Assembly: GCA_035403785.1 (NCBI GenBank)
Contig: DAONFW010000001.1
Span: 21,595 to 85,594, forward strand
DNA length: 64,000 nucleotides
Origin: Minisyncoccota bacterium
GTDB lineage: Bacteria; Patescibacteriota; Minisyncoccia; Phycocordibacterales; UBA9973
Reading direction: 5' to 3'
Shown: in pieces, positions 1 through 64,000 of the stretch
How positions within the stretch are numbered: position 1 is the first letter of the stretch
Layout of the letters: each line of letters opens with the position of its first letter
Notes under the pieces: model-generated
What the model was told of the DNA's origin: nothing
The model's database searches: none
The model's input: the letters and a program-made list of their open reading frames with translations, nothing else
Made by a program: the position numbers and the translations under genes

Positions 1-58
1 TGGGGGGAGCCGGCAAAAAATGGAAAGGAAAATTTTTGGTTTTGGTTCCGACGCTTCA
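1..58. repeat. Left copy (truncated by window edge) of long inverted repeat X1; reverse complement of 4792..4850
   Basis: Read directly from the sequence: 1..58 equals the reverse complement of about 4792..4850 (ggaaccaaaaccaaaaattttcctttccattttttgccggctcccccc). The partner copy continues to 4995, so this copy presumably extends beyond the left window edge. Confidence 0.8.
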
Positions 59-360
59 TTCCTCCAGAAAGGACTTGTATTTATATTTTAGCATTGTGGC
101 GATATTTTGTCCGTCCTTTCCTCCGTCATTCGCGTCGGTGCGAGGCGCTCCCGTATCCGCGTTTTGTGGTAGTTCTATCGTCCTCTCACACTTCACAATC
201 ACCTCACATAGGCCGTTCGCATTCGCTCACGATGCCTGCTCGGTGCTTGCTTCGTGTTCGCTCCGTGACTTCGTTTAAGCCTGTGGTAACTCTAAAAAGC
301 GGATTGTGCTGAGGCACAAGCAAGTTTATATGTGCTTGCCCCACCCGCCCACGTGCGCGC

Positions 361-390
361 ACAGAAAACCACTCGCTAACGCGAGTGGCT
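361..390 (-). terminator. GC hairpin (ccactcgc-taac-gcgagtgg) just downstream of the minus-strand ORF that ends at 400
   Basis: Perfect 8-bp stem with a 4-nt loop. An A-run precedes it on the plus strand, which is a T-run on the minus strand. Confidence 0.4.
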
Positions 391-399
391 CCCTTGTGA

Positions 400-1737
400 T
401 CATTTAATCTTTAAGAACAAATCGGTAATACCTTTGAGTAAATTTTCATCCGGCACTAAATCTTTAAGCTCTTTTGCAAATGACAAGAAACTTTCCGTTT
501 CTTTTTCATTACTAGCATTCAATAATTCTATTTTTTCTTTCTCTTTCTTTACCTTTTTCCAATCAATAGATTTCTCGTAAGGTTCAGTATAAAGTTTCTC
601 AATGGTTTTCCTTATGAAGGTCGTAGTCTCACCGTCTGACCCCTTTTCTTTAATTTTTTGAATTAGGAAATCTGCGTGGTTGCGCATGACTTCGGCTACA
701 GTTGCCTTGAATGAATATTTTTCCTCTAAATCCCGCTCAGTACCATATCGTCTAATTGCAAAAGTAATCAAAAAGAGTAGTGGCGAAGTAAGCGTTAAGC
801 GATAGAACAGAGATTCCCATTTAGGAATTTCACCTCCATTATGCAAAAGAATTTCCTTTACATCAAAAATAAAATAGAGAAGGATAGAAAGAGCAACAAT
901 ACCCAACGAGAAAATCGCTAACCAAATATAGCTATTCCTGCGTAGTAATTTAGCCCTATTTTGAAACGAATTAGCAAAACCCGTGTCTGTAATGAGGTCT
1001 GCTATTTTTTCAACCTCGGATCGTTTTTCTGTCGCGATATCAAGATTCTTTTGTATGTCATCTCGCAGTTGTTCTGATTTTTTCTTATTCCCTTCGATCT
1101 CAGAAAGGTGTTTCTGTGATTGATCACGAAAAGACTGAATTTCTGTAGCAACAGCAGTTGCTTTTTTCTGCAAATCTTGAACTTGCGCAAGAACTGCTCC
1201 CAAGCCGGTATTCTGGTCAGTAATTTTTGCATTAACCGCGACAAATTCATTGTAGGCATTTTGAATTTGTGTGATTTTTTCTTGAACTTGCCCCAGTAAT
1301 TCATTAATTTTCCCTAACTGTTGCGTCGCGGTTGTTTTGGCTGTTTCAATATCTGTTCGCAGGTTATTAGCTGTCAGAACAAGTGACTCTATTTCTCCCT
1401 CTCTACCCTCGATTTTTCCTTTTATGTTTTCAAATTTACGCAAACCTTCATCAATCTGAGTAATACTGGATTGTGCTTTTTCAAGATTGCTTTTTATTTC
1501 TGCAACAAAAGTTGCGGAATCATTCTTTGCGTTCTCAATAGTCCCAAGTCGCTCCCGGGCATCGTTTGAGATTTTTTCGATCTCATTCTGTTTTGGTACA
1601 AGGGTTGCTTGTGTAGCTTCAAATTTAATTTGAAGTGCTGAAATTTTCTCCAAAATATCTTTGGCTTTGTTGTATTGGCTCTTGATGTTCCTTAATTCTT
1701 CAGGACTCAAGTTAAAATTGTCGTTTTCGTCTGGCAT
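400..1737 (-). CDS. Hypothetical coiled-coil protein with two central TM helices (possible 2TM effector or abortive-infection-like protein); island 1 cargo
   Basis: 445-aa ORF. The N-terminal ~270 aa are E/K/Q-rich heptad-like sequence. Two hydrophobic helices follow (IWLAIFSLGIVALSILLYFIF; LTLTSPLLFLITFAI), then a ~120-aa charged tail. No recognisable enzyme motif. The gene is divergent from the LexA-like gene. Confidence 0.6.
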   Translation of the reverse strand: MPDENDNFNLSPEELRNIKSQYNKAKDILEKISALQIKFEATQATLVPKQNEIEKISNDARERLGTIENAKNDSATFVAEIKSNLEKAQSSITQIDEGLRKFENIKGKIEGREGEIESLVLTANNLRTDIETAKTTATQQLGKINELLGQVQEKITQIQNAYNEFVAVNAKITDQNTGLGAVLAQVQDLQKKATAVATEIQSFRDQSQKHLSEIEGNKKKSEQLRDDIQKNLDIATEKRSEVEKIADLITDTGFANSFQNRAKLLRRNSYIWLAIFSLGIVALSILLYFIFDVKEILLHNGGEIPKWESLFYRLTLTSPLLFLITFAIRRYGTERDLEEKYSFKATVAEVMRNHADFLIQKIKEKGSDGETTTFIRKTIEKLYTEPYEKSIDWKKVKKEKEKIELLNASNEKETESFLSFAKELKDLVPDENLLKGITDLFLKIK

Positions 1738-1749
1738 AAATTAATTGTG

Positions 1750-1792
1750 GATAACCGGGGACTTGTTTAGGTTATCTTTAGGTATTATAATC
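1750..1792 (+). promoter_or_regulatory. Palindromic operator candidate GATAACC-N13-GGTTATC overlapping a -10-like TATTATAAT in the divergent promoter region
   Basis: Seen in sequence: gataaccggggacttgtttaggttatc, then tattataat 6 bp before the ATG at 1798. It lies between the divergent 400..1737 and lexA-like genes. Confidence 0.45.
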
Positions 1793-1797
1793 TAACT

Positions 1798-2424
1798 ATG
1801 AAAAAGAAGTCAAGCGTTGGAATAGGTAAACCGACAAAGCGGGAAGCTGAAATCCTACAATTCGCACGAGAGTATCGTCAAGAAAATGGATTCTCCCCCT
1901 CACTGGTTGAGATTGCTAAACATTTTAAGCGTTCCGTGCCCACAATTCATCAACATGTCTATTCTTTGCGAAGCAAGAACCTTCTTTTGATAGATAAGGG
2001 CAAAAAGCGTTCAATCAATGCTTTACATAATCACAGGGTTTCGGAAGTAATGATACCTCTAATGGGAATTATTTCTGCCGGTGGTCCAATTGAGGCCATC
2101 CGCGATCCAAAACCAGTAGAAGTTCCGCGAAGTATGCTTTCCCCCGGACATGACTACTACGCACTAAAGGTTTCCGGGCTGAGCATGATTGAGGAAGGAA
2201 TATCAGATGGAGACGTTGTGATTGTAAGAGATCAACCAACAGTAGATGACGGAGAAAAAGCAGTCGCGTATATGCCAGATAGAAACGAAGTAACGCTCAA
2301 AAAAATATACAGAGAAAAAGGTCGGATAAAACTTGTTCCAGCAAATCAAACCATGAAGCCGTTTTATGAATCAAACGTGGTCATTCAAGGAAAGGTCGTA
2401 GGAGTATTAAGAAAAGAATTTTAA
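1798..2424 (+). CDS. lexA: LexA-like repressor (N-terminal winged HTH plus C-terminal S24 peptidase with an Ala-Gly self-cleavage site)
   Basis: HTH region LVEIAKHFKRSVPTIHQHV. Cleavage-site-like ISAGGP. Ser nucleophile in GLSM and Lys in TLKKI. Length of 208 aa is typical. Confidence 0.75.
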   Translation: MKKKSSVGIGKPTKREAEILQFAREYRQENGFSPSLVEIAKHFKRSVPTIHQHVYSLRSKNLLLIDKGKKRSINALHNHRVSEVMIPLMGIISAGGPIEAIRDPKPVEVPRSMLSPGHDYYALKVSGLSMIEEGISDGDVVIVRDQPTVDDGEKAVAYMPDRNEVTLKKIYREKGRIKLVPANQTMKPFYESNVVIQGKVVGVLRKEF

Positions 2425-2433
2425 AATAAACTT

Positions 2434-4008
2434 ATGTCATTAGTAACAATACACGAAGCATCAAAATGGGCGACGGACTATCTTGAAAAAGAGGTATCGC
2501 CAACAAATATTTCTTACCTTGTTCAATATGGTAAGGTTAAGAAACTTGGAGAAAATGGGTCAACCCTTGTTGATTTGAATGATTTGAAAAAGTATTACGA
2601 ATCATGGAAAGGTAAACGAGAGATTGATTGGAAAAAACAACTTGGTGATGATTTAAACTGGGCGTTGTCTTTTGATAATCTCAGGGAAAAAGATACGACG
2701 AAGCATGTTCATAGATTACATCCATACAAAGGAAAATATATTCCGCAACTTGTTGAATATTTTATTGATTCCCACATTGATGATTTTAAAAAAGAAGTTT
2801 ATTTTAAAACCGGTGATATAGTCCTCGATCCTTTTCTGGGTTCAGGAACAACAATTATTCAATCACTAGAAATGGGTATCCATTCCGTGGGTATTGATGT
2901 GTCTGAGTTTAATTGCATGATTGCGAGTTGCAAGGCAACAAACTATGATCACGACTATTTGCAGAAAGCAATTAAAAAAATGCTCTCCGCAATAGATACT
3001 TTTGAGCATGATAATAGAATCCAAGAATTTGAAACAGAGTTGTTGGCAGAATTGGCAAAGTTTAATAACAAACATTTTCCCGGCTCAGATTTCAAATATA
3101 AAATAAATCAGGGAAATTTTGATGAAAAAAAGTTTTCTTCAGAAAAAGAAAGGGAGTTTTTGCCTACATATCAGAAATTACTCAAAAAATATTCAATAAA
3201 ACTGAAACAAGACAAAACTGAGTCATTTTTAGATACTTGGTTTATGGATAATGTGAGAAAAGAAATTGATCATGTTTTTAACACTATAAAACAAGAGAAG
3301 GATACAAAAACAAAAAAGATTCTCGCTCTAATTTTGAGCCGAACAATTAGATCGTGTCGAGCTACAACACACAGCGATCTTGCTACCCTAAAAGAACCTC
3401 AACTAACAACATATTATTGCTATAAGCACAAAAAGATTTGCAAACCGTTGTTTTCTATAAAAACAATGCTTAATCGTTACGCTTACGATACTGTTTCAAG
3501 GATCAAGGAATTTGAAAGGTTGCGAAAACCAGTTCATTATTCTGCTATTGCTGGTGATTCAAGAGTTGTGGATATTTTTGAAAAAGTTGAAAAGCAAAAC
3601 CCAGAGTTCGCAAAAATTCTTAAAAAACAAAAAATTTCAGGTATTTTCTGCTCGCCTCCATATGTTGGACAGATTGATTATCACGAACAACACGCCTACG
3701 CCTATGACTTGTTAGGATTTAAGAGAAAAGATGATCTAGAAATTGGCCCACTTTACAAAGGACAAGGACAAGAGGCACGCAGATCATACGCACAAGGAAT
3801 AGCCGATGTGCTAAATAACTGTAAGAAATATCTAAAAGATGATTACGATATTTTCCTTGTGGCAAACGATAAATATAATCTTTATCCAGAAATTGCTGAA
3901 AAATCTGGAATGAAGATTGTTAATCAATTTAAAAGACCTGTTTTGAATCGAACAGAACGGGACAGGAATCCATATTCCGAAATAATTTTTCATTTTAAAT
4001 CAATATAA
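2434..4008 (+). CDS. Type II DNA methyltransferase, amino-MTase (N6-adenine or N4-cytosine), alpha-class motif order
   Basis: Motif I DPFLGSGTT at about aa 135. Motif IV SPPY (IFCSPPYVGQIDY) at about aa 410, with a long intervening target-recognition region. Confidence 0.75.
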   Translation: MSLVTIHEASKWATDYLEKEVSPTNISYLVQYGKVKKLGENGSTLVDLNDLKKYYESWKGKREIDWKKQLGDDLNWALSFDNLREKDTTKHVHRLHPYKGKYIPQLVEYFIDSHIDDFKKEVYFKTGDIVLDPFLGSGTTIIQSLEMGIHSVGIDVSEFNCMIASCKATNYDHDYLQKAIKKMLSAIDTFEHDNRIQEFETELLAELAKFNNKHFPGSDFKYKINQGNFDEKKFSSEKEREFLPTYQKLLKKYSIKLKQDKTESFLDTWFMDNVRKEIDHVFNTIKQEKDTKTKKILALILSRTIRSCRATTHSDLATLKEPQLTTYYCYKHKKICKPLFSIKTMLNRYAYDTVSRIKEFERLRKPVHYSAIAGDSRVVDIFEKVEKQNPEFAKILKKQKISGIFCSPPYVGQIDYHEQHAYAYDLLGFKRKDDLEIGPLYKGQGQEARRSYAQGIADVLNNCKKYLKDDYDIFLVANDKYNLYPEIAEKSGMKIVNQFKRPVLNRTERDRNPYSEIIFHFKSI

Positions 4009-4012
4009 TTTT

Positions 4013-4795
4013 ATGGCACTATCAAAAGAACAAGTTAAAAATGTCGAGGATGTACTAAAAGCAAGTCTCAGAAACAAATTCCAAAATTACAAACCGGAAC
4101 CGGCTTCGATGCCATTCCATACTCGTCTTTTGGGTAAGGATAGATTGGCACTTTATTCATTTATCCATTCTCTCAATACTAATTTTGGAACAAGTATTTT
4201 TGAACCGGTCGGCTTAGCTTTGGCGCAAAAGAATTTCAAAATGGCTACATGCCAAGCTACTGCCGGAGATCGTATAAGCACCGGCGCACAAGCAGAAATA
4301 CAAAAAATTATTGATGGACTAACGACGGCAACATCATCACCAAACAAAAAAGAGGAAATTGAACGAATAAGAAAAGTTTGTCAGTCTGGTGAGATGATAA
4401 AAGCAAAACCTACCAAAGTAGATTTAATGTTTGAATCAAAAGACGGCGGTTATTATTTATTTGATATAAAAACAGCAAAACCTAATGCTGGAGGATTTAA
4501 GGAATTTAAACGAACACTACTTGAATGGGTCGCTGTGACTTTGGCGAACAATCCAAAAGCCGATATAAACACATTTATCGCAATTCCATATAATCCTTAC
4601 GAACCAGAGCCTTACACACGATGGACAATGCGTGGAATGCTTGATTTGGATAATGAGCTTAAAGTAGCTGATGAATTTTGGGATTTTCTTGGTGGTAAAG
4701 GCACATACAAAGATTTACTAGATTGTTTTGAACGAGTTGGAATTGAACTTCGTGGCGAAATAGATGACTACTTTAAGCGCTTCAATAAAAAATAA
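4013..4795 (+). CDS. Putative cognate type II restriction endonuclease
   Basis: The start lies 4 bp after the MTase stop on the same strand. There is a possible D..D-x-K catalytic signature (KDGGYYLFDIK). No other homology is recognisable by eye. Confidence 0.45.
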   Translation: MALSKEQVKNVEDVLKASLRNKFQNYKPEPASMPFHTRLLGKDRLALYSFIHSLNTNFGTSIFEPVGLALAQKNFKMATCQATAGDRISTGAQAEIQKIIDGLTTATSSPNKKEEIERIRKVCQSGEMIKAKPTKVDLMFESKDGGYYLFDIKTAKPNAGGFKEFKRTLLEWVAVTLANNPKADINTFIAIPYNPYEPEPYTRWTMRGMLDLDNELKVADEFWDFLGGKGTYKDLLDCFERVGIELRGEIDDYFKRFNKK

Positions 4796-4995
4796 GCGTC
4801 GGAACCAAAACCAAAAATTTTCCTTTCCATTTTTTGCCGGCTCCCCCCACACCCCCCGCCGAAAGAGGAATTGTAAGGAAAATTTTGGTTTTGGGATCGC
4901 GACCGAAGGGAGCGTGCGAGGCGCAAGTATCATTCGTCAAAATCCTGCGGATTTTGTCCGAAATACATTCGAACTTCGTCCAATACACACCGCCA
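4792..4995. repeat. Inverted repeat X1, right copy, ending in the CCGCCA core at 4990..4995
   Basis: 4792..4850 matches the reverse complement of 1..58. The distal 50 bp (ggattttgtccgaaatacattcgaacttcgtccaatacacaccgcca) is conserved with the end of X2 at 36857..36906. Confidence 0.65.
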
Positions 4996-5109
4996 AAATT
5001 GGAAATCGGAATCGGAAGCCGAAATGGGGTCGGCGCGAAGCGCCGACACAAACGCATTCCCGCCAAAAATTCCCGAATCCAAAAGGTTTTTCCACGCTCC
5101 GCGTGGCTC
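4990..5109. repeat. Inverted repeat Y1, copy A (120 bp, GC-rich, with internal hairpins)
   Basis: Appears to be a perfect reverse-complement match to 6512..6631 when read by eye in chunks. It contains the hairpins gtcggcgc-gaa-gcgccgac and ccacgc-tcc-gcgtgg. Confidence 0.85.
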
Positions 5110-5131
5110 TCTCGTTTGCCAATACAATTTT

Positions 5132-6730
5132 ATGAATAATCAAACCAAAAAGTTTTTCATATATACTCGCAAGTCTACGGATGACAAAGACAGACAAGTC
5201 CGCAGTATTGCAGACCAACTTTCTGAATTGAAAGAATTAGCAAGGAAAGAAGATTTAGATGTTGTTGATGTCTTTGTCGAAAAGCAGACCGCCAAAATAC
5301 CAGGTCGCCCAGTGTTTGGTGAGATGTTGGAGCGAATGGAGAAAGGCGAAGCCACTGGTATTTTGGCGTGGCATCCCGATAGACTTGCTCGCAACTCGAT
5401 AGACGGAGGAAAAGTCATCTACCTCGTTGACACCGGTGTCATTTCAGAAATGAAATTCCCAACTTTTTGGTTTGATCCGACACCGCAAGGCAAGTTTATG
5501 CTTTCAATCGCTTTTTCGCAGTCCAAGTATTATGTGGACAATTTGAGCGAAAATATTAAGCGTGGACATAGAAACAAAGTGAAAGAAGGAATATGGCCTC
5601 AAATGTCGCCGCTAGGATATATAAACGAGGGCGGGAAAATTGTCGTTGATGAAAATATCGCACCTTTAATCAAGAAAACATTTGAGGCATATTCGTCTGG
5701 GTCTTTCACTTTGCGACAACTTCGCGACAAATTTAATGAACTTGGATTGAAGCGAAAAAGCGGAAAGGAACTTGCGGTGTCGAATTATCAAAAACTTTTG
5801 AAAAACCCAATTTACACAGGTTTGATGTTGTATAACGGCGAGATACACGAAGGTAAGCACGAACCGATTATTACAAAGAAACTTTTTGATTCCGTTCAAG
5901 AAGTGATGATGAGAAAATCTAAACCGAAGTCGCGAGGATTGAAACCATTTTTGTACAGAGGATTTTTCCGTTGCGGAGAATGTAGTTGCTTCATTACCAC
6001 CGAAACACAGAAGGGTCATAATTATTTGCGATGTACCAAACGGAAAAATCCTTGTTCACAAAAATATACTCGTGAGGAAACCATCACTTCTGAAATTCAA
6101 AAGGAAATCAAAAAAGTTTCTTTGCCAGACGATTGGGCTTCTTGGATGTTAGTGGAAAATAGAAAAGATATATTGAGTGAAGCCCAATTGTCTACGCTTT
6201 TTGCAGACAACACAAAAGCCGATATTTCTCTTTTGGATTCTAAAATTGAGAAGCTGATGAACGCATATTTAGAGAACGCACTTTCGCTAGACGAGTATCG
6301 AGATATGAAAAACAAACTTGTGAACGAAAAACAGCTTCTCAAAGAGAAATTATCGGCTTTTGAGAAAAAAGCGAATAATCGGTTCGAACTTACCGAAAAG
6401 TTTTTGAAATACAATGTGGAATTGGCAAACGAGTGTACAAATGAAGAAAAACTTCATTTGTACAAAAAAGTCGGTTCGAACTTTCAAATTAAGGATCGAA
6501 CCGTACTTTTTGAGCCACGCGGAGCGTGGAAAAACCTTTTGGATTCGGGAATTTTTGGCGGGAATGCGTTTGTGTCGGCGCTTCGCGCCGACCCCATTTC
6601 GGCTTCCGATTCCGATTTCCAATTTTGGCGGAGGCGGAGGGATTCGAACCCTCGATGCCCTTTCAGACATACAGACTTTCCAGGTCTGCGCACTAGACCG
6701 CTATGCGACGCCTCCAAAATTTCTTATTAA
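5132..6730 (+). CDS. Large serine recombinase (resolvase/invertase catalytic domain, recombinase domain and zinc ribbon)
   Basis: The ATG at 5132 aligns with the paralog start MDNINLQTKKIFLYARKSTDE. Catalytic Ser is in YTRKSTDD. The Cys cluster FRCGECSCFITT...LRCTKRKNPC is present. Homology to the paralog ends near aa 465 (GSNFQIKDRTVLFEP). The last ~70 codons are encoded by repeat Y1 copy B and antisense tRNA-Ser, so the functional end is probably earlier than the ORF stop. Confidence 0.85.
   Translation: MNNQTKKFFIYTRKSTDDKDRQVRSIADQLSELKELARKEDLDVVDVFVEKQTAKIPGRPVFGEMLERMEKGEATGILAWHPDRLARNSIDGGKVIYLVDTGVISEMKFPTFWFDPTPQGKFMLSIAFSQSKYYVDNLSENIKRGHRNKVKEGIWPQMSPLGYINEGGKIVVDENIAPLIKKTFEAYSSGSFTLRQLRDKFNELGLKRKSGKELAVSNYQKLLKNPIYTGLMLYNGEIHEGKHEPIITKKLFDSVQEVMMRKSKPKSRGLKPFLYRGFFRCGECSCFITTETQKGHNYLRCTKRKNPCSQKYTREETITSEIQKEIKKVSLPDDWASWMLVENRKDILSEAQLSTLFADNTKADISLLDSKIEKLMNAYLENALSLDEYRDMKNKLVNEKQLLKEKLSAFEKKANNRFELTEKFLKYNVELANECTNEEKLHLYKKVGSNFQIKDRTVLFEPRGAWKNLLDSGIFGGNAFVSALRADPISASDSDFQFWRRRRDSNPRCPFRHTDFPGLRTRPLCDASKISY
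6512..6631. repeat. Inverted repeat Y1, copy B, overlapping the recombinase 3' end and abutting the tRNA-Ser 3' end
   Basis: Reverse complement of 4990..5109. Its last 6 nt (tggcgg) are the terminal CCGCCA of the tRNA. Confidence 0.85.
6626..6715 (-). tRNA. tRNA-Ser (anticodon GGA), class II with a long variable arm
   Basis: Reverse complement reads GGAGGCG-TC-GCAT...; anticodon stem-loop CAGAC-CTGGAAA-GTCTG; T arm GAGGGTTCGAATCCCTC; acceptor CGCCTCC-G-CCA. Length 90 nt. Confidence 0.85.
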
Positions 6731-6731
6731 A

Positions 6732-7274
6732 TTATACTTTTTTGTATGCCAAAAAAGTCTTTTTTAGTTTAAATGATTCTTTAGAAAAAATCCACTTATT
6801 TAAAGCAGGGCTAACAGTCAAAGCAAAACCAATATTTCCCGCTAGATGCAAAATAGTGAAAGGTATTTGTAATGCTAAAGCAGTTAGAATAGTCTGGCCA
6901 AAAATAGGCGCGACCAAAACACCAGTTATTAAGTCATAAAAAATGGTTGAAACTATCGCAAATACTGCAAAATTCAAAACAGAAGTTTTATATTTTTTAA
7001 AATAAAAAGTAGCTACTACTCCGATCAAACCATAAGTAATTCCGGTAATCCAAGTCCATGAACCAAAATGAGTTACAGCATCGTAAAGGAAAATACTCAA
7101 AAATCCAAAAAGAAAACTCAAAACCGCGCCGTATTTCTTGCTTACAGGCATCACAGAAGCCATAATTGGCTCTAAATTTGGAGCTCTAAACGGAACCAAT
7201 CTGAACAAAAAACAACCCAAGAATATTGCAAAAATTTTTGATTTTTCTTTAATAAAATTTGTCATGGAATTCAA
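6732..7274 (-). CDS. Polytopic membrane protein of unknown function (about 5 TM helices)
   Basis: Hydrophobic helices run throughout and there is no soluble domain. The true start may be an internal Met. Confidence 0.5.
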   Translation of the reverse strand: MNSMTNFIKEKSKIFAIFLGCFLFRLVPFRAPNLEPIMASVMPVSKKYGAVLSFLFGFLSIFLYDAVTHFGSWTWITGITYGLIGVVATFYFKKYKTSVLNFAVFAIVSTIFYDLITGVLVAPIFGQTILTALALQIPFTILHLAGNIGFALTVSPALNKWIFSKESFKLKKTFLAYKKV

Positions 7275-7316
7275 TTATAATCTTTCAAAAAAAATCCGGC
7301 AATCTGGACATTTTTT

Positions 7317-9356
<2,040 letters not shown>

Positions 9357-9427
9357 CTATCTATTTTATTTAATATCTAATCAAAAATTTTAGTCAATTA
9401 GTTAGTCGGCCAGTCAGTTAATTATTT

Positions 9428-9934
9428 TTAGTATGTTACTTTTAATTCACGTACAGCAACGCCAGAATTTGTATTACAATTATTGTACCCAGTAGAAATT
9501 ATAGTGGTTGTGTTGCTAGCAATATCTCTTATTAAAGTGACATCTGCACAGGCTTTCCCAGATTCACCCAAATTACGCACTTCAAAAGACCAAGATCCAC
9601 TTCCGATTAAACTTCCTATTGAACTAACCACAATATTTTGACCAGCACATTTCATCTGATGATCCAATGTACCAGAAAATACGTTTAGTGTTGGGTCTGA
9701 TTTGTCATAAAAAAGCGCGCATTCTGCTCCAGTATCTGCTGCAAAAAAAGCTTCGTTCCCAGCACGCGCAGAGACACTAAAGTTTGCTTCTTTTAAAGCA
9801 ATTCTCAAAATTCCCATCGCAATAGCCAAAATAATACTTGCCAAAATCATCGTATACAAAACCACGAAGCCATTATTCTTAATATTACTTATTTTGTTTC
9901 TTTTAAAAATTTTATTTTTCATTACTGTGTCCAA
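9428..9934 (-). CDS. Pilus-associated membrane-anchored protein (PilX-like); last gene of the minor pilin set
   Basis: N-terminal TM (VVLYTMILASIILAIAMGI). It overlaps the upstream minor pilin gene by 13 bp in the same operon. Confidence 0.4.
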   Translation of the reverse strand: MDTVMKNKIFKRNKISNIKNNGFVVLYTMILASIILAIAMGILRIALKEANFSVSARAGNEAFFAADTGAECALFYDKSDPTLNVFSGTLDHQMKCAGQNIVVSSIGSLIGSGSWSFEVRNLGESGKACADVTLIRDIASNTTTIISTGYNNCNTNSGVAVRELKVTY

Positions 9935-10503
9935 TTAAATAAACTTTCTGATAAAGAAACTTTTTTGCCATCTCCCCAAGAAACTGTTGATGTTATTTTT
10001 GTCTCACCATCAATTATTTTTTCTGTATGCAAAGAGCGTACAAAAATTGTTTCTTGATCTCCTGACCCAGCTGAATTATATTTACCAGTACTAGAATCGT
10101 ATTTAAGATTAGGGCACCCGTCAGTAGGACAAGTTTTTAAAAAAATGTAATTTATTGGCATAGATGGATTAGTAAAATCTAAATTTTCATCATTAAAAAA
10201 ACATTCTTTTCCGGGACCACAATAAGTGAACATTTTAGTATTAAAATCACTCCAACCATCATTAGCTGTAGTTGAATAAAGAACATAAGTATCTCTCATA
10301 TTTCTCATATACTCAATTCCTTCTTGCGCTAAAAATGTCGCAGTCATTTTTTTTCTTGCTTCCATTGTATTAGTTAAACCACTAGACAAAACAGCCATAA
10401 TTCCCAAAATAGATATAGAAAAAATAGAAAGCGCAACCAAAGTTTCAATCAAAGTAAAGCCTCTTTCGTTCTTTGTATTTTTTTGTTTTAAAAATTTTTT
10501 CAT
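9922..10503 (-). CDS. Type IV minor pilin / pseudopilin (prepilin N-terminus)
   Basis: The N-terminus RGFTLIETLVALSIFSI matches the class III signal G/FTLIE. Confidence 0.75.
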   Translation of the reverse strand: MKKFLKQKNTKNERGFTLIETLVALSIFSISILGIMAVLSSGLTNTMEARKKMTATFLAQEGIEYMRNMRDTYVLYSTTANDGWSDFNTKMFTYCGPGKECFFNDENLDFTNPSMPINYIFLKTCPTDGCPNLKYDSSTGKYNSAGSGDQETIFVRSLHTEKIIDGETKITSTVSWGDGKKVSLSESLFNWTQ

Positions 10504-10518
10504 TTTAAATTAAATTAA

Positions 10519-11253
10519 TTAACGCAAAGTTGCCGACTCTCTAGCCGATTGTTCTAATGTGCTTGCTTCTAGAGGCAAGACTGGTTCAGAAACTACAAAC
10601 TCTCCCGGCTCGGCCACTGGCGTAATTGGGGTTACTGGAATTATTGTCGGATTTGTTTCAATATCAATTAATCTTTGCGACACTGCAGTTTCAATAGAAA
10701 ATGGAATATCCCTTACACTTCCAACTAACCTGATAATTACCAACGGCTGCTGTTTATCATCAGATGGCGGCTCGGCTCCCAACACAGAAAAGCCCGAAGC
10801 TTGTTCACCCAACACAACCTCATCTGGCGTCATTTGAACAGCAAAGTTATCGACTCCCGAATAAGAAGGTCCTGTACTTTTATAAAGTTTGTTTTCACTT
10901 ATAAAATAAACCCATTGATCTTTTCCATTTCCTTTTGTACCAGTAGAGGATTCGAAGGAAATACCTAAGCCATCTTTGCAACTTTTTGTTTTTTCATCTT
11001 GAATAGAATAAAAATCAGTTCCTTCTGTAATACAAAAATATGACGATCCAACTCTGATATTTTTTGACATATCATCCAAAGCAAAAGTTAAACTATCATA
11101 AAGTGAACGCATGCTTTGAGATTTTTTTTGCACAAAGTTTGCATTTAACAAAGACTGCATTCCAAAAACAACAACCACCAAAAAAATAGCAATCGCAATC
11201 ATCATTTCTATGATAGTAAAACCTCTTATTTTTTTTACATTCTCTTTTTTCAT
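10519..11253 (-). CDS. Type IV minor pilin / pseudopilin
   Basis: N-terminus RGFTIIEMMIAIAIFLV. Confidence 0.75.
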   Translation of the reverse strand: MKKENVKKIRGFTIIEMMIAIAIFLVVVVFGMQSLLNANFVQKKSQSMRSLYDSLTFALDDMSKNIRVGSSYFCITEGTDFYSIQDEKTKSCKDGLGISFESSTGTKGNGKDQWVYFISENKLYKSTGPSYSGVDNFAVQMTPDEVVLGEQASGFSVLGAEPPSDDKQQPLVIIRLVGSVRDIPFSIETAVSQRLIDIETNPTIIPVTPITPVAEPGEFVVSEPVLPLEASTLEQSARESATLR

Positions 11254-11266
11254 TTATTATTTTATC

Positions 11267-11854
11267 TTATTTTATTTCAATTCTTCCTGTTGGATAAATA
11301 TCTATATGTGAAACTGCAGAATGATCAGCTGAGGAAACATAAATATCAACAAAAGAAAAACCGGAACAACTTCCATTCGAAGACGTAGAAACAAAAGCAG
11401 TAGAATCCGGACGTTCAAAGACAACATTTACATCATTTGTCTGACCAGAGCAACTCCCCCCGTTTATATTTATATCTTTAATAAAACTCTGTTTGGTTAT
11501 TTTTATGACATCTAACCCTTCTCCTGATTCATAGCTTTTATTATCATTAAAATCCGCAAAAGGAATAAATTGCTGGTTATCTGATAAACTAAAATAAACA
11601 CCGTAAGCTGGTTTATCGTCAAACGAACCGAGAGTTGATAATTTTCCAGCCATAGCGCTTTTCTGAGCATCCACAATTTGCAACGCTATATCGTTTGCTA
11701 GATTTTTTATTTCAACTTTTGCCTCAAATTTTCTATAGTCAAACAAACTAATTGCTGACATGATAGAAAAAATACTCAAAACTACAATGAGCTCAACATA
11801 AGTCATGCCCTTTCTGAATTTCGCTTTTTTAAATTTTTTAAAATTAAAACTCAT
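11267..11854 (-). CDS. Type IV minor pilin / pseudopilin
   Basis: N-terminus KGMTYVELIVVLSIFSI. Confidence 0.7.
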   Translation of the reverse strand: MSFNFKKFKKAKFRKGMTYVELIVVLSIFSIMSAISLFDYRKFEAKVEIKNLANDIALQIVDAQKSAMAGKLSTLGSFDDKPAYGVYFSLSDNQQFIPFADFNDNKSYESGEGLDVIKITKQSFIKDININGGSCSGQTNDVNVVFERPDSTAFVSTSSNGSCSGFSFVDIYVSSADHSAVSHIDIYPTGRIEIK

Positions 11855-11862
11855 TTTTTAAA

Positions 11863-12657
11863 TTAAAAATTCAAAGGAAAAAGATGCAATTCAAAAAGAA
11901 ATGCCAAAACTGAACCGAGTACTAGAAATGGCGCAAATGGAATTTCGCTTTTTGCAGTATATTTCTTTTTTGAAAAAATCATTAAAACAACACCAAAAAT
12001 TGCTCCAATCCAAAATGCTAGAACAACGCCACTCAAAGCTCTAGACAAACCAAGCATCCAGCCAATTCCAACCATTAATTTTGCATCTCCAAGCCCCATC
12101 CATTTTCCTTTTGAAACTAACCAAAAAATTGCGAACGGAGCAGCCACTATAATTCCTGACAAAAATTCCCAAACAGAAGGAATATGCGGATAAAAACCAA
12201 AACCAGCAAACAAGAATAATCCAATAAAAGATAAAATAGCCAAAACCAAAACCAAAGAATCTGGAATTATTTTATGACGCAAATCGTATACAGCGATTAC
12301 CATCAAAAGAGAAAACATCGTTGCATAAAAAGCCATCGTGATTGAAAAAGCGCCAGTACTCAAAAAAAATAAATTTTCAAATTTCAAAAACAAACCGGCA
12401 AAAAATAGTCCTGTTAGAAATTCAACAATCGGATACTGTTTGGAAATTCTAGTTTTACAGCCAGCGCATCTTCCCTTCAAATACAAAAAACTAAAAACCG
12501 GAATCAATTCATGCCAGTTTAATTTTTTGCCACAAGTCATACACTTACTCCTTCCCCCAAAAGACTTGTGTGTATTTAGTCTAAAGATTACAACATTCAA
12601 AAAACTTCCAATAATAAGACCAAAAATAAAGAAAAATATGGTGATAGCTAATGTCAT
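11863..12657 (-). CDS. pilD: Prepilin peptidase / N-methyltransferase PilD (A24 family)
   Basis: N-terminal TM, zinc-binding CMTCGKK...CAGCK tetracysteine, polytopic body, GxGDxKL motif (GLGDAKLM). Confidence 0.85.
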   Translation of the reverse strand: MTLAITIFFFIFGLIIGSFLNVVIFRLNTHKSFGGRSKCMTCGKKLNWHELIPVFSFLYLKGRCAGCKTRISKQYPIVEFLTGLFFAGLFLKFENLFFLSTGAFSITMAFYATMFSLLMVIAVYDLRHKIIPDSLVLVLAILSFIGLFLFAGFGFYPHIPSVWEFLSGIIVAAPFAIFWLVSKGKWMGLGDAKLMVGIGWMLGLSRALSGVVLAFWIGAIFGVVLMIFSKKKYTAKSEIPFAPFLVLGSVLAFLFELHLFPLNF

Positions 12658-12679
12658 AAATTATTTTGTTAAATTAATC

Positions 12680-12719
12680 CCGACGCTTTCAGGTCGGGAC
12701 TCCGACTTTACGTCGGGGT
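12680..12719 (-). promoter_or_regulatory. Tandem GC-rich hairpins in the pilD leader (cccgac-N8-gtcggg; ccgac-N5-gtcgg)
   Basis: Two adjacent stem-loops with near-identical stems, about 20 nt upstream of the pilD start codon, within a 70% AT context. Confidence 0.35.
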
Positions 12720-12850
12720 TAATAAACTCTATATATTATATCATCCCGTACGAAAATTACTATCAAGTATGCGGTAATAAAATTAATATAATTAACTGAG
12801 ACAAAAATACCAACTATAACCAAAATATATTTTTGTTCGGGATCACATAA

Positions 12851-12890
12851 GCCCAAAACAAAAACCACCCAATTTGATTGGATGGTTTTT
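12851..12890 (-). terminator. Rho-independent terminator downstream of pilA
   Basis: Hairpin ccacccaat-ttgat-tggatgg (one G-U pair). An A-run on the plus strand gives a T-run on the minus strand. It lies 20 bp past the pilA stop. Confidence 0.6.
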
Positions 12891-12910
12891 GAATAAGTTT
12901 TTTAATACAA

Positions 12911-13309
12911 TTAACAACTTTCACCAGTTTGAGACGTGAACTCTGCTCCACTAGGGGTAATAGTAACTGTACCACATTTTTCAGCAACCCCTGCATTAGC
13001 TGGTGAAGCCGTAAATGCCCAATCTCCACTTCCCGTAGCACCACAAATTTCAGGTTGACTTCCATCATGATTTGCTACCCAAGCTGCACCGGTCAAATTA
13101 TTTGTGTTTGCTGGCAATGTCAAAGCTCCATCATCACATTGAGAAATGAAACCTGGGGCAACTCCTGAAGCTTCTGCTTTAAATGCAGCAACTTGTGCCT
13201 TTCCTCTTGCACTATTAAGTGATGCCAAAACAACTGATGACAAAATTCCGATGATTGCGATAACAACCAACAATTCAATTAATGTAAAACCTTTTTTTGA
13301 ATTTTTCAT
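12911..13309 (-). CDS. pilA: Type IV major pilin PilA
   Basis: KKGFTLIELLVVIAIIGILSSVVLASL prepilin signature. Length 132 aa. C-terminal Cys pair. Confidence 0.9.
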   Translation of the reverse strand: MKNSKKGFTLIELLVVIAIIGILSSVVLASLNSARGKAQVAAFKAEASGVAPGFISQCDDGALTLPANTNNLTGAAWVANHDGSQPEICGATGSGDWAFTASPANAGVAEKCGTVTITPSGAEFTSQTGESC

Positions 13310-13445
13310 TTATTTTTTTCTCGTTAAACGAGATTTTTATTATTAATAATTTATAATTTTTATCTGCATATTTCTCGGCAGATATCGACTTATTTTTACT
13401 GTTTCTATTATATCATAGCTACAAATATAAACTGTGGAAATCTTT

Positions 13446-14651
13446 TTAAGCTATTCCACCAGCAATATTGTAAATAGGCATCAAGATAGAAACCAAAAGA
13501 ATACCAACGCCGACACCAAGGAAAATAATCATGAACGGCTCGATCAAACCAACCAAAGTGTCTACAGCGCCATCTACTTCTCTTTTATAGAAATCTCCCA
13601 TTGTTTTCAAAATAGAACCAAGAGAACCTGTTTCTTCTCCTACTTTTACCATCTGAGTCATCATATTTGGTATTTCTGGATGTTTTTCTAATGCAGCAGA
13701 AAAAGAAAGTCCCGACTTAACTCCTTCGGCTGTATCTTTCAAAACTCTTTGGAACACTTTGTTCCCTACAACTTCTCCTGTGATATCAATAGCGCGAACA
13801 ATCGGAATACCTGAAGTGAGCATTGTGTCCATGTTGTCAGCCATTCGAGACAAATAAAGTTTTTGGTACAAATCTCCAATTGCCGGCAAACTGAGTTTCA
13901 TTTTATCTAAATATTCTTTGCCTCTTTCTGTTGCAGAAAGTCTCCAAAGCCAAATTCCACCTAATGCCAAGAAAATTACAATGATAAATCCGTAATTCAT
14001 AAAGAAATTAGAAAGGCCGATTATCAGCTTAGTAAAGAACGGCACAGCTTGTCCTGACTCATTAATGATTGCGGACATTTTTGGTATAACCACAACGAAC
14101 ATTAAAATCATAACAGCGATAAAAGTGAAAATAACAAATATTGGATAGATCAAAGCATTTCTAGTTTTTGAAGTTAAGGCATACTGTCTGTCCAAATAAT
14201 CTGCTAAGTGATTAAAAGTTTGATTTAACTTTCCTGTCTCTTCTCCAGCTTTTACTAAGTTTACATAAAAATCAGAAAAAACGTCTGGGTGTTTTGACAA
14301 AGCACCAGAAATAGAAACTCCAGCCTGCAAATCATCGCTAATTTGAGTTAATTTTCTTTTTAAAATTTTATTTTCTGTATTTGCAGCAAGTAAAGTAAAA
14401 GCCTTTAATGCAGACACTTGCGCTTCGAACAAAGTAGCAATCTGCCTAGACAAAACTACAACATCTTTCGTTTTTACTTTTCCAAATAAAGATTTTTTAA
14501 ATATCGGCGTTTTTTCTCCTTCTTCTTTTATTCCAACAACAATCAAGCCTCTTCCCTGCAGACCACTTATCGCAACGTCTCTACTTGGAGCGTCTATTTG
14601 TCCCTCTCTATTTATTCCTTTTTCATCTACTGCTTTATATTTGAATAACAT
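13446..14651 (-). CDS. pilC: Type IV pilus platform protein PilC (GspF family)
   Basis: Two T2SS-F repeats in a 401-aa polytopic protein. Confidence 0.85.
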   Translation of the reverse strand: MLFKYKAVDEKGINREGQIDAPSRDVAISGLQGRGLIVVGIKEEGEKTPIFKKSLFGKVKTKDVVVLSRQIATLFEAQVSALKAFTLLAANTENKILKRKLTQISDDLQAGVSISGALSKHPDVFSDFYVNLVKAGEETGKLNQTFNHLADYLDRQYALTSKTRNALIYPIFVIFTFIAVMILMFVVVIPKMSAIINESGQAVPFFTKLIIGLSNFFMNYGFIIVIFLALGGIWLWRLSATERGKEYLDKMKLSLPAIGDLYQKLYLSRMADNMDTMLTSGIPIVRAIDITGEVVGNKVFQRVLKDTAEGVKSGLSFSAALEKHPEIPNMMTQMVKVGEETGSLGSILKTMGDFYKREVDGAVDTLVGLIEPFMIIFLGVGVGILLVSILMPIYNIAGGIA

Positions 14652-14657
14652 ATTTTT

Positions 14658-15716
14658 TTACATCATTCTTTCTAATCCTTTTGGATTGAGAGAATACTGA
14701 TAAGCGCTTTCAATAGTAATTTCCCCTGCTCTAACTAACTCCATGAGAGATCTGTTCAAGTCTATCATTCCAGATTCTGTACCAGTTTCTATCACTACAT
14801 CAATTTCATGAGTCCTTTTTTCACGAATCAAGTTTGCTACAGCATTATTATTTAGTAGAAGCTCATATGCTGGAATAAGGCCACCCCCAATTTTTGGAAC
14901 AAGTCTTTGTGAAAAAATTCCCAGCAAACTGGATGCCAACTGAACTCTAATTTGGTCTTGCTGTTCACCCGGAAAAGAATCGATAATTCTGTCGATTGTT
15001 TGAGAAGCATTATTTGTATGCAAAGTTGAAAGCACTAAGTGTCCAGTTTCAGCCGCAGTAACCGCAGCGGAAATTGTTTCTGGATTTCGCATTTCACCGA
15101 TCATGATTACGTTCATGTCTTCACGAAAAGCCGATTTGAGCGCAACGTGAAAATCTTTTGTATCTATTCCAACTTCTCTTTGGTCAATTATAGATTTCTT
15201 CGGTTCATAAACGTGCTCAATAGGATCTTCTATAGTAACAATATGTCTTGTCTGTTCTTCGTTTATCAAATTTATCATTGAAGACAAGGTAGTAGATTTT
15301 CCTTGTCCTACTGGACCTACGCACAAAAAGAATCCTTGCTTCTTCCTAGCCAAATCAGCAATAATGTTTGGTAAATGCAATTCAGATAGTGGCCTTACTT
15401 TTGGCACCAATCTCAAAGCAATACTAATCAAACCTTTTTGGAAAAAAGCATTTCCTCTCAATCTTGCTTCTCCTCTAAAATCATAAGAAAAATCTAATTC
15501 TTGGTCTTCTAAAAATTTATTTAACTTTTTCTCATCTAAAATTTCTTTCAAAATACCCAACATGTCTTCTTTTGAAAAGATTGGATGCTTTACCAAAAAA
15601 ATAAGTTCACCCGAAACACGAATAGCTGGATTTCTCCCAGCACCGATATGCAAATCAGACCCACCTTCCCTGATGACTGTTAAAATTAATTCTTCGAGTT
15701 CTTTTTTGTAGTCCAT
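14658..15716 (-). CDS. pilT: Twitching motility / retraction ATPase PilT
   Basis: Walker A GPVGQGKSTT. Length 352 aa. No N-terminal GspII domain. Confidence 0.85.
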   Translation of the reverse strand: MDYKKELEELILTVIREGGSDLHIGAGRNPAIRVSGELIFLVKHPIFSKEDMLGILKEILDEKKLNKFLEDQELDFSYDFRGEARLRGNAFFQKGLISIALRLVPKVRPLSELHLPNIIADLARKKQGFFLCVGPVGQGKSTTLSSMINLINEEQTRHIVTIEDPIEHVYEPKKSIIDQREVGIDTKDFHVALKSAFREDMNVIMIGEMRNPETISAAVTAAETGHLVLSTLHTNNASQTIDRIIDSFPGEQQDQIRVQLASSLLGIFSQRLVPKIGGGLIPAYELLLNNNAVANLIREKRTHEIDVVIETGTESGMIDLNRSLMELVRAGEITIESAYQYSLNPKGLERMM

Positions 15717-15795
15717 CCCGTTAGAAATTTATATTAATTAATAATTACTAAACTAGTATACCCCCGTTTTCAATCTTTTTGTTATTTCTAACGGG
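15717..15795 (-). promoter_or_regulatory. 12-bp long-range inverted repeat in the pilT leader (cccgttagaaat ... atttctaacggg) that includes the bases immediately 5' of the start codon
   Basis: Seen in sequence. The arm at 15717..15728 directly abuts the pilT ATG (minus strand). The arm at 15784..15795 lies 57 nt upstream. Confidence 0.4.
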
Positions 15796-15805
15796 ATACA
15801 TTTTT

Positions 15806-16198
15806 TTATTTGTGTTTTTCTTCAAAAATTTTAATAACTTGAGCAATAACTTCAACTGGTGTTGAATTTGCCTTCACTATATAACCAGAAGCCCCTAACT
15901 TTATTCCCTCTTCTATATCAGAATGCTGACCTTTATTTGAAAGAATTACCCTAACAGAATTTACTGCTAAATTTCCTTCATTTATTTTCTTTAACATTTC
16001 AAAACCATCCATTCCCGGCATGATAATGTCTGTCAAAAGGATATCTGGCGAAAGGCCACCTTTTAACCTTTCCAAGGCTTGTTCCGCGCCTGAAGCAGTA
16101 TGAACTTCAAATCCGTTCTGGCTGAACTTCAACGCATACATATCTAAAAGAAAAGTATCATCATCAACTATTAAAATTTTTCTTTTTTCTCCTTCCAT
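15806..16198 (-). CDS. Single-domain response regulator (CheY-like receiver), PilH-like
   Basis: ILIVDDD...DIIMPGMDGFEMLKKI. A conserved Lys is present. There is no output domain. Confidence 0.8.
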   Translation of the reverse strand: MEGEKRKILIVDDDTFLLDMYALKFSQNGFEVHTASGAEQALERLKGGLSPDILLTDIIMPGMDGFEMLKKINEGNLAVNSVRVILSNKGQHSDIEEGIKLGASGYIVKANSTPVEVIAQVIKIFEEKHK

Positions 16199-16245
16199 AT
16201 TTTTATTATACTACTTAAAAAAACCTTTGTTAATTAGTAAAAATA

Positions 16246-18000
16246 TTATTCATTTTCATTGGTAAAATTGTATACTTCTCTAGTTGGAATTATTCCGTTA
16301 ACTGCTTTCAGTATTGCATCTTCACGCATCGTGAGCATTCCTTTCTTTCTTGCAACTTTGTAAATTTCAGAATCAGTTGGATTCTTCAAAATTGTATCTT
16401 GCATCTCTTTATCTATCTTAAACATTTCAAAAACAGCAATACGGCCACTGGTACCACTTGGATATCCAGCCGAAGGAACTGTTTCGTACATTTCATTTTT
16501 AATTTCAATAGTTTTTCTGTATTCTTCTGGAAGATCTTTGATTTGCTCTTCTATTTGCGCTTTGATACTTGGATCTATCGGAACAAGTTTTCTAGATTCC
16601 GGCACAGTCATTTGTGCCAACCTTTGTGCTACAGACAAAATCAAAGTAGGCGCTATCAAATATGGATCAACACCCATATCTACAAGTCTCGGCACAGCAC
16701 CAATTGCATTGTTAGTATGCAAAGTTGAAAGCACTAAATGTCCAGTCAAAGCGGCTTGAATAGCAAGTTGCGCGGTTTCTTTATCGCGGATTTCTCCTAC
16801 CATGATCACATCTGGATCTTGTCTCAAAATAGAACGCAAACCAGAAGCAAAAGTATAACCAATTTCTGGCATCATCTGTGATTGGTTTATATCCGGCATG
16901 TGATATTCGACAGGATCTTCCAAAGAAACTATGTTCAATTTATCTTTATCCAATTCATTCATCATTGAATAAAGTGTTGTAGATTTTCCGGAACCAGTCG
17001 GACCAGTAATAAGAATTAAACCATATGGTTTCTTTATTGCTTCACGTACCATTTCTAAATTTTTTCCCGAAAGTCCAAGCTGATCGAGTGGCTTAACTCC
17101 TTTTTCTGAATCAAGAATACGCAAAACAACTTTTTCACCATAATAAGCCGGCATCGTAGAAACACGGAAATCTATTTTTCTTCCTTCTACAATATTCGCG
17201 CTAAAAGATCCGTCTTGTGGTTTTCTTTTTTCGTCAAGACGTAACTTTGCAAGAATTTTTATTCTGGCAACTATTCCACTGTGTATGGCTGGCGGCAAAA
17301 CAATAGTAGTATGCAAAATTCCATCAACACGATAACGAACTTTTACATTTTCTCCAGTGTGCTCAATATGAATATCAGAAGCATTTCCTTCAATAGCATT
17401 TCGTAAAATAACAGCAACGATTTTTATAACCGGTGCATCTTCTACAATTTTTTGAGCACCTTCAGCACCAGCTTCTTTGATGTCTTTACTTAAAGCGGAA
17501 GCTTCACTCATGGCTTTTATATCTTCTTCCTCTGCTTTAGCAAATTCGTCTACTGCTTCCCCTACTTCTGTAGACATTCCCTTATAATTTTCTAGTATCT
17601 CATTGTAATTACTTTTAGTAATCAAAAATAATTTAAAAGGCAAACCGGATTTTGCAGAAATAAACTGCAAAGCATCTGTCGCTTGAATATTTTCTGGATT
17701 TAATATACCAACTTCCAAAACACCTTCAGTGTAACCAATCGGTACAAAACCATAATGTTTCGCAGAATCTTCAGGAATATATTTAAAAATATCAAAAGGC
17801 AATCTTTTCGTACTTACTTTCTTAATAGGCATAGAAAAATATTCTCCTTTGATTTCTAGCAGTTTATCTTCTGGCAAACCCAAATCAATTAGAGCTTTGT
17901 CTAAATCTCCTTTGTATTTTTCATTGACGCGATTTTTTATCTCACCAAGCTGGCTTTCGTCAATTAAACCTTTTTGTACTAAATATTCTAAAAAACTCAT
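16246..18000 (-). CDS. pilB: Type IV pilus assembly ATPase PilB (GspE family)
   Basis: N-terminal GspII-like domain, Walker A GPTGSGKSTT, tetracysteine-free C-terminus. Length 584 aa. Confidence 0.85.
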   Translation of the reverse strand: MSFLEYLVQKGLIDESQLGEIKNRVNEKYKGDLDKALIDLGLPEDKLLEIKGEYFSMPIKKVSTKRLPFDIFKYIPEDSAKHYGFVPIGYTEGVLEVGILNPENIQATDALQFISAKSGLPFKLFLITKSNYNEILENYKGMSTEVGEAVDEFAKAEEEDIKAMSEASALSKDIKEAGAEGAQKIVEDAPVIKIVAVILRNAIEGNASDIHIEHTGENVKVRYRVDGILHTTIVLPPAIHSGIVARIKILAKLRLDEKRKPQDGSFSANIVEGRKIDFRVSTMPAYYGEKVVLRILDSEKGVKPLDQLGLSGKNLEMVREAIKKPYGLILITGPTGSGKSTTLYSMMNELDKDKLNIVSLEDPVEYHMPDINQSQMMPEIGYTFASGLRSILRQDPDVIMVGEIRDKETAQLAIQAALTGHLVLSTLHTNNAIGAVPRLVDMGVDPYLIAPTLILSVAQRLAQMTVPESRKLVPIDPSIKAQIEEQIKDLPEEYRKTIEIKNEMYETVPSAGYPSGTSGRIAVFEMFKIDKEMQDTILKNPTDSEIYKVARKKGMLTMREDAILKAVNGIIPTREVYNFTNENE

Positions 18001-18002
18001 AA

Positions 18003-18530
18003 TTAATTATTCGCAGGTGTTGTCGGGGTTGTTGTATTTGTTTGAGTAGTTGAAGTTGGCGCAGTAGAAGCAGAAGAAGTATTGCCGGAATTTTCTACAG
18101 TTGGCATGGTTGGTGTTGCGCTTGGTGTTGTATTCAAATTTGTTTCTGTAGTAGTAGTTGGAACTAAATTATTAGGAGAACTTACTGGTGTAATATCAGT
18201 TCCAAGAGGAGCAAAAGGATTCGGTCTTCCTTCTGTACCATCAGAAACTAATTCTATAGTTGAGTCACGAAGAGATAAGAAAGCTGGATCAGAAAAAATA
18301 GAATCATCAATTTTTATATTTCTGACATTTAGCAAAACAGACAAAAAGTTTTTACTGACATCTTCGTTTTCACTTTGAGTTGTATTTATAGTAGCAGTAG
18401 TTGCAACTGTGCCACCAGTCGTTGAAACCAAAGAAGCTTCTTCTGGGCTCTTTTTGAAAACAAAGAAATATACCAAAACTAGTACCACTAGAATTCCTAC
18501 GAATATTAAAATGTTTTTTATCTTTGCCAT
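18003..18530 (-). CDS. Membrane-anchored Thr/Pro-rich protein (possible PilP-like component)
   Basis: N-terminal TM followed by a low-complexity T/S/P/N-rich tail. It sits between pilO and pilB. Confidence 0.3.
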   Translation of the reverse strand: MAKIKNILIFVGILVVLVLVYFFVFKKSPEEASLVSTTGGTVATTATINTTQSENEDVSKNFLSVLLNVRNIKIDDSIFSDPAFLSLRDSTIELVSDGTEGRPNPFAPLGTDITPVSSPNNLVPTTTTETNLNTTPSATPTMPTVENSGNTSSASTAPTSTTQTNTTTPTTPANN

Positions 18531-18531
18531 A

Positions 18532-19131
18532 TTAATTCTTCAGCCAATAAGTTTTAATTTTAAATGTATATTTGTAATTATTAGATGGTTGTGTTGCTGC
18601 TAATCCTGTTCCTGTTTTAGAAGAAAATTCTACAGAAGAAATATCAACAATTCTTAAATTCTTTTCCAAATCTTTTACAAAGTTTAAGAAATCAAAGTAA
18701 CTTCCCTGTGTAGAAAATTCCAATTCCCAAGTGCCGTATTCTTTATTATTTTCTTCTGCTGTAGCTGTCTTTGCATTTTTCAAAGCTAAAGTAGTATCTT
18801 CTTCTTGGGTTTTTGTGTCATATTTAACATCTTTTAAGACCATACCATATGGGATTGCAAGCTTTTCTATTTCAAGAATCAAACGAATATTATCCACACT
18901 ATCAGGTAACATTCTTTCTAATTTAACTAAATTATTTCTATCAATAGAATTGTACTGCTGAGTTAATTTATCTCTTTCAGCTTCGAGCGATTTGGAATTA
19001 TTAAGAGCTTCGTTATATGAATCTACTTGGTCTTTCAATGCAACGACTTCTTTGTAATATGGATTAGTAAAAAAGAAAAAACCAGCTACTGAGATTCCTA
19101 CTAAAATGATTGGTGATAAAAATCTAAACAT
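18532..19131 (-). CDS. pilO: PilO-like pilus assembly protein
   Basis: N-terminal TM followed by a coiled coil. Its position after pilN is typical. Confidence 0.55.
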   Translation of the reverse strand: MFRFLSPIILVGISVAGFFFFTNPYYKEVVALKDQVDSYNEALNNSKSLEAERDKLTQQYNSIDRNNLVKLERMLPDSVDNIRLILEIEKLAIPYGMVLKDVKYDTKTQEEDTTLALKNAKTATAEENNKEYGTWELEFSTQGSYFDFLNFVKDLEKNLRIVDISSVEFSSKTGTGLAATQPSNNYKYTFKIKTYWLKN

Positions 19132-19145
19132 AAAATTTAAATTAA

Positions 19146-19817
19146 TTAACTTTGCACAGGCATAGTCTGATTGCCTGTATTCTCTTGAGTAGTTCCAGAA
19201 GTTACTTCAGTTTCGCTCAAAAGCATTTGTTTATAATCCACAAAATTTGGGTCGACCGAAAATTCCAAATCGAAAAGCACATTTCCTTTGTCGTCTAATT
19301 TAAGGTTTGAGAAAGTAGGATCAATTATATTTTTATTTTCTGCCAACAAATCAGCCTGGAGCGCAATTGATCTATACCCTATTGCCTGTCCACTCATGAT
19401 AACGTTTATCAATTTAGAATTTTTTTCTGTACCAAATGAGTAATTAAAATCTGTGTAACGAATCGTCTTCATCGTGCTTTCTTGCAAAGTTTCAAAAATT
19501 GGAGAAATCGCGATGTGTTTAGTTAAAATCTGATCAGAAGCTGAAAGTCTTTTTCCTAATACTTGCAATTGATTTATTTTAGCTGGTTCAAAACGTTCTT
19601 GTGCCAAAGCTAAATTGGCAGACATTTCTGTAATATTTTTTTGCAACATGCTTTTGTACAAATACAAACCGCCCGTTGCTAGAACAACTGCTAAAAATAT
19701 AAAAATAGAAATCAAAGTTAAAATACTAACCGGTCTTCTTGGGCGCGCAGTTTCTGTCCGCTCTTCTGTTACGATCGGTTTTTTAGGTATGAATGATGTT
19801 TGAAAATTTTGTTCCAT
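19146..19817 (-). CDS. pilN: PilN-like pilus assembly protein
   Basis: Short cytoplasmic N-terminus, single TM, then coiled coil. It immediately follows pilM. Confidence 0.55.
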   Translation of the reverse strand: MEQNFQTSFIPKKPIVTEERTETARPRRPVSILTLISIFIFLAVVLATGGLYLYKSMLQKNITEMSANLALAQERFEPAKINQLQVLGKRLSASDQILTKHIAISPIFETLQESTMKTIRYTDFNYSFGTEKNSKLINVIMSGQAIGYRSIALQADLLAENKNIIDPTFSNLKLDDKGNVLFDLEFSVDPNFVDYKQMLLSETEVTSGTTQENTGNQTMPVQS

Positions 19818-19839
19818 ACTTCTACTTCTATTATCTCAT

Positions 19840-20967
19840 TTATTGTAATTTTCGTAAAGCCAAACCTATGGCAACTGCGAATTCTGGGCCAGTTGCCTCA
19901 AGAACTTTGTCCAAAAATGCTGGGGCGCCAACTTTTGAAAACGGTTTCCCCACTACTACTTCTGCTTTAAAACTATTTGTAGCTATTTCTTTCAACCCTT
20001 TCATCAAAGCCCCACCGCCAGTCAAAATAACTTTACTAATAGTCCTTCCGTATTTTTTTTCATAGCCAAGCAAGACATCATTCGTTTCAGCAATAATATA
20101 ATCTGTATGCAATTTTATTATTTCCGGCAAAGTTTTTTCTATTGGATTATCGTAAAGGCCATATTCTTTTTTTAATTCTTCTGCTTTCGCAAACGGAATG
20201 CTCAAAGATTTTGAAATCGAATCTGTTATATCAGAGCCTCCCCTATTCACAGTATGAAAACTTTTTATTGTGCCAAATTCAACAATTGAAAGTTTGGTAC
20301 GCGATGCGCCAAAGTCCATTAGCAATACTGGTGAAAGTTCGTGTTCAAAATTTGATCGAATAGAAGAAAAAACTTCTACCTCAAAAAAATCTGTCTCTAA
20401 TTCTGCGCCTGAAACAATCGAGCGATATTTTGAGACTGCATCGTTCTGAATAGCTACAACTAGAACTTCTATTTTTTCAGCCACAACGATTGCGTCTGGA
20501 TTGTGTGATTCTGCAAATGATGGCTCTTTTTTTGGTAAGACAAAATAATCCAAAGAAACTTCGGTAATCGGCACTGGAATATACTTTCTTGCTTCTGTTT
20601 TTACAATCGCATCTATCTCGCTTTCTTTTATCTGAGCTGGGAGTTCGATAGTAAAAATCAAACTTGAAACAACCGGAATGGCTAATGCTGAATTTTTAGT
20701 AGTAACATTTGAATCTTTTAGAACTTCTTTCAGAGCTTCAATTATTTTTTCCGGCTGAAGACTTGTAACTCTTCCCATTTCTAATTCTGCGTACGGGCCT
20801 AAAGAGATCGCACCATAAGTTTCAAGCACAGCGCGCCCTTCTTTTTTCTTAATCTGCACAATTTTAATCATTGAAGAACCGATGTCGATTCCGACAGCGC
20901 TTTCACTAGAACCTCCTTTGAATATACCAGAAGCTGTATCTAAAATTTTCTTGAACGGATTATCCAT
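19840..20967 (-). CDS. pilM: PilM (actin-like ATPase fold)
   Basis: GIDIGSSMIKIV phosphate-1-like motif. Length 375 aa. First gene of the pilMNO set. Confidence 0.75.
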   Translation of the reverse strand: MDNPFKKILDTASGIFKGGSSESAVGIDIGSSMIKIVQIKKKEGRAVLETYGAISLGPYAELEMGRVTSLQPEKIIEALKEVLKDSNVTTKNSALAIPVVSSLIFTIELPAQIKESEIDAIVKTEARKYIPVPITEVSLDYFVLPKKEPSFAESHNPDAIVVAEKIEVLVVAIQNDAVSKYRSIVSGAELETDFFEVEVFSSIRSNFEHELSPVLLMDFGASRTKLSIVEFGTIKSFHTVNRGGSDITDSISKSLSIPFAKAEELKKEYGLYDNPIEKTLPEIIKLHTDYIIAETNDVLLGYEKKYGRTISKVILTGGGALMKGLKEIATNSFKAEVVVGKPFSKVGAPAFLDKVLEATGPEFAVAIGLALRKLQ

Positions 20968-21047
20968 CTTTAAATTAATTTAAAACTTTATTTATCTGTG
21001 TTAAAATACATCAGCATCCTTAATAGATTACTGTAATTATAACATAT

Positions 21048-21698
21048 ATGAGCTTTATAAACACCATATTAGACGTTATTTTTCCTGTGAATTGCGTTTC
21101 CTGCGGAAAACCAAGCGAAGAACTTTGCGCAATTTGTTTGAGAAAATTTCCTGAAAACAAAAACAATAATTCAGATTGGATATTTTCCCTTTTTGAATAT
21201 CAATATCCTTCTGTAAAAAAATCTATTTGGTTTTTAAAATATAAAAATAAAAAAAGACTTGCAAAAACCTTTGCAGAACTTTTGTATACTAAAATAGTAA
21301 GAGAATTGTCGAGTTTGCCAGAGCAAGAAAAATTTTCTAATCCCCTTCTAATGCCTATTCCGATTTCTGCAAAACGCAGACGCGAGCGCGGTTACAACCA
21401 AACAGAACTTTTGTGCCAAGAATTATTAAAATTAGATAGAGAGCGAATTTTAAGTTTAGAAAAAACTGTTTTGATCAAACCGAAAGAAACAGAACATCAA
21501 GCACAAATAAAAAACAAACAAGAAAGACTACAAAATATCGTCGGCACTTATTCGTTGAAAAACAGAGAAAAAATAAAAGACAGAAATATTATTCTAATAG
21601 ACGACGTCACTACAACCGGCGCAACACTAGAAGAAGCAAAAAAATTGTTAAAAAAATTTGAAGCAAAAAAAATTATTGCTTTTACAATTGCGCATTAA
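21048..21698 (+). CDS. comFC: ComF-family competence protein (zinc finger plus phosphoribosyltransferase domain)
   Basis: CVSCGK...CAICL zinc finger. PRTase motif IILIDDVTTTGATL. Confidence 0.75.
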   Translation: MSFINTILDVIFPVNCVSCGKPSEELCAICLRKFPENKNNNSDWIFSLFEYQYPSVKKSIWFLKYKNKKRLAKTFAELLYTKIVRELSSLPEQEKFSNPLLMPIPISAKRRRERGYNQTELLCQELLKLDRERILSLEKTVLIKPKETEHQAQIKNKQERLQNIVGTYSLKNREKIKDRNIILIDDVTTTGATLEEAKKLLKKFEAKKIIAFTIAH

Positions 21699-21841
21699 AA
21701 TTACATATAAATATTTAAAATAAGTCAAGATATTAAAACCTTTAGAATCAAGGTTCAAATTACTTCCCTGCTATTTCCACAAATAATAACAACTTTTTTA
21801 AAATATAAAGATATAATTTAGTCAAACCAATTCTTTGTAAA

Positions 21842-22201
21842 ATGGAAACAAAACCAAACCCAATCGAACGTCTGGAGCGTACCCAGTACTCAGAAGATTA
21901 TGACAAAGAACTAACTTTTGAATTTGGAGAAGAGAAACTAATTTGCCCTGTAAGTTTTAGACAGGATCAAAAAAATCGTGACGTTTTTAATGTTTCTAAA
22001 GTTTTATCAGAGAAAGGAGAATCATTTTTAAAATGTAAAAAGAAACTAATAAAACGACAAATGATTTATCTTATCATTAAGGGATACCAGTATACATTAG
22101 CTGGAGGTGAACTGAAAAAAGTTCCAGGCCCAAAAGAGTTTATTTTATGCCAAGTAATTGATATAAGAACAACTCTAATCAAAGTTAAGATATTGTTATA
22201 A
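21842..22201 (+). CDS. Hypothetical protein
   Basis: 119-aa ORF with no recognisable motif. Confidence 0.35.
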   Translation: METKPNPIERLERTQYSEDYDKELTFEFGEEKLICPVSFRQDQKNRDVFNVSKVLSEKGESFLKCKKKLIKRQMIYLIIKGYQYTLAGGELKKVPGPKEFILCQVIDIRTTLIKVKILL

Positions 22202-22302
22202 TTATTAATTTCAAAAAAATTTAAAGTATGGGTACGTTCGACAGAAGATGAAGCAGGACACACTCTCAGAGTAACTCCTGCTTTTTTATTTTTCATATAA
22301 AC

Positions 22303-22331
22303 AAAAAGACCCAGATTACTCTGGGTTTTTT
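22303..22331. terminator. Bidirectional rho-independent terminator (acccag-attact-ctgggt flanked by A- and T-runs)
   Basis: Seen in sequence. It is near-identical to the hairpin at 50150..50178. Confidence 0.6.
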
Positions 22332-22352
22332 GTAATAATTACTATTTAATTA

Positions 22353-24539
22353 TTATTTCAAACTATTTATCACTGTATTTGTCTTAGGACCAATAATACC
22401 ATCACCTACTAACTTGTTAGCTAATTGGAACTTAATGACTGCTTTTTTAGTTAAAGTACCAAAGTAGTTTGTCTCATGTCCTGGTGAACCTGCTCCTGTA
22501 GTAGCTACTTGATAACCATGAGTGTTTAAGAACTTTTGGAGTTCTTTTACGTCATTGTTTATCATAGAGTATTTTAGGAGTTTGGTGAAGGTGAAGGAAG
22601 TTGCTGAAGTATTACTAAATTGTGATTGTAATTGTGCAGCTTCTGTTGTTTTACCCATTGATACTAAGTTGGCCACTTGAGCTCCTAGAGATGAGCCGGA
22701 AGAAGTGTGAGACCTTGGAGTTAAAATTGTAGTAAAATTCCAAAATGTTTTATTTGAAATCGCCCCAATAGGATTACCAGACAAATCAGTAACAGCACCC
22801 TCTTCGGTTAAAACATAATATCCTGTATTTTCATCTAATACATTAGATGGATTAACAGTGACAACATTACCTACTATGGTTACACTAGGATCACCACCCG
22901 TTACTGTTTCAACTAATGAATCATCAGATGTTTTATAAATTCTAAAAGTTTTACCATTTCCAATTAAAATATCTTCATTAAAAGTTATAGCTAAATTTGT
23001 ATCTACTGCTACATCAATAGCATTATCTAATGGATTAAATAAAGAAACAGTAGGAGGAATAACATCTTCTAAAACAAGTTTAGAAATAAAACTATCCCAA
23101 TCACCAAAAGAAGTTAAAGTAGTTGTTCCTACTCCTGGATCAAAACCACCTGTACCAGAAAAAGATCCTGCAACCCAAACATTATCTCCCGAAGAATCAA
23201 CAGCAACACTTGCATCATAACTCGAACCTGAACCCATTTGTTTTGCCCAAACAAAATTACCATCTGAATCAAGTTTTAAAACGAATTTACTATTACCAGC
23301 TGAAGCCAAATTATAGGTTCCTGCTCCAGGATCAAAATCAACTGTACTATTAAAAAATCCAGCGGTATAAGTATTACCACTTGAATCAATTGCAATACCA
23401 AAAGATTCATCTTCGGCTCCTGTACCTCCTATTTGTTTTACCCATACAAAATTTCCATCTGAATCAAGTTTTAAAATAAAAATATCCTCCGTTCCAGAAG
23501 TAGCTATTAATTTATTTTCTGCTACTCCAGGATCAAAATCAACCGTTCCAGTAAAATATCCGGTAAGATACAAATTATTCCCAGTAAAATCAAGAACTGA
23601 ATCAAACGGGGTGCTTGCACCCACACCAGAACCTACTATTTGTTTTGCCCATACAAAATTACTAGAAGAATCTAACTTCACAACAAAACTATCTGTTCCT
23701 ACAGCTGTAAGAGGAAAGATTCCTGCCCCAGGGTCAAAATCATCAGTTCCATCAAAATAACCAGAAAAATAAACATTGCCATTAGAATCAACTGCAGCAG
23801 AAGGACTAGTCCCCCATCTATATGTTCCCATTTGTTTTGCCCATACAAAATTACCATCTGAATCCAGTTTTAAAACATACGAAGCACTATTGTTCGGTGA
23901 GACAATATCAACAACAGAAGCTCCTGGATCAAAATCAACAGTTCCAGAAAAAGAACCCGAAATATAAATATTATTTAATGAATCAAGAGTTAAATTTTTA
24001 CTATCCGCAGAATCAGTACCAGTATTATGCCCTCCTACTTGTTTTGCCCAAACAAAATTTCCACTTGAATTTAATTTAACAATAAAAACATCTGTTCCAC
24101 CAACAGCCGTAAGGGGAAAAGTTCCTGCCCCAGGATCAAAATCAACAGTTCCAGAAAAATAACCAGTTATATAAACATTTTTAGAAGCATCCACTTTCAA
24201 AGAACGACCAAAAGCCTGATTTCCAGCTGTTCCACCCATTTGTTTTGCCCATACAAAATTACCATCTGAATCCATTTTTAAAACAAAAGCATCATAAAGA
24301 GCAGATGTTAAAGAAACATTTCCTATCCCCGGATCTAAATCAGCTGTCCCAGAAAAAAAACCAGTGGTATAAACATTACCGCTTGAATCAATCGCATTAG
24401 AATAAGAAATATCTCTTCCAGCTCCTCCAATTTGCCCGACCCAATTCAAAAGGACATTATCAGCTTTTGCTAACTGAGGAAACATCACACCAAATACTAA
24501 GAATAAAACAAAAACACTTAAAACTAAATATTTTTTCAT
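22353..24539 (-). CDS. Secreted SBBP (beta-propeller) repeat protein with Ig-like region and C-terminal peptidoglycan-binding domain
   Basis: Signal peptide. At least 8 repeats of DSxGNxYxTGxFSGTxDFDPG...FVxKLDSDGNFVWAKQ. The C-terminus LQKFLNTHGY...GxxTxxAVxxFQ matches the PG_binding_1 pattern. Confidence 0.75.
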   Translation of the reverse strand: MKKYLVLSVFVLFLVFGVMFPQLAKADNVLLNWVGQIGGAGRDISYSNAIDSSGNVYTTGFFSGTADLDPGIGNVSLTSALYDAFVLKMDSDGNFVWAKQMGGTAGNQAFGRSLKVDASKNVYITGYFSGTVDFDPGAGTFPLTAVGGTDVFIVKLNSSGNFVWAKQVGGHNTGTDSADSKNLTLDSLNNIYISGSFSGTVDFDPGASVVDIVSPNNSASYVLKLDSDGNFVWAKQMGTYRWGTSPSAAVDSNGNVYFSGYFDGTDDFDPGAGIFPLTAVGTDSFVVKLDSSSNFVWAKQIVGSGVGASTPFDSVLDFTGNNLYLTGYFTGTVDFDPGVAENKLIATSGTEDIFILKLDSDGNFVWVKQIGGTGAEDESFGIAIDSSGNTYTAGFFNSTVDFDPGAGTYNLASAGNSKFVLKLDSDGNFVWAKQMGSGSSYDASVAVDSSGDNVWVAGSFSGTGGFDPGVGTTTLTSFGDWDSFISKLVLEDVIPPTVSLFNPLDNAIDVAVDTNLAITFNEDILIGNGKTFRIYKTSDDSLVETVTGGDPSVTIVGNVVTVNPSNVLDENTGYYVLTEEGAVTDLSGNPIGAISNKTFWNFTTILTPRSHTSSGSSLGAQVANLVSMGKTTEAAQLQSQFSNTSATSFTFTKLLKYSMINNDVKELQKFLNTHGYQVATTGAGSPGHETNYFGTLTKKAVIKFQLANKLVGDGIIGPKTNTVINSLK

Positions 24540-24582
24540 TTTTATAAATTAAATTATTAATAATTAAGATAGAATTATTATA

Positions 24583-24593
24583 CCCCCCCCCCC
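24583..24593. repeat. Homopolymeric C11 (G11 on the coding strand) tract about 45 bp upstream of the SBBP gene start
   Basis: Seen in sequence: tataccccccccccccgcaag in an otherwise ~30% GC intergenic region. Confidence 0.9.
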
Positions 24594-24697
24594 GCAAGAT
24601 TTACAAAATTTTAAAAAGTGAAAAAACTAAAAACCCCACACAATTAAGTGCGAGGTTTTTAAAATATTTCTAATATTTTCTGTTTTTTATTTTTTAT

Positions 24698-25150
24698 TTA
24701 CTGAACAGGAACAGCAACGTTTCTTACTTCAACAGACTGCGCAGTGACGCTACCATCAGAATTTGGAGTCCCATTTATACTTACAGTCTTCCCTACTTCT
24801 AAATCTTGAACTGTGCCTTCTGTACTTTTTGAAACAGAAGTTTTGTCAGAAAGAAAAATTATTCTCGAACCACCATTTTTCATTTTTAGAGTAATACTCA
24901 TTGCATCTTTTGCTAATATTTCTCCAGAGAACATGCCACTGTTAAAACCCGACTCAAAATTTCCATTTCTCATTCCCCCAACTGGACCACCCAAGCCCAT
25001 CTGCTGCTGAAATTTATCATTCTTCATCCTGTTAGAATTTCTATTTTTTGAAACACAAGAACCGATTGCAAAAAAGATAATTGCGATGGCCAAAAATCCT
25101 GCTATCAAAATCAAAGCCTTTTTGTTTTTTAATAAATTTTTTATATTCAT
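24698..25150 (-). CDS. Small membrane-anchored secreted protein; paralog of the 28988..29500 product
   Basis: N-terminal TM. The C-terminal ~80 aa are similar to the C-terminus of the 28988..29500 ORF (the ...DKTSVSK.../...ENTQIQK...VEVR/VRL pattern). Confidence 0.45.
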   Translation of the reverse strand: MNIKNLLKNKKALILIAGFLAIAIIFFAIGSCVSKNRNSNRMKNDKFQQQMGLGGPVGGMRNGNFESGFNSGMFSGEILAKDAMSITLKMKNGGSRIIFLSDKTSVSKSTEGTVQDLEVGKTVSINGTPNSDGSVTAQSVEVRNVAVPVQ

Positions 25151-25217
25151 ATATGTATTTTTATTTTTACTATTTTTTAATTTTCTACACGACTATTTAT
25201 TAATATTAATTATAAAC

Positions 25218-26441
25218 TTATTCGTAACGCAAAGCATCTATTGGATTAAGAGATGCTGCGCGCTTCGCCGGATAAAAACCAAACACAATTCCAATAACAG
25301 TAGAAACACCAAAAGCAAGCAAGACAGAAGAAACAGAAACCTGCGCTTGTAATATTCCCAATTTGGTTACCAAAAAAGAAACAAGCCAACCTAAAACTAT
25401 TCCTATGAAACCTCCAAAAAATGTAAGCATTATTGCTTCTATCAAAAACTGCTTACTGATATCTTTTTTCTTGGCACCAATAGCTTTACGCAAGCCGATT
25501 TCTCGGGTGCGTTCTGTGACCGTAGTGAGCATCATATTCATGATCCCTATTCCACCAACAATAAGCGAGATACCAGCAACCGCAGCGAGTAACGTAGTAA
25601 AAGTGCTTGTCACAGAAGATGCTGTCGCAATAATGTCAGACTGATTCATCGTGCTAAAATCTGCACTCGATTCATCTTTTATTTTATGTCTAGCCAAAAG
25701 TAAAGACGTGATATCTTCTTGCACTTGAGTAGAAACTTCAGAGCTTGCTGCTGAAACATCTATTTCACTTAAATATTTATTTCCCGAAAGATATCTCTGC
25801 GCAGTAGTATATGGAATATAAATAATATCATCGCTGTTACTAAAACCAGATCCGCCTTTTGATTTTGTAATTCCAATAATTTTATATTCAGCGCCGGAAA
25901 TACGAACTTTTTGTCCAACAACATCAGTAGCATTTTCACCAAACAAATCATCTCGCGTTGTCGGACCAATAACTGCTACTTTTGCGCTACTTAAAACATT
26001 TTGTTCTGAAATAAAAGCTCCTTCATCAACTGTTACATTGCGCACTGTTGAATAAGAATTTTCTGTGCCAATAATACTTGTGTTTGTATTATTTCCACTG
26101 GCTACAACTTGTTGCCTAGAAGTAACTTCTCGCGCAATGCCAGAGATATTTTCGATTTGATTTTCTATAGCATTTGCATCTTCTATTGTTAAAGTCTGAG
26201 CGCCGCCGCGAGCAGCATTGGGTCCACCAAAAGAACGTTGCGCCCCCGGTGTCACCATGACCAGATTTGCGCCGATAGACTGAATACTAGAAGAAATAGA
26301 ATTCTGTGCGCCCTGCCCTATCGCTGTCATAGCGATCACCGAAGCGATCCCGATGATTATACCGAGCATCGTAAGTCCCGTTCGAACTTTATTCGATTTC
26401 AGAGCTGAAAAAGTTTCTTTTAAAATATCTCTCGTTTTCAT
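25218..26441 (-). CDS. ABC transporter permease, MacB/FtsX family
   Basis: N-terminal TM, large extracytoplasmic domain, C-terminal FtsX 3-TM bundle. Ends with LNPIDALRYE. Confidence 0.8.
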   Translation of the reverse strand: MKTRDILKETFSALKSNKVRTGLTMLGIIIGIASVIAMTAIGQGAQNSISSSIQSIGANLVMVTPGAQRSFGGPNAARGGAQTLTIEDANAIENQIENISGIAREVTSRQQVVASGNNTNTSIIGTENSYSTVRNVTVDEGAFISEQNVLSSAKVAVIGPTTRDDLFGENATDVVGQKVRISGAEYKIIGITKSKGGSGFSNSDDIIYIPYTTAQRYLSGNKYLSEIDVSAASSEVSTQVQEDITSLLLARHKIKDESSADFSTMNQSDIIATASSVTSTFTTLLAAVAGISLIVGGIGIMNMMLTTVTERTREIGLRKAIGAKKKDISKQFLIEAIMLTFFGGFIGIVLGWLVSFLVTKLGILQAQVSVSSVLLAFGVSTVIGIVFGFYPAKRAASLNPIDALRYE

Positions 26442-26491
26442 AATATATTTTTTGTTTCTTCTAATTAATTTAATTAAACTAAAAATTAAAA

Positions 26492-27202
26492 TTAAATTTC
26501 TGCAATTTTCTTTTTGTGGCTATTGGGACTTTCTGTTAACAAACCATCGCGGATAAATAAAATCCGATCAGCGTGTTCAGCCACATCTTGTTCATGGGTA
26601 ATAAGAATTATTGTTCTTCCAAATTCTTTATTTAATTTTTGAAAAGTTGCAAGCACAATGTTTCCTGTTTTGGTATCAAGATTTCCAGTCGGCTCATCGG
26701 CCAAAATAATAGCTGGATCATTTACCAACGCACGCGCAATCGCTACACGCTGAATTTGTCCTCCGGAAAGTTGATTTGATAAATGATGAAAATATTTTTC
26801 ATCAAGACCAGCTTCTTTCAAAGCTTCTTTCGCTCGCGCTTCTCTTTTTTCTTTCGGAATTCCGTCATAAACAAGTGGTAATTCTACATTTCTCAAAACA
26901 GTCGCACGTGGCAAAAGATTGAAAGACTGAAAAACAAAGCCAATATTATTTTTTCTAATATCAGCAAGCTGATCATCTGATAGAGTTGAAACATCTTTGT
27001 TATCTAGAAAATAAGTTCCAGAAGTCGCAGTGTCCAATGCTCCCAAAATATGCATGAGCGTAGATTTTCCAGAGCCAGACGGACCCATGATCGCAACAAA
27101 TTCGCCTTTCTTTACTGAAAAACTAACTCCTTTCAAAGCCTGAAATGGTTCACTGCCACCAGATGCATAAATTTTAGTTATATCTTCAACTTTTATAATC
27201 AT
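26492..27202 (-). CDS. ABC transporter ATP-binding protein (MacB/LolD-like)
   Basis: Walker A GPSGSGKST. Signature LSGGQIQRVAIARAL. Walker B ILADEPT. Confidence 0.9.
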   Translation of the reverse strand: MIIKVEDITKIYASGGSEPFQALKGVSFSVKKGEFVAIMGPSGSGKSTLMHILGALDTATSGTYFLDNKDVSTLSDDQLADIRKNNIGFVFQSFNLLPRATVLRNVELPLVYDGIPKEKREARAKEALKEAGLDEKYFHHLSNQLSGGQIQRVAIARALVNDPAIILADEPTGNLDTKTGNIVLATFQKLNKEFGRTIILITHEQDVAEHADRILFIRDGLLTESPNSHKKKIAEI

Positions 27203-27224
27203 AAAATAAATAAATATTAAAATA

Positions 27225-28949
27225 TTACATTCCCAACGGTGGTCCTCCTGCTCTCATGTTATTACTAGAACTTTTACTGCTACTAGAACTGCTTTTATTA
27301 TTATTGTTATTTTTAAATGAATTTAAAATACTCGGCGCAGAAGAAGATGAGCTGCTAGAACTCGAACCGTTAATAGTTTTTGTTACAACAATATCTCCTT
27401 CTTGAAGTCCGGAAACAATTTCAGTTGATGTGTCATCGGAAAGACCAATCTCAACTACTTTTTGTTCTGGTAAAACACTAGAAATAGAACCTTGCTCTCC
27501 AGATTTTGGCTCTGTTAAAGCTTCAGAAAAAATTTCTACATAAGAAATATTATTTTTTGTTTTTACTGCACTGGTTGGCACAACCAAAACATCTTGAGCC
27601 GTGTCGATAATAACAGAAGCCGTAACACTCATGCCTGGTTTTATTCTTTCATCTTGAGTATCAAAATTAATTTTGACATCATAATTTACCACTCCAGAAG
27701 AAACCGTACCGACAGAATCAACTTCTACAACTTCACCAGAAATAGTCAGATCTGAAATCGCGTCAAAAGTGAGTGTTGCTTTTTGCCCAGTTTTTATTTG
27801 AGCAATATCAACTTCATTAAATGGAATTTCAGCTATCTTCGCATCAGTAATGAAAGTAGCCACAGTTGTACCAGAACTTATTGAATCAGATTTTTCTACA
27901 GCAATATCTGCCACGATTCCATCAAACGGCGCTCTAATATAATAATCTGATAATTCTTCTTTCAAATCATTGAGAGAATTTTGTTTTTGTCGCACAGAAA
28001 TTTGATAACTTTCTAGATCCAAACCAGAAGTTGAAAAATCTTCCTGCGCAGTTTTGATATCTTGTTTTGAAGAATACAAATCAGACAAGTGCCCATCTAC
28101 CGTATTGATATACTGAGTCAAAGAATTCTGAATTGAAGAAAAATCTGCGCCACCGTCACGTTCATAAGATAAATAATCTACTAAATTCTTCACGCTCTTC
28201 AACATGTCTGAAGTTTTTTTAACAGTTTCATAAGTTTCGTTTACAACATTTTCAATTTCTTCATTTGTAGAATTTCTATTTACTGTTCTGTATGTTGATC
28301 TAACTTCTTGAAACATTCTATCAGTTTCGTAATATAAATTTTCAGCTTTGTCTAAATAATTCACTGCCGTTTTTCCAGAACTGATAACAACATTATTAGA
28401 TAAACTTTGCTCAGACAAAATAGCATCTTCTACTCCAGTAATCACTGTAGGTAAATCTAAAAAGGCATCAGCCACAGCTGTCAGACCGTCTTCGTAAGCT
28501 TTTTGTAAATCAGAACTTCTGTTTTCTTCAGAATTTTGAATCTCTGCTTTTTGTAAAGAAATTTTGGCGCTCTGTAAACTCAACTCTGCATCACGCAAAG
28601 ATTTTTGCATATCGCCTGAATCTATTTGCGCAATAAGAGTGTCTTTCGAAACTCTCTGTCCGCTTTTCACTCCGATAGCCACAATATCGCCAGAAGCTTT
28701 TGCTTTCAGATCAACCTGATTCGAAGCAGAAACCTGTCCTGTGCCACTTACCGAAGTTATAATCGTGCCTTTTTCAACATTAGTTGTGACATAACGTACT
28801 TCGTCAGAAGCGTTAGAAACTTTTTTGTAAGCCCAAAATCCTATCGAAAGCACCACAATCAAAATAACAATGCTTACTACTTTGTGTGCAATAAAATAAT
28901 TTTTGCACTTCAAAAAACAATTTTTCATTTTTTCTTTTATTTGAGTCAT
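27225..28949 (-). CDS. Periplasmic adaptor / membrane fusion protein (HlyD/MacA family) with Ser-rich C-terminal tail
   Basis: N-terminal TM, biotin-lipoyl-like and coiled-coil segments, beta-barrel. SSSSSSSS tail. Confidence 0.7.
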   Translation of the reverse strand: MTQIKEKMKNCFLKCKNYFIAHKVVSIVILIVVLSIGFWAYKKVSNASDEVRYVTTNVEKGTIITSVSGTGQVSASNQVDLKAKASGDIVAIGVKSGQRVSKDTLIAQIDSGDMQKSLRDAELSLQSAKISLQKAEIQNSEENRSSDLQKAYEDGLTAVADAFLDLPTVITGVEDAILSEQSLSNNVVISSGKTAVNYLDKAENLYYETDRMFQEVRSTYRTVNRNSTNEEIENVVNETYETVKKTSDMLKSVKNLVDYLSYERDGGADFSSIQNSLTQYINTVDGHLSDLYSSKQDIKTAQEDFSTSGLDLESYQISVRQKQNSLNDLKEELSDYYIRAPFDGIVADIAVEKSDSISSGTTVATFITDAKIAEIPFNEVDIAQIKTGQKATLTFDAISDLTISGEVVEVDSVGTVSSGVVNYDVKINFDTQDERIKPGMSVTASVIIDTAQDVLVVPTSAVKTKNNISYVEIFSEALTEPKSGEQGSISSVLPEQKVVEIGLSDDTSTEIVSGLQEGDIVVTKTINGSSSSSSSSSAPSILNSFKNNNNNKSSSSSSKSSSNNMRAGGPPLGM

Positions 28950-28987
28950 ATATTTATTTTTATAAATTATTCTAGAAGCAAAATTTG

Positions 28988-29500
28988 TTAATTGCTTGCT
29001 CCCATTCTTGGCGCGCTATTATTATTCGAATTATTCATCATGAATTCTTGATTCGGCATCAGTCTAACAAATTTTGCTTCTATCTGACCTTGATCATTGG
29101 GCGAACCAATCACAACCACAAAGTCATCTATTTTTAGATCTGCTATTTTTATCTGTTCTCTTCCCTTTTGAATTTGAGTATTTTCTTTTATTAAAACAAC
29201 TTTTTCGATATTTTCTCTATCTTGAACAATAATATTAGCATCAGTTATTTTGATAATTTTTCCAACTGCACCATGCGCGTTTGGCATTGCGTTCTCTCCA
29301 AAAATTGGCGGTGGAGTCATTCCAAAATTATTTTTATAATGTTCTCCCCAAGCTCTATTAAACTGCGCTTTTCTGAAACCTACAGACACTCCAGCAGAAA
29401 AAATTAGTCCGGCAATTATCAAAATTCCAAAAGCATAAATCATGCCGATTAAAATTTTTGATTTAAATATTTTTTCTAACTTTTCGTTTATTTTTTTCAT
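28988..29500 (-). CDS. Membrane-anchored hypothetical protein
   Basis: N-terminal TM. Shares a C-terminal domain with the 24698..25150 product. Confidence 0.4.
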   Translation of the reverse strand: MKKINEKLEKIFKSKILIGMIYAFGILIIAGLIFSAGVSVGFRKAQFNRAWGEHYKNNFGMTPPPIFGENAMPNAHGAVGKIIKITDANIIVQDRENIEKVVLIKENTQIQKGREQIKIADLKIDDFVVVIGSPNDQGQIEAKFVRLMPNQEFMMNNSNNNSAPRMGASN

Positions 29501-29550
29501 ATACTTATTTTTATAAATTATTTTTAAATTTTAATTTTATTAAATATTTA

Positions 29551-29955
29551 TTAATTAAATGCTAATTCCTGATTTCTAATAACTTGCTTGAGCGCATATC
29601 TGGCTGACAAGAAAAATATAAAAACAACCGCGCAAGAAAGCAGTATATTTGAAACTGGCAATGTCTCAGCAATAGAATAAACCAACTCTTTCCAAAAACC
29701 TGCCAAACCACTAACATTTGAAAATGCAAGCGACAAATATTCATAAAAACCAGACTGTGCAAACTGAGTTGCCAAATTCTTAAAAATAGGAAAAGCTCCA
29801 ACAAAAGCAACAAAACTTGTTATTGAAAATAAAGTAAGCTTAATTTTTGCAGCTTTCTTTTGACGTAAAACAATAGAACGCCAAATATCTTCAGATAAAT
29901 TTGGCTCTGCTTGATAACCGGCTTTTTTCATTATTTTTGCTAATTCATTTTCCAT
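29551..29955 (-). CDS. Membrane protein, possible anti-sigma factor partner of the ECF sigma
   Basis: It lies immediately downstream of the ECF sigma gene. It has a short cytoplasmic N-terminus and TM helices. Confidence 0.35.
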   Translation of the reverse strand: MENELAKIMKKAGYQAEPNLSEDIWRSIVLRQKKAAKIKLTLFSITSFVAFVGAFPIFKNLATQFAQSGFYEYLSLAFSNVSGLAGFWKELVYSIAETLPVSNILLSCAVVFIFFLSARYALKQVIRNQELAFN

Positions 29956-30006
29956 ATAATATATATACGGGAAAGAACTACTTTTTGGTGCAAAATTAAA
30001 AATTAA

Positions 30007-30603
30007 CTAAACTATCATTTTTCTTAATTCCAAAATAGCCCTTCTGTGATAACTTTTTACTGTATTTAAAGGCTTATCTAAAATTTTACTTATTTCATCA
30101 AAAGTCATTTCTTCTTGATAATGAAAAATCAAAACGGTCTTGTAGTGTGCTGGCAGTTTTTCTAAAAGTTCATTCAAATATTCTGCATCTTGAATTTTTT
30201 CTAGAAGTTTATCTGGTAGTAAATTTTCATCTTTGACTGTTTCAGAAAAATCTTCGAAACCTTCTTTTGTCTCAAGATCAGAAAATGAAATTATTTTCTT
30301 TTTTCTCAAAAAATCAAAACTTGTATTTTTTGCAATCGTAAAAATCCAAGTCTTGAAACTTGATTTCTTTTCATCAAATTTTCTTATGTTTTTCCAAACT
30401 TTTATAAAAACTTCTTGGAGAATATCAGAAGCATTTTCTTTGCCAACCAAATGTGCGACAAAATTAAAAAGAGGCTGGGAGTATCTGTCGATCAATTCTT
30501 TGAAAATTTCTCTATCTCCTTTTTTGTATAACAAAATTAAATTTTCATCTGAATCTAAATCTAAATCTTTCTGGTTTAAAGACATAATTAAAATATAGCA
30601 CAA
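30007..30603 (-). CDS. RNA polymerase sigma-70 factor, ECF subfamily
   Basis: Region 2 (FIKVWKNIRKFD...FKTWIFTIAKN). Region 4 HTH (MTFDEISKILDKPLNTVKSYHRRAILELR). Confidence 0.8.
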   Translation of the reverse strand: MCYILIMSLNQKDLDLDSDENLILLYKKGDREIFKELIDRYSQPLFNFVAHLVGKENASDILQEVFIKVWKNIRKFDEKKSSFKTWIFTIAKNTSFDFLRKKKIISFSDLETKEGFEDFSETVKDENLLPDKLLEKIQDAEYLNELLEKLPAHYKTVLIFHYQEEMTFDEISKILDKPLNTVKSYHRRAILELRKMIV

Positions 30604-30621
30604 AAAACTTCTGAAAAGTTT

Positions 30622-32106
30622 TTACTCGACTAAAACTTTGACATTAGTATTTTCGTTTTTTATTTTCAAAGTCAAAATAGTGAACGAACCTAGAAATACT
30701 ACAATACTCGAAACAATAAAGACAAAACTGTACGCGCTAATTTGCGCTTTCAAAATTATAAGTGCAACATATTTTTGAAAATCTACTAATGCTGTTCCAA
30801 AAAAATGACTAAATTGATTTATGCGCAAAACATTACTTTCGATTCGGTTATTTAGCAAAGTTCCAAAAAGAGCAATCCCGAAAGCTCCGGAAATACTTCT
30901 GGCAAGTGCAAGCACAGAGGAAGCAATTCCAATTTCTGTCGGTTTAACAACTGAAGCGATTATATTTGTACGTTGAGACATACCAAAGCCCATTCCCAAA
31001 GCCATCACGCAAAGTGGAATAATAACTTCAATTGAACTTGATTTTGGGTCCAAGAAAGAAAGCATGAACAAGCCAACTGAAGCGACAGCGGTACTTGCAA
31101 AGATTGCGTATTTCGCTTTTATTTTTCCAGCAAATTTACCTCCGATCGCCGCAGAAACAACCATTGTTATCGCCATTGGCATAAATAAATAACCTGCTTT
31201 TGTCGCATCGTAACCCAAAAATGTCTGCACGAAAACAGGCACCAAAAACATTGATCCCATCATTCCCATGAACACGATAAAGTTATTCGAAAGCGTATTT
31301 ACAAAAGCTGGAATCTTAAAGAAACTCAAATCCACAATCGGCTCTTCAGATCTTTTCTCAATTTTTACGAAAATACTAAAGAACATTAATACAATAAAAT
31401 AACAAACAAGACTTTGCGCTGACATCCAACCCCAACTAAAACCTTTTTCTAGAACAAGCATCAAAGATGAAAGAGTCACACCCAAAGTAATAGCGCCCCA
31501 CCAATCAAACTTTTTACTTTTTACTTCGGATCTTGATTCGTTAATAAATCTCAAAGCCATCAATGTTCCAATAATTCCGATCGGCAAGTTGATAAAGAAA
31601 ACGGATCGCCAACCAAAATTATCTATCAATGGACCCCCAACAAGCGGACCCAAAACAGATGCCGCCGCAAAAGATGTTGACCACAAACCAAGAGCTTGAG
31701 CTCGTTCTTTCCCCTCTCTGAACGTAACAGTAATAATCGCCATCGCCGTCGGATAATCAGCAGAGCCGGCAATTGCTTGAATAACTCTGAAAACGATCAT
31801 TGAACTAAAACTCCAAGAAAGTCCTGCAAGCACAGAACCGATAATAAAAATACCGAAGCCAAGAATATAAACTTTTTTTCTTCCAATCGTGTCACCCAAT
31901 TTTCCCCAGATAGGCACAAAAACCGCATTCGCTAAAATGTATGCTGTTGCAATCCATCCGGCAGTAGAAACTGATATACCGAAATCATTAATCATTTTTG
32001 GAAGAGCTAGATTAACAATCGTCTGGTCTAGCGAACCCAAAAAAGTTCCAATAATAACGGTTATCAGTATCCACCATCGCAGTTTGTTCTGCTTGGTTTC
32101 TTCCAT
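30622..32106 (-). CDS. MFS drug:H+ antiporter, 14-TMS (EmrB/QacA, DHA2 family)
   Basis: 494 aa, 14 predicted helices. Motif GKLGDTIGRKKV (motif A-like). Confidence 0.8.
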   Translation of the reverse strand: MEETKQNKLRWWILITVIIGTFLGSLDQTIVNLALPKMINDFGISVSTAGWIATAYILANAVFVPIWGKLGDTIGRKKVYILGFGIFIIGSVLAGLSWSFSSMIVFRVIQAIAGSADYPTAMAIITVTFREGKERAQALGLWSTSFAAASVLGPLVGGPLIDNFGWRSVFFINLPIGIIGTLMALRFINESRSEVKSKKFDWWGAITLGVTLSSLMLVLEKGFSWGWMSAQSLVCYFIVLMFFSIFVKIEKRSEEPIVDLSFFKIPAFVNTLSNNFIVFMGMMGSMFLVPVFVQTFLGYDATKAGYLFMPMAITMVVSAAIGGKFAGKIKAKYAIFASTAVASVGLFMLSFLDPKSSSIEVIIPLCVMALGMGFGMSQRTNIIASVVKPTEIGIASSVLALARSISGAFGIALFGTLLNNRIESNVLRINQFSHFFGTALVDFQKYVALIILKAQISAYSFVFIVSSIVVFLGSFTILTLKIKNENTNVKVLVE

Positions 32107-32111
32107 AGTTT

Positions 32112-32744
32112 TTATTTATTATAAACTTCTATTTTTGCTGACATTCCATTTTTAAATTCTGGATGAGCAGCTGTGTCATATTTTACTTTTACCGTAAATT
32201 CTTTTGTTTCTCTTTTATCTGAGATACTAAAAACAACACTAGAATCTTTTGAAGTAGCACTGATTTCATCTACATAGCCAACAAATTTCTTTCCACCAAA
32301 AGCGTCTACTGTGAAAGTTGCAGGATCACCAATAGCGATGTCAGCAAAACCGGCATCTTCTTTGATAGTTCCAACTATTCGCATTTCATTTGGGTCAATC
32401 ATTTTTACCACAGCTTGAGTAGGACTAAAAAGTTGCCCTGGCGTATTATTCACATCAATTACTAAGCCATCAATTTTTGCAGTCAAAACTTCTGCTCCAA
32501 CGTGAGCAAGTTGTTGTCCCGCTGTCACCGTGTCGCCAGTTTTAACATAGACTTCATCCAAAATTCCAGCACTTGTTGGACTAATAGTAATAACAGGTGC
32601 AGAAACTGTCCCGTTTTCAATACTTACAGTAGAAACTGCTGACTTAACAAACAAAATTACTGTAACTATTACTATCACTAGAAATATTCCAGTTAAACTT
32701 TGAACCCAAGGTTTTTTAAATATACTTTCTTTAGGATTTTCCAT
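32112..32744 (-). CDS. HlyD/EmrA-like periplasmic adaptor (short form)
   Basis: N-terminal TM. Biotin-lipoyl-like VKTGDTVTAGQQLAHV. Confidence 0.6.
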   Translation of the reverse strand: MENPKESIFKKPWVQSLTGIFLVIVIVTVILFVKSAVSTVSIENGTVSAPVITISPTSAGILDEVYVKTGDTVTAGQQLAHVGAEVLTAKIDGLVIDVNNTPGQLFSPTQAVVKMIDPNEMRIVGTIKEDAGFADIAIGDPATFTVDAFGGKKFVGYVDEISATSKDSSVVFSISDKRETKEFTVKVKYDTAAHPEFKNGMSAKIEVYNK

Positions 32745-32753
32745 AACTATTTA

Positions 32754-33734
32754 TTATTTTAAAGTAATACTGATAACAGGTTTATTAAGTGGCACCGACT
32801 GCCCCACTTTTAGATTTTCATCAACTGAAGTAATAACTCCGTTTCCTGGTGCAATAATTAAACTATTTTCGTAAACACCAAGCGCAGCTTCATAAGCACC
32901 ACGAGCCGCATTTATCTGGGCACGAGCAACGCTCATTTCTTCTGTTTCACTTCCAATATTTGTCGCAAGGTCAGAAAGAATTTTTTCTCTGTTTGCAACG
33001 GCCAGCTCATACGCATTTTTACTTGCCAAATATGTAGCGCTTTTTGTATTTGGAATTTCAATTTTCCAATTTATATTATCGTCAAAATAACCTTCTTTAT
33101 TTACCCACTTAATTTGCAGACCACAATTCCCAAGTGCTACAGCATTTTCATATTTTACAGAAGCGGTACCAGTTTCAAGACCAGAAAACTGAAAAGAATG
33201 TCCTGTGTCATTATCAGATGAACCATAAGGATTCAAGAAATAAGTTCCTTCTTTTCCACAAGTATAAGTTCCAGAAATTATTGGATAATTAGAAGTTTGT
33301 TTATCCGGAATAGCCTCAAGACCACTTGAAAGCAAAGTATTGTAAGCATTTTGAACCAACAAATCTTGCTGCTTTTTTGTCGTCTTATACTGAGAGTTTA
33401 GAGAAGCGTATTGTGCTTCAGCCAAATCCAAAGCTCCTTTTGCCTGGCTTACTGCTCCCTGCGCTTCTGGCGCAGATACTTTTGCTAAAATATCTCCTTT
33501 TTTGACTTCCTGTCCAACTTTTGCAAAAACTGCTTCCAGTCTTCCGCTTCTAGAAAAAGAAAGATCTACGTTTCCAGTTAATTTTTGCGGAATAATACTT
33601 TTATTTTCAATATTAATTTTTGGTGCTCTTCCAACATAATTCAAGCCGAACAAAATAACAGCTACTCCAAGAACTGCTACTATCGGAATTACTTTTTTAG
33701 GTTTTGATAAAACTTTTTTAATTTTTGTTTTCAT
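32754..33734 (-). CDS. HlyD/EmrA-like membrane fusion protein
   Basis: N-terminal TM, coiled coil, C-terminal beta-barrel (IIAPGNGVITSV). Confidence 0.6.
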   Translation of the reverse strand: MKTKIKKVLSKPKKVIPIVAVLGVAVILFGLNYVGRAPKINIENKSIIPQKLTGNVDLSFSRSGRLEAVFAKVGQEVKKGDILAKVSAPEAQGAVSQAKGALDLAEAQYASLNSQYKTTKKQQDLLVQNAYNTLLSSGLEAIPDKQTSNYPIISGTYTCGKEGTYFLNPYGSSDNDTGHSFQFSGLETGTASVKYENAVALGNCGLQIKWVNKEGYFDDNINWKIEIPNTKSATYLASKNAYELAVANREKILSDLATNIGSETEEMSVARAQINAARGAYEAALGVYENSLIIAPGNGVITSVDENLKVGQSVPLNKPVISITLK

Positions 33735-33753
33735 ATACTTATTTTTTATTTAA

Positions 33754-34176
33754 TTAATTTCGCACACATTTCATAAGGATTCTTGTTAAATCTTCTTTGT
33801 CTTTTTTTGAAAGTCCTTCAAGCGCTTTTTTGAAAAACAACATTTTTCTTTTATGAATAGAAGCAAATAATTTTTGCGCTTCTTTTCCCAATATCACATG
33901 CGTAGTCCTACGATCTCCATTCAACTGCACTCTTGATACTAATTTCTTTTTTTCCAAAGTATCTACAAGCGCGCTAGCCGACGGCGGAGTGATATTTAGT
34001 ACCGAAGCTACTTTTTTCATAGTAATAGAGCCACTCTTTAGAATATTAGTCAGCACTTCGAATTGCGAAAGCGGAATCTTTAATCTCTTTGCTTCTTCAA
34101 ACAAAGAATCCGTTATAGCCTGTCTAAACTCTAAAAGAAGCCCATCTAGGCTTGTTTTTTTAGTTTTTGTTTTCAT
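33754..34176 (-). CDS. MarR-family transcriptional regulator
   Basis: Winged HTH LSQFEVLTNILKSGSITMKKVASVLNITPPSASALVDTLEKKKLVSR. First gene of the efflux operon. Confidence 0.75.
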   Translation of the reverse strand: MKTKTKKTSLDGLLLEFRQAITDSLFEEAKRLKIPLSQFEVLTNILKSGSITMKKVASVLNITPPSASALVDTLEKKKLVSRVQLNGDRRTTHVILGKEAQKLFASIHKRKMLFFKKALEGLSKKDKEDLTRILMKCVRN

Positions 34177-34267
34177 ATTTAAAATTTAAAATATCTAATA
34201 GTTAGATAAACTAAATATTATCATAAAGTTATTTTTTGTGCAAATAGAATAATTATTGAATTTAAAA

Positions 34268-34462
34268 ATCTGGCGGTGTTTTTTGGACGAAGTTCGAACG
34301 TTTTTTGACGAAAATCCTGAAAACTAATTTGGACTCGGCGGGGCAAACTATTTTTCTGGGGGAATGGAATTGCCCCGCCTCGGCTTTCTTCCCGCCCGCA
34401 GGAGGGGTCTGGGGAGGAATGCGGGCGGGTTTTTGAACCTTTCCTTTTTCGCTTCCGAATTT
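34268..34462. repeat. Inverted repeat X2, left copy (about 195 bp, GC-rich), starting with a tggcgg core
   Basis: Perfect reverse complement of 36712..36906 read by eye. The sequence at 34463..34480 differs from its partner, but each version is itself an 18-bp palindrome. Confidence 0.85.
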
Positions 34463-34493
34463 CGTGCCAGTTGAAAACTGGCGCGCCACCTAT

Positions 34494-35477
34494 TTAACTA
34501 TTTTTTAAATCACTCATTATTTTTTTTGCCAAGTGATGAGCAAAATTTACTGCAACAGCATTTCCAATCATTTTATAACCGTCAGCAATATCACGATATT
34601 TGAAAATAAAATCATCGGGAAATGTTTGTATTCTTGCACACTCACGAACAGACAAACGGCGGTATAATTGTTCTTTTCCGGGAACAAAAATTCTTTTATT
34701 TTGTTCAATAAATTTCATTTTTGGTGCTTGTGGGTGAATTGGTGCGTGGCGACCACCAGCTTGAATTGTGAAAGAAGGCTCGTCCCAAGAACGGACACGA
34801 TTTCGCGACATATAAATCGTTGAGAAACCGCCATTCATATATTCATGGTTTGGAATTTTCAACTCGTCGCCGTTTGTCTTGTTTTTATCTTTAGCTGGTT
34901 TTGCTAAACGCAAATCAAAAATAGCGTCTTTCAAAACAGGTTTATATTTTTGTGGTTCTGGAAATTCAAATTTCTTTTTTAATTTTTTATGATAACCAAC
35001 AATAATAACGCGAAGCCTATCCTCTGGAACATCATAATCATTTGCGTTTAGAAGTTTGCAAGAAATTACATATCCGGCATTTTCAAATTCCTTGATTATA
35101 TTTGAAAATGCCTCTTTGTGTTTTGGGTGTAAAATCCCCGATACATTTTCTGCAAGAAAAAATTTTGGCTGTTTTTCTTTCAATAAACGAATGTAGTCAT
35201 AAAATAATTGACCTCGCTTGTCGTTTATTCCACGCCCAGCACCAGCCTCACTCCAACTTTGGCAAGGAGGTCCGCCAATAATTCCGTCAACATCGGGGAT
35301 TTCAGACGCTGGAACATCAACAATACTTCTCTTGTCTAATTTTGTTTTTGGAAAATTATACTCAAATGTTTCCCAAATTGTCGGGTCGTATTCATTCGCC
35401 CAAACGACATGAAAACCAGCTCTTTCAAAGCCTAAATCTAACCCACCCGCACCTGTAAATAAAGAAGCTAATTTCAT
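34494..35477 (-). CDS. dcm: DNA (cytosine-5)-methyltransferase
   Basis: Motif I LFTGAGGLDLGF. Motif IV GGPPCQSWS. Motif VI ENV. Motif X GNAVAVN. Confidence 0.9.
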   Translation of the reverse strand: MKLASLFTGAGGLDLGFERAGFHVVWANEYDPTIWETFEYNFPKTKLDKRSIVDVPASEIPDVDGIIGGPPCQSWSEAGAGRGINDKRGQLFYDYIRLLKEKQPKFFLAENVSGILHPKHKEAFSNIIKEFENAGYVISCKLLNANDYDVPEDRLRVIIVGYHKKLKKKFEFPEPQKYKPVLKDAIFDLRLAKPAKDKNKTNGDELKIPNHEYMNGGFSTIYMSRNRVRSWDEPSFTIQAGGRHAPIHPQAPKMKFIEQNKRIFVPGKEQLYRRLSVRECARIQTFPDDFIFKYRDIADGYKMIGNAVAVNFAHHLAKKIMSDLKNS

Positions 35478-35478
35478 A

Positions 35479-36327
35479 TTATTTTCTAAAACTCAATAAT
35501 TTCGCCTCAAGCAATTTTGCTGGATTATTTGGCGATTTTATTTTTATATCTTTAATTAAAAAGTTATCACTAACTAAACTTTCAAGATGTTTTCTGTCTT
35601 TTTCTGGAAAAGACAAATATTTTTCTTTCAGCAAAATTGCATTAACAAAAAATTCAGAATTTTGCTCTGCCGGAACAACATAATCAAAAACTTTTATAGG
35701 ATTTTCAATTCCCCACATTCCACGAATACGCAAATATGTTATTCCAAGAGGATCAACGCGATTTACTCTGCCGAGTTCGTTTGTTTCCGAAAATTCAACA
35801 TCTTGTAATTCATTAACACCTTTTGAAATTTTATCTCTTATTCTTTCGTAAACTTCTTTATTTGCGGAATAACAATTACCATAAACAAGCCACAAGGCTT
35901 TTAGCTTGTCATCTTTTGAAACTCCAACAACATAAACTAAATCTTTTTCCCGCCAATCCTCACAATTTTTGCAAGCAGTGGTTATCATCGGACTATCAGA
36001 AAATAGTTTGTCTTTAGGATACGAACTATTAAGTGCAATTCCCGAACGCAAACTTTCAATTTTCTTAACTTCTATCGCATCACCTTGCTTGATAATAATG
36101 TCTGGCGGATTATTTTGATTTCCAATATAAGAAAAATATTTGCTGTAAATTTCATTTTTCTTTTCAAGATTATTTTCATTTAGGGAATTGCAAAATAAGT
36201 CTTTGATATAAAATTCTAAAGCGTCGCCCATACTGTTTGCTCGGTTGGCAGCACGATAATGAGAAACCAAATTTGTAATTGGATTTTTGACTAAATTTGA
36301 TATTGCGATAAGTAAATTTGTTTCCAT
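35479..36327 (-). CDS. Type II restriction endonuclease (PD-(D/E)xK fold), cognate of the m5C MTase
   Basis: PPDIIIKQGDAIEVKK fits PD-x10-ExK. It is 1 bp upstream of dcm on the same strand. Confidence 0.55.
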   Translation of the reverse strand: METNLLIAISNLVKNPITNLVSHYRAANRANSMGDALEFYIKDLFCNSLNENNLEKKNEIYSKYFSYIGNQNNPPDIIIKQGDAIEVKKIESLRSGIALNSSYPKDKLFSDSPMITTACKNCEDWREKDLVYVVGVSKDDKLKALWLVYGNCYSANKEVYERIRDKISKGVNELQDVEFSETNELGRVNRVDPLGITYLRIRGMWGIENPIKVFDYVVPAEQNSEFFVNAILLKEKYLSFPEKDRKHLESLVSDNFLIKDIKIKSPNNPAKLLEAKLLSFRK

Positions 36328-36331
36328 AGTT

Positions 36332-36526
36332 TTATTTTATTAAATCCTCAATCGGCACATTAAGTGCCTTCGCGATTTTTTTAATTGTATCAATAGTTGG
36401 ATTTTGTTGTTTGCCTGCCTCGATATTGATTATCGTATTATTGGAAACATCAGCAAGACGGGCTAGTTTTTCTTGCGACAAACCCATTTTTTCTCTTATT
36501 CGTTTGATTTTGCTTGACTCTACCAT
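36332..36526 (-). CDS. Controller (C) protein, XRE-family HTH
   Basis: 64-aa HTH (LSQEKLARLADVSNNTIINIEAGK). It lies immediately upstream of the REase gene. Confidence 0.7.
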   Translation of the reverse strand: MVESSKIKRIREKMGLSQEKLARLADVSNNTIINIEAGKQQNPTIDTIKKIAKALNVPIEDLIK

Positions 36527-36556
36527 ATTAAAATAGTAATATTAAATTGTGGTATA

Positions 36557-36600
36557 ATAATTATATGCTTCAACAAAATAACCACAATATAATATTACCA
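36557..36600 (-). promoter_or_regulatory. Candidate C-box operator palindrome (TTGTGGT ... ACCACAA) upstream of the C-protein gene
   Basis: Seen in sequence: attgtggtataataattatatgcttcaacaaaataaccacaat. Confidence 0.4.
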
Positions 36601-36711
36601 AAATATTTCGACTTCGTAAAGAAAAAAGGGAGTTCCTTAGCGTTGCCCGCGAATGGGTTGGGTGGGTCAAGGGCAACATCTCTTTTGGTGGCGCATTTTG
36701 CTTTGCAAAAT

Positions 36712-36906
36712 ACGAAATTCGGAAGCGAAAAAGGAAAGGTTCAAAAACCCGCCCGCATTCCTCCCCAGACCCCTCCTGCGGGCGGGAAGAAAGCCGAGGC
36801 GGGGCAATTCCATTCCCCCAGAAAAATAGTTTGCCCCGCCGAGTCCAAATTAGTTTTCAGGATTTTCGTCAAAAAACGTTCGAACTTCGTCCAAAAAACA
36901 CCGCCA
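36712..36906. repeat. Inverted repeat X2, right copy, ending in the CCGCCA core (36901..36906)
   Basis: Reverse complement of 34268..34462. Confidence 0.85.
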
Positions 36907-37034
36907 AGTTTTACATTCAGCGAAATTGAAAGATGTTGCCTCGGCGCAAAGCGCCTCGGCATGGTATTTTTCCGCAATTTTGAAGGCATTTTTGAAATCC
37001 AAAACCAAAGTGCGGTCGGCAATGCGGAAGTTCG
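36901..37034. repeat. Inverted repeat Y2, copy A (about 133 bp)
   Basis: Perfect reverse complement of 38518..38650 read by eye. It contains the ggcgc-aaa-gcgcc hairpin. Confidence 0.85.
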
Positions 37035-37148
37035 CCGTGCAAAGCACGGGCAAAATGAAATTTTGCAAACCAATCTTTTTTCTTTCGCTTTCGGCGAAAG
37101 GTTGAGCGTATTTTTCTTTGATTGCCCAAAAACTAATTTCAAAACAAT

Positions 37149-38702
37149 ATGGACAACATAAATTTACAAACCAAAAAGATTTTTCTCTATGCCCGTAAAT
37201 CCACGGACGAACCCGAAAGGCAGGTTTTGAGTATTGAGGCGCAAATGTTTGAATTGCGGGAATTTGCGAAAAAAGAAGGACTAAATATCGTCCGTGAATT
37301 TGTGGAAAGCAAAACCGCCAAAGAGCCGGGGCGTGAGATTTTTAACGAAATGATCACAAGCATAGAGAAAAATGAAGCAGAGGGAATTTTAGCGTGGCAC
37401 CCCGACCGCCTCGCTCGAAATAGCATAGACGGCGGACGAATAATCTATTTCGTAGATACTGGCAAAATTACCACGCTAAAATTTCCAACTTTTTGGTTTG
37501 ATCCGACACCGCAGGGAAAATTTATGTTGAGTATCGCTTTTGGGCAATCAAAATATTATGTGGATAATCTTTCGGAAAATATAAAGAGGGGTATTCGCCA
37601 GAAATTGCGAAATGGAATATGGCCCGCTTGGGCGCCACTTGGGTATGTGAACGACAAGAACGCCCGCTGTATTGCCGTGGACAAGGAAAAGGCAAAGTAT
37701 ATCAAGCGGGCTTTTGAAATGTACGCGACTGGCGAATACCCCCTCGCTCAAATCCGAAAGATTATCAATTCCTTGGGCTTGGTTGGCAAGAAAGGCAAAA
37801 TGCTTTCCGTCTCAAATTATCAGTATATGCTGAAAAATAAAATCTATTACGGAATGATTGAATATAACGGCGAATTGTATGACGGAAAGCACGAACCGAT
37901 TATCACAAAGAGACTTTTTGATTTATGCCAAGAAGTGATGATGAATAAGTCAAAACCGAAAACACCAAAACTCAAGCCATACATTTTTAGAGGATTTTTC
38001 CGTTGTGGGGAGTGCGGTTGTTTCATTACCACCGAAACGCAAAAAGGTCATAACTATTTGCGATGTACGAAACGGAAAAATCCTTGTTCGCAAAGGTATG
38101 TAAGAGAGGACGCCATCACTTCTCAAATTAAAGAGGAAATCAAAAAAGTTTCTTTGTCTTCCGCTTGGGCAAACGCTTCAATCAATTATTTTGAAAATGA
38201 AAAAATGAAACTTGCCCAAGCGGAAAGCTCTTTCGCCCAAGAAGCGAGAAATGAGCTTGTAGAGATAGAAACAAAACTTGATCGTTTGCTTGATTTACAA
38301 CTGGACGGCAGTTTGTCGCAAGCAGAATATACCGCTAAAAAGCACAAGCTCATTCTCGCCAAAAAGGATTTGGAAGAAAAAATCACTGCTTTTGGGCGAA
38401 AGAGCAATAATCGGTTCGAACTTACCATTGCCTTTCTAAAAGACGCCAACCAAGCCGAAAAATACGCTCAACAAGAAAATCCCGAAAGGATTCGGGATTT
38501 TCTCAAAAAGATTGGTTCGAACTTCCGCATTGCCGACCGCACTTTGGTTTTGGATTTCAAAAATGCCTTCAAAATTGCGGAAAAATACCATGCCGAGGCG
38601 CTTTGCGCCGAGGCAACATCTTTCAATTTCGCTGAATGTAAAACTTGGCGGAGACGGCGGGATTCGAACCCGCGATGGGTTTTGAAGCCCATGCCTCTTT
38701 AG
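37149..38702 (+). CDS. Large serine recombinase (paralog of 5132..6730)
   Basis: YARKSTDEPERQ catalytic motif. Zinc ribbon FRCGECGCFITT...LRCTKRKNPCSQ. The C-terminal tail is encoded by repeat Y2 copy B and then antisense tRNA-Ser, giving WRRRRDSNPR as in the paralog. Confidence 0.85.
   Translation: MDNINLQTKKIFLYARKSTDEPERQVLSIEAQMFELREFAKKEGLNIVREFVESKTAKEPGREIFNEMITSIEKNEAEGILAWHPDRLARNSIDGGRIIYFVDTGKITTLKFPTFWFDPTPQGKFMLSIAFGQSKYYVDNLSENIKRGIRQKLRNGIWPAWAPLGYVNDKNARCIAVDKEKAKYIKRAFEMYATGEYPLAQIRKIINSLGLVGKKGKMLSVSNYQYMLKNKIYYGMIEYNGELYDGKHEPIITKRLFDLCQEVMMNKSKPKTPKLKPYIFRGFFRCGECGCFITTETQKGHNYLRCTKRKNPCSQRYVREDAITSQIKEEIKKVSLSSAWANASINYFENEKMKLAQAESSFAQEARNELVEIETKLDRLLDLQLDGSLSQAEYTAKKHKLILAKKDLEEKITAFGRKSNNRFELTIAFLKDANQAEKYAQQENPERIRDFLKKIGSNFRIADRTLVLDFKNAFKIAEKYHAEALCAEATSFNFAECKTWRRRRDSNPRWVLKPMPL
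38518..38650. repeat. Inverted repeat Y2, copy B, abutting the tRNA-Ser 3' end
   Basis: Reverse complement of 36901..37034. Confidence 0.85.
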
Positions 38703-38737
38703 CAAAGAGGTACGTTAGACCACTCTGACACGTCTCC
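38646..38737 (-). tRNA. tRNA-Ser (anticodon GCU), class II
   Basis: Reverse complement reads GGAGACG...; anticodon loop CCTCT-TTGCTAA-AGAGG; long variable arm; GGTTCGAATCC T-loop; CCA is encoded. Confidence 0.85.
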
Positions 38738-38809
38738 TTGAACTTTACTCTAACATATTTTCATTATTTTTCCATTTATGCTATATTGACTTTATATTTA
38801 AACAAAAAC

Positions 38810-38898
38810 GGAGGCGTGGATGAGTGGTTTAAATCAACGGTTTACTAAACCGTCGTACCCTAACCGGTACCGTGAGTTCGAATCTCACCGCCTCCGCA
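38810..38898 (+). tRNA. Class II (Ser-type) tRNA with apparent anticodon ACU (unusual A34); possible tRNA-Ser variant or pseudo-tRNA
   Basis: Acceptor GGAGGCG/CGCCTCC. D-stem GAT/ATC with GG in the loop. Anticodon arm ACGGT-TTACTAA-ACCGT. Variable arm GTACC-CTAACC-GGTAC. T arm GTGAG-TTCGAAT-CTCAC. The 3' CCA is not fully encoded (GCAG). Confidence 0.6.
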
Positions 38899-39001
38899 GT
38901 AAGAACTTGGTATCGACAGACTCGCTGGCTTATGATTGTGAAACGACCCGAGTGGCTGATTACCTAAACTGGGATATATAAGCTAAAATTGATTTATATC
39001 T

Positions 39002-39964
39002 ATGACTGAAGATTTATTGTTCAAAATAAAAGAAAAATCTAGTGAAATAGACTGGGCAGATACAGATATCAAAAAACCTTTAAGTATCAATTTTCCTGTA
39101 CCTGTTTTACACGCGCGCTATCCAAAAATCCAGCAATATTTGTTATCTGTTGCGCAACTTAGTAATTATCATTTTCTTGAAAACGATTTGATTATTTGCG
39201 ACATAGAAATTAAAAAACATCTCACAAAAAATATTGCGGATTTGCCAAATATAATTTTTCTCGAGGCAGCAGAAAATAAGACAAAAATTCTATCAGAAGC
39301 AAATATTCTAGTTAAACAAGTCACAGGAAAAAACTACAAAAGAATACTCGCTATTGGCGGTGGAATAATTGCTAATATTGCTTCATATATCGCAGAAAAG
39401 TTAGAGGTTGATATTGTTCATGTTCCCACTACAGTTCTTTCTATGTCTGATGCGAGTATTGGCGGAAAAGTCCGAGTCAATGACATTCAGGGAAATACTT
39501 TTATTAAACATGCGTATAAAACTTTTTATGAACCATCTGAGATAGTTCTTGATCCGCTTTTTCTTACATATTTAAGCGATGAACAGATACGAATTGGACT
39601 CGCTGAAATTATTAAGCACGCCCTCTATCAGTCTCCGTTACTTGCTGAGTATCTTTTATCAGATGCATTTCAGCCTTTTACCGACAGACTTAGCTTGTTG
39701 AGAGCAATTCTATGGGTCGCTGATCTAAAACGAATTTGTCTTGAGATCGATCCAGAGGAAACTAAAAATGGTTCATATAAAATTCTTCGAGCAGCGCATG
39801 ATATTTCTGACAAACTTGAGGAAAGAAGTGGATTCACGTTGCCTCATGGAAAAGCCGTAGAAAAAGCAATGGTTGAAGATTTGTATTCTAACAAAGGAAA
39901 ATCTGAGCAACTCGCTCGAATTTATCAAAAGCTTGGTATTGGATACACAACAGTATTTTCTTAG
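39002..39964 (+). CDS. 3-dehydroquinate synthase family protein (AroB-like sugar phosphate cyclase fold)
   Basis: Gly-rich NAD loop LAIGGGIIANIASY. VPTTVLSMSDASIGGKVRVN resembles the DHQS motif. A conserved HG occurs later (LPHGKAVE). Confidence 0.6.
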   Translation: MTEDLLFKIKEKSSEIDWADTDIKKPLSINFPVPVLHARYPKIQQYLLSVAQLSNYHFLENDLIICDIEIKKHLTKNIADLPNIIFLEAAENKTKILSEANILVKQVTGKNYKRILAIGGGIIANIASYIAEKLEVDIVHVPTTVLSMSDASIGGKVRVNDIQGNTFIKHAYKTFYEPSEIVLDPLFLTYLSDEQIRIGLAEIIKHALYQSPLLAEYLLSDAFQPFTDRLSLLRAILWVADLKRICLEIDPEETKNGSYKILRAAHDISDKLEERSGFTLPHGKAVEKAMVEDLYSNKGKSEQLARIYQKLGIGYTTVFS

Positions 39965-40082
39965 ACTAAGACTCGAGTGCCTCAGTAAGACGTGTGAAAA
40001 AGTGCTAAAATATCCTTACTGGGCTTTAACTCGTGGGTACCTAACTCACATGGCCCGCAAAAATTAATGCTATAATATATCC

Positions 40083-40877
40083 ATGATTTTAAAAAAGAGA
40101 AAGTCTTCTTTTAAAGCTAAAAAGAAAGAACCTGAAAATTTAAAAGAAGAAAACAAAAAGTTAAAAAAATTAAATGCCGTAAAAACAGATTTGGTTTCTA
40201 TCAGCGCGCATCAAATACGTACTTCCCTCTCTGCGCTTAAGTGGATCATAAAAATGTTCTTGGATGGCGATCTTGGTAAGCTTACACCTGAGCAAGACAC
40301 TCTACTGCGAAAAGCTTTTCAAGGGAACGAACGCGCTATCAATATTGTCAGTGAATTACTTCTAGCCAACAAAACTGAAAATCTAGAAGAGAAAGCGTAC
40401 GATTTTGTTAAATTAGATATTATAGACACAATCGAGAGTTGCATCTTTGATTTTACTGGAGAGGCACGTTCTCAAGATATTGAAATAATTTTTCTAAAAC
40501 CAAATGGGAAAGAACCGTTTGTAAGAGCAGACAAAGAAAAAATTCGAGTAGTATTTCAAAATCTTTTAGAAAATGCTATCAAGTACAGCAATCAACATAG
40601 TAAAATTTTTATAATATTAAAAGAAAATAAAGACGAAGTTGAGATTTCTGTAAAAGATTCTGGAATTGGCATCTCAGCCGAAGGACAAAAGAGAATCTTT
40701 GAGAAATTCTATCGAGACCTAACTGCCCAAAAAAAAGAAGTGGTGGGCTCAGGAATCGGACTTTTCACCAGCAAACAGATTGTTGAAAAACACTCAGGAA
40801 AAATATGGTTCGAAAGCAAAGAGGGTGAAGGTACGACTTTCTTCTTTACGATACCAATTTATAAGGGTAATAAATAA
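40083..40877 (+). CDS. Cytoplasmic sensor histidine kinase (HisKA plus HATPase_c, no TM)
   Basis: H-box ISAHQIRTSLSAL. N-box LLENAIKYS. G-boxes DSGIGIS and GSGIGLF. Confidence 0.8.
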   Translation: MILKKRKSSFKAKKKEPENLKEENKKLKKLNAVKTDLVSISAHQIRTSLSALKWIIKMFLDGDLGKLTPEQDTLLRKAFQGNERAINIVSELLLANKTENLEEKAYDFVKLDIIDTIESCIFDFTGEARSQDIEIIFLKPNGKEPFVRADKEKIRVVFQNLLENAIKYSNQHSKIFIILKENKDEVEISVKDSGIGISAEGQKRIFEKFYRDLTAQKKEVVGSGIGLFTSKQIVEKHSGKIWFESKEGEGTTFFFTIPIYKGNK

Positions 40878-40916
40878 GTTGCATGCAATTGTGCAAATAG
40901 TATAATTATTATACAT

Positions 40917-41291
40917 ATGGCAAAAACAATACTTATAGTTGAAGACGATAATTTTCTACAGGGGCTTGAAGCCACCAAATTAAAAAAAGAAGGTTACGAA
41001 ATTTTAACAGCTTCAAATAGTGTAGAAGCTTTTAAGCATATCGAAAGCCCAACAAAAATTGATTTGATATTACTAGACTTGTTGCTTCCAGAAGTGGACG
41101 GATTTATGATTTTGGAAAAAATAAGAGATAACAAGAATTATGTAACTATTCCTGTTATTGTTTTCTCAAATCTTTCAGAAGAAAAAGATATCAAGCGCGC
41201 AACTAAACTTGGAATTAGTGAATTTATGGTCAAGTCAAACTTTACACTAGATGAACTTGCAAAGAAAGTAAAAGATTTGATTGGTGTATAG
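40917..41291 (+). CDS. Response regulator, receiver domain only
   Basis: ILIVEDD...DLILLDLLLPEVDGF. Conserved Lys is present. Length 124 aa. Confidence 0.8.
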   Translation: MAKTILIVEDDNFLQGLEATKLKKEGYEILTASNSVEAFKHIESPTKIDLILLDLLLPEVDGFMILEKIRDNKNYVTIPVIVFSNLSEEKDIKRATKLGISEFMVKSNFTLDELAKKVKDLIGV

Positions 41292-41303
41292 ATTGGTGCA
41301 TAA

Positions 41304-43475
41304 ATGGAATTACACGATAAACTTGAAGAAAAATTTAGATTAGATATTAATCAAAAAAAAGCTCTAAAGAGATTAGGGCTTTTTTCTGTTCGCGATTTAC
41401 TTTATCACTTCCCTGTCAGATATTCTGACATAAGCACGCTCAAAAAAATTTCTGACTTAATTCCTGGAGAGGTAGCAACTGTCTATGGAAAAATTTCAAA
41501 ATTAAAAACACGCAAAGCCTTCAAATCCAAAATTCCTATGGGTGAAGGTGAAATAGAAGATCTCTCAGGAAAAATAAAAATCATTTGGTTCAATCAAGCT
41601 TATTTGGCAAAAATGATTAAAAATGGCGAGAACGTAAAAATCACTGGAAAAGTTACTCAAAGCAAAAACGGTCTTTATTTAGCAAATCCAGAAGTTGAAA
41701 AAGCGCCAGACTTGCCGATAGATTCGCACGACTCTTTATTTAGCAAAAATACAGATAATAACACAGAAAATTCTGGCTTCTCTTATCCTGTTTATCGCGA
41801 AACCAGAGGCATCACTTCTAAATGGTTTTATCACGCAATAGAAAAAATTTTGAAAGAAAAAAGTTTAGATAATCTAGAAGATTATATTCCAAAAGATATT
41901 TTGGAAAAATATAATTTACCTAGCTTAAAAGCTGCTTTAATTTGGATTCATAAACCAAAAAATCCAAAAGACGCAGAAGCGGCGAAGAAAAGATTCGCGT
42001 TCGAAGAAGTTTTTTGTATTCAGTTGGAACGCCAACACGACAAACTAGAGTACAGAAAAAATAAATCTTTCAAAATTTCAAAAGAAGATAAAGATGTGAA
42101 AGAGTTTCTAGAAAGATTCCCTTTTGAACCAACAGATTCACAAAAAAATTCTATCCAAACTATTTTGGAAGACATGGGAAAAAATTTTCCAATGTCTAGA
42201 TTGCTTGAAGGAGACGTTGGCTCTGGTAAAACCGCCGTGGCCGCAACAGCTGCATATGTGGCCGTCAAACAAAGACCCAAAGGTCAAAATTTTGGCAATC
42301 TACAAGTCGCCTATATGGCGCCAACAGAAATTCTTGCTTCACAACATTTTGAATCTTTTATTCAGTATTTCAAGCATTTGCCGATAAATATCGGCTTAAT
42401 TACTGGCTCAGGTTGCAAAAAATTTCCGTCAAAAGTAAATCCATCTGGCTGGACGGATATTTCTCGTACTCAACTGCTCAAATGGTCAGCCAATGGCGAA
42501 TTGCCAATTTTAATCGGCACACATGCGCTAATTCAAAAAACTGTAAAATTTAAAAATCTCGCATTTGTGGTAATAGATGAGCAACATAGATTCGGCACAA
42601 ACCAACGCAGAAAATTAGTACGTAAAGATGGTGTTGCCCCACATTTGCTTTCTATGACTGCGACACCAATTCCCCGCACACTCGCACTCACAATTTATGG
42701 GGATTTGGATTTATCACTTCTTGATCAAATGCCAACAGGCAGAAAACAAATAATTACCGAAATTATCACACCAGACAAAAGAGAAAACACTTACGAGAAA
42801 ATAAAAAAAGAATTAGAAGCCGGCAGACAACTCTATGTAATTTGTCCGAGAATAGATGAACCAGATCCAGAAAAAGAAATGGCTGTGCAAGCAAAGTCTG
42901 CTGTCGCTGAAGCAAAAAGATTAAAAAAAGAAGTTTTTCCGCAATATGAAATTGGTGTATTGCATTCAAAAATGAATAAAGATAAAAAAGAAAAAGTAAT
43001 GAAAGATTTTTCTAATGGAAAAATAGATATCTTGTGCGCTACTTCGGTTGTTGAAGTTGGTGTAAATGTGCCAAACGCAACTGTCATAATAATAGAAGGC
43101 GCGGAGAGATTTGGTTTGGCTCAACTTCACCAGCTCAGAGGCCGTGTAATCAGAAGTAATCATCAAGCTTACTGCTATGTTTTCGCCGACGCAAAAACTG
43201 ACAAAACTATCCAAAGATTAAATGCATTAAAAAATGCAAAAAACGGCTTTGAACTCGCAGAACTTGATTTATCTTTGCGTGGCGCAGGAGAACTTTCTGG
43301 CGCAAAACAATGGGGCATTTCGGATTTAGGAATGGAAGCTATCAAAAATATAAAAATGGTGGAAGCAGCAAGAACAGAAGCTATCAGATTAATTTCTGAA
43401 GATCCAGAATTAAAAAACTATCCCCTACTCAAACAGAGAGTTCGTGAGAAAGCTGGAGAGTTTCATTTTGAATAA
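41304..43475 (+). CDS. recG: ATP-dependent DNA helicase RecG
   Basis: N-terminal wedge/OB domain. Motif I GDVGSGKT. Motif II DEQHRFG. Length 723 aa. Confidence 0.85.
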   Translation: MELHDKLEEKFRLDINQKKALKRLGLFSVRDLLYHFPVRYSDISTLKKISDLIPGEVATVYGKISKLKTRKAFKSKIPMGEGEIEDLSGKIKIIWFNQAYLAKMIKNGENVKITGKVTQSKNGLYLANPEVEKAPDLPIDSHDSLFSKNTDNNTENSGFSYPVYRETRGITSKWFYHAIEKILKEKSLDNLEDYIPKDILEKYNLPSLKAALIWIHKPKNPKDAEAAKKRFAFEEVFCIQLERQHDKLEYRKNKSFKISKEDKDVKEFLERFPFEPTDSQKNSIQTILEDMGKNFPMSRLLEGDVGSGKTAVAATAAYVAVKQRPKGQNFGNLQVAYMAPTEILASQHFESFIQYFKHLPINIGLITGSGCKKFPSKVNPSGWTDISRTQLLKWSANGELPILIGTHALIQKTVKFKNLAFVVIDEQHRFGTNQRRKLVRKDGVAPHLLSMTATPIPRTLALTIYGDLDLSLLDQMPTGRKQIITEIITPDKRENTYEKIKKELEAGRQLYVICPRIDEPDPEKEMAVQAKSAVAEAKRLKKEVFPQYEIGVLHSKMNKDKKEKVMKDFSNGKIDILCATSVVEVGVNVPNATVIIIEGAERFGLAQLHQLRGRVIRSNHQAYCYVFADAKTDKTIQRLNALKNAKNGFELAELDLSLRGAGELSGAKQWGISDLGMEAIKNIKMVEAARTEAIRLISEDPELKNYPLLKQRVREKAGEFHFE

Positions 43476-43591
43476 AAGAAAAATTTTTACACTTGTCGTC
43501 ACAAATAATTTCTCGCCGTCGCTCGAAATTTTTGCGACCCCGGCTCGCGGTTTTGTTTACTAACAAAACATCGCTCCGCCTCGGCCAAGCT

Positions 43592-43620
43592 AAAAATCTC
43601 CCATAAGGGAGATTTTTTTA
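43592..43620. terminator. Bidirectional terminator (tctccc-ataa-gggaga flanked by A5 and T7)
   Basis: Seen in sequence. It lies downstream of the minus-strand tRNA and the plus-strand recG. Confidence 0.55.
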
Positions 43621-43626
43621 ACGCTT

Positions 43627-43702
43627 GTCCGCCCTCTTGGACTCGAACCAAGGACCCCAGAGGTATAAGCTCTGTGCTCTAGCCAGCTGAGCTAAGGGCG
43701 GA
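43627..43702 (-). tRNA. tRNA-Ile (anticodon UAU, or possibly modified)
   Basis: Reverse complement: TCCGCCC acceptor; D arm GCTC-AGCTGGCTA-GAGC; anticodon arm CAGAG-CTTATAC-CTCTG; T arm CTTGG-TTCGAGT-CCAAG. Length 76 nt. Confidence 0.7.
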
Positions 43703-43737
43703 TATGTATTAATATAGCATTACAAAACCAAACTCGC

Positions 43738-43780
43738 AAACAAAAACACTCTGAGATTTTCAGAGTGTTTTTTATTTTTT
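43738..43780 (-). terminator. Terminator downstream of ftsH (cactctga-gatttt-cagagtg)
   Basis: 8-bp perfect stem, flanked by A-rich (plus strand) and T-rich runs. Confidence 0.6.
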
Positions 43781-45686
43781 ATTTAACTTCTTCTTCGAGC
43801 TTTTTCGGCATTATGCCATGAGCGATAATTATCTGTTCGTATTCGTCTTGCTCTAGAGTTTCAACTTCTATCAATTTGTCAGCTATCGCATCTAATGCTT
43901 TTTTATTTTCTTTCAAAACTTTTTCTGCCGTGATAATTCCATCATTTATTATTCTTGAAATTTCTGAATCAACTTTTTCAAACATTTTTTCAGAAAATTC
44001 TTTTTCCTCATTCATCCCCCACTGCACCTTTCCGCCATCACTACTCAAGGCTACGGGACCGATCAAGTCAGACATTCCCCAACGAGTCACCATTGCTTTT
44101 GCTAAATCTGTCGCAACTTGCAAATCACTAGACGGGCCAGTTGTCACATCATTGAAAATCATTTTTTCTGCAACATAACCACCGAGAGACATTGCGATAT
44201 CATCAAGAAATTCTTTTCTGGACTGCAATCTTTTTTCTTCAAGTGGAAGCTTGAGTGTATAACCACCAGCTCTACCACGGGCCACGATAGAAACTTTGTG
44301 CACCGGATCTGCGTTCGGCAAAACAGATGCAACTAGCGCATGCCCTGCTTCGTGATAAGCAGTAATTTTCTTTTCATTTTTTGAAAGTAAGTGACTTTTT
44401 CTTTCTGGCCCCATCATTACTTTTTCAATAGATCTAATCAAGTCAAACTGAAAAACTTTCTTTCTATTTTCGCGAGCAGCAAGAATAGCCCCTTCGTTCA
44501 TAAGTGAATACAAATCAGCACCAGAGAATCCCGGCGTACGTTCTGCAATTAATTTCAAATTAACATCTTCAGCTAATGGTTTTTTCGTTGCATGAATTTT
44601 CAAAATTTCTTCTCTGTCTGCTCTATCTGGTAAATCTAGTATTACTCTCCTATCGAATCTTCCTGGTCTCAAAAGGGCTGGATCAAGCACATCTGGTCTG
44701 TTTGTAGCAGCCATGACTATTACTTTATCATTCGGCTCAAAGCCGTCCATTTCAACAAGAATCTGGTTCAAAGTCTGTTCACGTTCGTCATTTCCACCAC
44801 CAACACCAGTTCCTCTGACTCGCCCAACAGCATCTATTTCATCCACGAAAATAATCGCTGGGGCTGCGCGTTTTGCCATCTTGAATAAATCTCTCACTCT
44901 AGAAGCCCCAACTCCAACGAACATTTCTACGAATTCAGAACCAGACAGATGAAAGAAAGGCACAGAAGCTTCCCCTGCTACCGCTCTAGCCAACAAAGTT
45001 TTTCCCGTTCCAGGTGCACCAGTTAAGATCACACCTTTTGGAATTCTTGCACCAATATCCAAAAACTTTTTTGGACTTTTCAAAAAATCTACAATCTCTT
45101 TCAGTTCTTCTTTTGCTTCTTTGCAACCAGCAACATCTTTAAAAGTTATTTTATTATTTTTGTCATTCGGGTCTGTAATTCTTGCTTTTGACTGTCCAAA
45201 AGAAAAAGCTTGCATACCAGAACCCTTCGCCTGTCTAGACAAATACCAAAAGAAAAAAATTATAAACAAAACTGGCAATAAGAACGGCAGTAAATTCAAC
45301 ATCCAATAACCAAAGCCAGATTCATTTTTTACTTCTATCTGCGCAACAGCAAGCGCCTCTGGTTTTACCCCATAGTTAGATAAAGTTTCAGAAAGAGAAG
45401 TTTCTGCTTCTTTCTTTGCTTTCTTTACTTCGTCGTTTTGATACGTGATAGTCAAATCTTCTCCTTCAATCAAAATTTTCTTTACTTCCCCAGCTGATAC
45501 ACTTTTTGCCAAATCAGAAATTGGAACTTCCGGTACAACTTTCGTGCTTCCAGAAATCACTAAATACAAAGCTGTTATCAACATGAAAATCAAAAGCGCC
45601 CCAGCAATACTGCTAGAAAATTTGCTTTCTTTCTTCTTTTTACCTTTATTTTGCGTGTTTTTTTGGTTTAAAAAATTCATATCCAT
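43779..45686 (-). CDS. ftsH: ATP-dependent zinc metalloprotease FtsH
   Basis: Two N-terminal TM helices. Walker [12 protein letters not shown]. Zinc motif HEAGHAL. Confidence 0.95.
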
Positions 45687-46005
45687 ATACTAAAAGATTA
45701 ACACAGAAAAATGTAATTGTTAAATACCATAAAATAAAAAAAATCATTTGCGCCCAAGCAACAAATGATTTTGGTTAATCAGAACCAAGATACACAATAT
45801 CTGGCTCAAACTCGAGAGTAAAAAGTGTAGTTTTGGGTTGTTTGTTAATAAAAATCTTCAACCCTTTAAAAAACTTTTCATCAAGAAAATCTTCTGTCTT
45901 ATTAGACTTCTTCATTTCCTGATATTTCTTTTCGATTTTTGAATTAATGTGCATATTTTTCGGATTTGCTTATTATAATACCATTATAAAATAAAAAGTC
46001 AAATG

Positions 46006-46680
46006 TTATTTATAAAAAGGCTTGAGAGCTGATTTTATGTTTTTTACCATTTCCAAGTCATCTTTAAAAAATCCATTAACAAACTCATACCTCCCTTTTT
46101 TAGGATTATACATAGAAACACTCTCTTCATATGTAAAATCACTACCTGAACCATAAGTTGCTGTACCGAAATCAATTATTACAGGCAAACCATCTTCGTT
46201 TATCATAATATTTTTTTCATGCAAGTCTCTGTGATAGATACCAACTTTATGCATAGTAGCAATCTGCTCCTCCAGCGCTTTACAAAAATTTTCATAATCA
46301 AATTTTTTAGGCATAAGTTCTGGTTTCTGAATCACCTCTGATATATTATATCCATCGACTCTCTCCATAAGAAAGTATTTTCCGTTTGGTGAATCTATAG
46401 ACACCAAAATTTCTGGGGTGTTCACTCCGTTTTCTCTCAACTCTTCTTGGTATTTACTTTCCTGCTCAAGGTCATTGTATTGAATCTGTGGTTTTTCTTT
46501 AACTTTTTTTAAACAAACTCCCTTAAGTTTCTCTTCTTTAGGAACAAAAATCACAGCGTTCCCTCCCTCTCCGATTGGAGTTTCTTCAAATTCAACATTT
46601 TTAATACGCTCTAAAATAATGTCGACTTCATTCGACTCTATTAGTTTTTTTACGCTACTATTTTCAAAAATGTTTTTCAT
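46006..46680 (-). CDS. Small protein-kinase-like fold protein (eukaryotic-like kinase / Kdo kinase superfamily)
   Basis: Catalytic loop YHRDLHEKNIMI. DFG (IIDFGTA). Upstream Lys in AVIFVPK. Confidence 0.55.
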   Translation of the reverse strand: MKNIFENSSVKKLIESNEVDIILERIKNVEFEETPIGEGGNAVIFVPKEEKLKGVCLKKVKEKPQIQYNDLEQESKYQEELRENGVNTPEILVSIDSPNGKYFLMERVDGYNISEVIQKPELMPKKFDYENFCKALEEQIATMHKVGIYHRDLHEKNIMINEDGLPVIIDFGTATYGSGSDFTYEESVSMYNPKKGRYEFVNGFFKDDLEMVKNIKSALKPFYK

Positions 46681-46712
46681 GATAATTTTATGAAAGTTAT
46701 TATATCAAATTC

Positions 46713-47105
46713 TGTGGAGATGGGGGAAATCGAATCCCCGTGCAGAAGGTTACTGAAATGAAATCTACATACTTAGTTTGTTTTTTTGTTTAAACCTAAA
46801 AACTAATAAGCAAACAAAATGTTTTTAGATCGATCCTCTTTGTTTCGGAAAAGACCCGAGGCTTGTCTTCCCTATCCCGAAAATATTATGCCCCAAACTT
46901 ATATATCGGAAGTCTATAAGCGAGACACCAGCCCTCTTAAGCGAAAGCTGGAGCAAAAGCGAAGTCCTTCATACCGAAGTATGGAGAAACTGAATCTTTT
47001 ACTTTAGAAGCTAATTTTGCAATTAGTTTTTTGAATAAGTTAACGAGATTATTCAGCTCGGTATGCATCAAGACAAACAGCCAACTGTCTATGCCTTGCA
47101 TCCCC
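46713..47105 (-). ncRNA. ssrA: tmRNA (ssrA) adjacent to smpB
   Basis: The reverse complement begins GGGGATGCAAGGCAT. It ends with a T-arm-like GGGGATTCGATTTCCCC and acceptor CATCTCCA with a G3-U70 pair. An internal reading frame ...MKDFAFAPAFA-TAA resembles Mollicutes-type proteolysis tags. The region is otherwise noncoding. Confidence 0.75.
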
Positions 47106-47143
47106 ATAAAAAATTTTCAAAGTTCACGCGTGCTTAGTCTCAC

Positions 47144-47590
47144 CTATCTTTTGAACTCACGTCTAATCTCAATATCTGTCTCACGCTTTTTGATACTTTC
47201 TCTTTTGTCTCGCGTCTTCTTTCCTTTTACCAAAGCAATTTCTACTTTGATTTTTCGATTTTTATTATACATTGCAAGTGGCACTATTGTCAAACTCTTA
47301 TTCTTTTCAGAATCAGCCAATTCTTTGATTTCTTTTTTGGTTAATAACAACTTCCTGTTTCTTAAAGTGTCATAATCAGCTGGTGTATTTTTTACTTGAT
47401 ACGGCTGAATATTCGCATTCATCAGAAAACACTCACCTCCTCTGATAATACAAAAAGCCCCTTCAAGAGAAACCTTGCCGGCACGAATAGCTTTGACTTC
47501 AGTACCAATAAGCTCAATTCCAGTTTCATATTTTTCTAGAATTTCATAGTCAAACCTAGCTTTTCTGTTTTCTGCATAATAAAATGCCAT
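47144..47590 (-). CDS. smpB: SsrA-binding protein SmpB
   Basis: NRKARFDYEILE...GTEVKAIR...ANIQPY SmpB signature. Basic C-terminal tail. Confidence 0.9.
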   Translation of the reverse strand: MAFYYAENRKARFDYEILEKYETGIELIGTEVKAIRAGKVSLEGAFCIIRGGECFLMNANIQPYQVKNTPADYDTLRNRKLLLTKKEIKELADSEKNKSLTIVPLAMYNKNRKIKVEIALVKGKKTRDKRESIKKRETDIEIRREFKR

Positions 47591-47649
47591 ATTTATATAC
47601 TAACATTTGATTTGAATTAAACAATAAAAAGAATAAAATAAAGTAATAT

Positions 47650-49026
47650 ATGGAAAAAAGAAAACTTAACGTCTCTGGATACAGAGGAATTTGGGGTGAA
47701 AGTTTAACAAAAGAAATTACTGAAAATTTTGTGAAAGCTTTTGGGTCTTTAATAAAAGAGACTTCTCAGTCTGAAAGGCCAACTCTTTTAATTGGCCGAG
47801 ATGGTAGAGAAAGCGGACCAGAAATTAAAAAAATAATTATCGCAACTCTAGAAAATTTAGGAATCAACCCAATAGATGGCGACATCATGCCGACACCAAC
47901 TGTGCTGTTTTCTGTCAGAAAGCACAAATATGACGGCGGAATAATAATTACCGCTTCACACAATCCGATAGAATACAACGGCTTAAAATTTGTGAATAGA
48001 AACGGCTTCTTCGCAACAAAAGAAGAAATAGCAAAGATAAACGAATATTACGAACAGAAGCAAACTGAAAAAATAGAAACAAAAAATCTTTCAGAAATTT
48101 CTGAACAAAAAGAGTTAAATATCCCGAATTTTACAAAAGAACACGCTGACCAGATTCTTTCTAAAATAAACGTAGAAAAAATAAAATCTAAAAAATTTAA
48201 AGTCGCCGTTGATATGATTAACGCTTCGGCTTGTGTGATAGACCCATATTTATTTGAACAGCTAGGTGTTGAATTAATTCAAGTTAATAATATTCCAAAT
48301 GGAAAATTCGCCCATAGACCAGAGCCGCTGAAAGAGAATCTGACAGAAATCGGAAAAATAGTGAAAGCATCTGGAGCTAATCTAGGTTTTGCTCATGATC
48401 CGGACGCAGACAGACTTGTTATGATTAATGAACTTGGTGAGGTTGTGCTAGAAGAATACACTTTGGCTTTTAGTGTTGAAAATATTTTATCTAAAAATCC
48501 AAATCAAAATATTACGATCAATCTTTCTACTTCACGCATGAGTGAGGACATCGCAGAAAGATATGGCAGTAAATGTTTTCGAACGAAAGTTGGTGAAGCA
48601 AATGTAGTTGAAGAAATGCAAAAAAAGAACGCTGTTATTGGTGGCGAAGGAAACGGCGGCACTATCTACCCTGCTATTAACTTCTGCCGAGACAGTTTTG
48701 TTAGTATTGCGCTTATTTTAGAACTATTAGCTGAAAGAAACCAAACTGTAACAGAATGCATAAATTCTCTGCCAAAATATTTTATAAAAAAAGACAAAAT
48801 GCCAGCAAATAGAGACTTAAATGAAATGTTTGCAAAGCTAAAAGAACACTTTTCTAATACTCAAACAAATGAAGAAGACGGATTGTATTTGAGTTTTCCA
48901 GACAAATCATGGGTACATTTACGCGCCTCCAACACAGAGCCAATAATAAGACTATTTGGCGAAGCTGCTAATGAAGAGCATATCGAGTCTTTATTTAACG
49001 AGATAAAGTTGACTTTGGGCTTATAA
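47650..49026 (+). CDS. glmM: Phosphoglucosamine mutase / phosphohexomutase family
   Basis: Active-site ITASHNPIEYNGLKF. Metal-binding FAHDPDADR. Sugar-binding GGEGNGG. Confidence 0.8.
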   Translation: MEKRKLNVSGYRGIWGESLTKEITENFVKAFGSLIKETSQSERPTLLIGRDGRESGPEIKKIIIATLENLGINPIDGDIMPTPTVLFSVRKHKYDGGIIITASHNPIEYNGLKFVNRNGFFATKEEIAKINEYYEQKQTEKIETKNLSEISEQKELNIPNFTKEHADQILSKINVEKIKSKKFKVAVDMINASACVIDPYLFEQLGVELIQVNNIPNGKFAHRPEPLKENLTEIGKIVKASGANLGFAHDPDADRLVMINELGEVVLEEYTLAFSVENILSKNPNQNITINLSTSRMSEDIAERYGSKCFRTKVGEANVVEEMQKKNAVIGGEGNGGTIYPAINFCRDSFVSIALILELLAERNQTVTECINSLPKYFIKKDKMPANRDLNEMFAKLKEHFSNTQTNEEDGLYLSFPDKSWVHLRASNTEPIIRLFGEAANEEHIESLFNEIKLTLGL

Positions 49027-49067
49027 TAAGCTATTATCTACAGAAGTTAAGTATTTATTTATATCAA

Positions 49068-49571
49068 TTGCGTGAACGAATAAACAACCAAATAAGGGCT
49101 AAAGAACTCCGAGTCATAGACAACGAAAACCAAAACCTAGGCGTTTTGACTTTTGCGGAAGCGTTAAAAATTGCTCAAGAAAGAAATTTAGATCTCATAG
49201 AGATATCACCAAATGCCAATCCTCCAGTAGCGAAGATAATGAATTTTGGAAAATATCAGTATGAGACAAGCAAAAAGCTGAAAAAAGCTAAAGCTGGAGC
49301 AAAGACGACAGAAACAAAAGCAGTACAAATCAAAATAGGCACAGGTGACCATGATTTAGAGCTAAAAGCTAAAACAGCTTCAAAATGGCTCAAAGAAGGA
49401 CACAGAATCAAAATGGAACTGTTCTTATCGGGAAGAGCAAAGTACATGGATGAAAAATTTTTGAAAGAACGCTTAGATAGAGTATTAAACTTAATCACTG
49501 AAGAATACAAAATAGCCGAGTCTTACAAAAAAGGTCCTAAAGGTTTATTTATAACAATAGAAAAAAAATAA
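49068..49571 (+). CDS. infC: Translation initiation factor IF-3 (TTG start)
   Basis: INNQIRAKELRVID...LDLIEISPNANPPVAKIMNFGKYQYE. It is followed by rpmI-rplT in the canonical order. Confidence 0.9.
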   Translation: MRERINNQIRAKELRVIDNENQNLGVLTFAEALKIAQERNLDLIEISPNANPPVAKIMNFGKYQYETSKKLKKAKAGAKTTETKAVQIKIGTGDHDLELKAKTASKWLKEGHRIKMELFLSGRAKYMDEKFLKERLDRVLNLITEEYKIAESYKKGPKGLFITIEKK

Positions 49572-49575
49572 TTTT

Positions 49576-49761
49576 ATGAAAACAAACAAATCATATACAA
49601 AAAGATTGAAGCTAACAAAAACAGGAAAGCTTATTTCAAGAAAACCTGGTTTTAACCATTTCAATGCTAAGCAATCAAGAACAACACAATTATCAGGTCG
49701 CAAAGGAAGTAGTTTTGTTATCAAAAACAAACCAAAAAGTCATTTATTGCCTTTTTCCTAA
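49576..49761 (+). CDS. rpmI: 50S ribosomal protein L35
   Basis: 61-aa basic protein in the canonical position. Confidence 0.8.
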   Translation: MKTNKSYTKRLKLTKTGKLISRKPGFNHFNAKQSRTTQLSGRKGSSFVIKNKPKSHLLPFS

Positions 49762-49794
49762 TTAAAAAATAACAAGTAAGAATTTTATAAAAAC

Positions 49795-50139
49795 ATGACA
49801 AGAGTTAAAAAAGGAGTACATGCGTTAAAAAGAAGAAGAAGTGTTCTAAAACAAACAAAAGGTTTTAGACATGGATTAAGATCAAAGGAGCGTCAAGCAA
49901 AGGATGCCCTACTCCACGCAGGAAATTATTCTTTTGCACACAGAAAAGACAAAAAGTCACACAATAGAACTTTGTGGAATATAAAAATAAATGCCGGAGC
50001 CAGAGAGATTGGAATGAGTTATTCAAAACTAATCAGTGGATTAAAGAAAAATAAAATAGAATTAGATAGAAAAATCCTAGCAGACCTAGCAGAAAACAAT
50101 CCAGAAACATTCAAGAAAGTTCTAGCAAATATAAAATAA
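49795..50139 (+). CDS. rplT: 50S ribosomal protein L20
   Basis: MTRVKKGVHALKRRRSVLKQTKGF... Confidence 0.9.
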   Translation: MTRVKKGVHALKRRRSVLKQTKGFRHGLRSKERQAKDALLHAGNYSFAHRKDKKSHNRTLWNIKINAGAREIGMSYSKLISGLKKNKIELDRKILADLAENNPETFKKVLANIK

Positions 50140-50149
50140 CAAACTAATT

Positions 50150-50178
50150 AAAAAACCCAGAGTACTCTGGGTTTTTTA
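50150..50178. terminator. Bidirectional terminator (cccagag-tac-tctggg)
   Basis: Seen in sequence, between rplT and the convergent LOG-like gene. Confidence 0.65.
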
Positions 50179-50200
50179 ATTATATTTAATCTTTATATCT

Positions 50201-50803
50201 TTATATCGGCTTATATTCTGGAACTTTGTATTTCTTTACTATCTCTATAACGTCAGAAACTAATTTCTTTGGATCTTCACCGAATACAATTTTTTCATTT
50301 GGACGATGTCCTTTTTCTATTATTTCTTTAATTTCTCCGGACATTTCCCATTCCCCTTCGTAGATTCCTATCGCTTTATCGTCTTCAAAAGCAATCGTAA
50401 ATTCATGGATAGTACCAATACGGCCACAACCACAAATTACAGCGTCAGAAGCTCTAGTAAGCAACAAATCTCTACCTGGATAGCCAAAACCTGTATAAAC
50501 TATCAAATCCATATAATCTAACGGAAGCTTATAAACTTCTACGTGTTCTTTTTCTGTAGATGCTGGAGAAAATCCGATAGAAAGACCTCCGACTTCTTTT
50601 GCTCCCATAGCTGCCCAAAGCGGAAAACCCGTTGTAGCACCAGTTACAAGAACAGCTCCTTGTCGAGCAATTTCTCTCCCAAGTTCTTTTGCTTTTTCTA
50701 AAGCGTTGATACCACAGTGTCCTGTTTCTGCCGCGCCAGAAACACAAATTTTTACTTGTTGATGACCGTGTTTTGTATACGGATTTAATGAAAGTGAGTC
50801 CAT
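50201..50803 (-). CDS. LOG/SLOG-family Rossmann-fold protein (TIGR00725-like)
   Basis: ICVSGAAETGHCG...AVLVTGATTGFPLWAAMGAKE. Confidence 0.55.
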   Translation of the reverse strand: MDSLSLNPYTKHGHQQVKICVSGAAETGHCGINALEKAKELGREIARQGAVLVTGATTGFPLWAAMGAKEVGGLSIGFSPASTEKEHVEVYKLPLDYMDLIVYTGFGYPGRDLLLTRASDAVICGCGRIGTIHEFTIAFEDDKAIGIYEGEWEMSGEIKEIIEKGHRPNEKIVFGEDPKKLVSDVIEIVKKYKVPEYKPI

Positions 50804-50858
50804 GTTTAAAATTATATATTAAAAAATAAGTCTAGTAAATAAAAACGTAAAACAAAAA

Positions 50859-52223
50859 TTAACAATTTAAAATAACAGTGCTTCCCTCTTCTGGAACATG
50901 CGCTTCAACTCCTAAATTATCCAAAAGCTTCTGAGAAAGATACATTGAGGATCTCGGTTCACCCATAACCACAAAAACTTTTTTAAGTGTTTCCATTGAA
51001 TTTTCAACAAACTTTAACAATGCATCTGAATCTTTATGTCCAGAATAACCACTTATTGTTACAACTCTTGCTCTCACTGGAACATCTTCACCATATATTT
51101 TTACAGTTTTTATTCCTTCTTGAATCAAACGTCCAATTGTTCCAACTGCTTGATAACCAGTGAGAAGAATAATATTGTTTGGATCTGGTAAATAATGTTT
51201 TTCATGGTGCACAATTCTTCCACCTGAAGACATGCCAGAACCAGCAATTATTATTTTTGGATTTGGCACTTCATTTATTTTTTTTGATTCTTCTGAATGC
51301 AAAGTCAAATGGAGTCCTGGAAATTCAAATAAATGTTTTTCGTTCACCATGACTTTCTGCGCTTTAACGTTAAAATAATCTTTGTATCTTTCAAAAACCT
51401 CAGTCAGACGAATAGCTAGAGGAGAATCCAAAAAGACTGGCATCACAGGAACTCGATTGTGCTCCACGAGATCGTCCATTTCGAATAAAAGTTCCTGTGC
51501 TCTTTCCAAAGAAAAAGTTGGGATAATCAAAGTACCTTTTGCTTTATAATTATCTTCTATCGTAGCTTCTAGTAATTTTTTTCTGTCGTCTCTTGATTCA
51601 TGATTTCTATCTCCATAAACACTTTCCATTATTAAATAATCTATGTCATCTATCTTTTCTGTGTCTGGTAACAATGGCGATGGGCTATTGCCCAAATCTC
51701 CAGTAAACAAAATTTTCTTTTTATTATAAATAAACTCAACCATTGCAGAGCCTAAAATATGTCCAGAATCTCTGAAAGAAACTTCAAAATTGTCTGCGAG
51801 CTTTATTGTTTTATGATATTCGAATCCTTCCCAAAGAGATAGAGTTTTTTCTATTGTTTCTTCGTTATAGATTTCTTCTAGATTGTATTCTTTATTTTTA
51901 GAAAGAATCGTCATTGTATCTTCTAACATCGGACGAGCCAACGCTTGAGTTGGTAAAGTAGAATAAATTTTTCCTTCAAAACCTTCTTTAACCAATTTGG
52001 GAATTCTTCCCAAATGATCTATGTGTGCATGCGTAACAAAAAGGATATCAATTTGTTTTGGATCATATGGAAATTTGTCCCAGTTTATATCATCAGCAAG
52101 TTTTATCCCCTGAGTCAACCCGCAGTCTACTAAAATTTTTTTACCTTCGACTTCAAATAGAAAATTGGCACCGGTAACCGTACCTGTTCCACCACAAAAT
52201 GTTAACTTAGCAATACGTGACAT
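50859..52223 (-). CDS. Metallo-beta-lactamase / beta-CASP family ribonuclease (RNase J / CPSF-like)
   Basis: HxHxDH motif (THAHIDHLG). beta-CASP region with conserved D, H, H. Length 454 aa. Confidence 0.7.
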   Translation of the reverse strand: MSRIAKLTFCGGTGTVTGANFLFEVEGKKILVDCGLTQGIKLADDINWDKFPYDPKQIDILFVTHAHIDHLGRIPKLVKEGFEGKIYSTLPTQALARPMLEDTMTILSKNKEYNLEEIYNEETIEKTLSLWEGFEYHKTIKLADNFEVSFRDSGHILGSAMVEFIYNKKKILFTGDLGNSPSPLLPDTEKIDDIDYLIMESVYGDRNHESRDDRKKLLEATIEDNYKAKGTLIIPTFSLERAQELLFEMDDLVEHNRVPVMPVFLDSPLAIRLTEVFERYKDYFNVKAQKVMVNEKHLFEFPGLHLTLHSEESKKINEVPNPKIIIAGSGMSSGGRIVHHEKHYLPDPNNIILLTGYQAVGTIGRLIQEGIKTVKIYGEDVPVRARVVTISGYSGHKDSDALLKFVENSMETLKKVFVVMGEPRSSMYLSQKLLDNLGVEAHVPEEGSTVILNC

Positions 52224-52230
52224 GAACTTA

Positions 52231-52632
52231 TTATAACTTATTTTCTTCTTTTATAAAAATTCTTTTTACAAAATAAATAGTAGCGAAAGTACCACCAGCC
52301 AAATCACAAAAAATATCAGAAACAGTATCTAAAATATTAAAAGGATTTTGTGCAATTGTTTCGTTAACAAATATTTCAAAAAATTCCCAAAAAATGCCAA
52401 TTGTTAAAACAATAAGCAATATTTGTATTATATATTTATAAGTTATTTTTTGTTCTTTGGTAGGAAATATCCAAAGCGCAGCCAAAGCAACCCAAAAGCC
52501 ACCCAGAGTGTGCATGATTATATCAAAATACCATACAGAATAATACCAATAAAACTTACTTCCAATGAAATTCAAAAAGAAAATAAACAATATAACTGTG
52601 GCTAACCGGATAAAAAGTTTTTTCTTGTCCAT
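52231..52632 (-). CDS. Small polytopic membrane protein
   Basis: Four hydrophobic helices. Length 133 aa. Confidence 0.45.
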   Translation of the reverse strand: MDKKKLFIRLATVILFIFFLNFIGSKFYWYYSVWYFDIIMHTLGGFWVALAALWIFPTKEQKITYKYIIQILLIVLTIGIFWEFFEIFVNETIAQNPFNILDTVSDIFCDLAGGTFATIYFVKRIFIKEENKL

Positions 52633-52904
52633 TTTTTAATTATATCTTAAAAATTCTGTTAGAAAAGAAAAAATCCGTGTAAAAACGGATATCTTCTTAG
52701 GACTATTTTCAATATATTACCCTAGCTTTAAACTAGGTGGATGCTAGACACAAGGGACCAAGGTCGATTGCGATCGAAGCTTCCATATATATAGTGTTCT
52801 AGGTAATAATTGAAAATAACCCTACTTAAATTCTAACCAAAAAATTTTCTTTTGCAATAGAAAAAATCAAAAAACCATAACTTATTTTAAAAAACAAGTT
52901 GCAA

Positions 52905-52934
52905 AAAATAAAAACCCACTTTTGTGGGTTTTTA
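52905..52934 (-). terminator. Terminator downstream of ndk (cccac-tttt-gtggg)
   Basis: Seen in sequence with flanking A- and T-runs. Confidence 0.55.
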
Positions 52935-52945
52935 TTTAAAAAAAT

Positions 52946-53461
52946 TTATTTTTTCTTTGTCTGAGTAAATTTTTCATGAACAACCTCGTAGTCAAAAAGC
53001 TCGTTTTCAGAAAACCAATGACTTATTTCTAGTTTTGCTTCTTCTTCATTTCCAGACGCATGAATTAAATTTGGAATTCCAACTTTGTTAACATCACCAT
53101 GCGTATAACTCATATGAGCATAATCCCCTCGAATCGTACCAGGCTGAGCTGACTTTGGCTCTGTTGAACCAACCATCTTTCTAACTAAAGTTACAGCTTC
53201 AATCCCTTCCAAAACGAAAGCAACTACTGGACCAGCACTCATCATTTCTAAAGTTACATCAAAAACATCTTTTCCTCTTCGGGAAACTAATTTCCCTATT
53301 TTTTCATAATGATGAAAAAAATGATCATAATCTGGCTGAAGCATTTTTGCTCCAACTATTTTTAATCCGACTCTTTCAAACCGAGATAAAATTTCACCCA
53401 TTACTCCACGCTGAACAGCGTCCGGTTTAAAAACTATTAGGGTTCTCTCCAAATGTGCCAT
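52946..53461 (-). CDS. ndk: Nucleoside diphosphate kinase
   Basis: ERTLIVFKPDAV...FERVGLKIVGAKM. His-loop region NLIHASGN. Confidence 0.75.
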   Translation of the reverse strand: MAHLERTLIVFKPDAVQRGVMGEILSRFERVGLKIVGAKMLQPDYDHFFHHYEKIGKLVSRRGKDVFDVTLEMMSAGPVVAFVLEGIEAVTLVRKMVGSTEPKSAQPGTIRGDYAHMSYTHGDVNKVGIPNLIHASGNEEEAKLEISHWFSENELFDYEVVHEKFTQTKKK

Positions 53462-53536
53462 AAATTTAAAAATTTAAATTAATAATAAATATATCTTAGC
53501 AGAAATTGAGCTATTTTTCAAAAATATAATAAATAT

Positions 53537-56305
53537 TTATCTTTCGTATTTTCTCATAATTCCTGCTTCAATATCTTCCCTATCCCGTCCGTACTTCAAA
53601 TAAGAAAGTTCTTTCAATGGTTCTACAATTTCTAAATTTCCCTCCTCCGGAGCTATTGTGTGCATATTAAATGGTTTTGTCGGCTGCCCTTTAACTAACA
53701 TATTTACGTACGCATTATAGTTATCTAATTTCATAATATCAGCAGCTTTGAAAGTCGGTAAAAATCTTTTTTCTAAAAACTGTGCATCTTCAGAACTCAC
53801 ACGAAAAACAGCCATCGAACCAACGTTTCCAAAAACAGCATTTTTTATGCCTTCTTCAAGTTGCGAAATATATTGGTGCGCTATATTCAAAGACAATCTG
53901 TATTTTCTAGCTTCTGAAAGAATAGATGCAATAGAATCTGTAGTTACGTTTTGGAACTCGTCTATATACAAATAAAAATCATTCATCTTTTTTCCAAACA
54001 TATCTACACGAGAAAGCGCCGCCATTTGAATTTTTCCTACCAAAACTAGACCAATCAAGTTTGCATTCATTTCACCTAATCTACCTTTTGAGAGATTAAC
54101 TAGCAAAATTTTCTTGTTGTCCATTATTTCTCTGAAATTGAATACAGATTTTTCTTGAAGCACCACTGGTCGCATAATATCGTTTGAAATAAAGTTATCA
54201 AATTTAGAAGTAATATACGGCACAAAGTTCGCAAGACCTTGATCTCCTGTCGTTTGTTCTGCTGAAGCCCAAAATTGCTTAATAATAGGATTTTTACATT
54301 TTGAGAGTTTCATATCACGAAATGCCTTATCAGAAAGAATTCTAGATATTTCAAGTAAAGTACAACCAGAATCTGGATCTTCCATGGCAAGAAAAGCACT
54401 GTTCTTGAAATACTGTTCGAACATTGGACCTCCAGAGGTTTTCATATCGAAAAGCTTGTTAAAAATTCCCATCAGTTCATTCACTACAAAAGTCTTCTGT
54501 TCAGGATATTTTGGGTCAAATTCAAGCATATTAAGCCCCATTGGTCGTGCTGTATATGCAGGGTCAAAGTATATAACATCATCTATTCTATTTTCTGGAA
54601 TTCTAGAAAGGATAGTCTGAATATCAGTACCGTGTGGATCAATATAACAACAGCCATCACCATTTTTAATATCCTGAGTTATCATGTTTAACATAATATT
54701 AGTCTTACCTGTCCCGGTCTGACCAATTACATACATATGACGGACTCTATCTTCGCGAGCCATACGAATTTCTGTATCTTTGCCACGATAGCTATTTATA
54801 CCCAACACAATCCCCTCTTGCCCCATTTCAAACGGAGCTGGGGCAATTCCTGCTTTTGCTTCCTTAAGTTGTCCTTGACCAGTAATTCCAACAGGAAAAT
54901 GAAATACTGAAGAAAGTTCTTTTAAGTTCATCGGCAAAATTTTATTTGAAGGAAATGTTCGGTAAGAAAAATCATGAAAGAAATTTTTTAAATCTCCACC
55001 AGTCATTTTTTCAAAAACAATAGAATTACTTGCTGATTCAGTAAACTGATTAAAAGAAGATTCTATGTCACCCAAAATAGCGTCCGCCCTTTCTTTTGTT
55101 TCAGCAGAAGTGGCTATTCGAATACTTGCTTTCATAATAGAACTCTTCAATTTTTTATTAATATTTTCAACAGCGTTCTGGTCAACCGCTCGTCTACCTT
55201 TCATATATTTTTCTTTCTTTTCTTCTTCTGTTTTTTTTGTATCAAAAAATAAACCTTTTGCCGCCTGCATAAAAGCTTTATTGAACTTATAAAAATTATC
55301 AGCAGCATATTTGACAGACATACCATCTTTTACATCGTCTAAAATCAGATGAAATTGATCTATAAATTTAGTTCCAGCTGGAGCAACCAATAACTGAATC
55401 GCTGCTCCCTCCCCTTCAGATTTTAATTTTGTGAATACATTCAAAATAGTATTCATTGGGTCATGATCTATTTCTTCATAAGTTTTTATAGGTAAAACTG
55501 GACGCTCTAAAAAGCTTGCATAAGCTCCAGCTGAATATCCTTTTTCTGTAAAAATATTATAGTCATCAGAAACTTCTACAATTTTTGCATCGTGATAAAA
55601 AGCTAAAACTTGTTTTTCAAAAAGAGAAACATACTTATTTGGAACAGCGGCATAAACGACAACAGAGTCTCTGCTGTTTTCGAGAGCCACTTCTAATGTA
55701 AAATAATTTTCTTTCTCATTGTTTTTATCTTCTGCAATAGACTGCATTCCAGCATAGAACTGCTCCATTGCACCAATAAATTCTTTAAAACCTTTTTGTT
55801 TATCAGCCTCATCTTGTGGTGGAGGAAGTGTAATTTCAAAAAGCGTCATGTGCAAAGATTTATGCAACGGCGTTCCTTCTTTCAAACCCAAAATAGGCTG
55901 GCCAGTTTTCAAATACTGAATCAAAAGTCTATGAAAATCATCATCTATGTGAGGATTATTCATCGCTTCAACCACTGATATTGCATTACGAATACCTTTT
56001 GTTAAAACAATTCCCAAAAGTTCTTCCATCACTGAGTCATGCGCTTCCGGTTTCAATTTGAGTACTATTTCTCCAACTTCTTTTTCTTTCATCAACTGCG
56101 ATTTGTGCACAGCTTCTTTTGCTGGAACCTTTTTATATTCTTCTACTATATTAACTGCTGCTTTCTCGCTAGTATTTTCAAAATGTCCTAACTCTTTAAG
56201 CTCTTGCTCTCTCTTTGCCACATGCGCACGCAAATAATCAAGCTCTTCAGTCGGGCTTTTGAATTTTGGCATTTCTTTAAAAAACGAATTGGAAGATCCA
56301 AACAT
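53537..56305 (-). CDS. Large P-loop ATPase of the VirB4/TraC / T4CP / HerA-FtsK superfamily with a ~500-aa uncharacterised N-terminal domain
   Basis: Walker A YVIGQTGTGKTNIMLNM at about aa 525. Walker B YLYIDEFQN at about aa 770. Length 922 aa. No TM helices seen. Confidence 0.6.
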   Translation of the reverse strand: MFGSSNSFFKEMPKFKSPTEELDYLRAHVAKREQELKELGHFENTSEKAAVNIVEEYKKVPAKEAVHKSQLMKEKEVGEIVLKLKPEAHDSVMEELLGIVLTKGIRNAISVVEAMNNPHIDDDFHRLLIQYLKTGQPILGLKEGTPLHKSLHMTLFEITLPPPQDEADKQKGFKEFIGAMEQFYAGMQSIAEDKNNEKENYFTLEVALENSRDSVVVYAAVPNKYVSLFEKQVLAFYHDAKIVEVSDDYNIFTEKGYSAGAYASFLERPVLPIKTYEEIDHDPMNTILNVFTKLKSEGEGAAIQLLVAPAGTKFIDQFHLILDDVKDGMSVKYAADNFYKFNKAFMQAAKGLFFDTKKTEEEKKEKYMKGRRAVDQNAVENINKKLKSSIMKASIRIATSAETKERADAILGDIESSFNQFTESASNSIVFEKMTGGDLKNFFHDFSYRTFPSNKILPMNLKELSSVFHFPVGITGQGQLKEAKAGIAPAPFEMGQEGIVLGINSYRGKDTEIRMAREDRVRHMYVIGQTGTGKTNIMLNMITQDIKNGDGCCYIDPHGTDIQTILSRIPENRIDDVIYFDPAYTARPMGLNMLEFDPKYPEQKTFVVNELMGIFNKLFDMKTSGGPMFEQYFKNSAFLAMEDPDSGCTLLEISRILSDKAFRDMKLSKCKNPIIKQFWASAEQTTGDQGLANFVPYITSKFDNFISNDIMRPVVLQEKSVFNFREIMDNKKILLVNLSKGRLGEMNANLIGLVLVGKIQMAALSRVDMFGKKMNDFYLYIDEFQNVTTDSIASILSEARKYRLSLNIAHQYISQLEEGIKNAVFGNVGSMAVFRVSSEDAQFLEKRFLPTFKAADIMKLDNYNAYVNMLVKGQPTKPFNMHTIAPEEGNLEIVEPLKELSYLKYGRDREDIEAGIMRKYER

Positions 56306-56477
56306 ACTCTATATTATACAGCAAAATCCTTATTTTAATGATATTTTATATACTTGACTTTTTATGTTTATTATGATATACTGTTCTTGTAGTTAATTAA
56401 GAGAAAGTATATAATATAAACAAATAGAAATTAGTATTATTAGTCGATTTTATAAAAAATTAATTAAAAAAATATTT

Positions 56478-56939
56478 ATGAGTAATCAAGAATTTCCACC
56501 AAGATCAAGCGATCAAGCTGATGTATTGGAAAACAAAGTTTCTAATGTAGAAACTCCAAAAGTATTAAGTGAACAAGAAAAATTAGCCGCTGAAGCTATG
56601 CAACAGCAAAAAGGAACAGAGAAAATTACAAAAGAAGAAAAAGAAAAAATTGGCATTTGGACAAAATTAGGAAGAACATTTAATACAGAGAAAGCTTGGA
56701 AAAACGCTCCTATCGCTGCCTTAGAAAAGCATGCGGAACAAGTATTTAAGAATCCTGGTGGCAAAAGAAAAATGATGAGATATCAGGAATTAAAAAATTC
56801 CGGAGATCTTGATAGAGCAAAAGCATTCTTAATAGCTATTAGCGCACAGAATTATGAGCTTCCAGATGAAAAAACATATGATGATGTAAACAAAAGATAC
56901 ACGAAAGACACTGACACAGGAGGAACATTTGGGCAATAA
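56478..56939 (+). CDS. Hypothetical charged protein
   Basis: 153-aa ORF with no motif. Confidence 0.35.
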   Translation: MSNQEFPPRSSDQADVLENKVSNVETPKVLSEQEKLAAEAMQQQKGTEKITKEEKEKIGIWTKLGRTFNTEKAWKNAPIAALEKHAEQVFKNPGGKRKMMRYQELKNSGDLDRAKAFLIAISAQNYELPDEKTYDDVNKRYTKDTDTGGTFGQ

Positions 56940-56961
56940 TATATATTTATCGTTACACAAA

Positions 56962-56990
56962 ACAAAAACCCGCGTTATGTGGGTTTTTGT
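56962..56990. terminator. Terminator hairpin between convergent genes
   Basis: aaaaacccgcgttatgtgggttttt. Confidence 0.45.
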
Positions 56991-56997
56991 TTTGTTT

Positions 56998-57765
56998 TTA
57001 AATTTTAGTTAAAATTTCTGGGTCACCGTCTGTAATCAAAACAGTATGCTCGAAGTGAGCGCTCTTTTTTTTGTCTAATGTTGTAAAAGTCCAATCATCA
57101 TCTTCTACCACAACGTGTTTGGAACCGTTATTTAGCATCGGCTCTATCGCTATCACCATCCCTTTTCGCAACTTCTCACCCTTGCCCGGTTTCCCAAAAT
57201 TTGGAATAAAAGGATCTTCATGAATTTTTTTTCCTACGCCATGGCCAGCCAAAACTTCTACAATTCCGTATTTATGTTTTTTTACAAAATTTTCTATCGC
57301 ATGACCAATGTCTCCAGTGTGGTTCCCTTCTCTCGCAGCTTCAATACCGATTTCTAAAGCTTTCTGGGTTACTTCTATCAACTTTTTAGATGAATTACTT
57401 ATTTCTCCCACACCAACAGTCATCGCCATATCTGAAAAATAACCGTCGTGCTCTAGACCCAAATCAATAGATACGATATCCCCTTCTTTTAAAATTCTAT
57501 TTTTCTTTGGTATTCCGTGCACAACTTCTTCGTTTACTGAAACACACAAAGCTGCGGGAAAAGCGTAACTCGCTCCTTCCGGCTTGTAATTCAAAAAAGC
57601 CGGGCGATCACCCATATCTCTGATTAACTTTTCTGCGTATTTATCAAGATCCCATGTTGAAATACCAGGCTTTATCATGTCTTTAACTTTATTCAAAACA
57701 ACAGCGAGCCTTCTGCTTGCCTCTCGAATTTTCTCTATTTCTTTTTCTGTTTTTATAATTACCAT
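56998..57765 (-). CDS. map: Methionine aminopeptidase, type I
   Basis: Metal ligands in the FSDMAMT...AGHGVG...IEP context. Length 255 aa. Confidence 0.9.
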   Translation of the reverse strand: MVIIKTEKEIEKIREASRRLAVVLNKVKDMIKPGISTWDLDKYAEKLIRDMGDRPAFLNYKPEGASYAFPAALCVSVNEEVVHGIPKKNRILKEGDIVSIDLGLEHDGYFSDMAMTVGVGEISNSSKKLIEVTQKALEIGIEAAREGNHTGDIGHAIENFVKKHKYGIVEVLAGHGVGKKIHEDPFIPNFGKPGKGEKLRKGMVIAIEPMLNNGSKHVVVEDDDWTFTTLDKKKSAHFEHTVLITDGDPEILTKI

Positions 57766-57796
57766 ATTCTAGTTTTTAATTTATTTTTACCTGATT

Positions 57797-58486
57797 TTAT
57801 TTGATTAGCGTGCCTAAAAATTTACCATTTTCTAAATAGCCTGTCAAATTAGAAACTGGTTTTCCGTTCATGATAACAACTTCTATGCCAACAGTTTCCG
57901 CTTCTCTAGCGGCAGTAGGATCAAACGGTGTATTTAATCCTGGATTCCAATCAGTTGGAATTAATTTTCTATATTCAGCCCATGAGATCTCTTCGATCTT
58001 CTTTGCGTCTGGATTTAGCTTCGGATCTGAATCATAGACATAGTCGGTATTTGAAAGATTTATAACAACTTTTGCTCCGACTTTTTTAGCTAATTCGATA
58101 GCGTCCCAATCTGTGCTGTGCCCTGGTTCATAGGCAGAACCAATATAAATTGGTCTTTTGAAATCTAAATTTTCAGAAAAATCACTAACAACTTTTTCGT
58201 TCGCGTATTCACCAAAGATAGTTCTAATTAGTTCTGCGTTTAATTTTAAAGAAGCGATCCCAATCCAATCCAAATCATCATTATTTGGCGTTGAAATTTC
58301 CTTAGCTGCATTCTGATATTTTCTACAAATTTTTCCGCCACCAGTTATAATGATAAATTTTTTATTTTTGGCAACCTGAGAAAGAATCAATTCTCTAAAA
58401 TCTTTCAAGAAATCAACATCTATTTGCTCTGGCACTATCAAAGAACCTCCTAGTGAGATTATAATTATGTCTTCTTTATGTTCCAT
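57797..58486 (-). CDS. pyrH: Amino-acid-kinase-family protein, probable UMP kinase
   Basis: IISLGGSLI N-terminal motif. TDYVYDSDP. Length 229 aa. Confidence 0.6.
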   Translation of the reverse strand: MEHKEDIIIISLGGSLIVPEQIDVDFLKDFRELILSQVAKNKKFIIITGGGKICRKYQNAAKEISTPNNDDLDWIGIASLKLNAELIRTIFGEYANEKVVSDFSENLDFKRPIYIGSAYEPGHSTDWDAIELAKKVGAKVVINLSNTDYVYDSDPKLNPDAKKIEEISWAEYRKLIPTDWNPGLNTPFDPTAAREAETVGIEVVIMNGKPVSNLTGYLENGKFLGTLIK

Positions 58487-58491
58487 ATTAT

Positions 58492-59094
58492 TTATATTGC
58501 TAAAGCTTTAATAATATCTTTGTGCACATCTTCAACAGATTGTTCTCCGTTTATCGTTATTATCTCATAGCCAGCTTTCTCAAGAAAATAATTCATAGCT
58601 GGAACTACGTTGTTTTTATACTCATTAAATCTTCTTCTTAATCCTTCTTCAGTATCATCTGCTCTGCCTCTCAATAAATTTCTCTTCATTGCTTCTTCTT
58701 CTGAAAGTTCTATATAAATAATTTTTATATTTTCTCTTTTGAAAAATTGCATCATTTTTTCAAAACTTTCAGACTGCTCAACAGTTCTTGGATAGCCATC
58801 TGCGATCAAATGCTTATTTTCATCCAAAGAAGAAATTAGCACATTAGTGAAAAGCGCTGTCGTCAAAAAGTTTGGCTGAAGCTCACCTTTGTTCATCGAG
58901 TCTTTTATCAATTTTGCCGTAAAATTGTCTAATTCTAGGATTTTTCTAAACTCTTCCCCTGTCCCACCATAGACAATATCTCTATTATCTTTAGTCTTTA
59001 TGTATTCCATCAAGAGTTTAATTTGAGTCCCCTTGCCAGAGCCGACCTGACCGAAAAATACGAAAGTTTGTGTTTGCATTATATTAGAATACAA
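58492..59094 (-). CDS. adk: Adenylate kinase
   Basis: P-loop FFGQVGSGKGTQ. NMP-binding region. DGYPRT. LID Arg residues. Confidence 0.8.
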   Translation of the reverse strand: MYSNIMQTQTFVFFGQVGSGKGTQIKLLMEYIKTKDNRDIVYGGTGEEFRKILELDNFTAKLIKDSMNKGELQPNFLTTALFTNVLISSLDENKHLIADGYPRTVEQSESFEKMMQFFKRENIKIIYIELSEEEAMKRNLLRGRADDTEEGLRRRFNEYKNNVVPAMNYFLEKAGYEIITINGEQSVEDVHKDIIKALAI

Positions 59095-59142
59095 AATTTG
59101 AGCTTAAAAATCAATAATGCTATTATTTAGTTATAAAATAAT

Positions 59143-59709
59143 ATGAAAAAAGAAATTATAACAATAGCTGGTACTGCAGGCAGCGGAAAGTCTAGTACTG
59201 CAAACTTAGTAGCTCAAAAACTTGGTTTTAAAAGATTCTCATCTGGAGACTTCATGCGAAAAATCGCTTTAGAGTTAAATATGAGTCTAGACGAGCTTTC
59301 AACCAAGGCTGAAACAGATAGCTCTATCGACGAAAAAATAGACGCAGAAGTTAAGAAAGCCGGTGAAAATACTAAACTAGTAATAGATTCACGCTTAGCT
59401 TTTCATTGGATACCAGATTCTTTCAAGGTATTTTTGGATTTATCACCAGAAATAGCAAAAAATAGAATTCTAAGCGACCTGAAAACTAACACGCTCAGAA
59501 AACAAAGCGAAGATGCTTCCAGTCCAGAAGAAATTTATAAAAAAATAACAGACCGTTTAGAAAGTGAGAAAAAAAGATACATGCAGCTTTACAACATAGA
59601 TTATACAGATAAAAATAATTATGATTTGGTTATAAATACAGATATAAATAATCTAGAAGAAGTGGCAAATATAGTAGTAACTGGCTATAAAAATTGGCTA
59701 GAAAAATAA
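59143..59709 (+). CDS. cmk: Cytidylate kinase-like NMP kinase
   Basis: P-loop ITIAGTAGSGKSST...FSSGDFMR. Confidence 0.65.
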   Translation: MKKEIITIAGTAGSGKSSTANLVAQKLGFKRFSSGDFMRKIALELNMSLDELSTKAETDSSIDEKIDAEVKKAGENTKLVIDSRLAFHWIPDSFKVFLDLSPEIAKNRILSDLKTNTLRKQSEDASSPEEIYKKITDRLESEKKRYMQLYNIDYTDKNNYDLVINTDINNLEEVANIVVTGYKNWLEK

Positions 59710-59749
59710 AATTTTAGAAATTTAAAAAAATCAAAAAGTAAATAAAAAA

Positions 59750-59775
59750 TAAAAACCCGAACTCGGGTTTTTATT
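59750..59775. terminator. Bidirectional terminator (cccga-ac-tcggg)
   Basis: Seen in sequence, between cmk and the convergent secY. Confidence 0.6.
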
Positions 59776-59802
59776 TTTCTGATTTTTTCTATTAAGCTGC
59801 TC

Positions 59803-61074
59803 TTAGTATTCTCGCATTGAGATCTGTGCGTCTATTTTCTTTATCAAATCTAGAAGTACTGAGACAACGATCAACAAAGCTGTACCGCCAAGAGCTATCG
59901 CTGTTATTCCCGTAACTGCTCTCATAATCAAAGGCAAAATTGCAATGAATCCCAAGAAGACTGCTCCAAGCATTGTAATTCTGTTTAGAACTTTGGTGAT
60001 ATAAACTGAAGTTGATTGACCTGGTCTAATTCCTGGAATGAAAGCTCCGTTTTTCTGTAAGTTAGTTGAAAGTGCTTCTGGATCAAAAGTAACTGCTGTG
60101 TAGAAGTATGTGAACAAGAAGACTAAAACGAAATACAAAACTCCGTACAATAATGAAGTTTGAGAAAATGAAGAAAGTGCGTGTGAAATTTTCAAAACTG
60201 TAGCATTACTTGAACTTGCCAAAAAGTTTCCGATCATTTGAGGAAAAAGCAAAATTGACAAGGCAAAGATTATCGGAATAACTCCAGCTTGGTTCACACG
60301 TAATGGAATATAAGTAGAACCTCCACCGTACATTTTTGCTCCCCTAACCTGTTTTGCATAAGTAACTGGAATTGGTCTTTCTGCTTCTGTAACTATAACA
60401 ACTCCTGCTACTACTAAAATTCCAACAACTATAAACATTATATAAAGTGGAATTTGTGATACATCAAATGAGAACAAAAGTTGTCCAACTTCAGAAGGAA
60501 TTCTTGAAACGATACCGGCAAAAATCAACATTGAAACTCCATTTCCAATACCGAATTCTGTCATTAATTCTCCGATCCACATTAGCAACATTGATCCTGC
60601 AATAACAATCACCATATTTGTAATTCTGTCGAAAACAGTTAAGTTTACCAAAATATTTTGACGTTCTAATATTGCCAAAAGACTATAACCTTGAATTGCA
60701 GCTAACGGAATCGTAAGCAGTCTTGAATACTGAGTGAATTTCTTTCTGCCTAATTCTCCTTCTTCATGATAAAGCCTCTTAAGAGCTGGAACCATGATAG
60801 TCAAAAGCTGCATGATGATAGAACTTGTGATATAAGGTCCAACTCCAAGCATTATGATCGAAAGATTTGAAAGTCCACCTCCAGAAAAAATGTTTAGAAT
60901 TCCGAAAAACTGGTTATTAGATAAGAATCTATTAAGCTGCACTGTATCGATTCCAGGAATTGGAATAGCAGAAAGTAATCTGAAAATAACCAAACCTCCT
61001 AACATAAACAGAATCTTATTTCTCAAAGATTTATCTGACCAAACTAATTTAATTTTGCTTAAAAATTTGTCCAT
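59803..61074 (-). CDS. secY: Preprotein translocase subunit SecY
   Basis: 10-TM 423-aa protein in the canonical position after rplO. Confidence 0.9.
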   Translation of the reverse strand: MDKFLSKIKLVWSDKSLRNKILFMLGGLVIFRLLSAIPIPGIDTVQLNRFLSNNQFFGILNIFSGGGLSNLSIIMLGVGPYITSSIIMQLLTIMVPALKRLYHEEGELGRKKFTQYSRLLTIPLAAIQGYSLLAILERQNILVNLTVFDRITNMVIVIAGSMLLMWIGELMTEFGIGNGVSMLIFAGIVSRIPSEVGQLLFSFDVSQIPLYIMFIVVGILVVAGVVIVTEAERPIPVTYAKQVRGAKMYGGGSTYIPLRVNQAGVIPIIFALSILLFPQMIGNFLASSSNATVLKISHALSSFSQTSLLYGVLYFVLVFLFTYFYTAVTFDPEALSTNLQKNGAFIPGIRPGQSTSVYITKVLNRITMLGAVFLGFIAILPLIMRAVTGITAIALGGTALLIVVSVLLDLIKKIDAQISMREY

Positions 61075-61089
61075 AATTTTTATAAATTT

Positions 61090-61512
61090 TTATAAAACTG
61101 AACCACCGGCCTTTTCTATCTTTTCTTTTGCTGAAGCTGAAACAGAACATTTTGAAACTTGAATTTTAATTCCAAAATCTCTTTTACCAGCTAAAATTTT
61201 AACAGCTGGCACAACTCCTTTTTTCTTTTTTATTATATTCAATTCTAAAAGCTTAGTTGGATTGATTTCTCCATCTTTTGTAATCTTATCTAGAGATACA
61301 CCCACTGGTTTAATCTGGAAAGAATTGAATCTGTATCCTCTGTTCTTTGGTAATCTTTTTATGATGTCACGAAGTTCTGGACGTCTCTTGTTACCAGCTC
61401 TCGCTGTTTGTCCTTTTCCTCCACGACCAGAAGTCTTTGCGTGTTTTCCACCACGTCCGACTATTCTGTCTTTTTTATTCTTATGTGTTCTTTTAACGTT
61501 ATGTATTTGCAT
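61090..61512 (-). CDS. rplO: 50S ribosomal protein L15
   Basis: Gly/Arg-rich N-terminus GRGGKHAKTSGRGGKGQTARAG. Confidence 0.9.
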   Translation of the reverse strand: MQIHNVKRTHKNKKDRIVGRGGKHAKTSGRGGKGQTARAGNKRRPELRDIIKRLPKNRGYRFNSFQIKPVGVSLDKITKDGEINPTKLLELNIIKKKKGVVPAVKILAGKRDFGIKIQVSKCSVSASAKEKIEKAGGSVL

Positions 61513-61523
61513 AAAAATTTAAA

Positions 61524-62162
61524 TTATTTTTTAACTTCTCTTTTAACAAAAGGTCTTTCTGATTTAACGAACGGCTTTTCTGTTGTCTGACTTTCTACTG
61601 GTCTAACATACTTTGTTGAAACTTGTGAAAGTGCTGCCATAACTGCTTTTGAGTTATTTAGCTTATTCTTAGTTCCAGACAAAATTTTTCCTGTTACATC
61701 TTTGATACCTGCTAGTTTAATGATATCACGAAGTACTGAACCAGCAACCAATCCTCTTCCTTTGTTTGGAATAATTACTACTTTTGAACTTGAGAATTTT
61801 GCTGAAACTTCATGAGGCAGTGAAGAACTTTTAGTCAAATTAACTTTGATCATATTCTTCTTAGCATTTCTCAAAGCTTTATTGATAGCCAAAGAAGTAT
61901 CTCCGGCCTTCCCAAGTCCTAAACCAACAGCACCTTTTTTGTCCCCTGCTGCCAATGTAACACTGAAAGAAAATCTTCTTCCTCCAGCTACAACACGAGT
62001 AACTCTTCTAATATCAACAATCTTTTGGTCAAATTCTGGTTTTGGTCGGTCAAAAGAAGAAGGTCTTCTTCCTGTATTTCTTCTTGGGCCAAAACCTGAG
62101 TTTGCACTTGTACTTGCATTTGCGCTTGTATTTGAATTTGTATTTGTTTTTCCTTTTTCCAT
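61524..62162 (-). CDS. rpsE: 30S ribosomal protein S5 with low-complexity N-terminal extension
   Basis: IVDIRRVTRVVAGGRRFSFSV...GLGLGKAG. Confidence 0.9.
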   Translation of the reverse strand: MEKGKTNTNSNTSANASTSANSGFGPRRNTGRRPSSFDRPKPEFDQKIVDIRRVTRVVAGGRRFSFSVTLAAGDKKGAVGLGLGKAGDTSLAINKALRNAKKNMIKVNLTKSSSLPHEVSAKFSSSKVVIIPNKGRGLVAGSVLRDIIKLAGIKDVTGKILSGTKNKLNNSKAVMAALSQVSTKYVRPVESQTTEKPFVKSERPFVKREVKK

Positions 62163-62167
62163 ATTTT

Positions 62168-62509
62168 TTAAAACTTCAAACCAGAAGCTCTGGCTTCATC
62201 AGCTACTAATTTAATACGGCCTGTGTACTTAAAACCATTTCTATCAAAAACAACTTTTGATATTTTATTCTGAAGAGCTAGTTCAGCTACTTTCTTTCCA
62301 ACTTCTTTTGCTCTTTCTGTCTTTGTGCCTTTGGTCAATTTAATGTCACTAGCTTGAACAATAGTTTTTCTTGTATCATCATCAATTATTTGAGCATAGA
62401 TAAATTTATTAGATCTGAAAACTGAAAGTCTTGGACGATCAGAAGTTCCATGAATTCTTGATTTAATCTTTGCTTTTAATCTCATTCTTTTTTCGTTTTT
62501 CTTTTGCAT
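62168..62509 (-). CDS. rplR: 50S ribosomal protein L18
   Basis: RLSVFRSNKFIYAQIIDD; C-terminal FDRNGFKYTGR. Confidence 0.9.
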   Translation of the reverse strand: MQKKNEKRMRLKAKIKSRIHGTSDRPRLSVFRSNKFIYAQIIDDDTRKTIVQASDIKLTKGTKTERAKEVGKKVAELALQNKISKVVFDRNGFKYTGRIKLVADEARASGLKF

Positions 62510-62532
62510 ATGTTTAAAATTAAATTAAAAGC

Positions 62533-63066
62533 TTAGACGGTTTTCTTACCTTGCTTTCTTCTAATAATTTCACCTTCATATCTCATCCCCTTTCCTTTGT
62601 ATGGTTCTGGTTTCTTCAAAGCTCTAACAGCAGCGGTATAGCTTCCGACAAGTTCTTTGTCGATACCAGTAACTGTAATGATGTTTTTTTCAGCTGTCAC
62701 AGTAAGACCTTCTGGAATTTTCACGATAACTGGATGAGAAAAACCTAAAGCAAAATGAATTTCTTTCCCTTTTACTTCTGATTTAAATCCAACTCCTTCT
62801 AGAATTAATTTTTTCTGATAAGGAGTCTGCACACCCTGAATCATATTCTTTAAGTGTGAAGCGTAAGTACCCCAAAGAGATTTTGAGAACTTATCGTTTC
62901 TTTTAACATTCAAAGTTATCATATTGTCAGCGATTGTGATAACAACATCATCTTTGAAATCTTTTGAAAGAGATCCTTTTGGACCTTTCACAGTAAAAGT
63001 ATTGCCATTTTTTGTGACTTCAACTCCTGCTGGTATTTTAATTTCTTGTTTTCCTATTCTTGACAT
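62533..63066 (-). CDS. rplF: 50S ribosomal protein L6
   Basis: MSRIGKQEIKIPAGVEV. Confidence 0.9.
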   Translation of the reverse strand: MSRIGKQEIKIPAGVEVTKNGNTFTVKGPKGSLSKDFKDDVVITIADNMITLNVKRNDKFSKSLWGTYASHLKNMIQGVQTPYQKKLILEGVGFKSEVKGKEIHFALGFSHPVIVKIPEGLTVTAEKNIITVTGIDKELVGSYTAAVRALKKPEPYKGKGMRYEGEIIRRKQGKKTV

Positions 63067-63075
63067 AAAATTTTA

Positions 63076-63462
63076 TTACCACATTTTAAATAATACTTCT
63101 CCGCCGACCTGTTCTTTTCTGGCTTCTTTTCCAGACAAAATTCCTTTAGGTGTTGAAAGAACCAACACACCCAAACCATTTCTAATAGTATGAATATCTT
63201 TCATACCAAAATAAACTCTCTTTGACTGTTTTGAAATTCTTGTGACTTCTGTAATTTTTGGTTTTTTGTTAGTGTAAACTAATTCAACTTCCAAAACAGG
63301 TTTCCCTTTTTTAACTTTTTTTGAAAATTCAGAAACGAAGCCTTCTCTCTTTAGACAATCTAAGATAGCATTCTTCATTTTTGAATAAGGGAAAGAAACA
63401 TTAGCCTTATTTGCAAGACTAGCGTTCTTCATCATTATTATCATATTTGCTATTGGATCCAT
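63076..63462 (-). CDS. rpsH: 30S ribosomal protein S8
   Basis: MDPIANMIIMMKNA...; C-terminal GGEVL. Confidence 0.9.
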   Translation of the reverse strand: MDPIANMIIMMKNASLANKANVSFPYSKMKNAILDCLKREGFVSEFSKKVKKGKPVLEVELVYTNKKPKITEVTRISKQSKRVYFGMKDIHTIRNGLGVLVLSTPKGILSGKEARKEQVGGEVLFKMW

Positions 63463-63483
63463 AATTTTTTATTTATTCTGCTA

Positions 63484-63669
63484 TTACCAAGAAGATTTTC
63501 TTACTCCTGGTAACATACCTTCGTTTGCTAATTCTCTGAAACAAATTCGACATACTCCGAAATCTCGCATGAAGCCATTTCCTCGGCCACAGCGAAAACA
63601 TCGATTCTTTGCTCGAGTGCTAAATTTTGGTTTTTTTAAAGCTCTTGCTTTTACTGACGTTTTAGCCAT
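63484..63669 (-). CDS. rpsZ: 30S ribosomal protein S14, zinc-ribbon type Z
   Basis: 61 aa with CxxC...CxxC. Confidence 0.9.
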
Positions 63670-63860
63670 TTTTACTTTTTGTTTATTATTTATTATTCTT
63701 ATAATTAATACTTAAAAATACTCAGGATTTGCTTTGCAATATCTCACTTTTTTTCTTATTTTCTCAAAATTCCCTGAAAAAATAAGGAGAAAAGCGGATT
63801 AAACAAAACAAGATTCCCTTAACTTTCATATTATCAGATTTTACGAATAAGTCAAACAAA

Positions 63861-63905
63861 TAAAATAAACAAAAATCCCCTGCCGAGTAGCAGAGGATTT
63901 TTTAT
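63861..63905 (-). terminator. Terminator-like hairpin between rplE and rpsZ inside the ribosomal operon
   Basis: atcccctgc-cgagta-gcagaggat. The plus-strand A-run gives a T-run on the minus strand. It lies 20 bp past the rplE stop. Confidence 0.45.
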
Positions 63906-63922
63906 GAAAAAATTTTCTATTT

Positions 63923-64000
63923 TTTAAAAGGCACACCAACTAGTTCAAAAAATTCTATTCCTTCTTTTTTACTTTTTGCGGAAGATACTAGAGTGATAGC
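63923..64000 (-). CDS. rplE: 50S ribosomal protein L5, C-terminal fragment (truncated by the window edge)
   Basis: The translated tail ...AITLVSSAKSKKEGIEFFELVGVPFKK resembles the L5 C-terminus (...FPFRK). It lies upstream of rpsZ as expected. Confidence 0.6.

Follow-up and report, generated by a model that had tools for sequence, protein, structure and literature searches.

Small islands at tRNA-Ser 3' ends in Patescibacteria: two probable integrated elements of a large serine recombinase with a spare inverted attP

Two islands at tRNA-Ser genes in the window (the whole stretch of 64,000 nucleotides analysed here) are very probably integrated copies of a Patescibacteria-specific element whose movement depends on a large serine recombinase (LSR) and which carries a spare inverted attP. 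Small mobile islands of this family are very common at the 3' ends of tRNA-Ser genes in Patescibacteria, and the family is apparently undescribed. In the proposed mechanism, attP of a free circle would recombine with a tRNA-Ser attB by a 2-nt crossover inside CCGC, and the tRNA would be left intact. The tail helix of the integrase would be lost to tRNA-antisense codons, which would alter the enzyme and probably weaken or silence it. The interior attP could then recombine with a second tRNA-Ser gene, giving a cassette flanked by two convergent tRNA-Ser genes. An earlier note on this DNA could match the layout to no known mobile-element family; we assign it to the serine-integrase integrative elements, with direct attL and attR cores.

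Layout of the islands

The features of both islands are listed below.

Island 1
1-56: X1-left inner end, P arm of attR, 100% inverted repeat with 4794-4849
57-399, plus strand: GC-rich conserved non-coding module, candidate structured RNA, with a hairpin at about 367-392 at its end
400-1737, minus strand: cargo protein, 445 aa (ORF call)
1798-2424, plus strand: cargo LexA-like repressor, S24 peptidase and LexA DNA-binding domain (Pfam)
2434-4008, plus strand: cargo N4/N6 DNA methyltransferase (Pfam)
4013-4795, plus strand: cargo TdeIII-type restriction endonuclease (E 8.5e-96)
4794-4995: X1-right, P arm of the interior inverted attP
4990-4995, plus strand: interior attP core CCGCCA, crossover within CCGC
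4990-5109: Y1-left, P' arm of the interior attP
5132-6730, plus strand: LSR reading frame, 532 aa in the integrated form
6512-6631: Y1-right, P' arm of attL, core TGGCGG at 6626-6631
6626-6715, minus strand: tRNA-Ser(GGA), B arm of attL

Island 2
34265-34465: X2-left, attR, core TGGCGG at 34271-34276, B' flank left of the core
34494-35477, minus strand: cargo C5 methyltransferase
35479-36327, minus strand: cargo NgoPII restriction enzyme
36332-36526, minus strand: cargo Xre-type HTH protein (HTH domain families taken from L087, where the gene is identical)
36712-37034: interior inverted attP (X2-right 36712-36906, core 36901-36906, Y2-left 36901-37034)
37149-38702, plus strand: LSR reading frame, 517 aa in the integrated form
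38518-38737: attL (Y2-right 38518-38651 and tRNA-Ser(GCT) 38646-38737, minus strand)
38810-38897, plus strand: tRNA-Ser(ACT), unoccupied, an example of an empty attB

An inverted-repeat search revealed seven inverted repeats of at least 35 nt in the 64 kb. Five had at least one arm in the two islands, and all four long nested pairs were among these five. The Y1 pair (4990-5109 and 6512-6631) was 100% complementary over 120 nt, exactly as the earlier note had read it, and a perfect inverted repeat of this length has no chance expectation. The X2 pair (34265-34465 and 36712-36912) matched at 99% over 201 nt and the Y2 pair (36901-37034 and 38518-38651) at 100% over 134 nt, so the architecture does recur with different sequences, at 34265-38651. 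The X1 pair, said to be perfect over more than 100 bp, is cut by the window start; its checkable 56 nt (1-56 and 4794-4849) were 100% complementary, while its full length of about 200 nt would follow from the same X type in three other elements (L012, L017, L027). The window begins inside the X1-left arm, whose outer part, like the attR core, is upstream. X1-right also holds an internal 30-nt hairpin (4802-4831 and 4869-4898). The GC content of the repeats, earlier given as 55-65% in a genome of about 33%, was 47-56% against 34.7% for the window.

Pfam confirmed the restriction-modification cargo of island 1 (LexA/S24, N4/N6 methyltransferase, TdeIII) and gave no significant family for the 445-aa protein, which the earlier note had called a coiled-coil protein with two TM segments. 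In agreement with that note, no transposase was found.

Attachment sites and polarity

The three repeat junctions of each island are assigned as serine-integrase att sites: the outer left one as attR (P|B'), the middle one as a complete attP (P|P') in inverted orientation, and the tRNA end as attL (B|P'). On the plus strand, each island runs attR (B'|X), cargo, inverted attP (X'|Y'), LSR gene, attL (Y|tRNA-Ser). The nested inverted repeats are the arms of these three sites, with X as the P arm and Y as the P' arm; a reading of X and Y as transposon terminal inverted repeats was rejected in favour of these arms. The att-like ends had been described as inverted rather than direct. The inverted sites are real, but attL and attR are direct, and the impression arises because one extra, complete, inverted attP lies between cargo and integrase. 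Direct outermost cores, as the earlier note had read them, were seen in island 2, as TGGCGG at 34271-34276 and, inside the tRNA 3' end, at 38646-38651; in island 1, the left end falls beyond the window edge.

Across 21 elements and the window, the P arm was conserved, the B arm was the T-arm and acceptor of the tRNA, and the B' flanks were unrelated. From TTCGAA, the T-loop motif of the tRNA, to CCGCCA there were 16 nt in every P arm versus 11 nt in every tRNA B arm. An outer half-site motif is known to lie about 5 bp nearer the centre in attB than in attP (PMC11722253), and we read the 5-bp shift of TTCGAA as this signature. The 45-bp end motif pointed out earlier is indeed conserved (45-48 nt), not as a terminal repeat but as the P half-site, the other strand of which encodes the C-terminal helix of the integrase.

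The shared core CCGC(CA) is located at the extreme tRNA 3' end; tRNA-Ser(GGA) and tRNA-Ser(GCT) both close with CCGCCA, 6 nt that are also the outer end of the Y arm, in line with the tRNA 3'-end core noted earlier. Variation among natural sites confines the crossover to CCGC. Recombinase-adjoining tRNA-Ser genes were followed by P'-type or element sequence in 72 of 72 cases and by a P arm in none. This strict polarity (0/72 wrong joints) suggests a non-palindromic CC crossover. Of 15 tRNA-Ser genes without a neighbouring recombinase, 13 ended in CCGC; ten of these passed directly into unrelated flank and three read CCGCCA. Most recombinase-free native tRNA-Ser genes encode no CCA, so a wrong joint would be tolerated. 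The unoccupied tRNA-Ser(ACT) ends ...CTCCGC, followed by unrelated sequence, and CCA is not encoded; this isoacceptor is occupied in L030 and L034.

Empty-site alleles and excised forms, to which the earlier note had pointed, did not turn up for this genome: strain-level contigs were all occupied at the tRNA-Ser(GCT) of island 2, a metagenome scan for the exact pattern gave no match, and no circular form was found, the circle junction being identical in sequence to the interior attP. The only empty-site comparison at hand is with unoccupied tRNA-Ser genes of other genomes.

The integrase and its exchangeable tail

The gene starting at 5132 encodes a large serine recombinase, as proposed earlier, with Resolvase, Recombinase and Zn_ribbon_recom domains (Pfam). 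The resolvase domain (PF00239, residues 9-154, E 2e-19) aligned to 3g13 and SPbeta Int, and its serine nucleophile motif YTRKST was invariant among 34 homologues. PF07508 (DBD1) and PF13408 (zinc ribbon, DBD2) were present, the A118/LI integrase 4kis aligned over residues 169-412, and the structure model placed long helices at 333-432 (a coiled coil inserted in the zinc-ribbon domain). The LSR body showed a dN/dS of 0.13, and identity of the window LSR to any annotated integrase was below 30%.

The island 1 frame has no stop ahead of Y and crosses Y, the core and the tRNA antisense to a stop at 6730. It comprises the body (5132-6511), a Y-encoded linker (6512-6625) and a tRNA-antisense tail, RRRRDSNPR... 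(6629-6727). The island 2 frame also continues across Y2-right and ends in tRNA antisense. When linked to attP, the frame closes with a conserved helix that the P arm encodes, RC.LDEVR.YF..NP. For island 1, the native tail, W-RCVLDEVRMYFGQNPQDFDE followed by a stop, is encoded by the minus strand of X1-right (4995-4930), and Y1-left repeats the final 38 Y-encoded codons of the gene in inverted, untranslated form. The native tail is a predicted helix at 493-512 in the model. The frame is complete only across the Y|X junction, and conservation within the C-terminus is highest in the X-encoded tail.

On integration, the last approximately 20 codons, those of the terminal helix, are swapped for tRNA-antisense codons, so that integration would alter the integrase. 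Judging from this swap, the enzyme would probably be weakened or silenced, which would be a self-limiting design. Native-tail ORFs were seen on contigs of about 2 kb, which may be assembly-graph artefacts. The element offered no candidate recombination directionality factor and no conserved second protein; a stop-free frame over X'Y' was considered as a directionality-factor gene and rejected as compositional.

Distribution, cargo and concerted evolution of the arms

Homologues of the recombinase were recovered in large numbers (6233 and 7975). The Y repeat was found in 58 of 60 related copies from independent assemblies, which disposes of the concern that the repeats are assembly artefacts. 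The X repeat abutted in 19 of the 28 copies with at least 7 kb upstream, at 99% identity or more in all. The related set includes the complete chromosomes OZ246398 and OY969413. An antisense tRNA-Ser was abutted by 58 of 68 related recombinase genes; an IS or transposon identity was rejected on this count, on the lack of a transposase and on arms that end at att cores. The family was absent from IMG/VR.

Cargo varied among elements and included restriction-modification, copper resistance and a transporter. The same recombinase and arms were paired with cargos and B' flanks unrelated to one another and sat at four or five different tRNA-Ser genes; L008 and L028 share a 95% identical cargo at tRNA-Ser(GCT) and tRNA-Ser(TGA), respectively. 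Arms were at least 99% identical in 38 of 58 elements, while LSR bodies differed at a dS of 0.58. Since the arms stay identical despite an integrase dS of about 0.6, they evolve in concert.

The interior attP and alternative explanations

Recombinase cassettes between two convergent tRNA-Ser genes (L030, L052, L034) fit recombination of the interior attP with a second tRNA-Ser. In arrays (L003, L010, L062, L074, L099, L106-L108), new elements accumulate at the tRNA-proximal attL and older integrases regain a native-type tail; as these persist, an intact enzyme beside attP-like sites is tolerated. A related LSR island (L022, 32% identity) has no interior attP, which is therefore dispensable for tRNA-Ser integration. 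The spare attP may serve as an extra integrase 3' end and site by which the island stays recombination-competent, or may belong to a two-site circle like that of the 2-micron plasmid. Several points count against the proposed explanation: the negative searches for an empty site, a circular form and a directionality factor, the native tails that persist in arrays, the doubtful native-tail contigs of about 2 kb and the L022 island. In addition, a circle with two equivalent attPs should integrate as two isomers, but in about 60 tRNA-adjacent copies the integrase always reads toward the tRNA, a one-way bias.

The inverted repeats had been expected to permit inversion, and natural populations do differ in the orientation of the cargo flanked by the X arms (L099/L103 versus L100/L101/L102/L104, k141 contigs with 56-nt arms; L090 versus the window). 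Such inversion is what a phase-variation switch would produce, in which the recombinase is a DNA invertase flipping the cargo or itself, like Hin, Gin, Pin or a shufflon. The segments are bounded by inverted sites, the non-coding module lies beside either X arm in different elements, and JGI labels some homologues 'DNA invertase Pin-like'. We nevertheless consider this improbable. The protein has 517-532 aa with integrase-type C-terminal domains rather than the form of about 190 aa with a C-terminal HTH, and the same recombinase and arms accompany unrelated cargos and B' flanks at different tRNA-Ser genes. Arrays and tRNA-flanked cassettes imply intermolecular or long-range recombination. The cargo lies wholly inside its segment with its own regulators, so that flipping would cause no obvious change in expression. 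As one L099-type arm has neither P half-site nor core, the inversion points to homologous recombination, not to the integrase.

Arrays in which cargo and recombinase cassettes alternate, each with perfect arms, and recombinase cassettes between two tRNAs without adjacent cargo (L030, L052) could also be seen as two independent cassettes that are neighbours by chance, an IS-like recombinase with 120-nt arms and a non-autonomous cargo with 200-nt arms. This is less probable still. The integrase frame needs the Y|X junction for its most conserved C-terminal part; excision of a single cassette requires a palindromic dinucleotide, against which the 0/72 tRNA|X junctions argue; and there were no target duplications and no cassettes outside tRNA or att contexts.

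That the nested repeats are assembly artefacts (from chimeric joins at repeats, for example, or from circular and integrated forms assembled together) is refuted for practical purposes: many related contigs do break within X'/Y', and the 2-kb native-tail contigs could come from the assembly graph, but the architecture occurs twice in the window with different sequences and in more than 50 independent assemblies from different assemblers, two complete chromosomes included, and graph mis-traversal of a single-attP element could not create the cargo-X' and Y'-integrase 5' junctions.

Comparison with known systems

As integrated serine-integrase elements, the islands share with phage-type LSRs (A118/LI, TP901-1, SPbeta, Bxb1, phiC31) the domain architecture, the scheme attP x attB to attL and attR with a short core and the 5-bp P/B motif shift, and the integrase gene at the element end beside attL. 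Unlike these, they target the last nucleotides of tRNA-Ser with a non-conserved B' half-site, have attP within the integrase frame and a second, inverted attP, and carry neither phage genes nor a recognisable directionality factor.

SSV1-type (fusellovirus) integrases, tyrosine recombinases of archaeal viruses, also have attP inside the int gene. Integration partitions int into two large parts, and the integrated copy therefore no longer encodes the native protein. The same loss is seen in the islands, whose serine integrase, however, forfeits only its last approximately 20 codons and continues into tRNA antisense.

The predicted circle resembles the yeast 2-micron plasmid in having two unique segments between identical inverted repeats that hold the recombinase target, with arms evolving in concert; no rep gene or replication function was identified in the element. 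Flp, unlike the island enzyme, is a tyrosine recombinase and joins two identical FRT sites. As a rule, serine integrases do not join attP to attP; SPbeta Int brings two such sites together in an unproductive synapse (PMC11722253).

Islander-type islands and tycheposons are likewise small, located at tRNA 3' ends, accreted in tandem and variable in cargo, defence genes included. They rely for the most part on tyrosine integrases, and a longer stretch of the tRNA is duplicated (PMC4383910), unlike the serine integrase, the 4-6-nt core at the CCA end and the extra inverted attP of the islands. With shufflons and invertons (Rci/sfx; Hin, Gin, Pin), the islands share segment arrays between inverted sites in both orientations. 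The enzyme type differs, and inversion in the islands may not be enzyme-catalysed. The island segments hold whole genes instead of alternative gene ends, except for the recombinase 3' end with its two alternative continuations.

The non-coding module

The module of about 340 nt at 57-399 was present in at least 20 related elements, and most matches began at the inner end of the X arm; it adjoins either X arm, depending on the element. It had no Rfam match. We regard it as part of the element and as a candidate structured RNA: 36 pairs were 96.8% paired, with 10 double-change pairs against 4.3 +/- 1.2 in shuffles, and indels break the reading frame.

Nested inverted repeats of the two islands

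Five of the seven inverted repeats of at least 35 nt in the 64 kb have one or more arms in the two islands (island 1, 1–6715; island 2, 34265–38737), and all four long nested pairs are among them. X and Y denote the P and P' arms of the attachment sites.

Inverted repeats and tRNA genes of the islands
1–56 and 4794–4849: X1 inverted repeat, 100%, clipped by the window start
4990–5109 and 6512–6631: Y1 inverted repeat, 120 nt, 100% complementary
6626–6715, minus strand: tRNA-Ser(GGA), overlapping the outer 6 nt of the Y arm
34265–34465 and 36712–36912: X2 inverted repeat of island 2, 201 nt, 99%
36901–37034 and 38518–38651: Y2 inverted repeat of island 2, 134 nt, 100%
38646–38737, minus strand: tRNA-Ser(GCT), overlapping the outer 6 nt of the Y arm

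The repeat positions agree with those of the earlier note, with Y1 perfect over its 120 nt and X1 perfect to the window edge, and the layout does recur in a second island, where X2 and Y2 span 34265–38651. Pfam upheld the cargo and recombinase identities. The GC content of the repeats had been put too high; it was measured as 47–56%, compared to 34.7% for the window. Upstream of the restriction-modification genes of island 1, positions 400–2424 encode a LexA/S24-type repressor and a divergent 445-aa protein, previously described as a coiled-coil/membrane protein. These two might form a separate defence or regulatory module.

Distribution of the element family

The recombinase family is huge and tight in Patescibacteria. 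Searches for recombinase homologues returned 6233 and 7975 matches, and the best 120 for rec1, the large serine recombinase of island 1, were 82–93% identical. A search limited to one genome per species found 282 relatives, and 80 loci were fetched and surveyed by script. The Y repeat surrounded 58 of 60 complete copies, with arms at least 99% identical in 38 of these 58. An abutting X repeat was found for 19 of the 28 copies having at least 7 kb upstream, and its arms were at least 99% identical in all 19. An antisense tRNA-Ser gene (GGA, GCT, TGA, CGA, or ACT) directly followed 58 of 68 copies. As these counts come from independent loci, two of them on complete chromosomes, the assembly artefact that the earlier note had named as a possible refutation is ruled out, and the element family is established.

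The cargo is diverse and includes restriction-modification systems, a copper-resistance cluster, and a single transporter. In two related loci from other assemblies (L008 and L028) cargo of 95% identity lies at different tRNA-Ser genes. A more distant integrase (L010b, 40% identity) is located at tRNA-Ala with the nested layout kept, and another (L022b, 32% identity) is without the interior site. Island-bearing contigs of six loci (L005, L009, L011, L013, L017, and L024) were binned as Gammaproteobacteria, Actinomycetota, Bacteroidia, or Bdellovibrionales, which reflects either binning errors or a host range beyond Patescibacteria.

Attachment sites

Three junctions were extracted from 21 elements and the window. 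The P arm (X) is conserved and reads GATTTTGNCCGAAATACATTCGAACTTCGTCCAATACACA followed by CCGCCA. The B arm, provided by the tRNA, contains GGTTCGAATCC and ends in NCT followed by CCGCCA, the flank beyond the outer-left core (B') differs in each element, and one and the same sequence (Y, thus P') adjoins both the tRNA and the recombinase start. From the shared and unshared arms, attR is assigned as P–B', attL as B–P', and the interior junction as P–P', a complete inverted attP. The distance from TTCGAA to CCGCCA is 16 nt in P and 11 nt in B; an outer motif shifted 5 bp inward in attB relative to attP is an accepted hallmark of serine-integrase sites (PMC11722253).

Among 15 tRNA-Ser genes without an adjoining recombinase, 13 end in CCGC; unrelated sequence follows directly in 10 and three read CCGCCA, so that CCA is not encoded in most genes of this group. 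The variants CCGCAA and CCGCAT bound the crossover within CCGC. The P arm was joined to tRNA-Ser in none of the 72 genes adjoining a recombinase. Since the wrong joint would probably be tolerated where CCA is not encoded, this strict polarity looks enzymatic and favours the non-palindromic CC as the putative crossover dinucleotide. Models with a palindromic core, where each cassette would leave on its own and the resulting joints would be palindromes, are disfavoured by the same polarity. A single-stranded, folded attP of the CTX phage or integron attC type was dropped by reasoning only, as chromosome ends capped by hairpins would result if a serine recombinase acted on such a stem.

In the window, tRNA-Ser(GCT) (minus) and tRNA-Ser(ACT) (plus) form a divergent pair at 38646–38897 with ~70 nt between them. 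The pair also occurs in L059, L062, and L071, and in opposite orientation in L034 and L052. The tRNA-Ser(ACT) of the window, with its unusual anticodon, is an unoccupied attB that ends in CCGC with no encoded CCA and is among the 10 genes mentioned.

The integrase reading frame crosses attP

Both recombinase open reading frames are stop-free up to the right Y arm and continue through Y and TGGCGG into the tRNA antisense sequence (...FQFW-RRRRDSNPR...). On the opposite strand, the left Y arm and the right X arm encode an alternative ending, which is ...FQFW followed by RCVLDEVRMYFGQNPQDFDE and a stop in island 1, and ...CKTW followed by RCFLDEVRTFFDENPEN and a stop in island 2. The "45-bp conserved end motif" of the earlier note is therefore also coding sequence. 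With the native tail the integrase is 519 aa long, compared to 532 aa with the tail swapped for tRNA antisense. The Y-encoded peptide is present throughout the best 240 database homologues. Past the tryptophan (TGG, the reverse complement of CCA), these fall into two groups: a minority carries the tail RC.LDEVR.YF..NP, and the majority continues with antisense translations of various tRNA T-arms (..DSNPR..). The native tail, that is, the ending encoded by the P arm, is predicted by AlphaFold to be a terminal helix (493–512) behind a disordered linker, with a mean pLDDT of 68.8 that is too low to judge the packing of this helix. The integrase bodies have a median dS of 0.58 and a dN/dS of 0.13. 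For the Y-encoded part, dN/dS is 0.54 and dS is lower, as expected for a linker doubling as a DNA site.

Open reading frames of 120–200 aa are commonly called over the interior attP up to the integrase start (4764–5135 and 36547–37161 in the window; L002:9585–10004; L004:9571–10008). Whether a gene for a small protein precedes the integrase (pipeline calls of 123–209 aa over X'Y', the inverted arm copies, ending at the integrase ATG) was considered, and the idea was rejected. At least 100 stop-free codons span X'Y' in 41 of 49 copies; the open frame varies between elements, the peptides are of low complexity, and the stretch, poor in T and rich in GC, is open in all six frames, all of which argues against a gene and hence against a candidate directionality factor. 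The stop-free frame is compositional, and the database proteins there are probably spurious. No directionality factor was apparent in the element.

One integrase (L098:9776–11539) combines a rec1-like 5' flank and N-terminus with a 3' end and Y arm like those of rec2, the recombinase of island 2. It follows tRNA-Ser(GCT) (plus) and is without the Y inverted repeat; two integrase genes seem to have given rise to it by homologous recombination.

Arrays, inversion, and apparent use of the interior attP

Although the integrase bodies have diverged to the median dS given, the two copies of each arm within one element are usually identical, so the arms evolve in concert. In arrays (L003, L062, L074, L099, and L106–L108) new units adjoin the tRNA, and older integrases read through their own Y into the X of the next unit and thereby regain a native-type tail. 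All native-tail integrases on long contigs (L001–L003, L022, L074, L099, and L106–L108) are array-internal units. A search for flipped or circular forms, with the integrase 3' end joined to the native tail, gave no case on long contigs; native tails on ~2-kb contigs may be graph artefacts.

The earlier note held that either segment could be inverted. For the cargo both orientations were found, whereas the recombinase cassette was flipped in none of ~60 tRNA-adjacent units. The same 9-kb cargo lies in either orientation behind identical integrases in six samples. This inversion (L099 type) is unambiguous with respect to assembly, given the k141 contigs and arms of only 56 nt, and the lack of the P half-site in one arm points to homologous recombination. 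In L090, a strain-level variant of island 2, the cargo is flipped relative to the window and L087, which is assembly-ambiguous because the arms are 201 nt long.

In three loci a second tRNA-Ser is joined to Y upstream of the recombinase cassette, in the order tRNA (plus), Y', cassette, Y, tRNA (minus).

Recombinase cassettes flanked by convergent tRNA-Ser genes
L030:9780–11584
L052:9439–11582
L034:9619–10001

This is the product expected of recombination between the interior attP and a second attB, and the interior attP thus appears to have been used. The cassettes suggest that, in Patescibacteria, tRNA-Ser loci exchange cassettes or become the endpoints of chromosomal inversions through the action of these islands.

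The sole isomer seen is that of integration via the integrase's own attP. From a circle that carries two equivalent attPs, integration via either would be expected. Possible reasons for the single isomer are counter-selection of an intact integrase beside a free attP, an asymmetry hidden from sequence, and a free form other than the inferred circle.

Empty sites

For this genome, the searches gave neither an empty site nor a circle. Empty-site tRNA-Ser alleles in related strains, proposed earlier as a check, were found neither for island 2, where strain-level contigs sharing the MarR and DHQS neighbours were all occupied or arranged differently, nor in JGI metagenomes, where the exact attB pattern had no match. 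For island 1, the look-up of the neighbour returned no record. Two contigs (L091:1–860 and L092:1–705) carry the identical MarR gene with unrelated genes, for an R.Pab1-like restriction enzyme or a SET-domain protein, in place of island 2 (compare 34177–34270 of the window), and have neither tRNA nor X arm at this position. The region beside the attR of island 2 is a hotspot of strain variation.

Relation to known systems and possible control

By mechanism, the element is a serine-integrase integrative island, a known kind. The closest annotated integrases (TP901-1, A118, and streptococcal phages) share <30% identity, and a phage origin was discarded with no IMG/VR relative beyond a 24%-identity match. 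The element differs from every described example that we found: it targets the CCA end of tRNA-Ser, where the core is 4 nt and the B' half-site is not conserved; its attP lies within the integrase frame; an additional, inverted attP turns both element halves into invertible cassettes; and a structured module is associated with it. We found no description in the literature of an integrase gene running across its own attP together with another, inverted attP whose identity is maintained by concerted evolution. To our knowledge, mobile elements of Patescibacteria (CPR) are hardly characterized. A 2025 survey covers genomic islands in Patescibacteria, including genome nzgw456, which is our locus L027 (PMC12455944); integrase, tRNA, and inverted repeat are absent from its text.

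The spare inverted attP and the frame through attP might together constitute a self-limiting, re-armable integrase, the hypothesis that we favour for the role of the spare attP but hold at low probability. Integration would remove the terminal helix of the enzyme and thereby quiet it. Two events would bring the native enzyme back beside an intact attP: a rare inversion of the recombinase cassette at its Y arms, and the insertion of a new element at attL. Once restored, the enzyme could use any other tRNA-Ser gene as its partner in recombination. Control would also involve the conserved structured RNA. As neither an empty site or circle nor a directionality factor was found and only one isomer was seen, a role of the spare attP is proposed here only tentatively. 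If the reading holds, gene flow in Patescibacteria and inversions of the chromosome between tRNA-Ser genes would have these islands as a main driver. The architecture yields concrete, testable predictions on how the integrase limits itself, on inversion, and on the rearrangement of chromosomes from one tRNA gene to another.

Near-identical integrases of this very abundant family number in the thousands and occur in many classes. This abundance, together with the defence and resistance cargo, makes it a likely major route of gene exchange in the reduced-genome Patescibacteria. The integrase recognizes the conserved T-arm/acceptor end of tRNA-Ser, where a 4-nt shared core suffices without a conserved second half-site; such a minimal site requirement is unusual among serine integrases and relevant to genome-engineering tools.

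A conserved non-coding module

The element also contains an unclassified non-coding module (57–399 of the window, ~340 nt, GC-rich), conserved in at least 20 related elements (for example, L012:4229–4566 and L004:4044–4368) and beginning at the inner end of the X arm in most of them. Its indels break reading frames, its helices carry compensatory changes, and both the G-U pairs on the plus strand and the loop GCCCCACCCACCCAG are invariant; a deletion variant removes precisely the domain closed by one helix. Neither the module nor X or Y matched Rfam. By this covariation the module is probably a structured RNA of the element. In island 2 the module is represented only by a short hairpin.

Elsewhere in the window, about seven tandem units of 195–207 nt and 60–90% identity (families D1, D2, and D4) lie in minus-strand sense at 23131–24414. 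They are probably part of a gene for a repeat-domain protein with no relation to the islands. A tmRNA gene is located at 46712–47105 on the minus strand (Rfam RF00023, 122.9 bits).

What the first reader, a model, noticed from the sequence alone, without database searches (positions are those of the whole stretch)
400..4795. LexA-like autopeptidase repressor heading an MTase-REase operon, divergent from a coiled-coil two-TM protein
The products of 1798..4795 are packed within 4-10 bp of each other on one strand, in the order LexA-like, amino-MTase, putative REase. The LexA-like protein has an Ala-Gly cleavage site and a Ser/Lys dyad, so expression could be coupled to RecA* (the SOS response) instead of to a classical C-protein. 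The divergent promoter carries a GATAACC-N13-GGTTATC palindrome that is not the canonical CTGT-N8-ACAG or GAAC-N4-GTTC box. The divergent 445-aa protein (long coiled coil, two TM helices, charged tail) resembles pore-forming or abortive-infection effectors, and has an SD-less, tightly regulated look. Together this may be a damage-triggered defence or addiction module carried by the element. Alternatively it is simply the host lexA captured between the repeats.
Basis: inference. Interest (0 to 1): 0.65.

Follow-up and report, generated by a model that had tools for sequence, protein, structure and literature searches.

The report
LexA-controlled mobile restriction-modification cassette
A self-cleaving LexA-type repressor heads a restriction-modification operon on a mobile island of a Patescibacteria (CPR) genome, and related genomes show this is one case of a widespread, apparently undescribed habit of wiring DNA methyltransferases to a DNA-damage switch.

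Summary
The window holds four genes: a 445-aa coiled-coil/2-TM protein (400-1737, minus strand), LexA (1798-2424), an N6/N4 methyltransferase (2434-4008) and a TdeIII-family endonuclease (4013-4795).

The LexA passes the NCBIfam lexA model. Its Ala-Gly site, Ser and Lys are invariant in relatives.

LexA-methyltransferase-endonuclease is a conserved, horizontally moving unit. It occurs in many Patescibacteria classes at 73-97% LexA identity, with unrelated host flanks. More distant relatives are LexA fused to methyltransferases of four families, with endonuclease genes alongside. The LexA/R-M link is therefore functional.

Its spacing varies and half the loci break one arm. The conserved features are:
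- a direct repeat, TTTAGGT-N4-TTTAGGT (period 11), inside a promoter that gives leaderless lexA mRNA;
- a DnaA-box-like TGTGGATAA;
- a conserved, strong divergent promoter.

The 445-aa gene is not a fixed partner. That slot holds varied defence-like genes. Lack of a Shine-Dalgarno sequence is genome-wide here.

The cassette sits between about 210-nt inverted repeats, next to a large serine recombinase at tRNA-Ser.

Inferred and untested: RecA-stimulated cleavage de-represses both promoters.

The parts
1..56 (.). Visible part of the left arm of the inverted repeat (IR-A) that brackets the cassette. The arm continues beyond the window start.
   Evidence: It is 100% complementary to 4794-4849. 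Contigs L004 and L005, which carry the same cassette, extend the arm to at least 185 nt, equal to the reverse complement of 4791-4975.
57..399 (-). Conserved non-coding backbone segment. On the minus strand it starts with a terminator-like hairpin (stem 369-376/381-388, U-tract 361-368) just after the cc445 stop.
   Evidence: It is 80-92% identical in L009, L010, L021, L028 and L029 whatever the cargo gene. The hairpin shows compensatory changes, and G-U pairs favour the minus strand. There is no Rfam match. The fold z-score is only -0.81.
400..1737 (-). cc445: a 445-aa protein with an N-terminal coiled coil of about 255 aa, a 2-TM hairpin and a helical C-terminal domain. It is a variable cargo gene of unknown function.
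   Evidence: ORF. AF2 model. No Pfam, PADLOC or PHROG family and only generic coiled-coil fold hits. About 65 clusters, nearly all Patescibacteria. It lies on mobile or defence islands in L035, L038 and L040.
1746..1754 (+). TGTGGATAA box, the reverse complement of the DnaA-box consensus TTATCCACA.
   Evidence: Near-invariant in 34 aligned promoters. The exact 9-mer is in 51 of 99 LexA upstream regions, against 18 hits in 749 kb of background, in either orientation.
1763..1791 (+). Rightward promoter: TTGTTT (1763-1768), 17-nt spacer, TATAAT (1786-1791). The predicted start is at or near the A of the lexA ATG (1798), which gives a leaderless lexA-M-R mRNA.
   Evidence: Read from the sequence. 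The block is invariant or near-invariant in 34 loci. The -35 matches only 3 of 6 positions, so the consensus scan did not list it.
1766..1783 (+). Candidate LexA operator: the direct repeat TTTAGGT-TATC-TTTAGGT (period 11). It lies inside the rightward promoter spacer and over the predicted leftward transcription start.
   Evidence: It is the only such site in 64 kb. It is conserved in 34 loci. Relatives carry TTCGGT, TTCGT or TTCTA repeats at the same promoter position. Exact 7-mer repeats occur at period 11 at 116 positions, against 5 or fewer at other periods.
1784..1813 (-). Leftward promoter for the cargo gene: TTGACT (1813-1808), 18-nt spacer, TATAAT (1789-1784). Its -10 overlaps the rightward -10, and its -35 lies in lexA codons 4-6.
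   Evidence: It is the best promoter-like site in 1-7400, matching 11 of 12 positions. AGTCAA is conserved at the DNA level in nearly all related loci.
1798..2424 (+). LexA-family repressor (208 aa) with a winged-helix DNA-binding domain and an S24 autopeptidase. Key residues are Ala94-Gly95 (2077-2082), Ser129 (2182-2184) and Lys168 (2299-2301).
2434..4008 (+). Type II DNA methyltransferase (524 aa). Motif I (DPFLGSGTT) comes first, then a long middle region, then motif IV (SPPY).
   Evidence: Pfam N6_N4_Mtase. PADLOC MTase_II PDLC03249, E 5e-233, full length. Motifs read from the translation.
4013..4795 (+). Type II restriction endonuclease of the TdeIII family (PF09520).
   Evidence: E 8.5e-96 over the whole profile. 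82-100% identical in related loci.
4791..5000 (.). Right arm of IR-A ('a'). It contains an internal hairpin (4802-4831/4869-4898) and ends in the att-like core CCGCCAAAATT (4990-5000).
   Evidence: Contig L004 is identical up to 5000 and then continues into different genes (response regulator, PAS, histidine kinase, TruB).
4990..5109 (.). Left arm of IR-B ('r'): an inverted copy of the last 120 nt or so of the recombinase reading frame.
   Evidence: 120 nt, 100% complementary to 6512-6631. The same design is seen in L009, L021 and L023 and in the window's second island.
5132..6730 (+). Large serine recombinase. Its 3' end covers the right arm of IR-B (6512-6631) and runs antisense into the tRNA gene.
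   Evidence: Resolvase, Recombinase and Zn_ribbon_recom domains. A 56%-identical paralogue lies at 37149-38702.
6626..6715 (-). tRNA-Ser(GGA). Its 3' end (CCGCCA) is part of the att core, so this is the island/host junction.

Best explanation
The region is a mobile defence cassette of Patescibacteria. Its fixed core is a dedicated LexA-family repressor co-transcribed with a Type II restriction-modification pair.

Proposed mechanism:
1. A LexA dimer binds the direct repeat TTTAGGT-N4-TTTAGGT (1766-1783).
2. That site lies in the spacer of the rightward promoter, which gives leaderless lexA-M-R mRNA. It also lies over the start site of an overlapping, stronger leftward promoter. One operator therefore holds down both the R-M operon and the variable divergent cargo gene, here the 445-aa membrane protein.
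3. The Ala-Gly site and the Ser/Lys dyad are strictly conserved. The repressor is therefore predicted to self-cleave when RecA-ssDNA filaments form.
4. DNA damage would then raise methyltransferase and endonuclease expression and switch on the cargo. Damage sources include breaks made by the endonuclease on under-methylated host DNA or on incoming phage DNA.

What is shown and what is inferred:
- Shown: domain content, catalytic residues, conserved gene linkage, conserved promoter and repeat architecture, mobility.
- Inferred: binding to the repeat, RecA dependence, and the physiological purpose (methylation feedback and/or second-line defence).

The cassette lies between inverted copies of an att-like arm, beside a large serine recombinase integrated at tRNA-Ser(GGA).
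For: LexA identity: passes TIGR00498. Catalytic residues are invariant in the operon type and the fused type.

Linkage:
- In every close genome locus (72% identity or more) whose sequence extends past lexA, an MTase follows. In 16 loci it is the same MTase plus the same REase.
- These loci come from Paceibacteria, Minisyncoccia, Gottesman-, Roizman-, Saccharibacteria, Gracilibacteria and Nomurabacteria.
- Host flanks are unrelated.

Fusions:
- 28 of 28 long ORFs are LexA_DBD + S24 + DNA MTase. The MTase families are N6_N4 (17), D12 (10), C5 (2) and N6_Mtase/Eco57I (2).
- The fusion family has 4520 hits at E<=1e-30.
- 6 of 9 convergent neighbours of the fusions are recognised REases.
- One fusion sits beside a C protein and a BglII-type REase.

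Other unfused relatives: about 15 of 23 are followed by an MTase.

Phylogeny: MTase-linked LexAs cluster apart from non-MTase-linked ones.

Operator:
- The repeat is conserved in 34 promoters while the flanks vary.
- Period 11 is strongly over-represented, and the repeat word changes with the LexA subtype.
- It is the single site in the window.
- Direct-repeat LexA motifs are an established class, e.g. GTTC-N7-GTTC in Alphaproteobacteria (PMC8565304).

Leftward promoter: matches 11 of 12 positions, with a conserved -35.

Cargo slot: holds ThsB-TIR, SMODS, SMODS+AGS_C, patatin, an SDH protease, ThiF/DUF6791, a pPIWI-associated-nuclease-like protein, HNH and others.
Against: - No binding, cleavage or expression data exist. 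Everything beyond the sequence features is inferred.
- The rightward -35 is weak (3 of 6 positions), so the promoter assignment rests on conservation.
- With M and R co-transcribed, induction also raises the endonuclease. That fits a simple 'protective methylation feedback' less well than the fused, convergent arrangements do.
- recA is not in the window, and the rest of the genome is unseen. It is therefore unknown whether RecA is present or whether this is the only LexA.
- The TGTGGATAA box is as conserved as the repeat. It could be part of the operator or bind another factor.
- The cargo protein has no recognisable effector domain.
Confidence: 0.6

Rival explanations
1. This is the cell's ordinary SOS LexA. 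R-M and defence genes have merely settled next to it, or been recruited into the SOS regulon, so it is not a dedicated controller.
For: It passes the lexA equivalog model, and NCBI annotates relatives as 'transcriptional repressor LexA'. No second lexA is seen in the 64 kb. LexA motif divergence after duplication, followed by takeover, is documented (PMC8565304).
Against: - The gene moves horizontally together with the MTase and REase into unrelated contexts.
- It lies inside a recombinase-bounded island at a tRNA.
- No other operator-like repeat occurs in 64 kb.
- Relatives not linked to an MTase form a separate clade with TTCGGT-type operators.
- Fusion to the MTase shows that the association is selected.
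Confidence: 0.15
2. The LexA-like protein is simply a C-protein substitute. It acts as an autorepressor that sets R-M expression after entry into a new host, and RecA or DNA damage plays no part (the S24 domain serves only for dimerisation or slow turnover).
For: It occupies the head-of-operon position of controller proteins. Transcription is leaderless and autoregulated from an operator inside its own promoter. MTases with N-terminal autoregulatory DNA-binding domains are an established class (own knowledge: M.SsoII, M.EcoRII, M.MspI).
Against: The Ala-Gly site and the Ser/Lys dyad are invariant across operon-type and fused relatives down to 40% identity. That conservation is hard to explain if cleavage were irrelevant. 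A plain repressor gives no delay between M and R.
Confidence: 0.15
3. The LexA-like protein is the island's master repressor, like lambda CI or SetR of SXT. It would couple excision or transfer of the recombinase element to the SOS response, with the R-M genes as passengers.
For: The cassette lies on an integrative element with a large serine recombinase. S24 repressors control many mobile elements (PHROG 'transcriptional repressor' hit).
Against: - No operator-like repeat lies near the recombinase gene.
- Many loci keep LexA-M-R without any adjacent recombinase.
- The window's second island has the same recombinase design and an R-M pair but no LexA.
- No relative was found in viral contigs.
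Confidence: 0.05
4. The 445-aa membrane protein and LexA form a damage-triggered abortive-infection or addiction pair. The 445-aa protein would be a pore-forming toxin.
For: The divergent promoter shares the candidate operator. The slot holds Abi-type effectors such as patatin, TIR and SMODS in relatives. cc445 homologues lie on defence or mobile islands. The architecture includes two TM helices.
Against: - cc445 is absent from about 22 of 24 close loci.
- It matches no known effector or pore family by sequence or fold.
- In L020 and L035 it is the third gene of a three-gene cargo, so it may need partners.
- Toxicity was not tested.
Confidence: 0.1

Closest known systems
Controller (C) protein-regulated Type II R-M systems (C.PvuII, C.AhdI, C.Esp1396I, C.BamHI)
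   Same: A small DNA-binding regulator gene heads or precedes the R-M genes. It is autoregulated from an operator that overlaps its own promoter. Its mRNA is leaderless, as reported for pvuIIC (own knowledge).
   Different: The regulator here is a LexA-family winged-helix plus S24 autopeptidase, not an Xre-type HTH of about 80 aa. The candidate operator is a period-11 direct repeat, not paired C-box palindromes. Action is predicted to be repression only, with an added DNA-damage input. The same operator also covers a divergent cargo promoter.
Methyltransferases with an N-terminal autoregulatory DNA-binding domain (M.SsoII/M.Ecl18kI, M.EcoRII, M.MspI, M.ScrFIA)
   Same: In the wider family found here, the regulator is fused to the N-terminus of the MTase and the REase gene is adjacent, often convergent.
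   Different: The fused module is a complete, cleavable LexA (DNA-binding domain + Ala-Gly + S24). Cleavage would detach the DNA-binding domain. In the window the two are separate genes.
LexA / SOS repressors, including direct-repeat-binding LexAs (GTTC-N7-GTTC, Alphaproteobacteria)
   Same: The domain architecture, catalytic residues and self-regulation are the same. Distant relatives in this set carry GTTC-N7-GTTC-like repeats (TGTTCGGTAAATGTTCGGT) in their promoters (PMC8565304).
   Different: This subfamily uses TTTAGGT repeats, is carried on a mobile cassette, and in the sequence available has only its own bidirectional promoter as a target.
DNA-damage-responsive regulators of defence systems (CapH/CapP of CBASS; WYL-domain BrxR/CapW)
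   Same: A repressor encoded beside varied defence systems is proposed to release them on a DNA-damage signal (PMC9122589 and PMC9122601 for BrxR/WYL; CapH/CapP from own knowledge).
   Different: The protein family and the sensing chemistry differ. Here it is S24 self-cleavage, not WYL ligand binding or cleavage by a partner metallopeptidase. The core regulated system here is a classical Type II R-M.
S24 repressors of mobile elements (lambda CI, SetR of SXT/R391)
   Same: A self-cleaving repressor encoded on an integrative element, at a divergent promoter.
   Different: There is no evidence that it controls excision or transfer. It has a LexA-type winged-helix domain, not an Xre HTH. It is linked to the MTase, not to the recombinase.

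Membership tests
LexA (TIGR00498 / PF01726 + PF00717) | N-terminal LexA winged-helix DNA-binding domain plus C-terminal S24 peptidase domain, scoring above the curated cutoffs | tested here: met
   PF01726 32 bits (cutoff 23.7). PF00717 86 bits (cutoff 23.3). TIGR00498 149 bits (cutoff 111).
LexA (TIGR00498 / PF01726 + PF00717) | Ala-Gly scissile bond and Ser/Lys catalytic dyad | tested here: met
   A94-G95, S129 and K168 align with E. coli A84-G85, S119 and K156. They are invariant in alignments A2 and A4.
LexA (TIGR00498 / PF01726 + PF00717) | Autoregulation through an operator in its own promoter | tested here: inconclusive
   A conserved period-11 direct repeat lies inside the promoter spacer and changes with the LexA subtype. 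Binding was not measured.
LexA (TIGR00498 / PF01726 + PF00717) | RecA-ssDNA-stimulated self-cleavage | not testable with these tools
   This needs a biochemical assay. recA is not in the window.
LexA (TIGR00498 / PF01726 + PF00717) | Control of a multi-gene SOS regulon (recA, uvr, polymerases) | tested here: inconclusive
   No second operator-like site occurs in 64 kb. The rest of the genome is unseen.
Type II restriction-modification system | DNA MTase with an AdoMet motif and a (D/N/S)PP(Y/F) catalytic motif | tested here: met
   PF01555. PADLOC MTase_II E 5e-233. DPFLGSGTT and SPPY are present.
Type II restriction-modification system | Adjacent cognate endonuclease of a recognised REase family | tested here: met
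   PF09520 RE_TdeIII, E 8.5e-96, 4 nt after the MTase gene. The pair co-occurs in 16 or more genomes.
Type II restriction-modification system | Matching recognition specificity and activity | not testable with these tools
   Word-avoidance analysis of the window was inconclusive.
C-protein-controlled R-M | Xre-type HTH controller protein and C-box palindromes | tested here: not met
   The regulator is LexA-type. There is no C-box-like paired palindrome, and the conserved element is a direct repeat. A true C protein occurs only in the related locus L035, beside a BglII REase.
Known abortive-infection / pore-forming effectors (for the 445-aa protein) | Sequence or fold match to a described effector family | tested here: not met
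   No Pfam, PADLOC, PHROG or NCBIfam family beyond coiled-coil noise. Best Foldseek PDB hit E 0.067, generic coiled coils. Remote relatives also have no family above cutoff.
Large-serine-recombinase integrative element | Resolvase + Recombinase + zinc-ribbon domains, with insertion at a defined att site | tested here: met
   Domains. Junction at the tRNA-Ser 3' end. Three junction types (a|r, t|r, a|z) share the core CCGCCAAAATT. The same design occurs in L009, L021, L023 and the second island. The empty site and the circular form were not observed.

The most novel reading that the evidence does not exclude
Patescibacteria have wired their R-M systems to the RecA signal through a dedicated radiation of LexA paralogues. 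These are either free at the head of the operon or fused to the methyltransferase.

DNA breaks, from self-restriction or from restricted phage DNA, would feed back on methylation and restriction. In cassettes like this one they would also fire a second-line defence gene from the shared bidirectional promoter.

The conserved DnaA-box next to these promoters could add a replication-state input.

The carrier element may exist as a circle whose cargo and recombinase arcs are separated by two inverted att-bearing repeats, as in the yeast 2-micron plasmid. That layout would allow recombinase-driven flipping.
Probability: 0.35. Interest if true: 0.8.

Novelty: new variant of a known kind. Interest (0 to 1): 0.7.

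Why it matters
R-M systems must balance killing invaders against cutting their own chromosome. The known control devices are C proteins, DNA-binding MTase extensions and antisense RNAs.

A self-cleaving LexA module in that role would be a fourth device, and one that listens to DNA damage. The fusion family alone has thousands of members. It suggests a testable feedback: breaks lead to activated RecA, then repressor cleavage, then more methylase and further defences.

It also matters for CPR/Patescibacteria biology. These organisms largely lack CRISPR and rely on R-M. It matters for annotation too, because many 'LexA' genes in these genomes are probably R-M controllers and not SOS master regulators.

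Finally, it gives private repressor/operator pairs (TTTAGGT, TTCGGT and TTCTA types) that could be useful as orthogonal damage-inducible switches.

Tried and rejected
- **Rfam.** The scan of 1-7400 found only the tRNA.
- **Viral contigs.** Scans with LexA and with the cc445 profile found no relatives. A phage origin is therefore not supported.
- **cc445.** The AF2 model gave only generic coiled-coil matches in Foldseek and in a PDB profile search. Pfam on the C-terminal 196 aa at E<=10 gave nothing. A phmmer search of 1.8 billion representatives found 528 relatives of the 2-TM domain, but ten of them scanned against Pfam gave no family above cutoff.
- **Recognition site.** Palindromic-word avoidance was used to guess it and was inconclusive. 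GGCC is at 0.72 of expectation and GGATCC at 1 observed against 6.8 expected, on small counts.
- **Conserved non-coding segment 57-399 as a structured RNA.** A few compensatory pairs exist, but the z-score is -0.81. This is not established.
Rejected because of variable spacing and a degenerate arm. It could still form a 5'-terminal hairpin in the leftward transcript, which is untested.
- **Literature.** No paper on LexA-headed R-M operons or LexA-MTase fusions turned up in the held library. The one directly relevant paper is not held: Sanchez-Osuna, Barbe and Erill 2017, Environ Microbiol 19:3465, on the Patescibacteria SOS network. It may already describe the direct-repeat motif.

Full report
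**What is there**

The four ORFs are at the stated coordinates: 400-1737 (minus strand), 1798-2424, 2434-4008 and 4013-4795.
- The second carries LexA_DNA_bind and Peptidase_S24. It passes the NCBIfam lexA equivalog, 149 bits against a cutoff of 111.
- The third is an N6_N4 DNA methyltransferase. It matches a PADLOC Type II MTase model over its full length (E 5e-233). Motif I (DPFLGSGTT) precedes a long middle region and SPPY.
- The fourth matches RE_TdeIII over the whole profile (E 8.5e-96).
- Gaps are 9 and 4 nt.
- LexA Ala94-Gly95, Ser129 and Lys168 align with the E. coli cleavage site and dyad. They are invariant in 16 homologues.
- The first ORF (cc445) is predicted as three long helices, a 2-TM hairpin and a helical tail (pLDDT 69).

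**Organism and setting**

The window has about 34% G+C. It carries ligA, recG and other housekeeping genes. None of 52 genes has a Shine-Dalgarno-like motif, and several have TATAAT just before the ATG. The cargo gene's lack of an SD sequence is therefore a trait of the organism.

RecG is 80% identical to that of a Nomurabacteria MAG (L023). All close LexA relatives are from Patescibacteria.

The cassette is slightly G+C-richer than its surroundings, at 0.37-0.41.

**The LexA/R-M link is conserved and mobile**

LexA has more than 120 90%-identity clusters at 71-97% identity. Many sit on contigs of about 5 kb.

A scan of one genome per species found 26 loci. They come from Paceibacteria, Minisyncoccia, Gottesman-, Roizman-, Saccharibacteria, Gracilibacteria and Nomurabacteria.
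- Wherever the sequence extends past lexA, an MTase follows.
- In 16 loci it is the same MTase (82-99% identical) and the same REase (85-100%).
- In L028 and L029 the M and R genes are 98-99% identical to the window, but LexA is only 73% identical. The module is therefore itself mosaic.
- Host flanks share nothing with the window.

Identity of 73-97% across such distant classes, in different contexts, indicates horizontal spread.

**A much larger pattern**

A metagenome scan with a LexA profile returned 80 loci at 40-92% identity.
- Twenty-eight relatives at 40-51% identity are single ORFs of 450-630 aa. All 28 contain LexA_DNA_bind + Peptidase_S24 + a DNA MTase. The MTase belongs to four unrelated families: N6_N4 (17), D12 (10), C5 (2) and N6_Mtase/Eco57I/MmeI (2).
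- Ala-Gly, Ser and Lys are invariant in these fusions.
- One fusion used as a query gave 4520 proteins at E<=1e-30. The top 120 all have the three-domain architecture. Sources name them either 'LexA' or 'methylase'.
- Almost every fusion has a tail-to-tail neighbour. Six of nine tested are BsaWI- or MvaI/BcnI-family REases.
- L035 has a LexA-MTase fusion beside a C protein and a BglII REase.
- Of 23 other unfused relatives, about 15 are followed by an MTase. The rest, followed by genes such as SecA, look chromosomal.
- A rough NJ tree puts the operon-type and fused LexAs together, apart from the LexAs not linked to an MTase.

I found no paper describing this. The 2017 Patescibacteria SOS paper is not held.

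**Promoter and operator**

Thirty-four related promoters align as TG(T/G)GGATAAC - 2 to 6 variable nt - CTTGTTTAGGTTAT(C/G)TTTAGGTA(G/T)TATA(A/C)T - 6 to 8 nt - ATG.

I read three features in this block:
- **A rightward promoter.** TTGTTT-17-TATAAT ends 6 nt before the ATG, which gives a leaderless lexA mRNA.
- **A direct repeat in its spacer.** TTTAGGT-N4-TTTAGGT has period 11.
- **A leftward promoter.** TTGACT-18-TATAAT matches 11 of 12 positions, the best in 7.4 kb. Its -10 overlaps the rightward -10. Its -35 is the DNA-level-conserved AGTCAA in lexA codons 4-6.

More distant LexAs have TTCGGT, TTCGT or TTCTA repeats at the same place, for example TGTTCGGTAAATGTTCGGTATAAT. In 99 upstream regions, exact 7-mer direct repeats occur at period 11 at 116 positions, against 5 or fewer at periods 8-14.

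Direct-repeat LexA motifs are an established class, and lexA duplication goes with motif divergence (PMC8565304).

The TTTAGGT repeat is unique in the window. It covers the predicted leftward start (about 1777), so one site could shut both promoters.

Its spacing is N9-N13, and in about half of the loci the right arm is GGTTATG. Such 7-bp palindromes occur 272 times in the window. It may still form a 5' hairpin in the leftward mRNA.

**The divergent slot**

cc445 is found only in the window's own contigs and in L020 among close loci. Elsewhere the slot holds:
- ThsB-TIR
- a pPIWI-nuclease-like protein
- SMODS, and SMODS+AGS_C
- an SDH ClpP-like protease
- DUF5343
- a metallo-beta-lactamase-fold protein
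- ThiF/DUF6791
- patatin
- HNH

cc445 has about 65 clusters, nearly all from Patescibacteria. In L035 and L020 it is the third gene after a 98-aa gene and a GIY-YIG-like gene. In L038 and L040 it sits on recombinase and R-M islands.

No sequence or fold search assigns it a function. Its C-terminal 2-TM domain defines a broader uncharacterised family of 528 representative clusters.

**The carrier element**

The cassette is bracketed by an inverted repeat. The right arm is 4791-5000. The left arm runs off the window start and is at least 185 nt in other contigs.

A second inverted repeat (4990-5109 / 6512-6631, 120 nt, 100%) brackets a large serine recombinase. The recombinase's 3' end abuts tRNA-Ser(GGA).

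Three junction types share the core CCGCCAAAATT, where CCGCCA is the 3' end of tRNA-Ser:
- a|r at 4995
- tRNA|r at 6626
- a|z in contig L004, where z is a response-regulator flank

These behave as attP-, attL- and attR-like sites.

The same double-repeat design occurs in L009, L021 and L023 with 94-98% arms. It also occurs in the window's second island: 34265-34465/36712-36912 and 36901-37034/38518-38651. That island carries an NgoPII-type R-M, a 56% paralogous recombinase and tRNA-Ser(GCT). The design is therefore biological and not an assembly artefact.

Excision between the outer sites would give a circle with two inverted att-bearing repeats separating a cargo arc from a recombinase arc. 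This is an inference.

L004 and the window differ in the orientation of the cassette relative to the flanks. With short reads this cannot be told apart from assembly ambiguity.

**Mechanism and confidence**

- Most likely (0.6): a dedicated LexA-type autorepressor of the R-M operon and the divergent cargo, released by RecA-stimulated self-cleavage.
- That it regulates this promoter through the repeat: about 0.8.
- RecA dependence: about 0.55.
- The physiological purpose is open. It could be methylation feedback after self-restriction, and/or induction of a back-up defence once restriction has produced DNA ends.
- Rivals are listed separately: general SOS LexA, a C-protein-like timer without RecA input, an element master repressor, and a cc445 toxin pair.

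**Verdict**

It is wrong on the operator, on cc445 as a fixed partner, and on the SD argument.

This is a new variant of R-M control that appears widespread and undescribed in the literature I could search.

Noticed in passing
window 34265-38737: A second island has the same design. A 201-nt inverted repeat brackets a C5 MTase (34494-35477) and an NgoPII-family REase (35479-36327). A 134-nt inverted repeat then brackets a paralogous large serine recombinase (37149-38702) that abuts tRNA-Ser(GCT). There is no LexA here. The 204-aa ORF at 36547-37161 overlaps the repeat and is probably spurious.
   Followed up: partly
window 1746-1754; upstream regions of LexA genes in L009-L120: The DnaA-box consensus (TTATCCACA / TGTGGATAA) lies just upstream of the -35 of LexA and LexA-MTase promoters, in either orientation. 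It is in 51 of 99 loci, against 18 hits in 749 kb of background. It also occurs next to the att core in the host flank of L004 (ATTGTGGATAAC). This may reflect a replication-state input or another factor.
   Followed up: partly
L061-L115 (metagenome loci); L035 5634-7229: LexA (DNA-binding domain + S24) is fused to DNA methyltransferases of four different families. The fusion family has thousands of members (4520 at E<=1e-30 for one query), mostly from Microgenomates and Parcubacteria. Public records annotate them as either 'LexA' or 'methylase'.
   Followed up: yes
window 57-399 (minus strand): A G+C-rich non-coding segment of about 340 nt is conserved at 80-92% in five other cassettes whatever their cargo. 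It starts with a terminator hairpin for the cargo operon. It has a few compensatory pairs, no Rfam match and a non-significant folding z-score.
   Followed up: partly
window 1-6715 versus L004 (ERZ27257423 k141_1200462): The same cassette (99.96% identical) is joined at the att core to a response-regulator/PAS/histidine-kinase/TruB flank, where the window has the recombinase. The cassette therefore has the opposite orientation relative to its flanks. This is either real inversion between the repeats or short-read assembly ambiguity.
   Followed up: partly
window 4990-5109 and 6512-6631: The recombinase gene's last 40 codons are duplicated, inverted, just upstream of its own start. A transcript spanning both copies could form a 120-bp panhandle. 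After excision, the element would have two inverted att-bearing repeats, a layout like the 2-micron plasmid.
   Followed up: no
whole window (52 genes): No gene has a Shine-Dalgarno-like motif. Several start 6-8 nt after a TATAAT, which suggests widespread leaderless or SD-independent translation in this organism.
   Followed up: partly
window 38810-38897; L023 13116-13203: A tRNA-Ser with the unusual anticodon ACT lies divergent from tRNA-Ser(GCT). It is conserved in position in a related Nomurabacteria genome.
   Followed up: no
L020 3244-3922 and L035 7314-7994: In two loci cc445 is preceded by a 98-aa gene and a GIY-YIG-like gene of 126-149 aa. This suggests a three-gene cargo unit, of which the window keeps only the last gene.
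   Followed up: no
window 7001-34000 and 39001-64000: GGATCC occurs once against 6.8 expected, and GGCC is at 0.72 of expectation. These may be traces of restriction avoidance, but the counts are small.
   Followed up: no

Follow-up and report, generated by a model that had tools for sequence, protein, structure and literature searches.

What is the short, tRNA-end-like motif that recurs at the repeat junctions of two islands, each beside a tRNA-Ser gene, in the 64-kb window considered here (the whole stretch of DNA that was analysed)? The first-pass annotation had reported it at the junctions of both islands, and the sequences are present as it described: the pattern TTCGAACTTCGTCCAA[T/A]A[C/A]ACACCGCCA has exactly three matches in the window, all at element junctions, against an expectation of 0.00 from 100 shuffles of the window even when 3 mismatches are allowed. 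A looser search for TTCGAA-N16-CCGCCA returns the same three sites against 0.20 expected. Where an identity of about 85% had been given for the two ends, we obtain agreement at 27 of 30 positions for the 30-mers and 83% for a longer 48-nt block (4949-4996 versus 36860-36907), and the inverted third copy exists as well, at 34271-34298 rather than at 34268-34297. As argued below, this motif is very probably the outer end of a repeat, X, and as such the P half-site of the attP of a tRNA-Ser-targeting large serine recombinase (LSR) element.

Both islands show one order: attR (X.core.flank), defence cargo, an inverted and intact attP (X.core.Y), the integrase gene (int), and attL (tRNA.core.Y), where X is the arm on the motif side of the core and Y the arm on the other (P') side. 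Island 1 displays one motif and island 2 two because each island has an attR in addition to the internal attP, and the attR of island 1 falls outside the window. The left X1 arm is cut by the window start, leaving only 1-56 visible with the attR junction before them; the full arm and the junction X1.CCGC.flank are present in L098, a metagenome contig with the same island. The Y1 arm is an inverted copy of the int1 3' end, and the hexamer CCGCCA ends both tRNA-Ser genes (6626-6631 and 38646-38651, + strand coordinates). An exact overlap of X and Y on CCGCCA, as proposed earlier for both islands, holds for island 2 (36901-36906), while the shared core of island 1, set by the L098 junction, is CCGC. 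The X arms hold GC-rich hairpins that are superficially REP-like. No known RNA family matched the X or Y arms in Rfam, at gathering threshold or at E up to 1, and a promoter and terminator scan of island 2 gave nothing above shuffles.

Table 1. Features of the two islands in the window, with assigned attachment sites.
Feature	Position	Strand	Basis or remark
Motif copy, island 1	4968-4995	+	pattern search of window
Motif copy, island 2 right arm	36879-36906	+	pattern search of window
Motif copy, island 2 left arm, inverted	34271-34298	-	pattern search of window
X1' inner end, island 1 left arm	1-56	-	100% inverted repeat with 4794-4849
Island 1 cargo	57-4793	.	Pfam; same cargo joined by other end to chromosomal flank in L098
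445-aa ORF without assigned function (island 1 cargo)	400-1737	-	
LexA/S24-like regulator (island 1 cargo)	1798-2424	+	Pfam
N4/N6 DNA methylase (island 1 cargo)	2434-4008	+	Pfam
TdeIII/HinfI-type restriction endonuclease (island 1 cargo)	4013-4795	+	Pfam
Island 1 right X1 arm	4794-4995	+	outer 28-48 nt (4949-4995) are the flagged motif, probable P arm of attP
Core of internal inverted attP, island 1 (CCGCCA)	4990-4995	+	exchange limited to CCGC, 4990-4993
Y1 arm (P' side of attP)	4990-5109	+	120 nt, 100% inverted repeat with 6512-6631
int1, predicted large serine recombinase, 532 aa	5132-6730	+	Pfam Resolvase + Recombinase + Zn_ribbon_recom
Y1' arm and core	6512-6631	-	with tRNA, island 1 attL
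tRNA-Ser(GGA)	6626-6715	-	ARAGORN, Rfam; crossover core formed by its final 4-6 nt
Island 2 left X2' arm, attR	34271-34465	-	motif copy inside; TGGCGG 34271-34276 abuts chromosomal flank
Island 2 cargo	34466-36711	-	Pfam
C5 DNA methylase (island 2 cargo)	34494-35477	-	Pfam
NgoPII-type endonuclease (island 2 cargo)	35479-36327	-	Pfam
Small HTH controller ORF (island 2 cargo)	about 36332-36526	-	gene call from identical contig L091
Island 2 right X2 arm	36712-36906	+	195 nt, 100% inverted repeat with 34271-34465
Core of internal inverted attP, island 2	36901-36906	+	X/Y overlap; three-site alignment
Y2 arm	36901-37034	+	134 nt, 100% inverted repeat with 38518-38651
int2, predicted large serine recombinase, 517 aa	37149-38702	+	56% identical to int1
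Y2' arm and core	38518-38651	-	with tRNA, island 2 attL
tRNA-Ser(GCT), island 2 integration target	38646-38737	-	ARAGORN, Rfam

The two window recombinases match the Pfam families Resolvase (PF00239; E 2e-19 and 7e-20), Recombinase (PF07508), and zinc ribbon (PF13408), and R16-K17-S18 of the resolvase catalytic domain, with its nucleophilic serine, is invariant in sets of 10 and of 20 homologues. In an AlphaFold model, long antiparallel helices at 338-441 form a coiled coil inserted in the zinc ribbon, and the best structural matches of the model are the integrase-DNA complexes of SPbeta, LI, Bxb1, and PhiC31 (E 1e-15 to 1e-9). Sequence and model together place int1 and int2 among the large serine recombinases (serine integrases), with predicted activity. 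Of 72 relatives with sufficient flanking sequence, 64 have int converging on the 3' end of a tRNA or tmRNA gene. A genome scan returned 589 relatives, mostly from Patescibacteria and Elusimicrobia. Only 2 reasonable relatives turned up in 2.9 million viral contigs, and a phage origin was ruled out on that count.

We extended the motif census from the window to 80 related loci (1.06 Mb), which hold 74 copies against 0.35 expected. Forty-four of these lie directly upstream of a recombinase gene and another 22 occupy the inverted partner site, so that the two att positions beside the LSR gene account for 66; at least four of the other eight (L010, L036, L044, and L050) are at att-type or array positions. 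In the sequence covered, the motif is tied exclusively to LSR genes, as expected of the attachment system to which it had been attributed, and is conserved across recombinases down to 54% identity. The complete layout X'-cargo-X/Y-int-Y'-tRNA recurs in 21 related loci from different MAGs, with arms that are 91-100% identical and a different cargo each time.

Three-site alignments of about 20 related loci delimit the point of exchange. At the internal site, the left arm is common to the far junction and the right arm to the tRNA junction; across these loci the arms are recombined as X.c.F, X.c.Y, and T.c.Y, and the sites share only the core, CCGC or CAGC. The internal site always begins to agree with the tRNA junction at CCGC (CAGC in tRNA-Gln elements), and its agreement with the far junction stops 0-2 nt past CCGC. 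Given these limits on both sides, exchange falls within the first four bases of the hexamer, and the earlier proposal of CCGCCA as the crossover core can be kept in narrowed form. The alignments show the putative strand exchange to lie inside CCGC, corresponding to tRNA positions 71-74, and CC, CG, and GC are all possible central dinucleotides. In three loci (L007, L051, and L059), the flank side of the far junction departs from the element-supplied end immediately after CCGC and may be read as a native tRNA end, as an attR would have. A different element is joined to the island 2 flank at the identical point in L097, and the tandem array of L073 contains a hybrid junction, Y2'.GCGG.X1', exactly at the core.

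An empty attB (tRNA.core.flank) for this species, which for island 2 is expected to take the form tRNA.CCGCCA.gatttttaaattc, was not found in a search via the flanking MarR and DHQ-synthase-like proteins; this search returned only occupied sites or differently rearranged flanks (L095 and L096). Hence, the attL/attR assignment rests on comparative logic. In a different organism, an unoccupied tRNA-Ser(GCT) does lie beside an occupied neighbour (L076). The right half-sites are without clear dyad symmetry to the left ones, with a symmetric fraction of 0.21-0.31 at every candidate centre, and the chromosomal B' arms are not conserved at all, both of which are atypical relative to well-studied LSR sites. 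The mobile form would be a circle with two inverted attP copies.

The resemblance of the motif to the tRNA is real, but the two differ in spacing. TTCGAA and CCGCCA are common to the motif and to the T-loop and 3' end of tRNA-Ser, separated by 16 nt in 28 of 28 distinct X arms and by 11 nt in tRNAs, and at half-site positions 1-10, near the crossover, X is unlike the tRNA. According to the published rule for LSRs, the ZD motif lies at half-site bp 16-24 in attP and 11-19 in attB (PMC3783163). The left half-sites match this rule, with GTTCGAA 5 bp closer to the centre in the tRNA (attB) than in X (attP). The GTTCGAA box of the motif is the T-loop box moved 5 bp outward from the crossover, and the zinc-ribbon domain is the part of the integrase that probably reads it.

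The motif is at the same time coding sequence. Read antisense and in the int frame, it supplies the last 16-17 codons of int when int is joined to X', as in the attP configuration, giving the tail W-R-C-F-L-D-E-V-R-T-F-F-D-E-N-P. In the integrated form seen in the window, the int1 and int2 ORFs run through Y' and the core into the antisense tRNA, from which they take a tail W-R-R-R-R-D-S-N-P-R instead (int1, ...WRRRRDSNPR...). Mean information at codon positions 1, 2, and 3 of the X arms in this frame is 1.34, 1.52, and 0.87 bits, and the int frame has a pN/pS of 0.42 and no stops, whereas the other frames contain stops and have values of 0.94 and 1.39. Of 120 database homologues, about 20 end in the X-encoded rather than the tRNA-derived tail. 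The X-encoded tail is helical in the AlphaFold prediction (residues 498-513), in which the last four 10-residue blocks have pLDDT of 77-92. A second model, built with the tRNA-derived tail, was of low quality throughout (mean pLDDT 47.5), and the contrast between the two models is therefore not tail-specific. The exchange of tails may change integrase activity. The motif illustrates clearly how a few bases can be constrained twice, both as DNA bound by a protein and as code.

How else might such a motif be explained? That it is a generic REP- or MITE-like repeat, as the hairpins in the X arms might superficially suggest, or that the three-site structure is an assembly artefact, can be given practically no weight. 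The first-pass annotation had itself named a genome-wide, unlinked, REP-like element as the finding that would overturn its reading, and the census of the window and 80 loci gave the opposite: just three window copies, all at junctions, and 66 of 74 copies in relatives at the two att positions. Within the sequence searched, these junction-bound copies rule out a REP-like repeat, and the recovery of the same architecture in >20 independent assemblies rules out an artefact. Its further suggestion of a degenerate copy of the tRNA attachment sequence, that is, a decaying tRNA 3' half left or carried by integration like the fragments in tyrosine-integrase islands, does account for the two shared boxes, and the motif sits where the displaced tRNA 3' fragment of a classical tRNA island would. 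We nonetheless consider it highly improbable. Both boxes align only with a 5-nt shift, the 16 nt between them (CTTCGTCCAAAAAACA) are unlike the T-stem and acceptor strand, and true remnants look different (for example, L044 5470-5500). A remnant would also drift, whereas the motif combines family-wide conservation with codon periodicity and a low pN/pS; we rejected a pseudo-tRNA remnant on the shift and on this purifying-selection and coding signature. That same signature, together with the tail-bearing database proteins and the confidently predicted helix, would favour a motif kept purely as code for the C-terminal helix of the integrase, with the T-loop likeness and the 5-bp offset coincidental and DNA recognition elsewhere. 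Conservation of the box could in principle come from coding alone, but this reading is unlikely. All 28 of 28 arms use CGA for the Arg of the box, a codon that makes up only 15% of the Arg codons of these int genes, and TTCG-A is invariant across arms, third codon position included, which argues for a putative DNA-level constraint on the box on top of coding, among arms that are mutually related. Moreover, the 16-nt distance to the core is fixed in every subfamily, Gln- and Asp-targeting ones included, the offset equals the published ZD shift (PMC3783163), and any attP arm must fall within ~25 bp of the crossover.

A further alternative, compatible with the attP reading, would make inversion the selected function of the internal site: the X/Y inverted repeats would then be primarily inversion sites of the hix/gix or FRT kind, at which the recombinase would turn over both the int and the cargo segment, and the motif the binding site of an invertase. 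Rearranged loci speak for it. The int gene is flipped, with the tRNA upstream and int pointing away, in L076, L081, and L088; the cargo of island 2 has the opposite orientation in L094 and that of island 1 in L098, and one further element has its cargo in either orientation. In tandem arrays a hybrid attP lies exactly at the core, which indicates that attP can recombine with an occupied site. Several points make this alternative rather doubtful, however. Canonical LSRs recombine only attP with attB (PMC3783163), and the enzymes here are LSRs of 517-532 aa with repeats of 120-430 bp, unlike Hin/Gin-type systems, in which a small serine invertase with a C-terminal HTH acts on 26-bp sites. In 64 of 72 loci int has one and the same orientation, as it does across three samples of this species, and int flipping must therefore be rare. 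RecA alone can invert perfect repeats of 120-430 bp, and one marker in the endonuclease-side arm, a run of C that is C5 in L098, L099, and L100 and C6 in the window, points to crossover inside the arm rather than at the core. Some apparent inversions over repeats longer than the assembler k-mer may also be arbitrary paths, a problem from which L098, L081, L088, and L073 are exempt because their arms differ.

With the motif taken as the P half-site of attP, why might an intact, inverted attP be retained after integration? Flipped int genes, tandem arrays, and int genes between two tRNAs suggest that it is recombinationally active; the arrays also hint that an occupied site is usable by the integrase, and the family appears to accept tRNA.core.anything as a target. 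In L066, int lies between tRNA-Ser(GCT) and tRNA-Ser(GGA), placed in inverted orientation. A single-stranded "dumbbell" with hairpin-capped ends was rejected for such an arrangement on the grounds that these tRNAs are different isoacceptors. One speculative and rather doubtful possibility is that the retained attP is a functional switch. The integrase would use it to alternate between two C-termini, and possibly between directions of reaction, with no need of a separate directionality factor. Because the core of attP lies inside int, integration would swap the native C-terminal helix for antisense-tRNA residues and lock the predominant form, while the internal site would store the native int 3' end. 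Recombination between the internal site and attL, possibly by the integrase itself, would turn the int cassette around; int would then lie downstream of the tRNA promoter and again encode the native protein. If this were so, the free attP would explain the capture of a second tRNA (L066), tandem accretion, and exchange or inversion of defence cassettes through the X arms.

These assignments define attP, attL, attR, and an exchange window of 4 nt for a clade of tRNA/tmRNA-targeting serine integrases that is large and had not been described before. Of the two attB arms, the one of importance is the T-arm and acceptor end, which is near-universal, and the other seems unconstrained; this makes the enzymes candidate tools for engineering genomes at conserved natural sites. 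The architecture also provides a testable route to self-control of a serine integrase without a directionality factor, and it shows small-genome, largely uncultured bacteria gaining and shuffling restriction-modification and other defence cassettes. A literature search turned up neither LSR elements that carry an internal inverted attP nor integrative elements of this kind in CPR bacteria, and the three-part architecture of a retained inverted attP, a crossover in the integrase ORF, and long perfect inverted repeats around int and the defence cassettes appears to be undescribed.

Among known systems, the closest are the large serine integrases of phages and other elements, namely PhiC31, Bxb1, A118/LI, SPbeta SprA, TnpX (Tn4451), and TndX (Tn5397), which share the three domains and the coiled coil inserted in the zinc ribbon and likewise show short core identity between sites, hybrid attL/attR arms, and a box 5 bp further out in attP. 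The present element differs from them in targeting the 3' end of a tRNA or tmRNA gene, in an attB right half that is not conserved, in an attP core inside the int ORF, in an intact inverted attP kept after integration, and in having no phage genes, no obvious directionality factor, and hardly any relatives in viral contigs. The view until recently was that serine integrases do not use tRNA genes, and a 2020 survey found targeting of tRNA/tmRNA 3' ends in only 4.9% of serine-integrase elements, calling it previously unreported (PMC7192596). Islands of tyrosine integrases (P4-like) also integrate into the region from T-loop to 3' end, with the element resupplying the tRNA end, and also combine small defence or accessory cargo with tandem accretion at one tRNA. 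Their enzyme class and chemistry are different, however, and their direct repeats are 15-50 nt of true tRNA sequence, whereas the present element has just 4-6 nt in common with the tRNA, and its "tRNA-like" arm is offset by 5 nt.

Crossover within an element ORF, with integration changing the protein, is also found in the "suicidal" archaeal integrases of SSV type (PMC7253208) and in the integration-dependent immunity of mycobacteriophages (PMC3694055). Those systems use tyrosine recombinases and split or truncate the gene, whereas the present element exchanges the last 16-17 residues of a serine integrase and keeps a spare native 3' end, inverted. Two unique segments between long near-identical inverted repeats, with a recombinase site within the repeats and segments found in either orientation, are likewise known from 2-micron FLP/FRT, plastid inverted repeats, and the Hin/Gin/Cin segments; the element described here has an LSR rather than a small invertase or FLP, shows no evident Fis/enhancer logic, and is integrated in the chromosome. 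Finally, the integrase-mediated inversions between tRNA genes of Thermococcales (PMC5495485) resemble L066 in that an element-encoded integrase recombines different tRNA genes, but that integrase is an archaeal tyrosine recombinase and operates without an internal attP.

In the window, the tRNA-3'-end-like, CCGCCA-terminated motif at the outer end of repeat X1 and its counterpart at X2 are both present as the first-pass annotation described them, and so is the inverted third copy that it claimed. The observation is hence confirmed and, as far as sequence comparison can tell, the motif is the P arm of an attP site that also encodes the native tail of the integrase. A pattern built from two motif copies matches three times in the window, at the same three sites with up to three mismatches (0.00 expected), and the skeleton TTCGAA-N16-CCGCCA recovers the identical three sites (0.20 expected). 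The window is AT-rich (GC about 34%), with two islands of higher GC inside it, each carrying a large serine recombinase gene (int1 or int2) and type II restriction-modification cargo. The two recombinases are 56% identical, and both contain Resolvase, Recombinase, and zinc-ribbon domains. CCGCCA is the overlap of X2 and Y2, and it is also the 3' end, encoded CCA included, of both island tRNA-Ser genes.

Positions of the repeats, genes, and other features discussed here, in window coordinates
Feature	Position	Remarks
Flagged motif	4949-4995	
Motif counterpart	36860-36906	
Inverted motif copy	34271-34298	
X1 repeat	4794-4995	left partner truncated by window start, visible part 1-56
Y1 repeat	4990-5109 / 6512-6631	120 nt, 100% identical
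X2 repeat	34271-34465 / 36712-36906	195 nt, 100% identical
Y2 repeat	36901-37034 / 38518-38651	134 nt, 100% identical
int1	5132-6730	large serine recombinase
int2	37149-38702	large serine recombinase
tRNA-Ser(GGA)	6626-6715	minus strand
tRNA-Ser(GCT)	38646-38737	minus strand
Island 1 cargo	57-4793	TdeIII-type endonuclease, N4/N6 methylase, LexA-like regulator, unknown ORF
Island 2 cargo	34466-36711	NgoPII-type endonuclease, C5 methylase
X-arm hairpins	36745-36845, 34330-34430 (X2 arms); 4800-4900 (X1 arm)	also in X arms of L001-L079
Third GGTTCGAACTTC copy	38514-38525	int2 codons G-S-N-F
tRNA-Ser(ACT)	38810-38897	plus strand
tmRNA gene	46712-47105	minus strand
728-aa ORF	22353-24539	minus strand; about seven repeats of about 200 nt (families D1-D5); unrelated to the finding

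Read along the tRNA strand, with T for tRNA, F for chromosomal flank, c for core, and a prime for an inverted copy, each island has the layout T.c.Y - int - Y'.c'.X' - cargo - X.c.F. This arrangement identifies T.c.Y as attL and X.c.F as attR, the predicted products of X.c.Y (attP) integrating into T.c.F (attB), and the site separating int from the cargo as a putative attP, intact and in inverted orientation. In this layout, the motif, present both at attR and at the internal attP, terminates the P arm of attP. The inner end of Y2 lies within a third GGTTCGAACTTC copy, the codons of which specify the integrase's invariant GSNF motif; this may be a coincidence, the boundary in island 1 being elsewhere.

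A scan with one genome per species returned 589 recombinase relatives, and our locus comparisons cover the best 80 of these, whose record titles are mostly Patescibacteria/CPR or Elusimicrobia, with other metagenome-assembled genome labels among them (e.g., Gammaproteobacteria, Bdellovibrionales, and Bacteroidota). Sufficient downstream sequence is available at 72 loci; in 64 of them int converges on a tRNA 3' end, mostly that of tRNA-Ser with any anticodon, but also of tRNA-Gln, Glu, and Asp, and of tmRNA in one locus. The double inverted-repeat layout is seen in 21 loci, with arm identities of 91-100% and 1.3-8.2 kb of cargo that differs at each locus; the sampled cargo consists mainly of defence genes (type III restriction-modification, GmrSD, OLD-like ATPase, and others). 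Many contigs end 100-450 nt upstream of int, an expected effect of these inverted repeats. In L024, the recombinase relative occupies the 3' end of a tmRNA gene; the tmRNA gene in the window is seemingly unoccupied. The tRNA-Ser to which ARAGORN assigns the unusual anticodon ACT is divergent from tRNA-Ser(GCT), 73 nt apart; the pair also occurs in L043, L044, and L076, and in L076 the occupied target is a tRNA-Ser with anticodon ACT.

To map the point of exchange, we aligned the internal site, the tRNA junction, and the far junction of about 20 loci. Identity between the internal site and the tRNA junction starts exactly at CCGC (CAGC in tRNA-Gln elements), and identity between the internal site and the far junction ends 0-2 nt past it. 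In three loci (L007, L051, and L059), the far junction departs, on its flank side, from the element-supplied end directly after CCGC, which we read as the native tRNA end, as attR should show. In contig L098, island 1 has X1.CCGC.aaaattattg at the junction and X1.CCGC.caaaattgg at the internal site; in L097, a different element is joined to the flank of island 2 at CCGCCA|gatt; and in the tandem array L073, the inter-element junction Y2'.GCGG.X1' is base-exact. The three-site alignments and these junctions place the crossover within CCGC (tRNA positions 71-74). The hexamer CCGCCA, earlier suggested as the crossover core, thus contains the exchange point but is two bases too wide.

Two other readings of the motif were weighed, the first being that it is a degenerate copy of the tRNA attachment sequence. 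The likeness to the tRNA is real: a TTCG(A/G)A box is invariant in 28/28 distinct X arms, and the tRNA T-loop carries the same box. The box lies 16 nt from the core in X and 11 nt in the tRNA, however, a 5-nt difference retained in Asp- and Gln-targeting relatives, and the sequence between box and core in X is unrelated to that in the tRNA. In LI integrase, the motif bound by the zinc-ribbon domain spans positions 16-24 of the attP half-site and positions 11-19 of the attB half-site, and this 5-bp shift underlies site discrimination (Rutherford et al., PMC3783163). The motif in the window fits an attP P arm whose recognition box, presumably read by the zinc-ribbon domain, is common to the attB arm in the tRNA. 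We therefore replace the degenerate copy with an attP P arm that has its T-loop box shifted by 5 bp and a coding role of its own. Examination of the right half-sites for symmetry gave nothing convincing, and the chromosomal flanks lack conservation; hence, the tRNA half appears to hold most of the target specificity. A generic REP-like element, spread genome-wide, would be the other reading. The 1.06 Mb of related loci contain 74 copies (0.35 expected), 44 of them directly upstream of int and 22 at the inverted partner position, so that 66/74 copies in these loci occupy two att positions; at least four of the other eight (L010, L036, L044, and L050) are at att-type or array positions. Within the window and the related loci, a REP-like element is hence not supported.

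The int ORF is still open at the core, which it crosses as TGG CGG (W R) in the window and most homologues, and it then runs on into antisense tRNA (..WRRxRDSNPR..). About 20/120 database homologues have the alternative tail W-R-C-F-L-D-E-V-R-T-F-F-[DE]-[EQ]-N-P, read from the motif in reverse complement, and int is therefore joined to X' in these. In the 28 distinct arms, information averages 1.34, 1.52, and 0.87 bits at the first, second, and third codon positions, and the int frame has a pN/pS of 0.42 and zero stop codons, compared to 0.94 and 1.39, with stops, in the two other frames. The hand-translated tail of a more distant relative (L023), LRVKVRNFFAQHPE, keeps the peptide pattern with different DNA. 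This conservation implies that the configuration joining int to X' has a biological use; in the window, the native tail is replaced. The Arg codon in the box is CGA in 28/28 arms, and CGA accounts for 15% of Arg codons in these genes, indicating a constraint on the DNA besides coding. Residues 498-513 of the native tail are predicted to form a helix after the last beta-hairpin following the coiled coil, with pLDDT 77-92 across the final four blocks of 10 residues. Mean pLDDT is 76 for the native-tail model and 47.5 for the model with the tRNA-derived tail (C-terminal 64 residues <50) at equal alignment depth, a gap that may stem from the alignments and allows no conclusion as it stands.

Several loci suggest that the internal attP is recombinationally active. 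In L076, L081, and L088, the assembly of which is unambiguous because the arms have diverged, the tRNA is upstream, int is directed away from it, and Y'.c'.X' and then the cargo come next; integration via the other attP copy would produce such a layout, as would an inverted int cassette. In L066 (53-2044), int lies between two different tRNA-Ser genes, GCT and GGA, that are inverted relative to each other, and in L003 (9669-11587) a tRNA-Ser likewise stands at either side of int; this is the expected product of internal attP with a second attB and suggests that chromosomal rearrangement between tRNA genes went through the internal attP. Tandem two-element arrays occur in L073 (1116-11438), where the elements meet in a hybrid attP that is precise at its 4-nt core, and in L044 (2081-11515), where a decayed 30-nt tRNA fragment separates them; in L089 and L090, int has attP-type sites on both sides. 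Such accretion at the exact core implies that attP recombined with a site that was occupied before. Int keeps one orientation in 64/72 loci and in three samples of the window species, so any int inversion must be rare or short-lived.

Cargo orientation also varies, being opposite to the window for island 2 in L094 (L091 agrees with the window) and for island 1 in L098, and occurring both ways in another element (L082-L087 among the loci with opposite-orientation cargo), but where arms are identical and longer than the assembler k-mer it may be an arbitrary assembly path. The L098 orientation is safe, since its two arms differ by one base. This one-base marker, a run that is C5 in L098, L099, and L100 and C6 in the window, follows position rather than cargo end, and so speaks weakly for homologous crossing-over within the arm and against a site-specific event at the core. 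The X inner boundary (ACGAAATTCGG...) is identical in five elements (window X2 at 36712 and 34465, L001, L006, L014, and L018) despite very different cargo, pointing to precise cargo exchange between arms; the X arms behave as if they were homology or cassette borders for this exchange. In L095 and L096, two samples that encode the identical MarR protein, the flank upstream of the MarR gene (window equivalent 34177-34300) is joined to unlike DNA: one sample has a gene for an R.Pab1-type endonuclease, the second a SET-domain gene. Both lack an X arm and a tRNA, and the break in L095 adjoins the core position. The X arms also contain GC-rich hairpins whose C-rich loops are conserved (ATTCCTCCCCAGACCCCTCCT and ..TCCTTTCCCCAGAAAAT..), the first in either orientation depending on the element and the second with compensatory changes in 10/11 stem pairs across seven elements. 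Neither matched an Rfam family; their possible roles include those of a terminator, an insulator, a hairpin bound by protein, and an RNA.

In the proposed mechanism, the mobile form would be a circle that two inverted copies of an attP region of ~320 bp divide into an int and a cargo segment. Integration via the copy overlapping the int 3' end would yield the predominant form, as in the window, exchanging the C-terminal helix of the integrase for tRNA-derived residues, and use of the other copy, or later inversion, would yield the minority form. The arms are mostly 97-100% identical, for which gene conversion between the inverted repeats or recent arrival is the best explanation. In the most interesting reading compatible with the data, the retained inverted attP might serve as a switch. 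We looked for a description of this architecture in the available literature and found none, which does not prove its absence.

The enzyme and site logic is the same as in known serine integrases. What is unusual is the t(m)RNA target, the core inside the int ORF, the retained inverted attP, and the inverted-repeat-bounded cassettes. Targets of the t(m)RNA type made up 4.9% of serine-integrase elements in a 2020 survey, which termed them previously unreported (PMC7192596). A core inside the int ORF has analogues in tyrosine-recombinase systems, namely SSV-type integrases (PMC7253208) and integration-dependent immunity (PMC3694055), and the inverted-repeat-bounded cassettes have theirs in the 2-micron plasmid, plastid repeats, and Hin/Gin segments.
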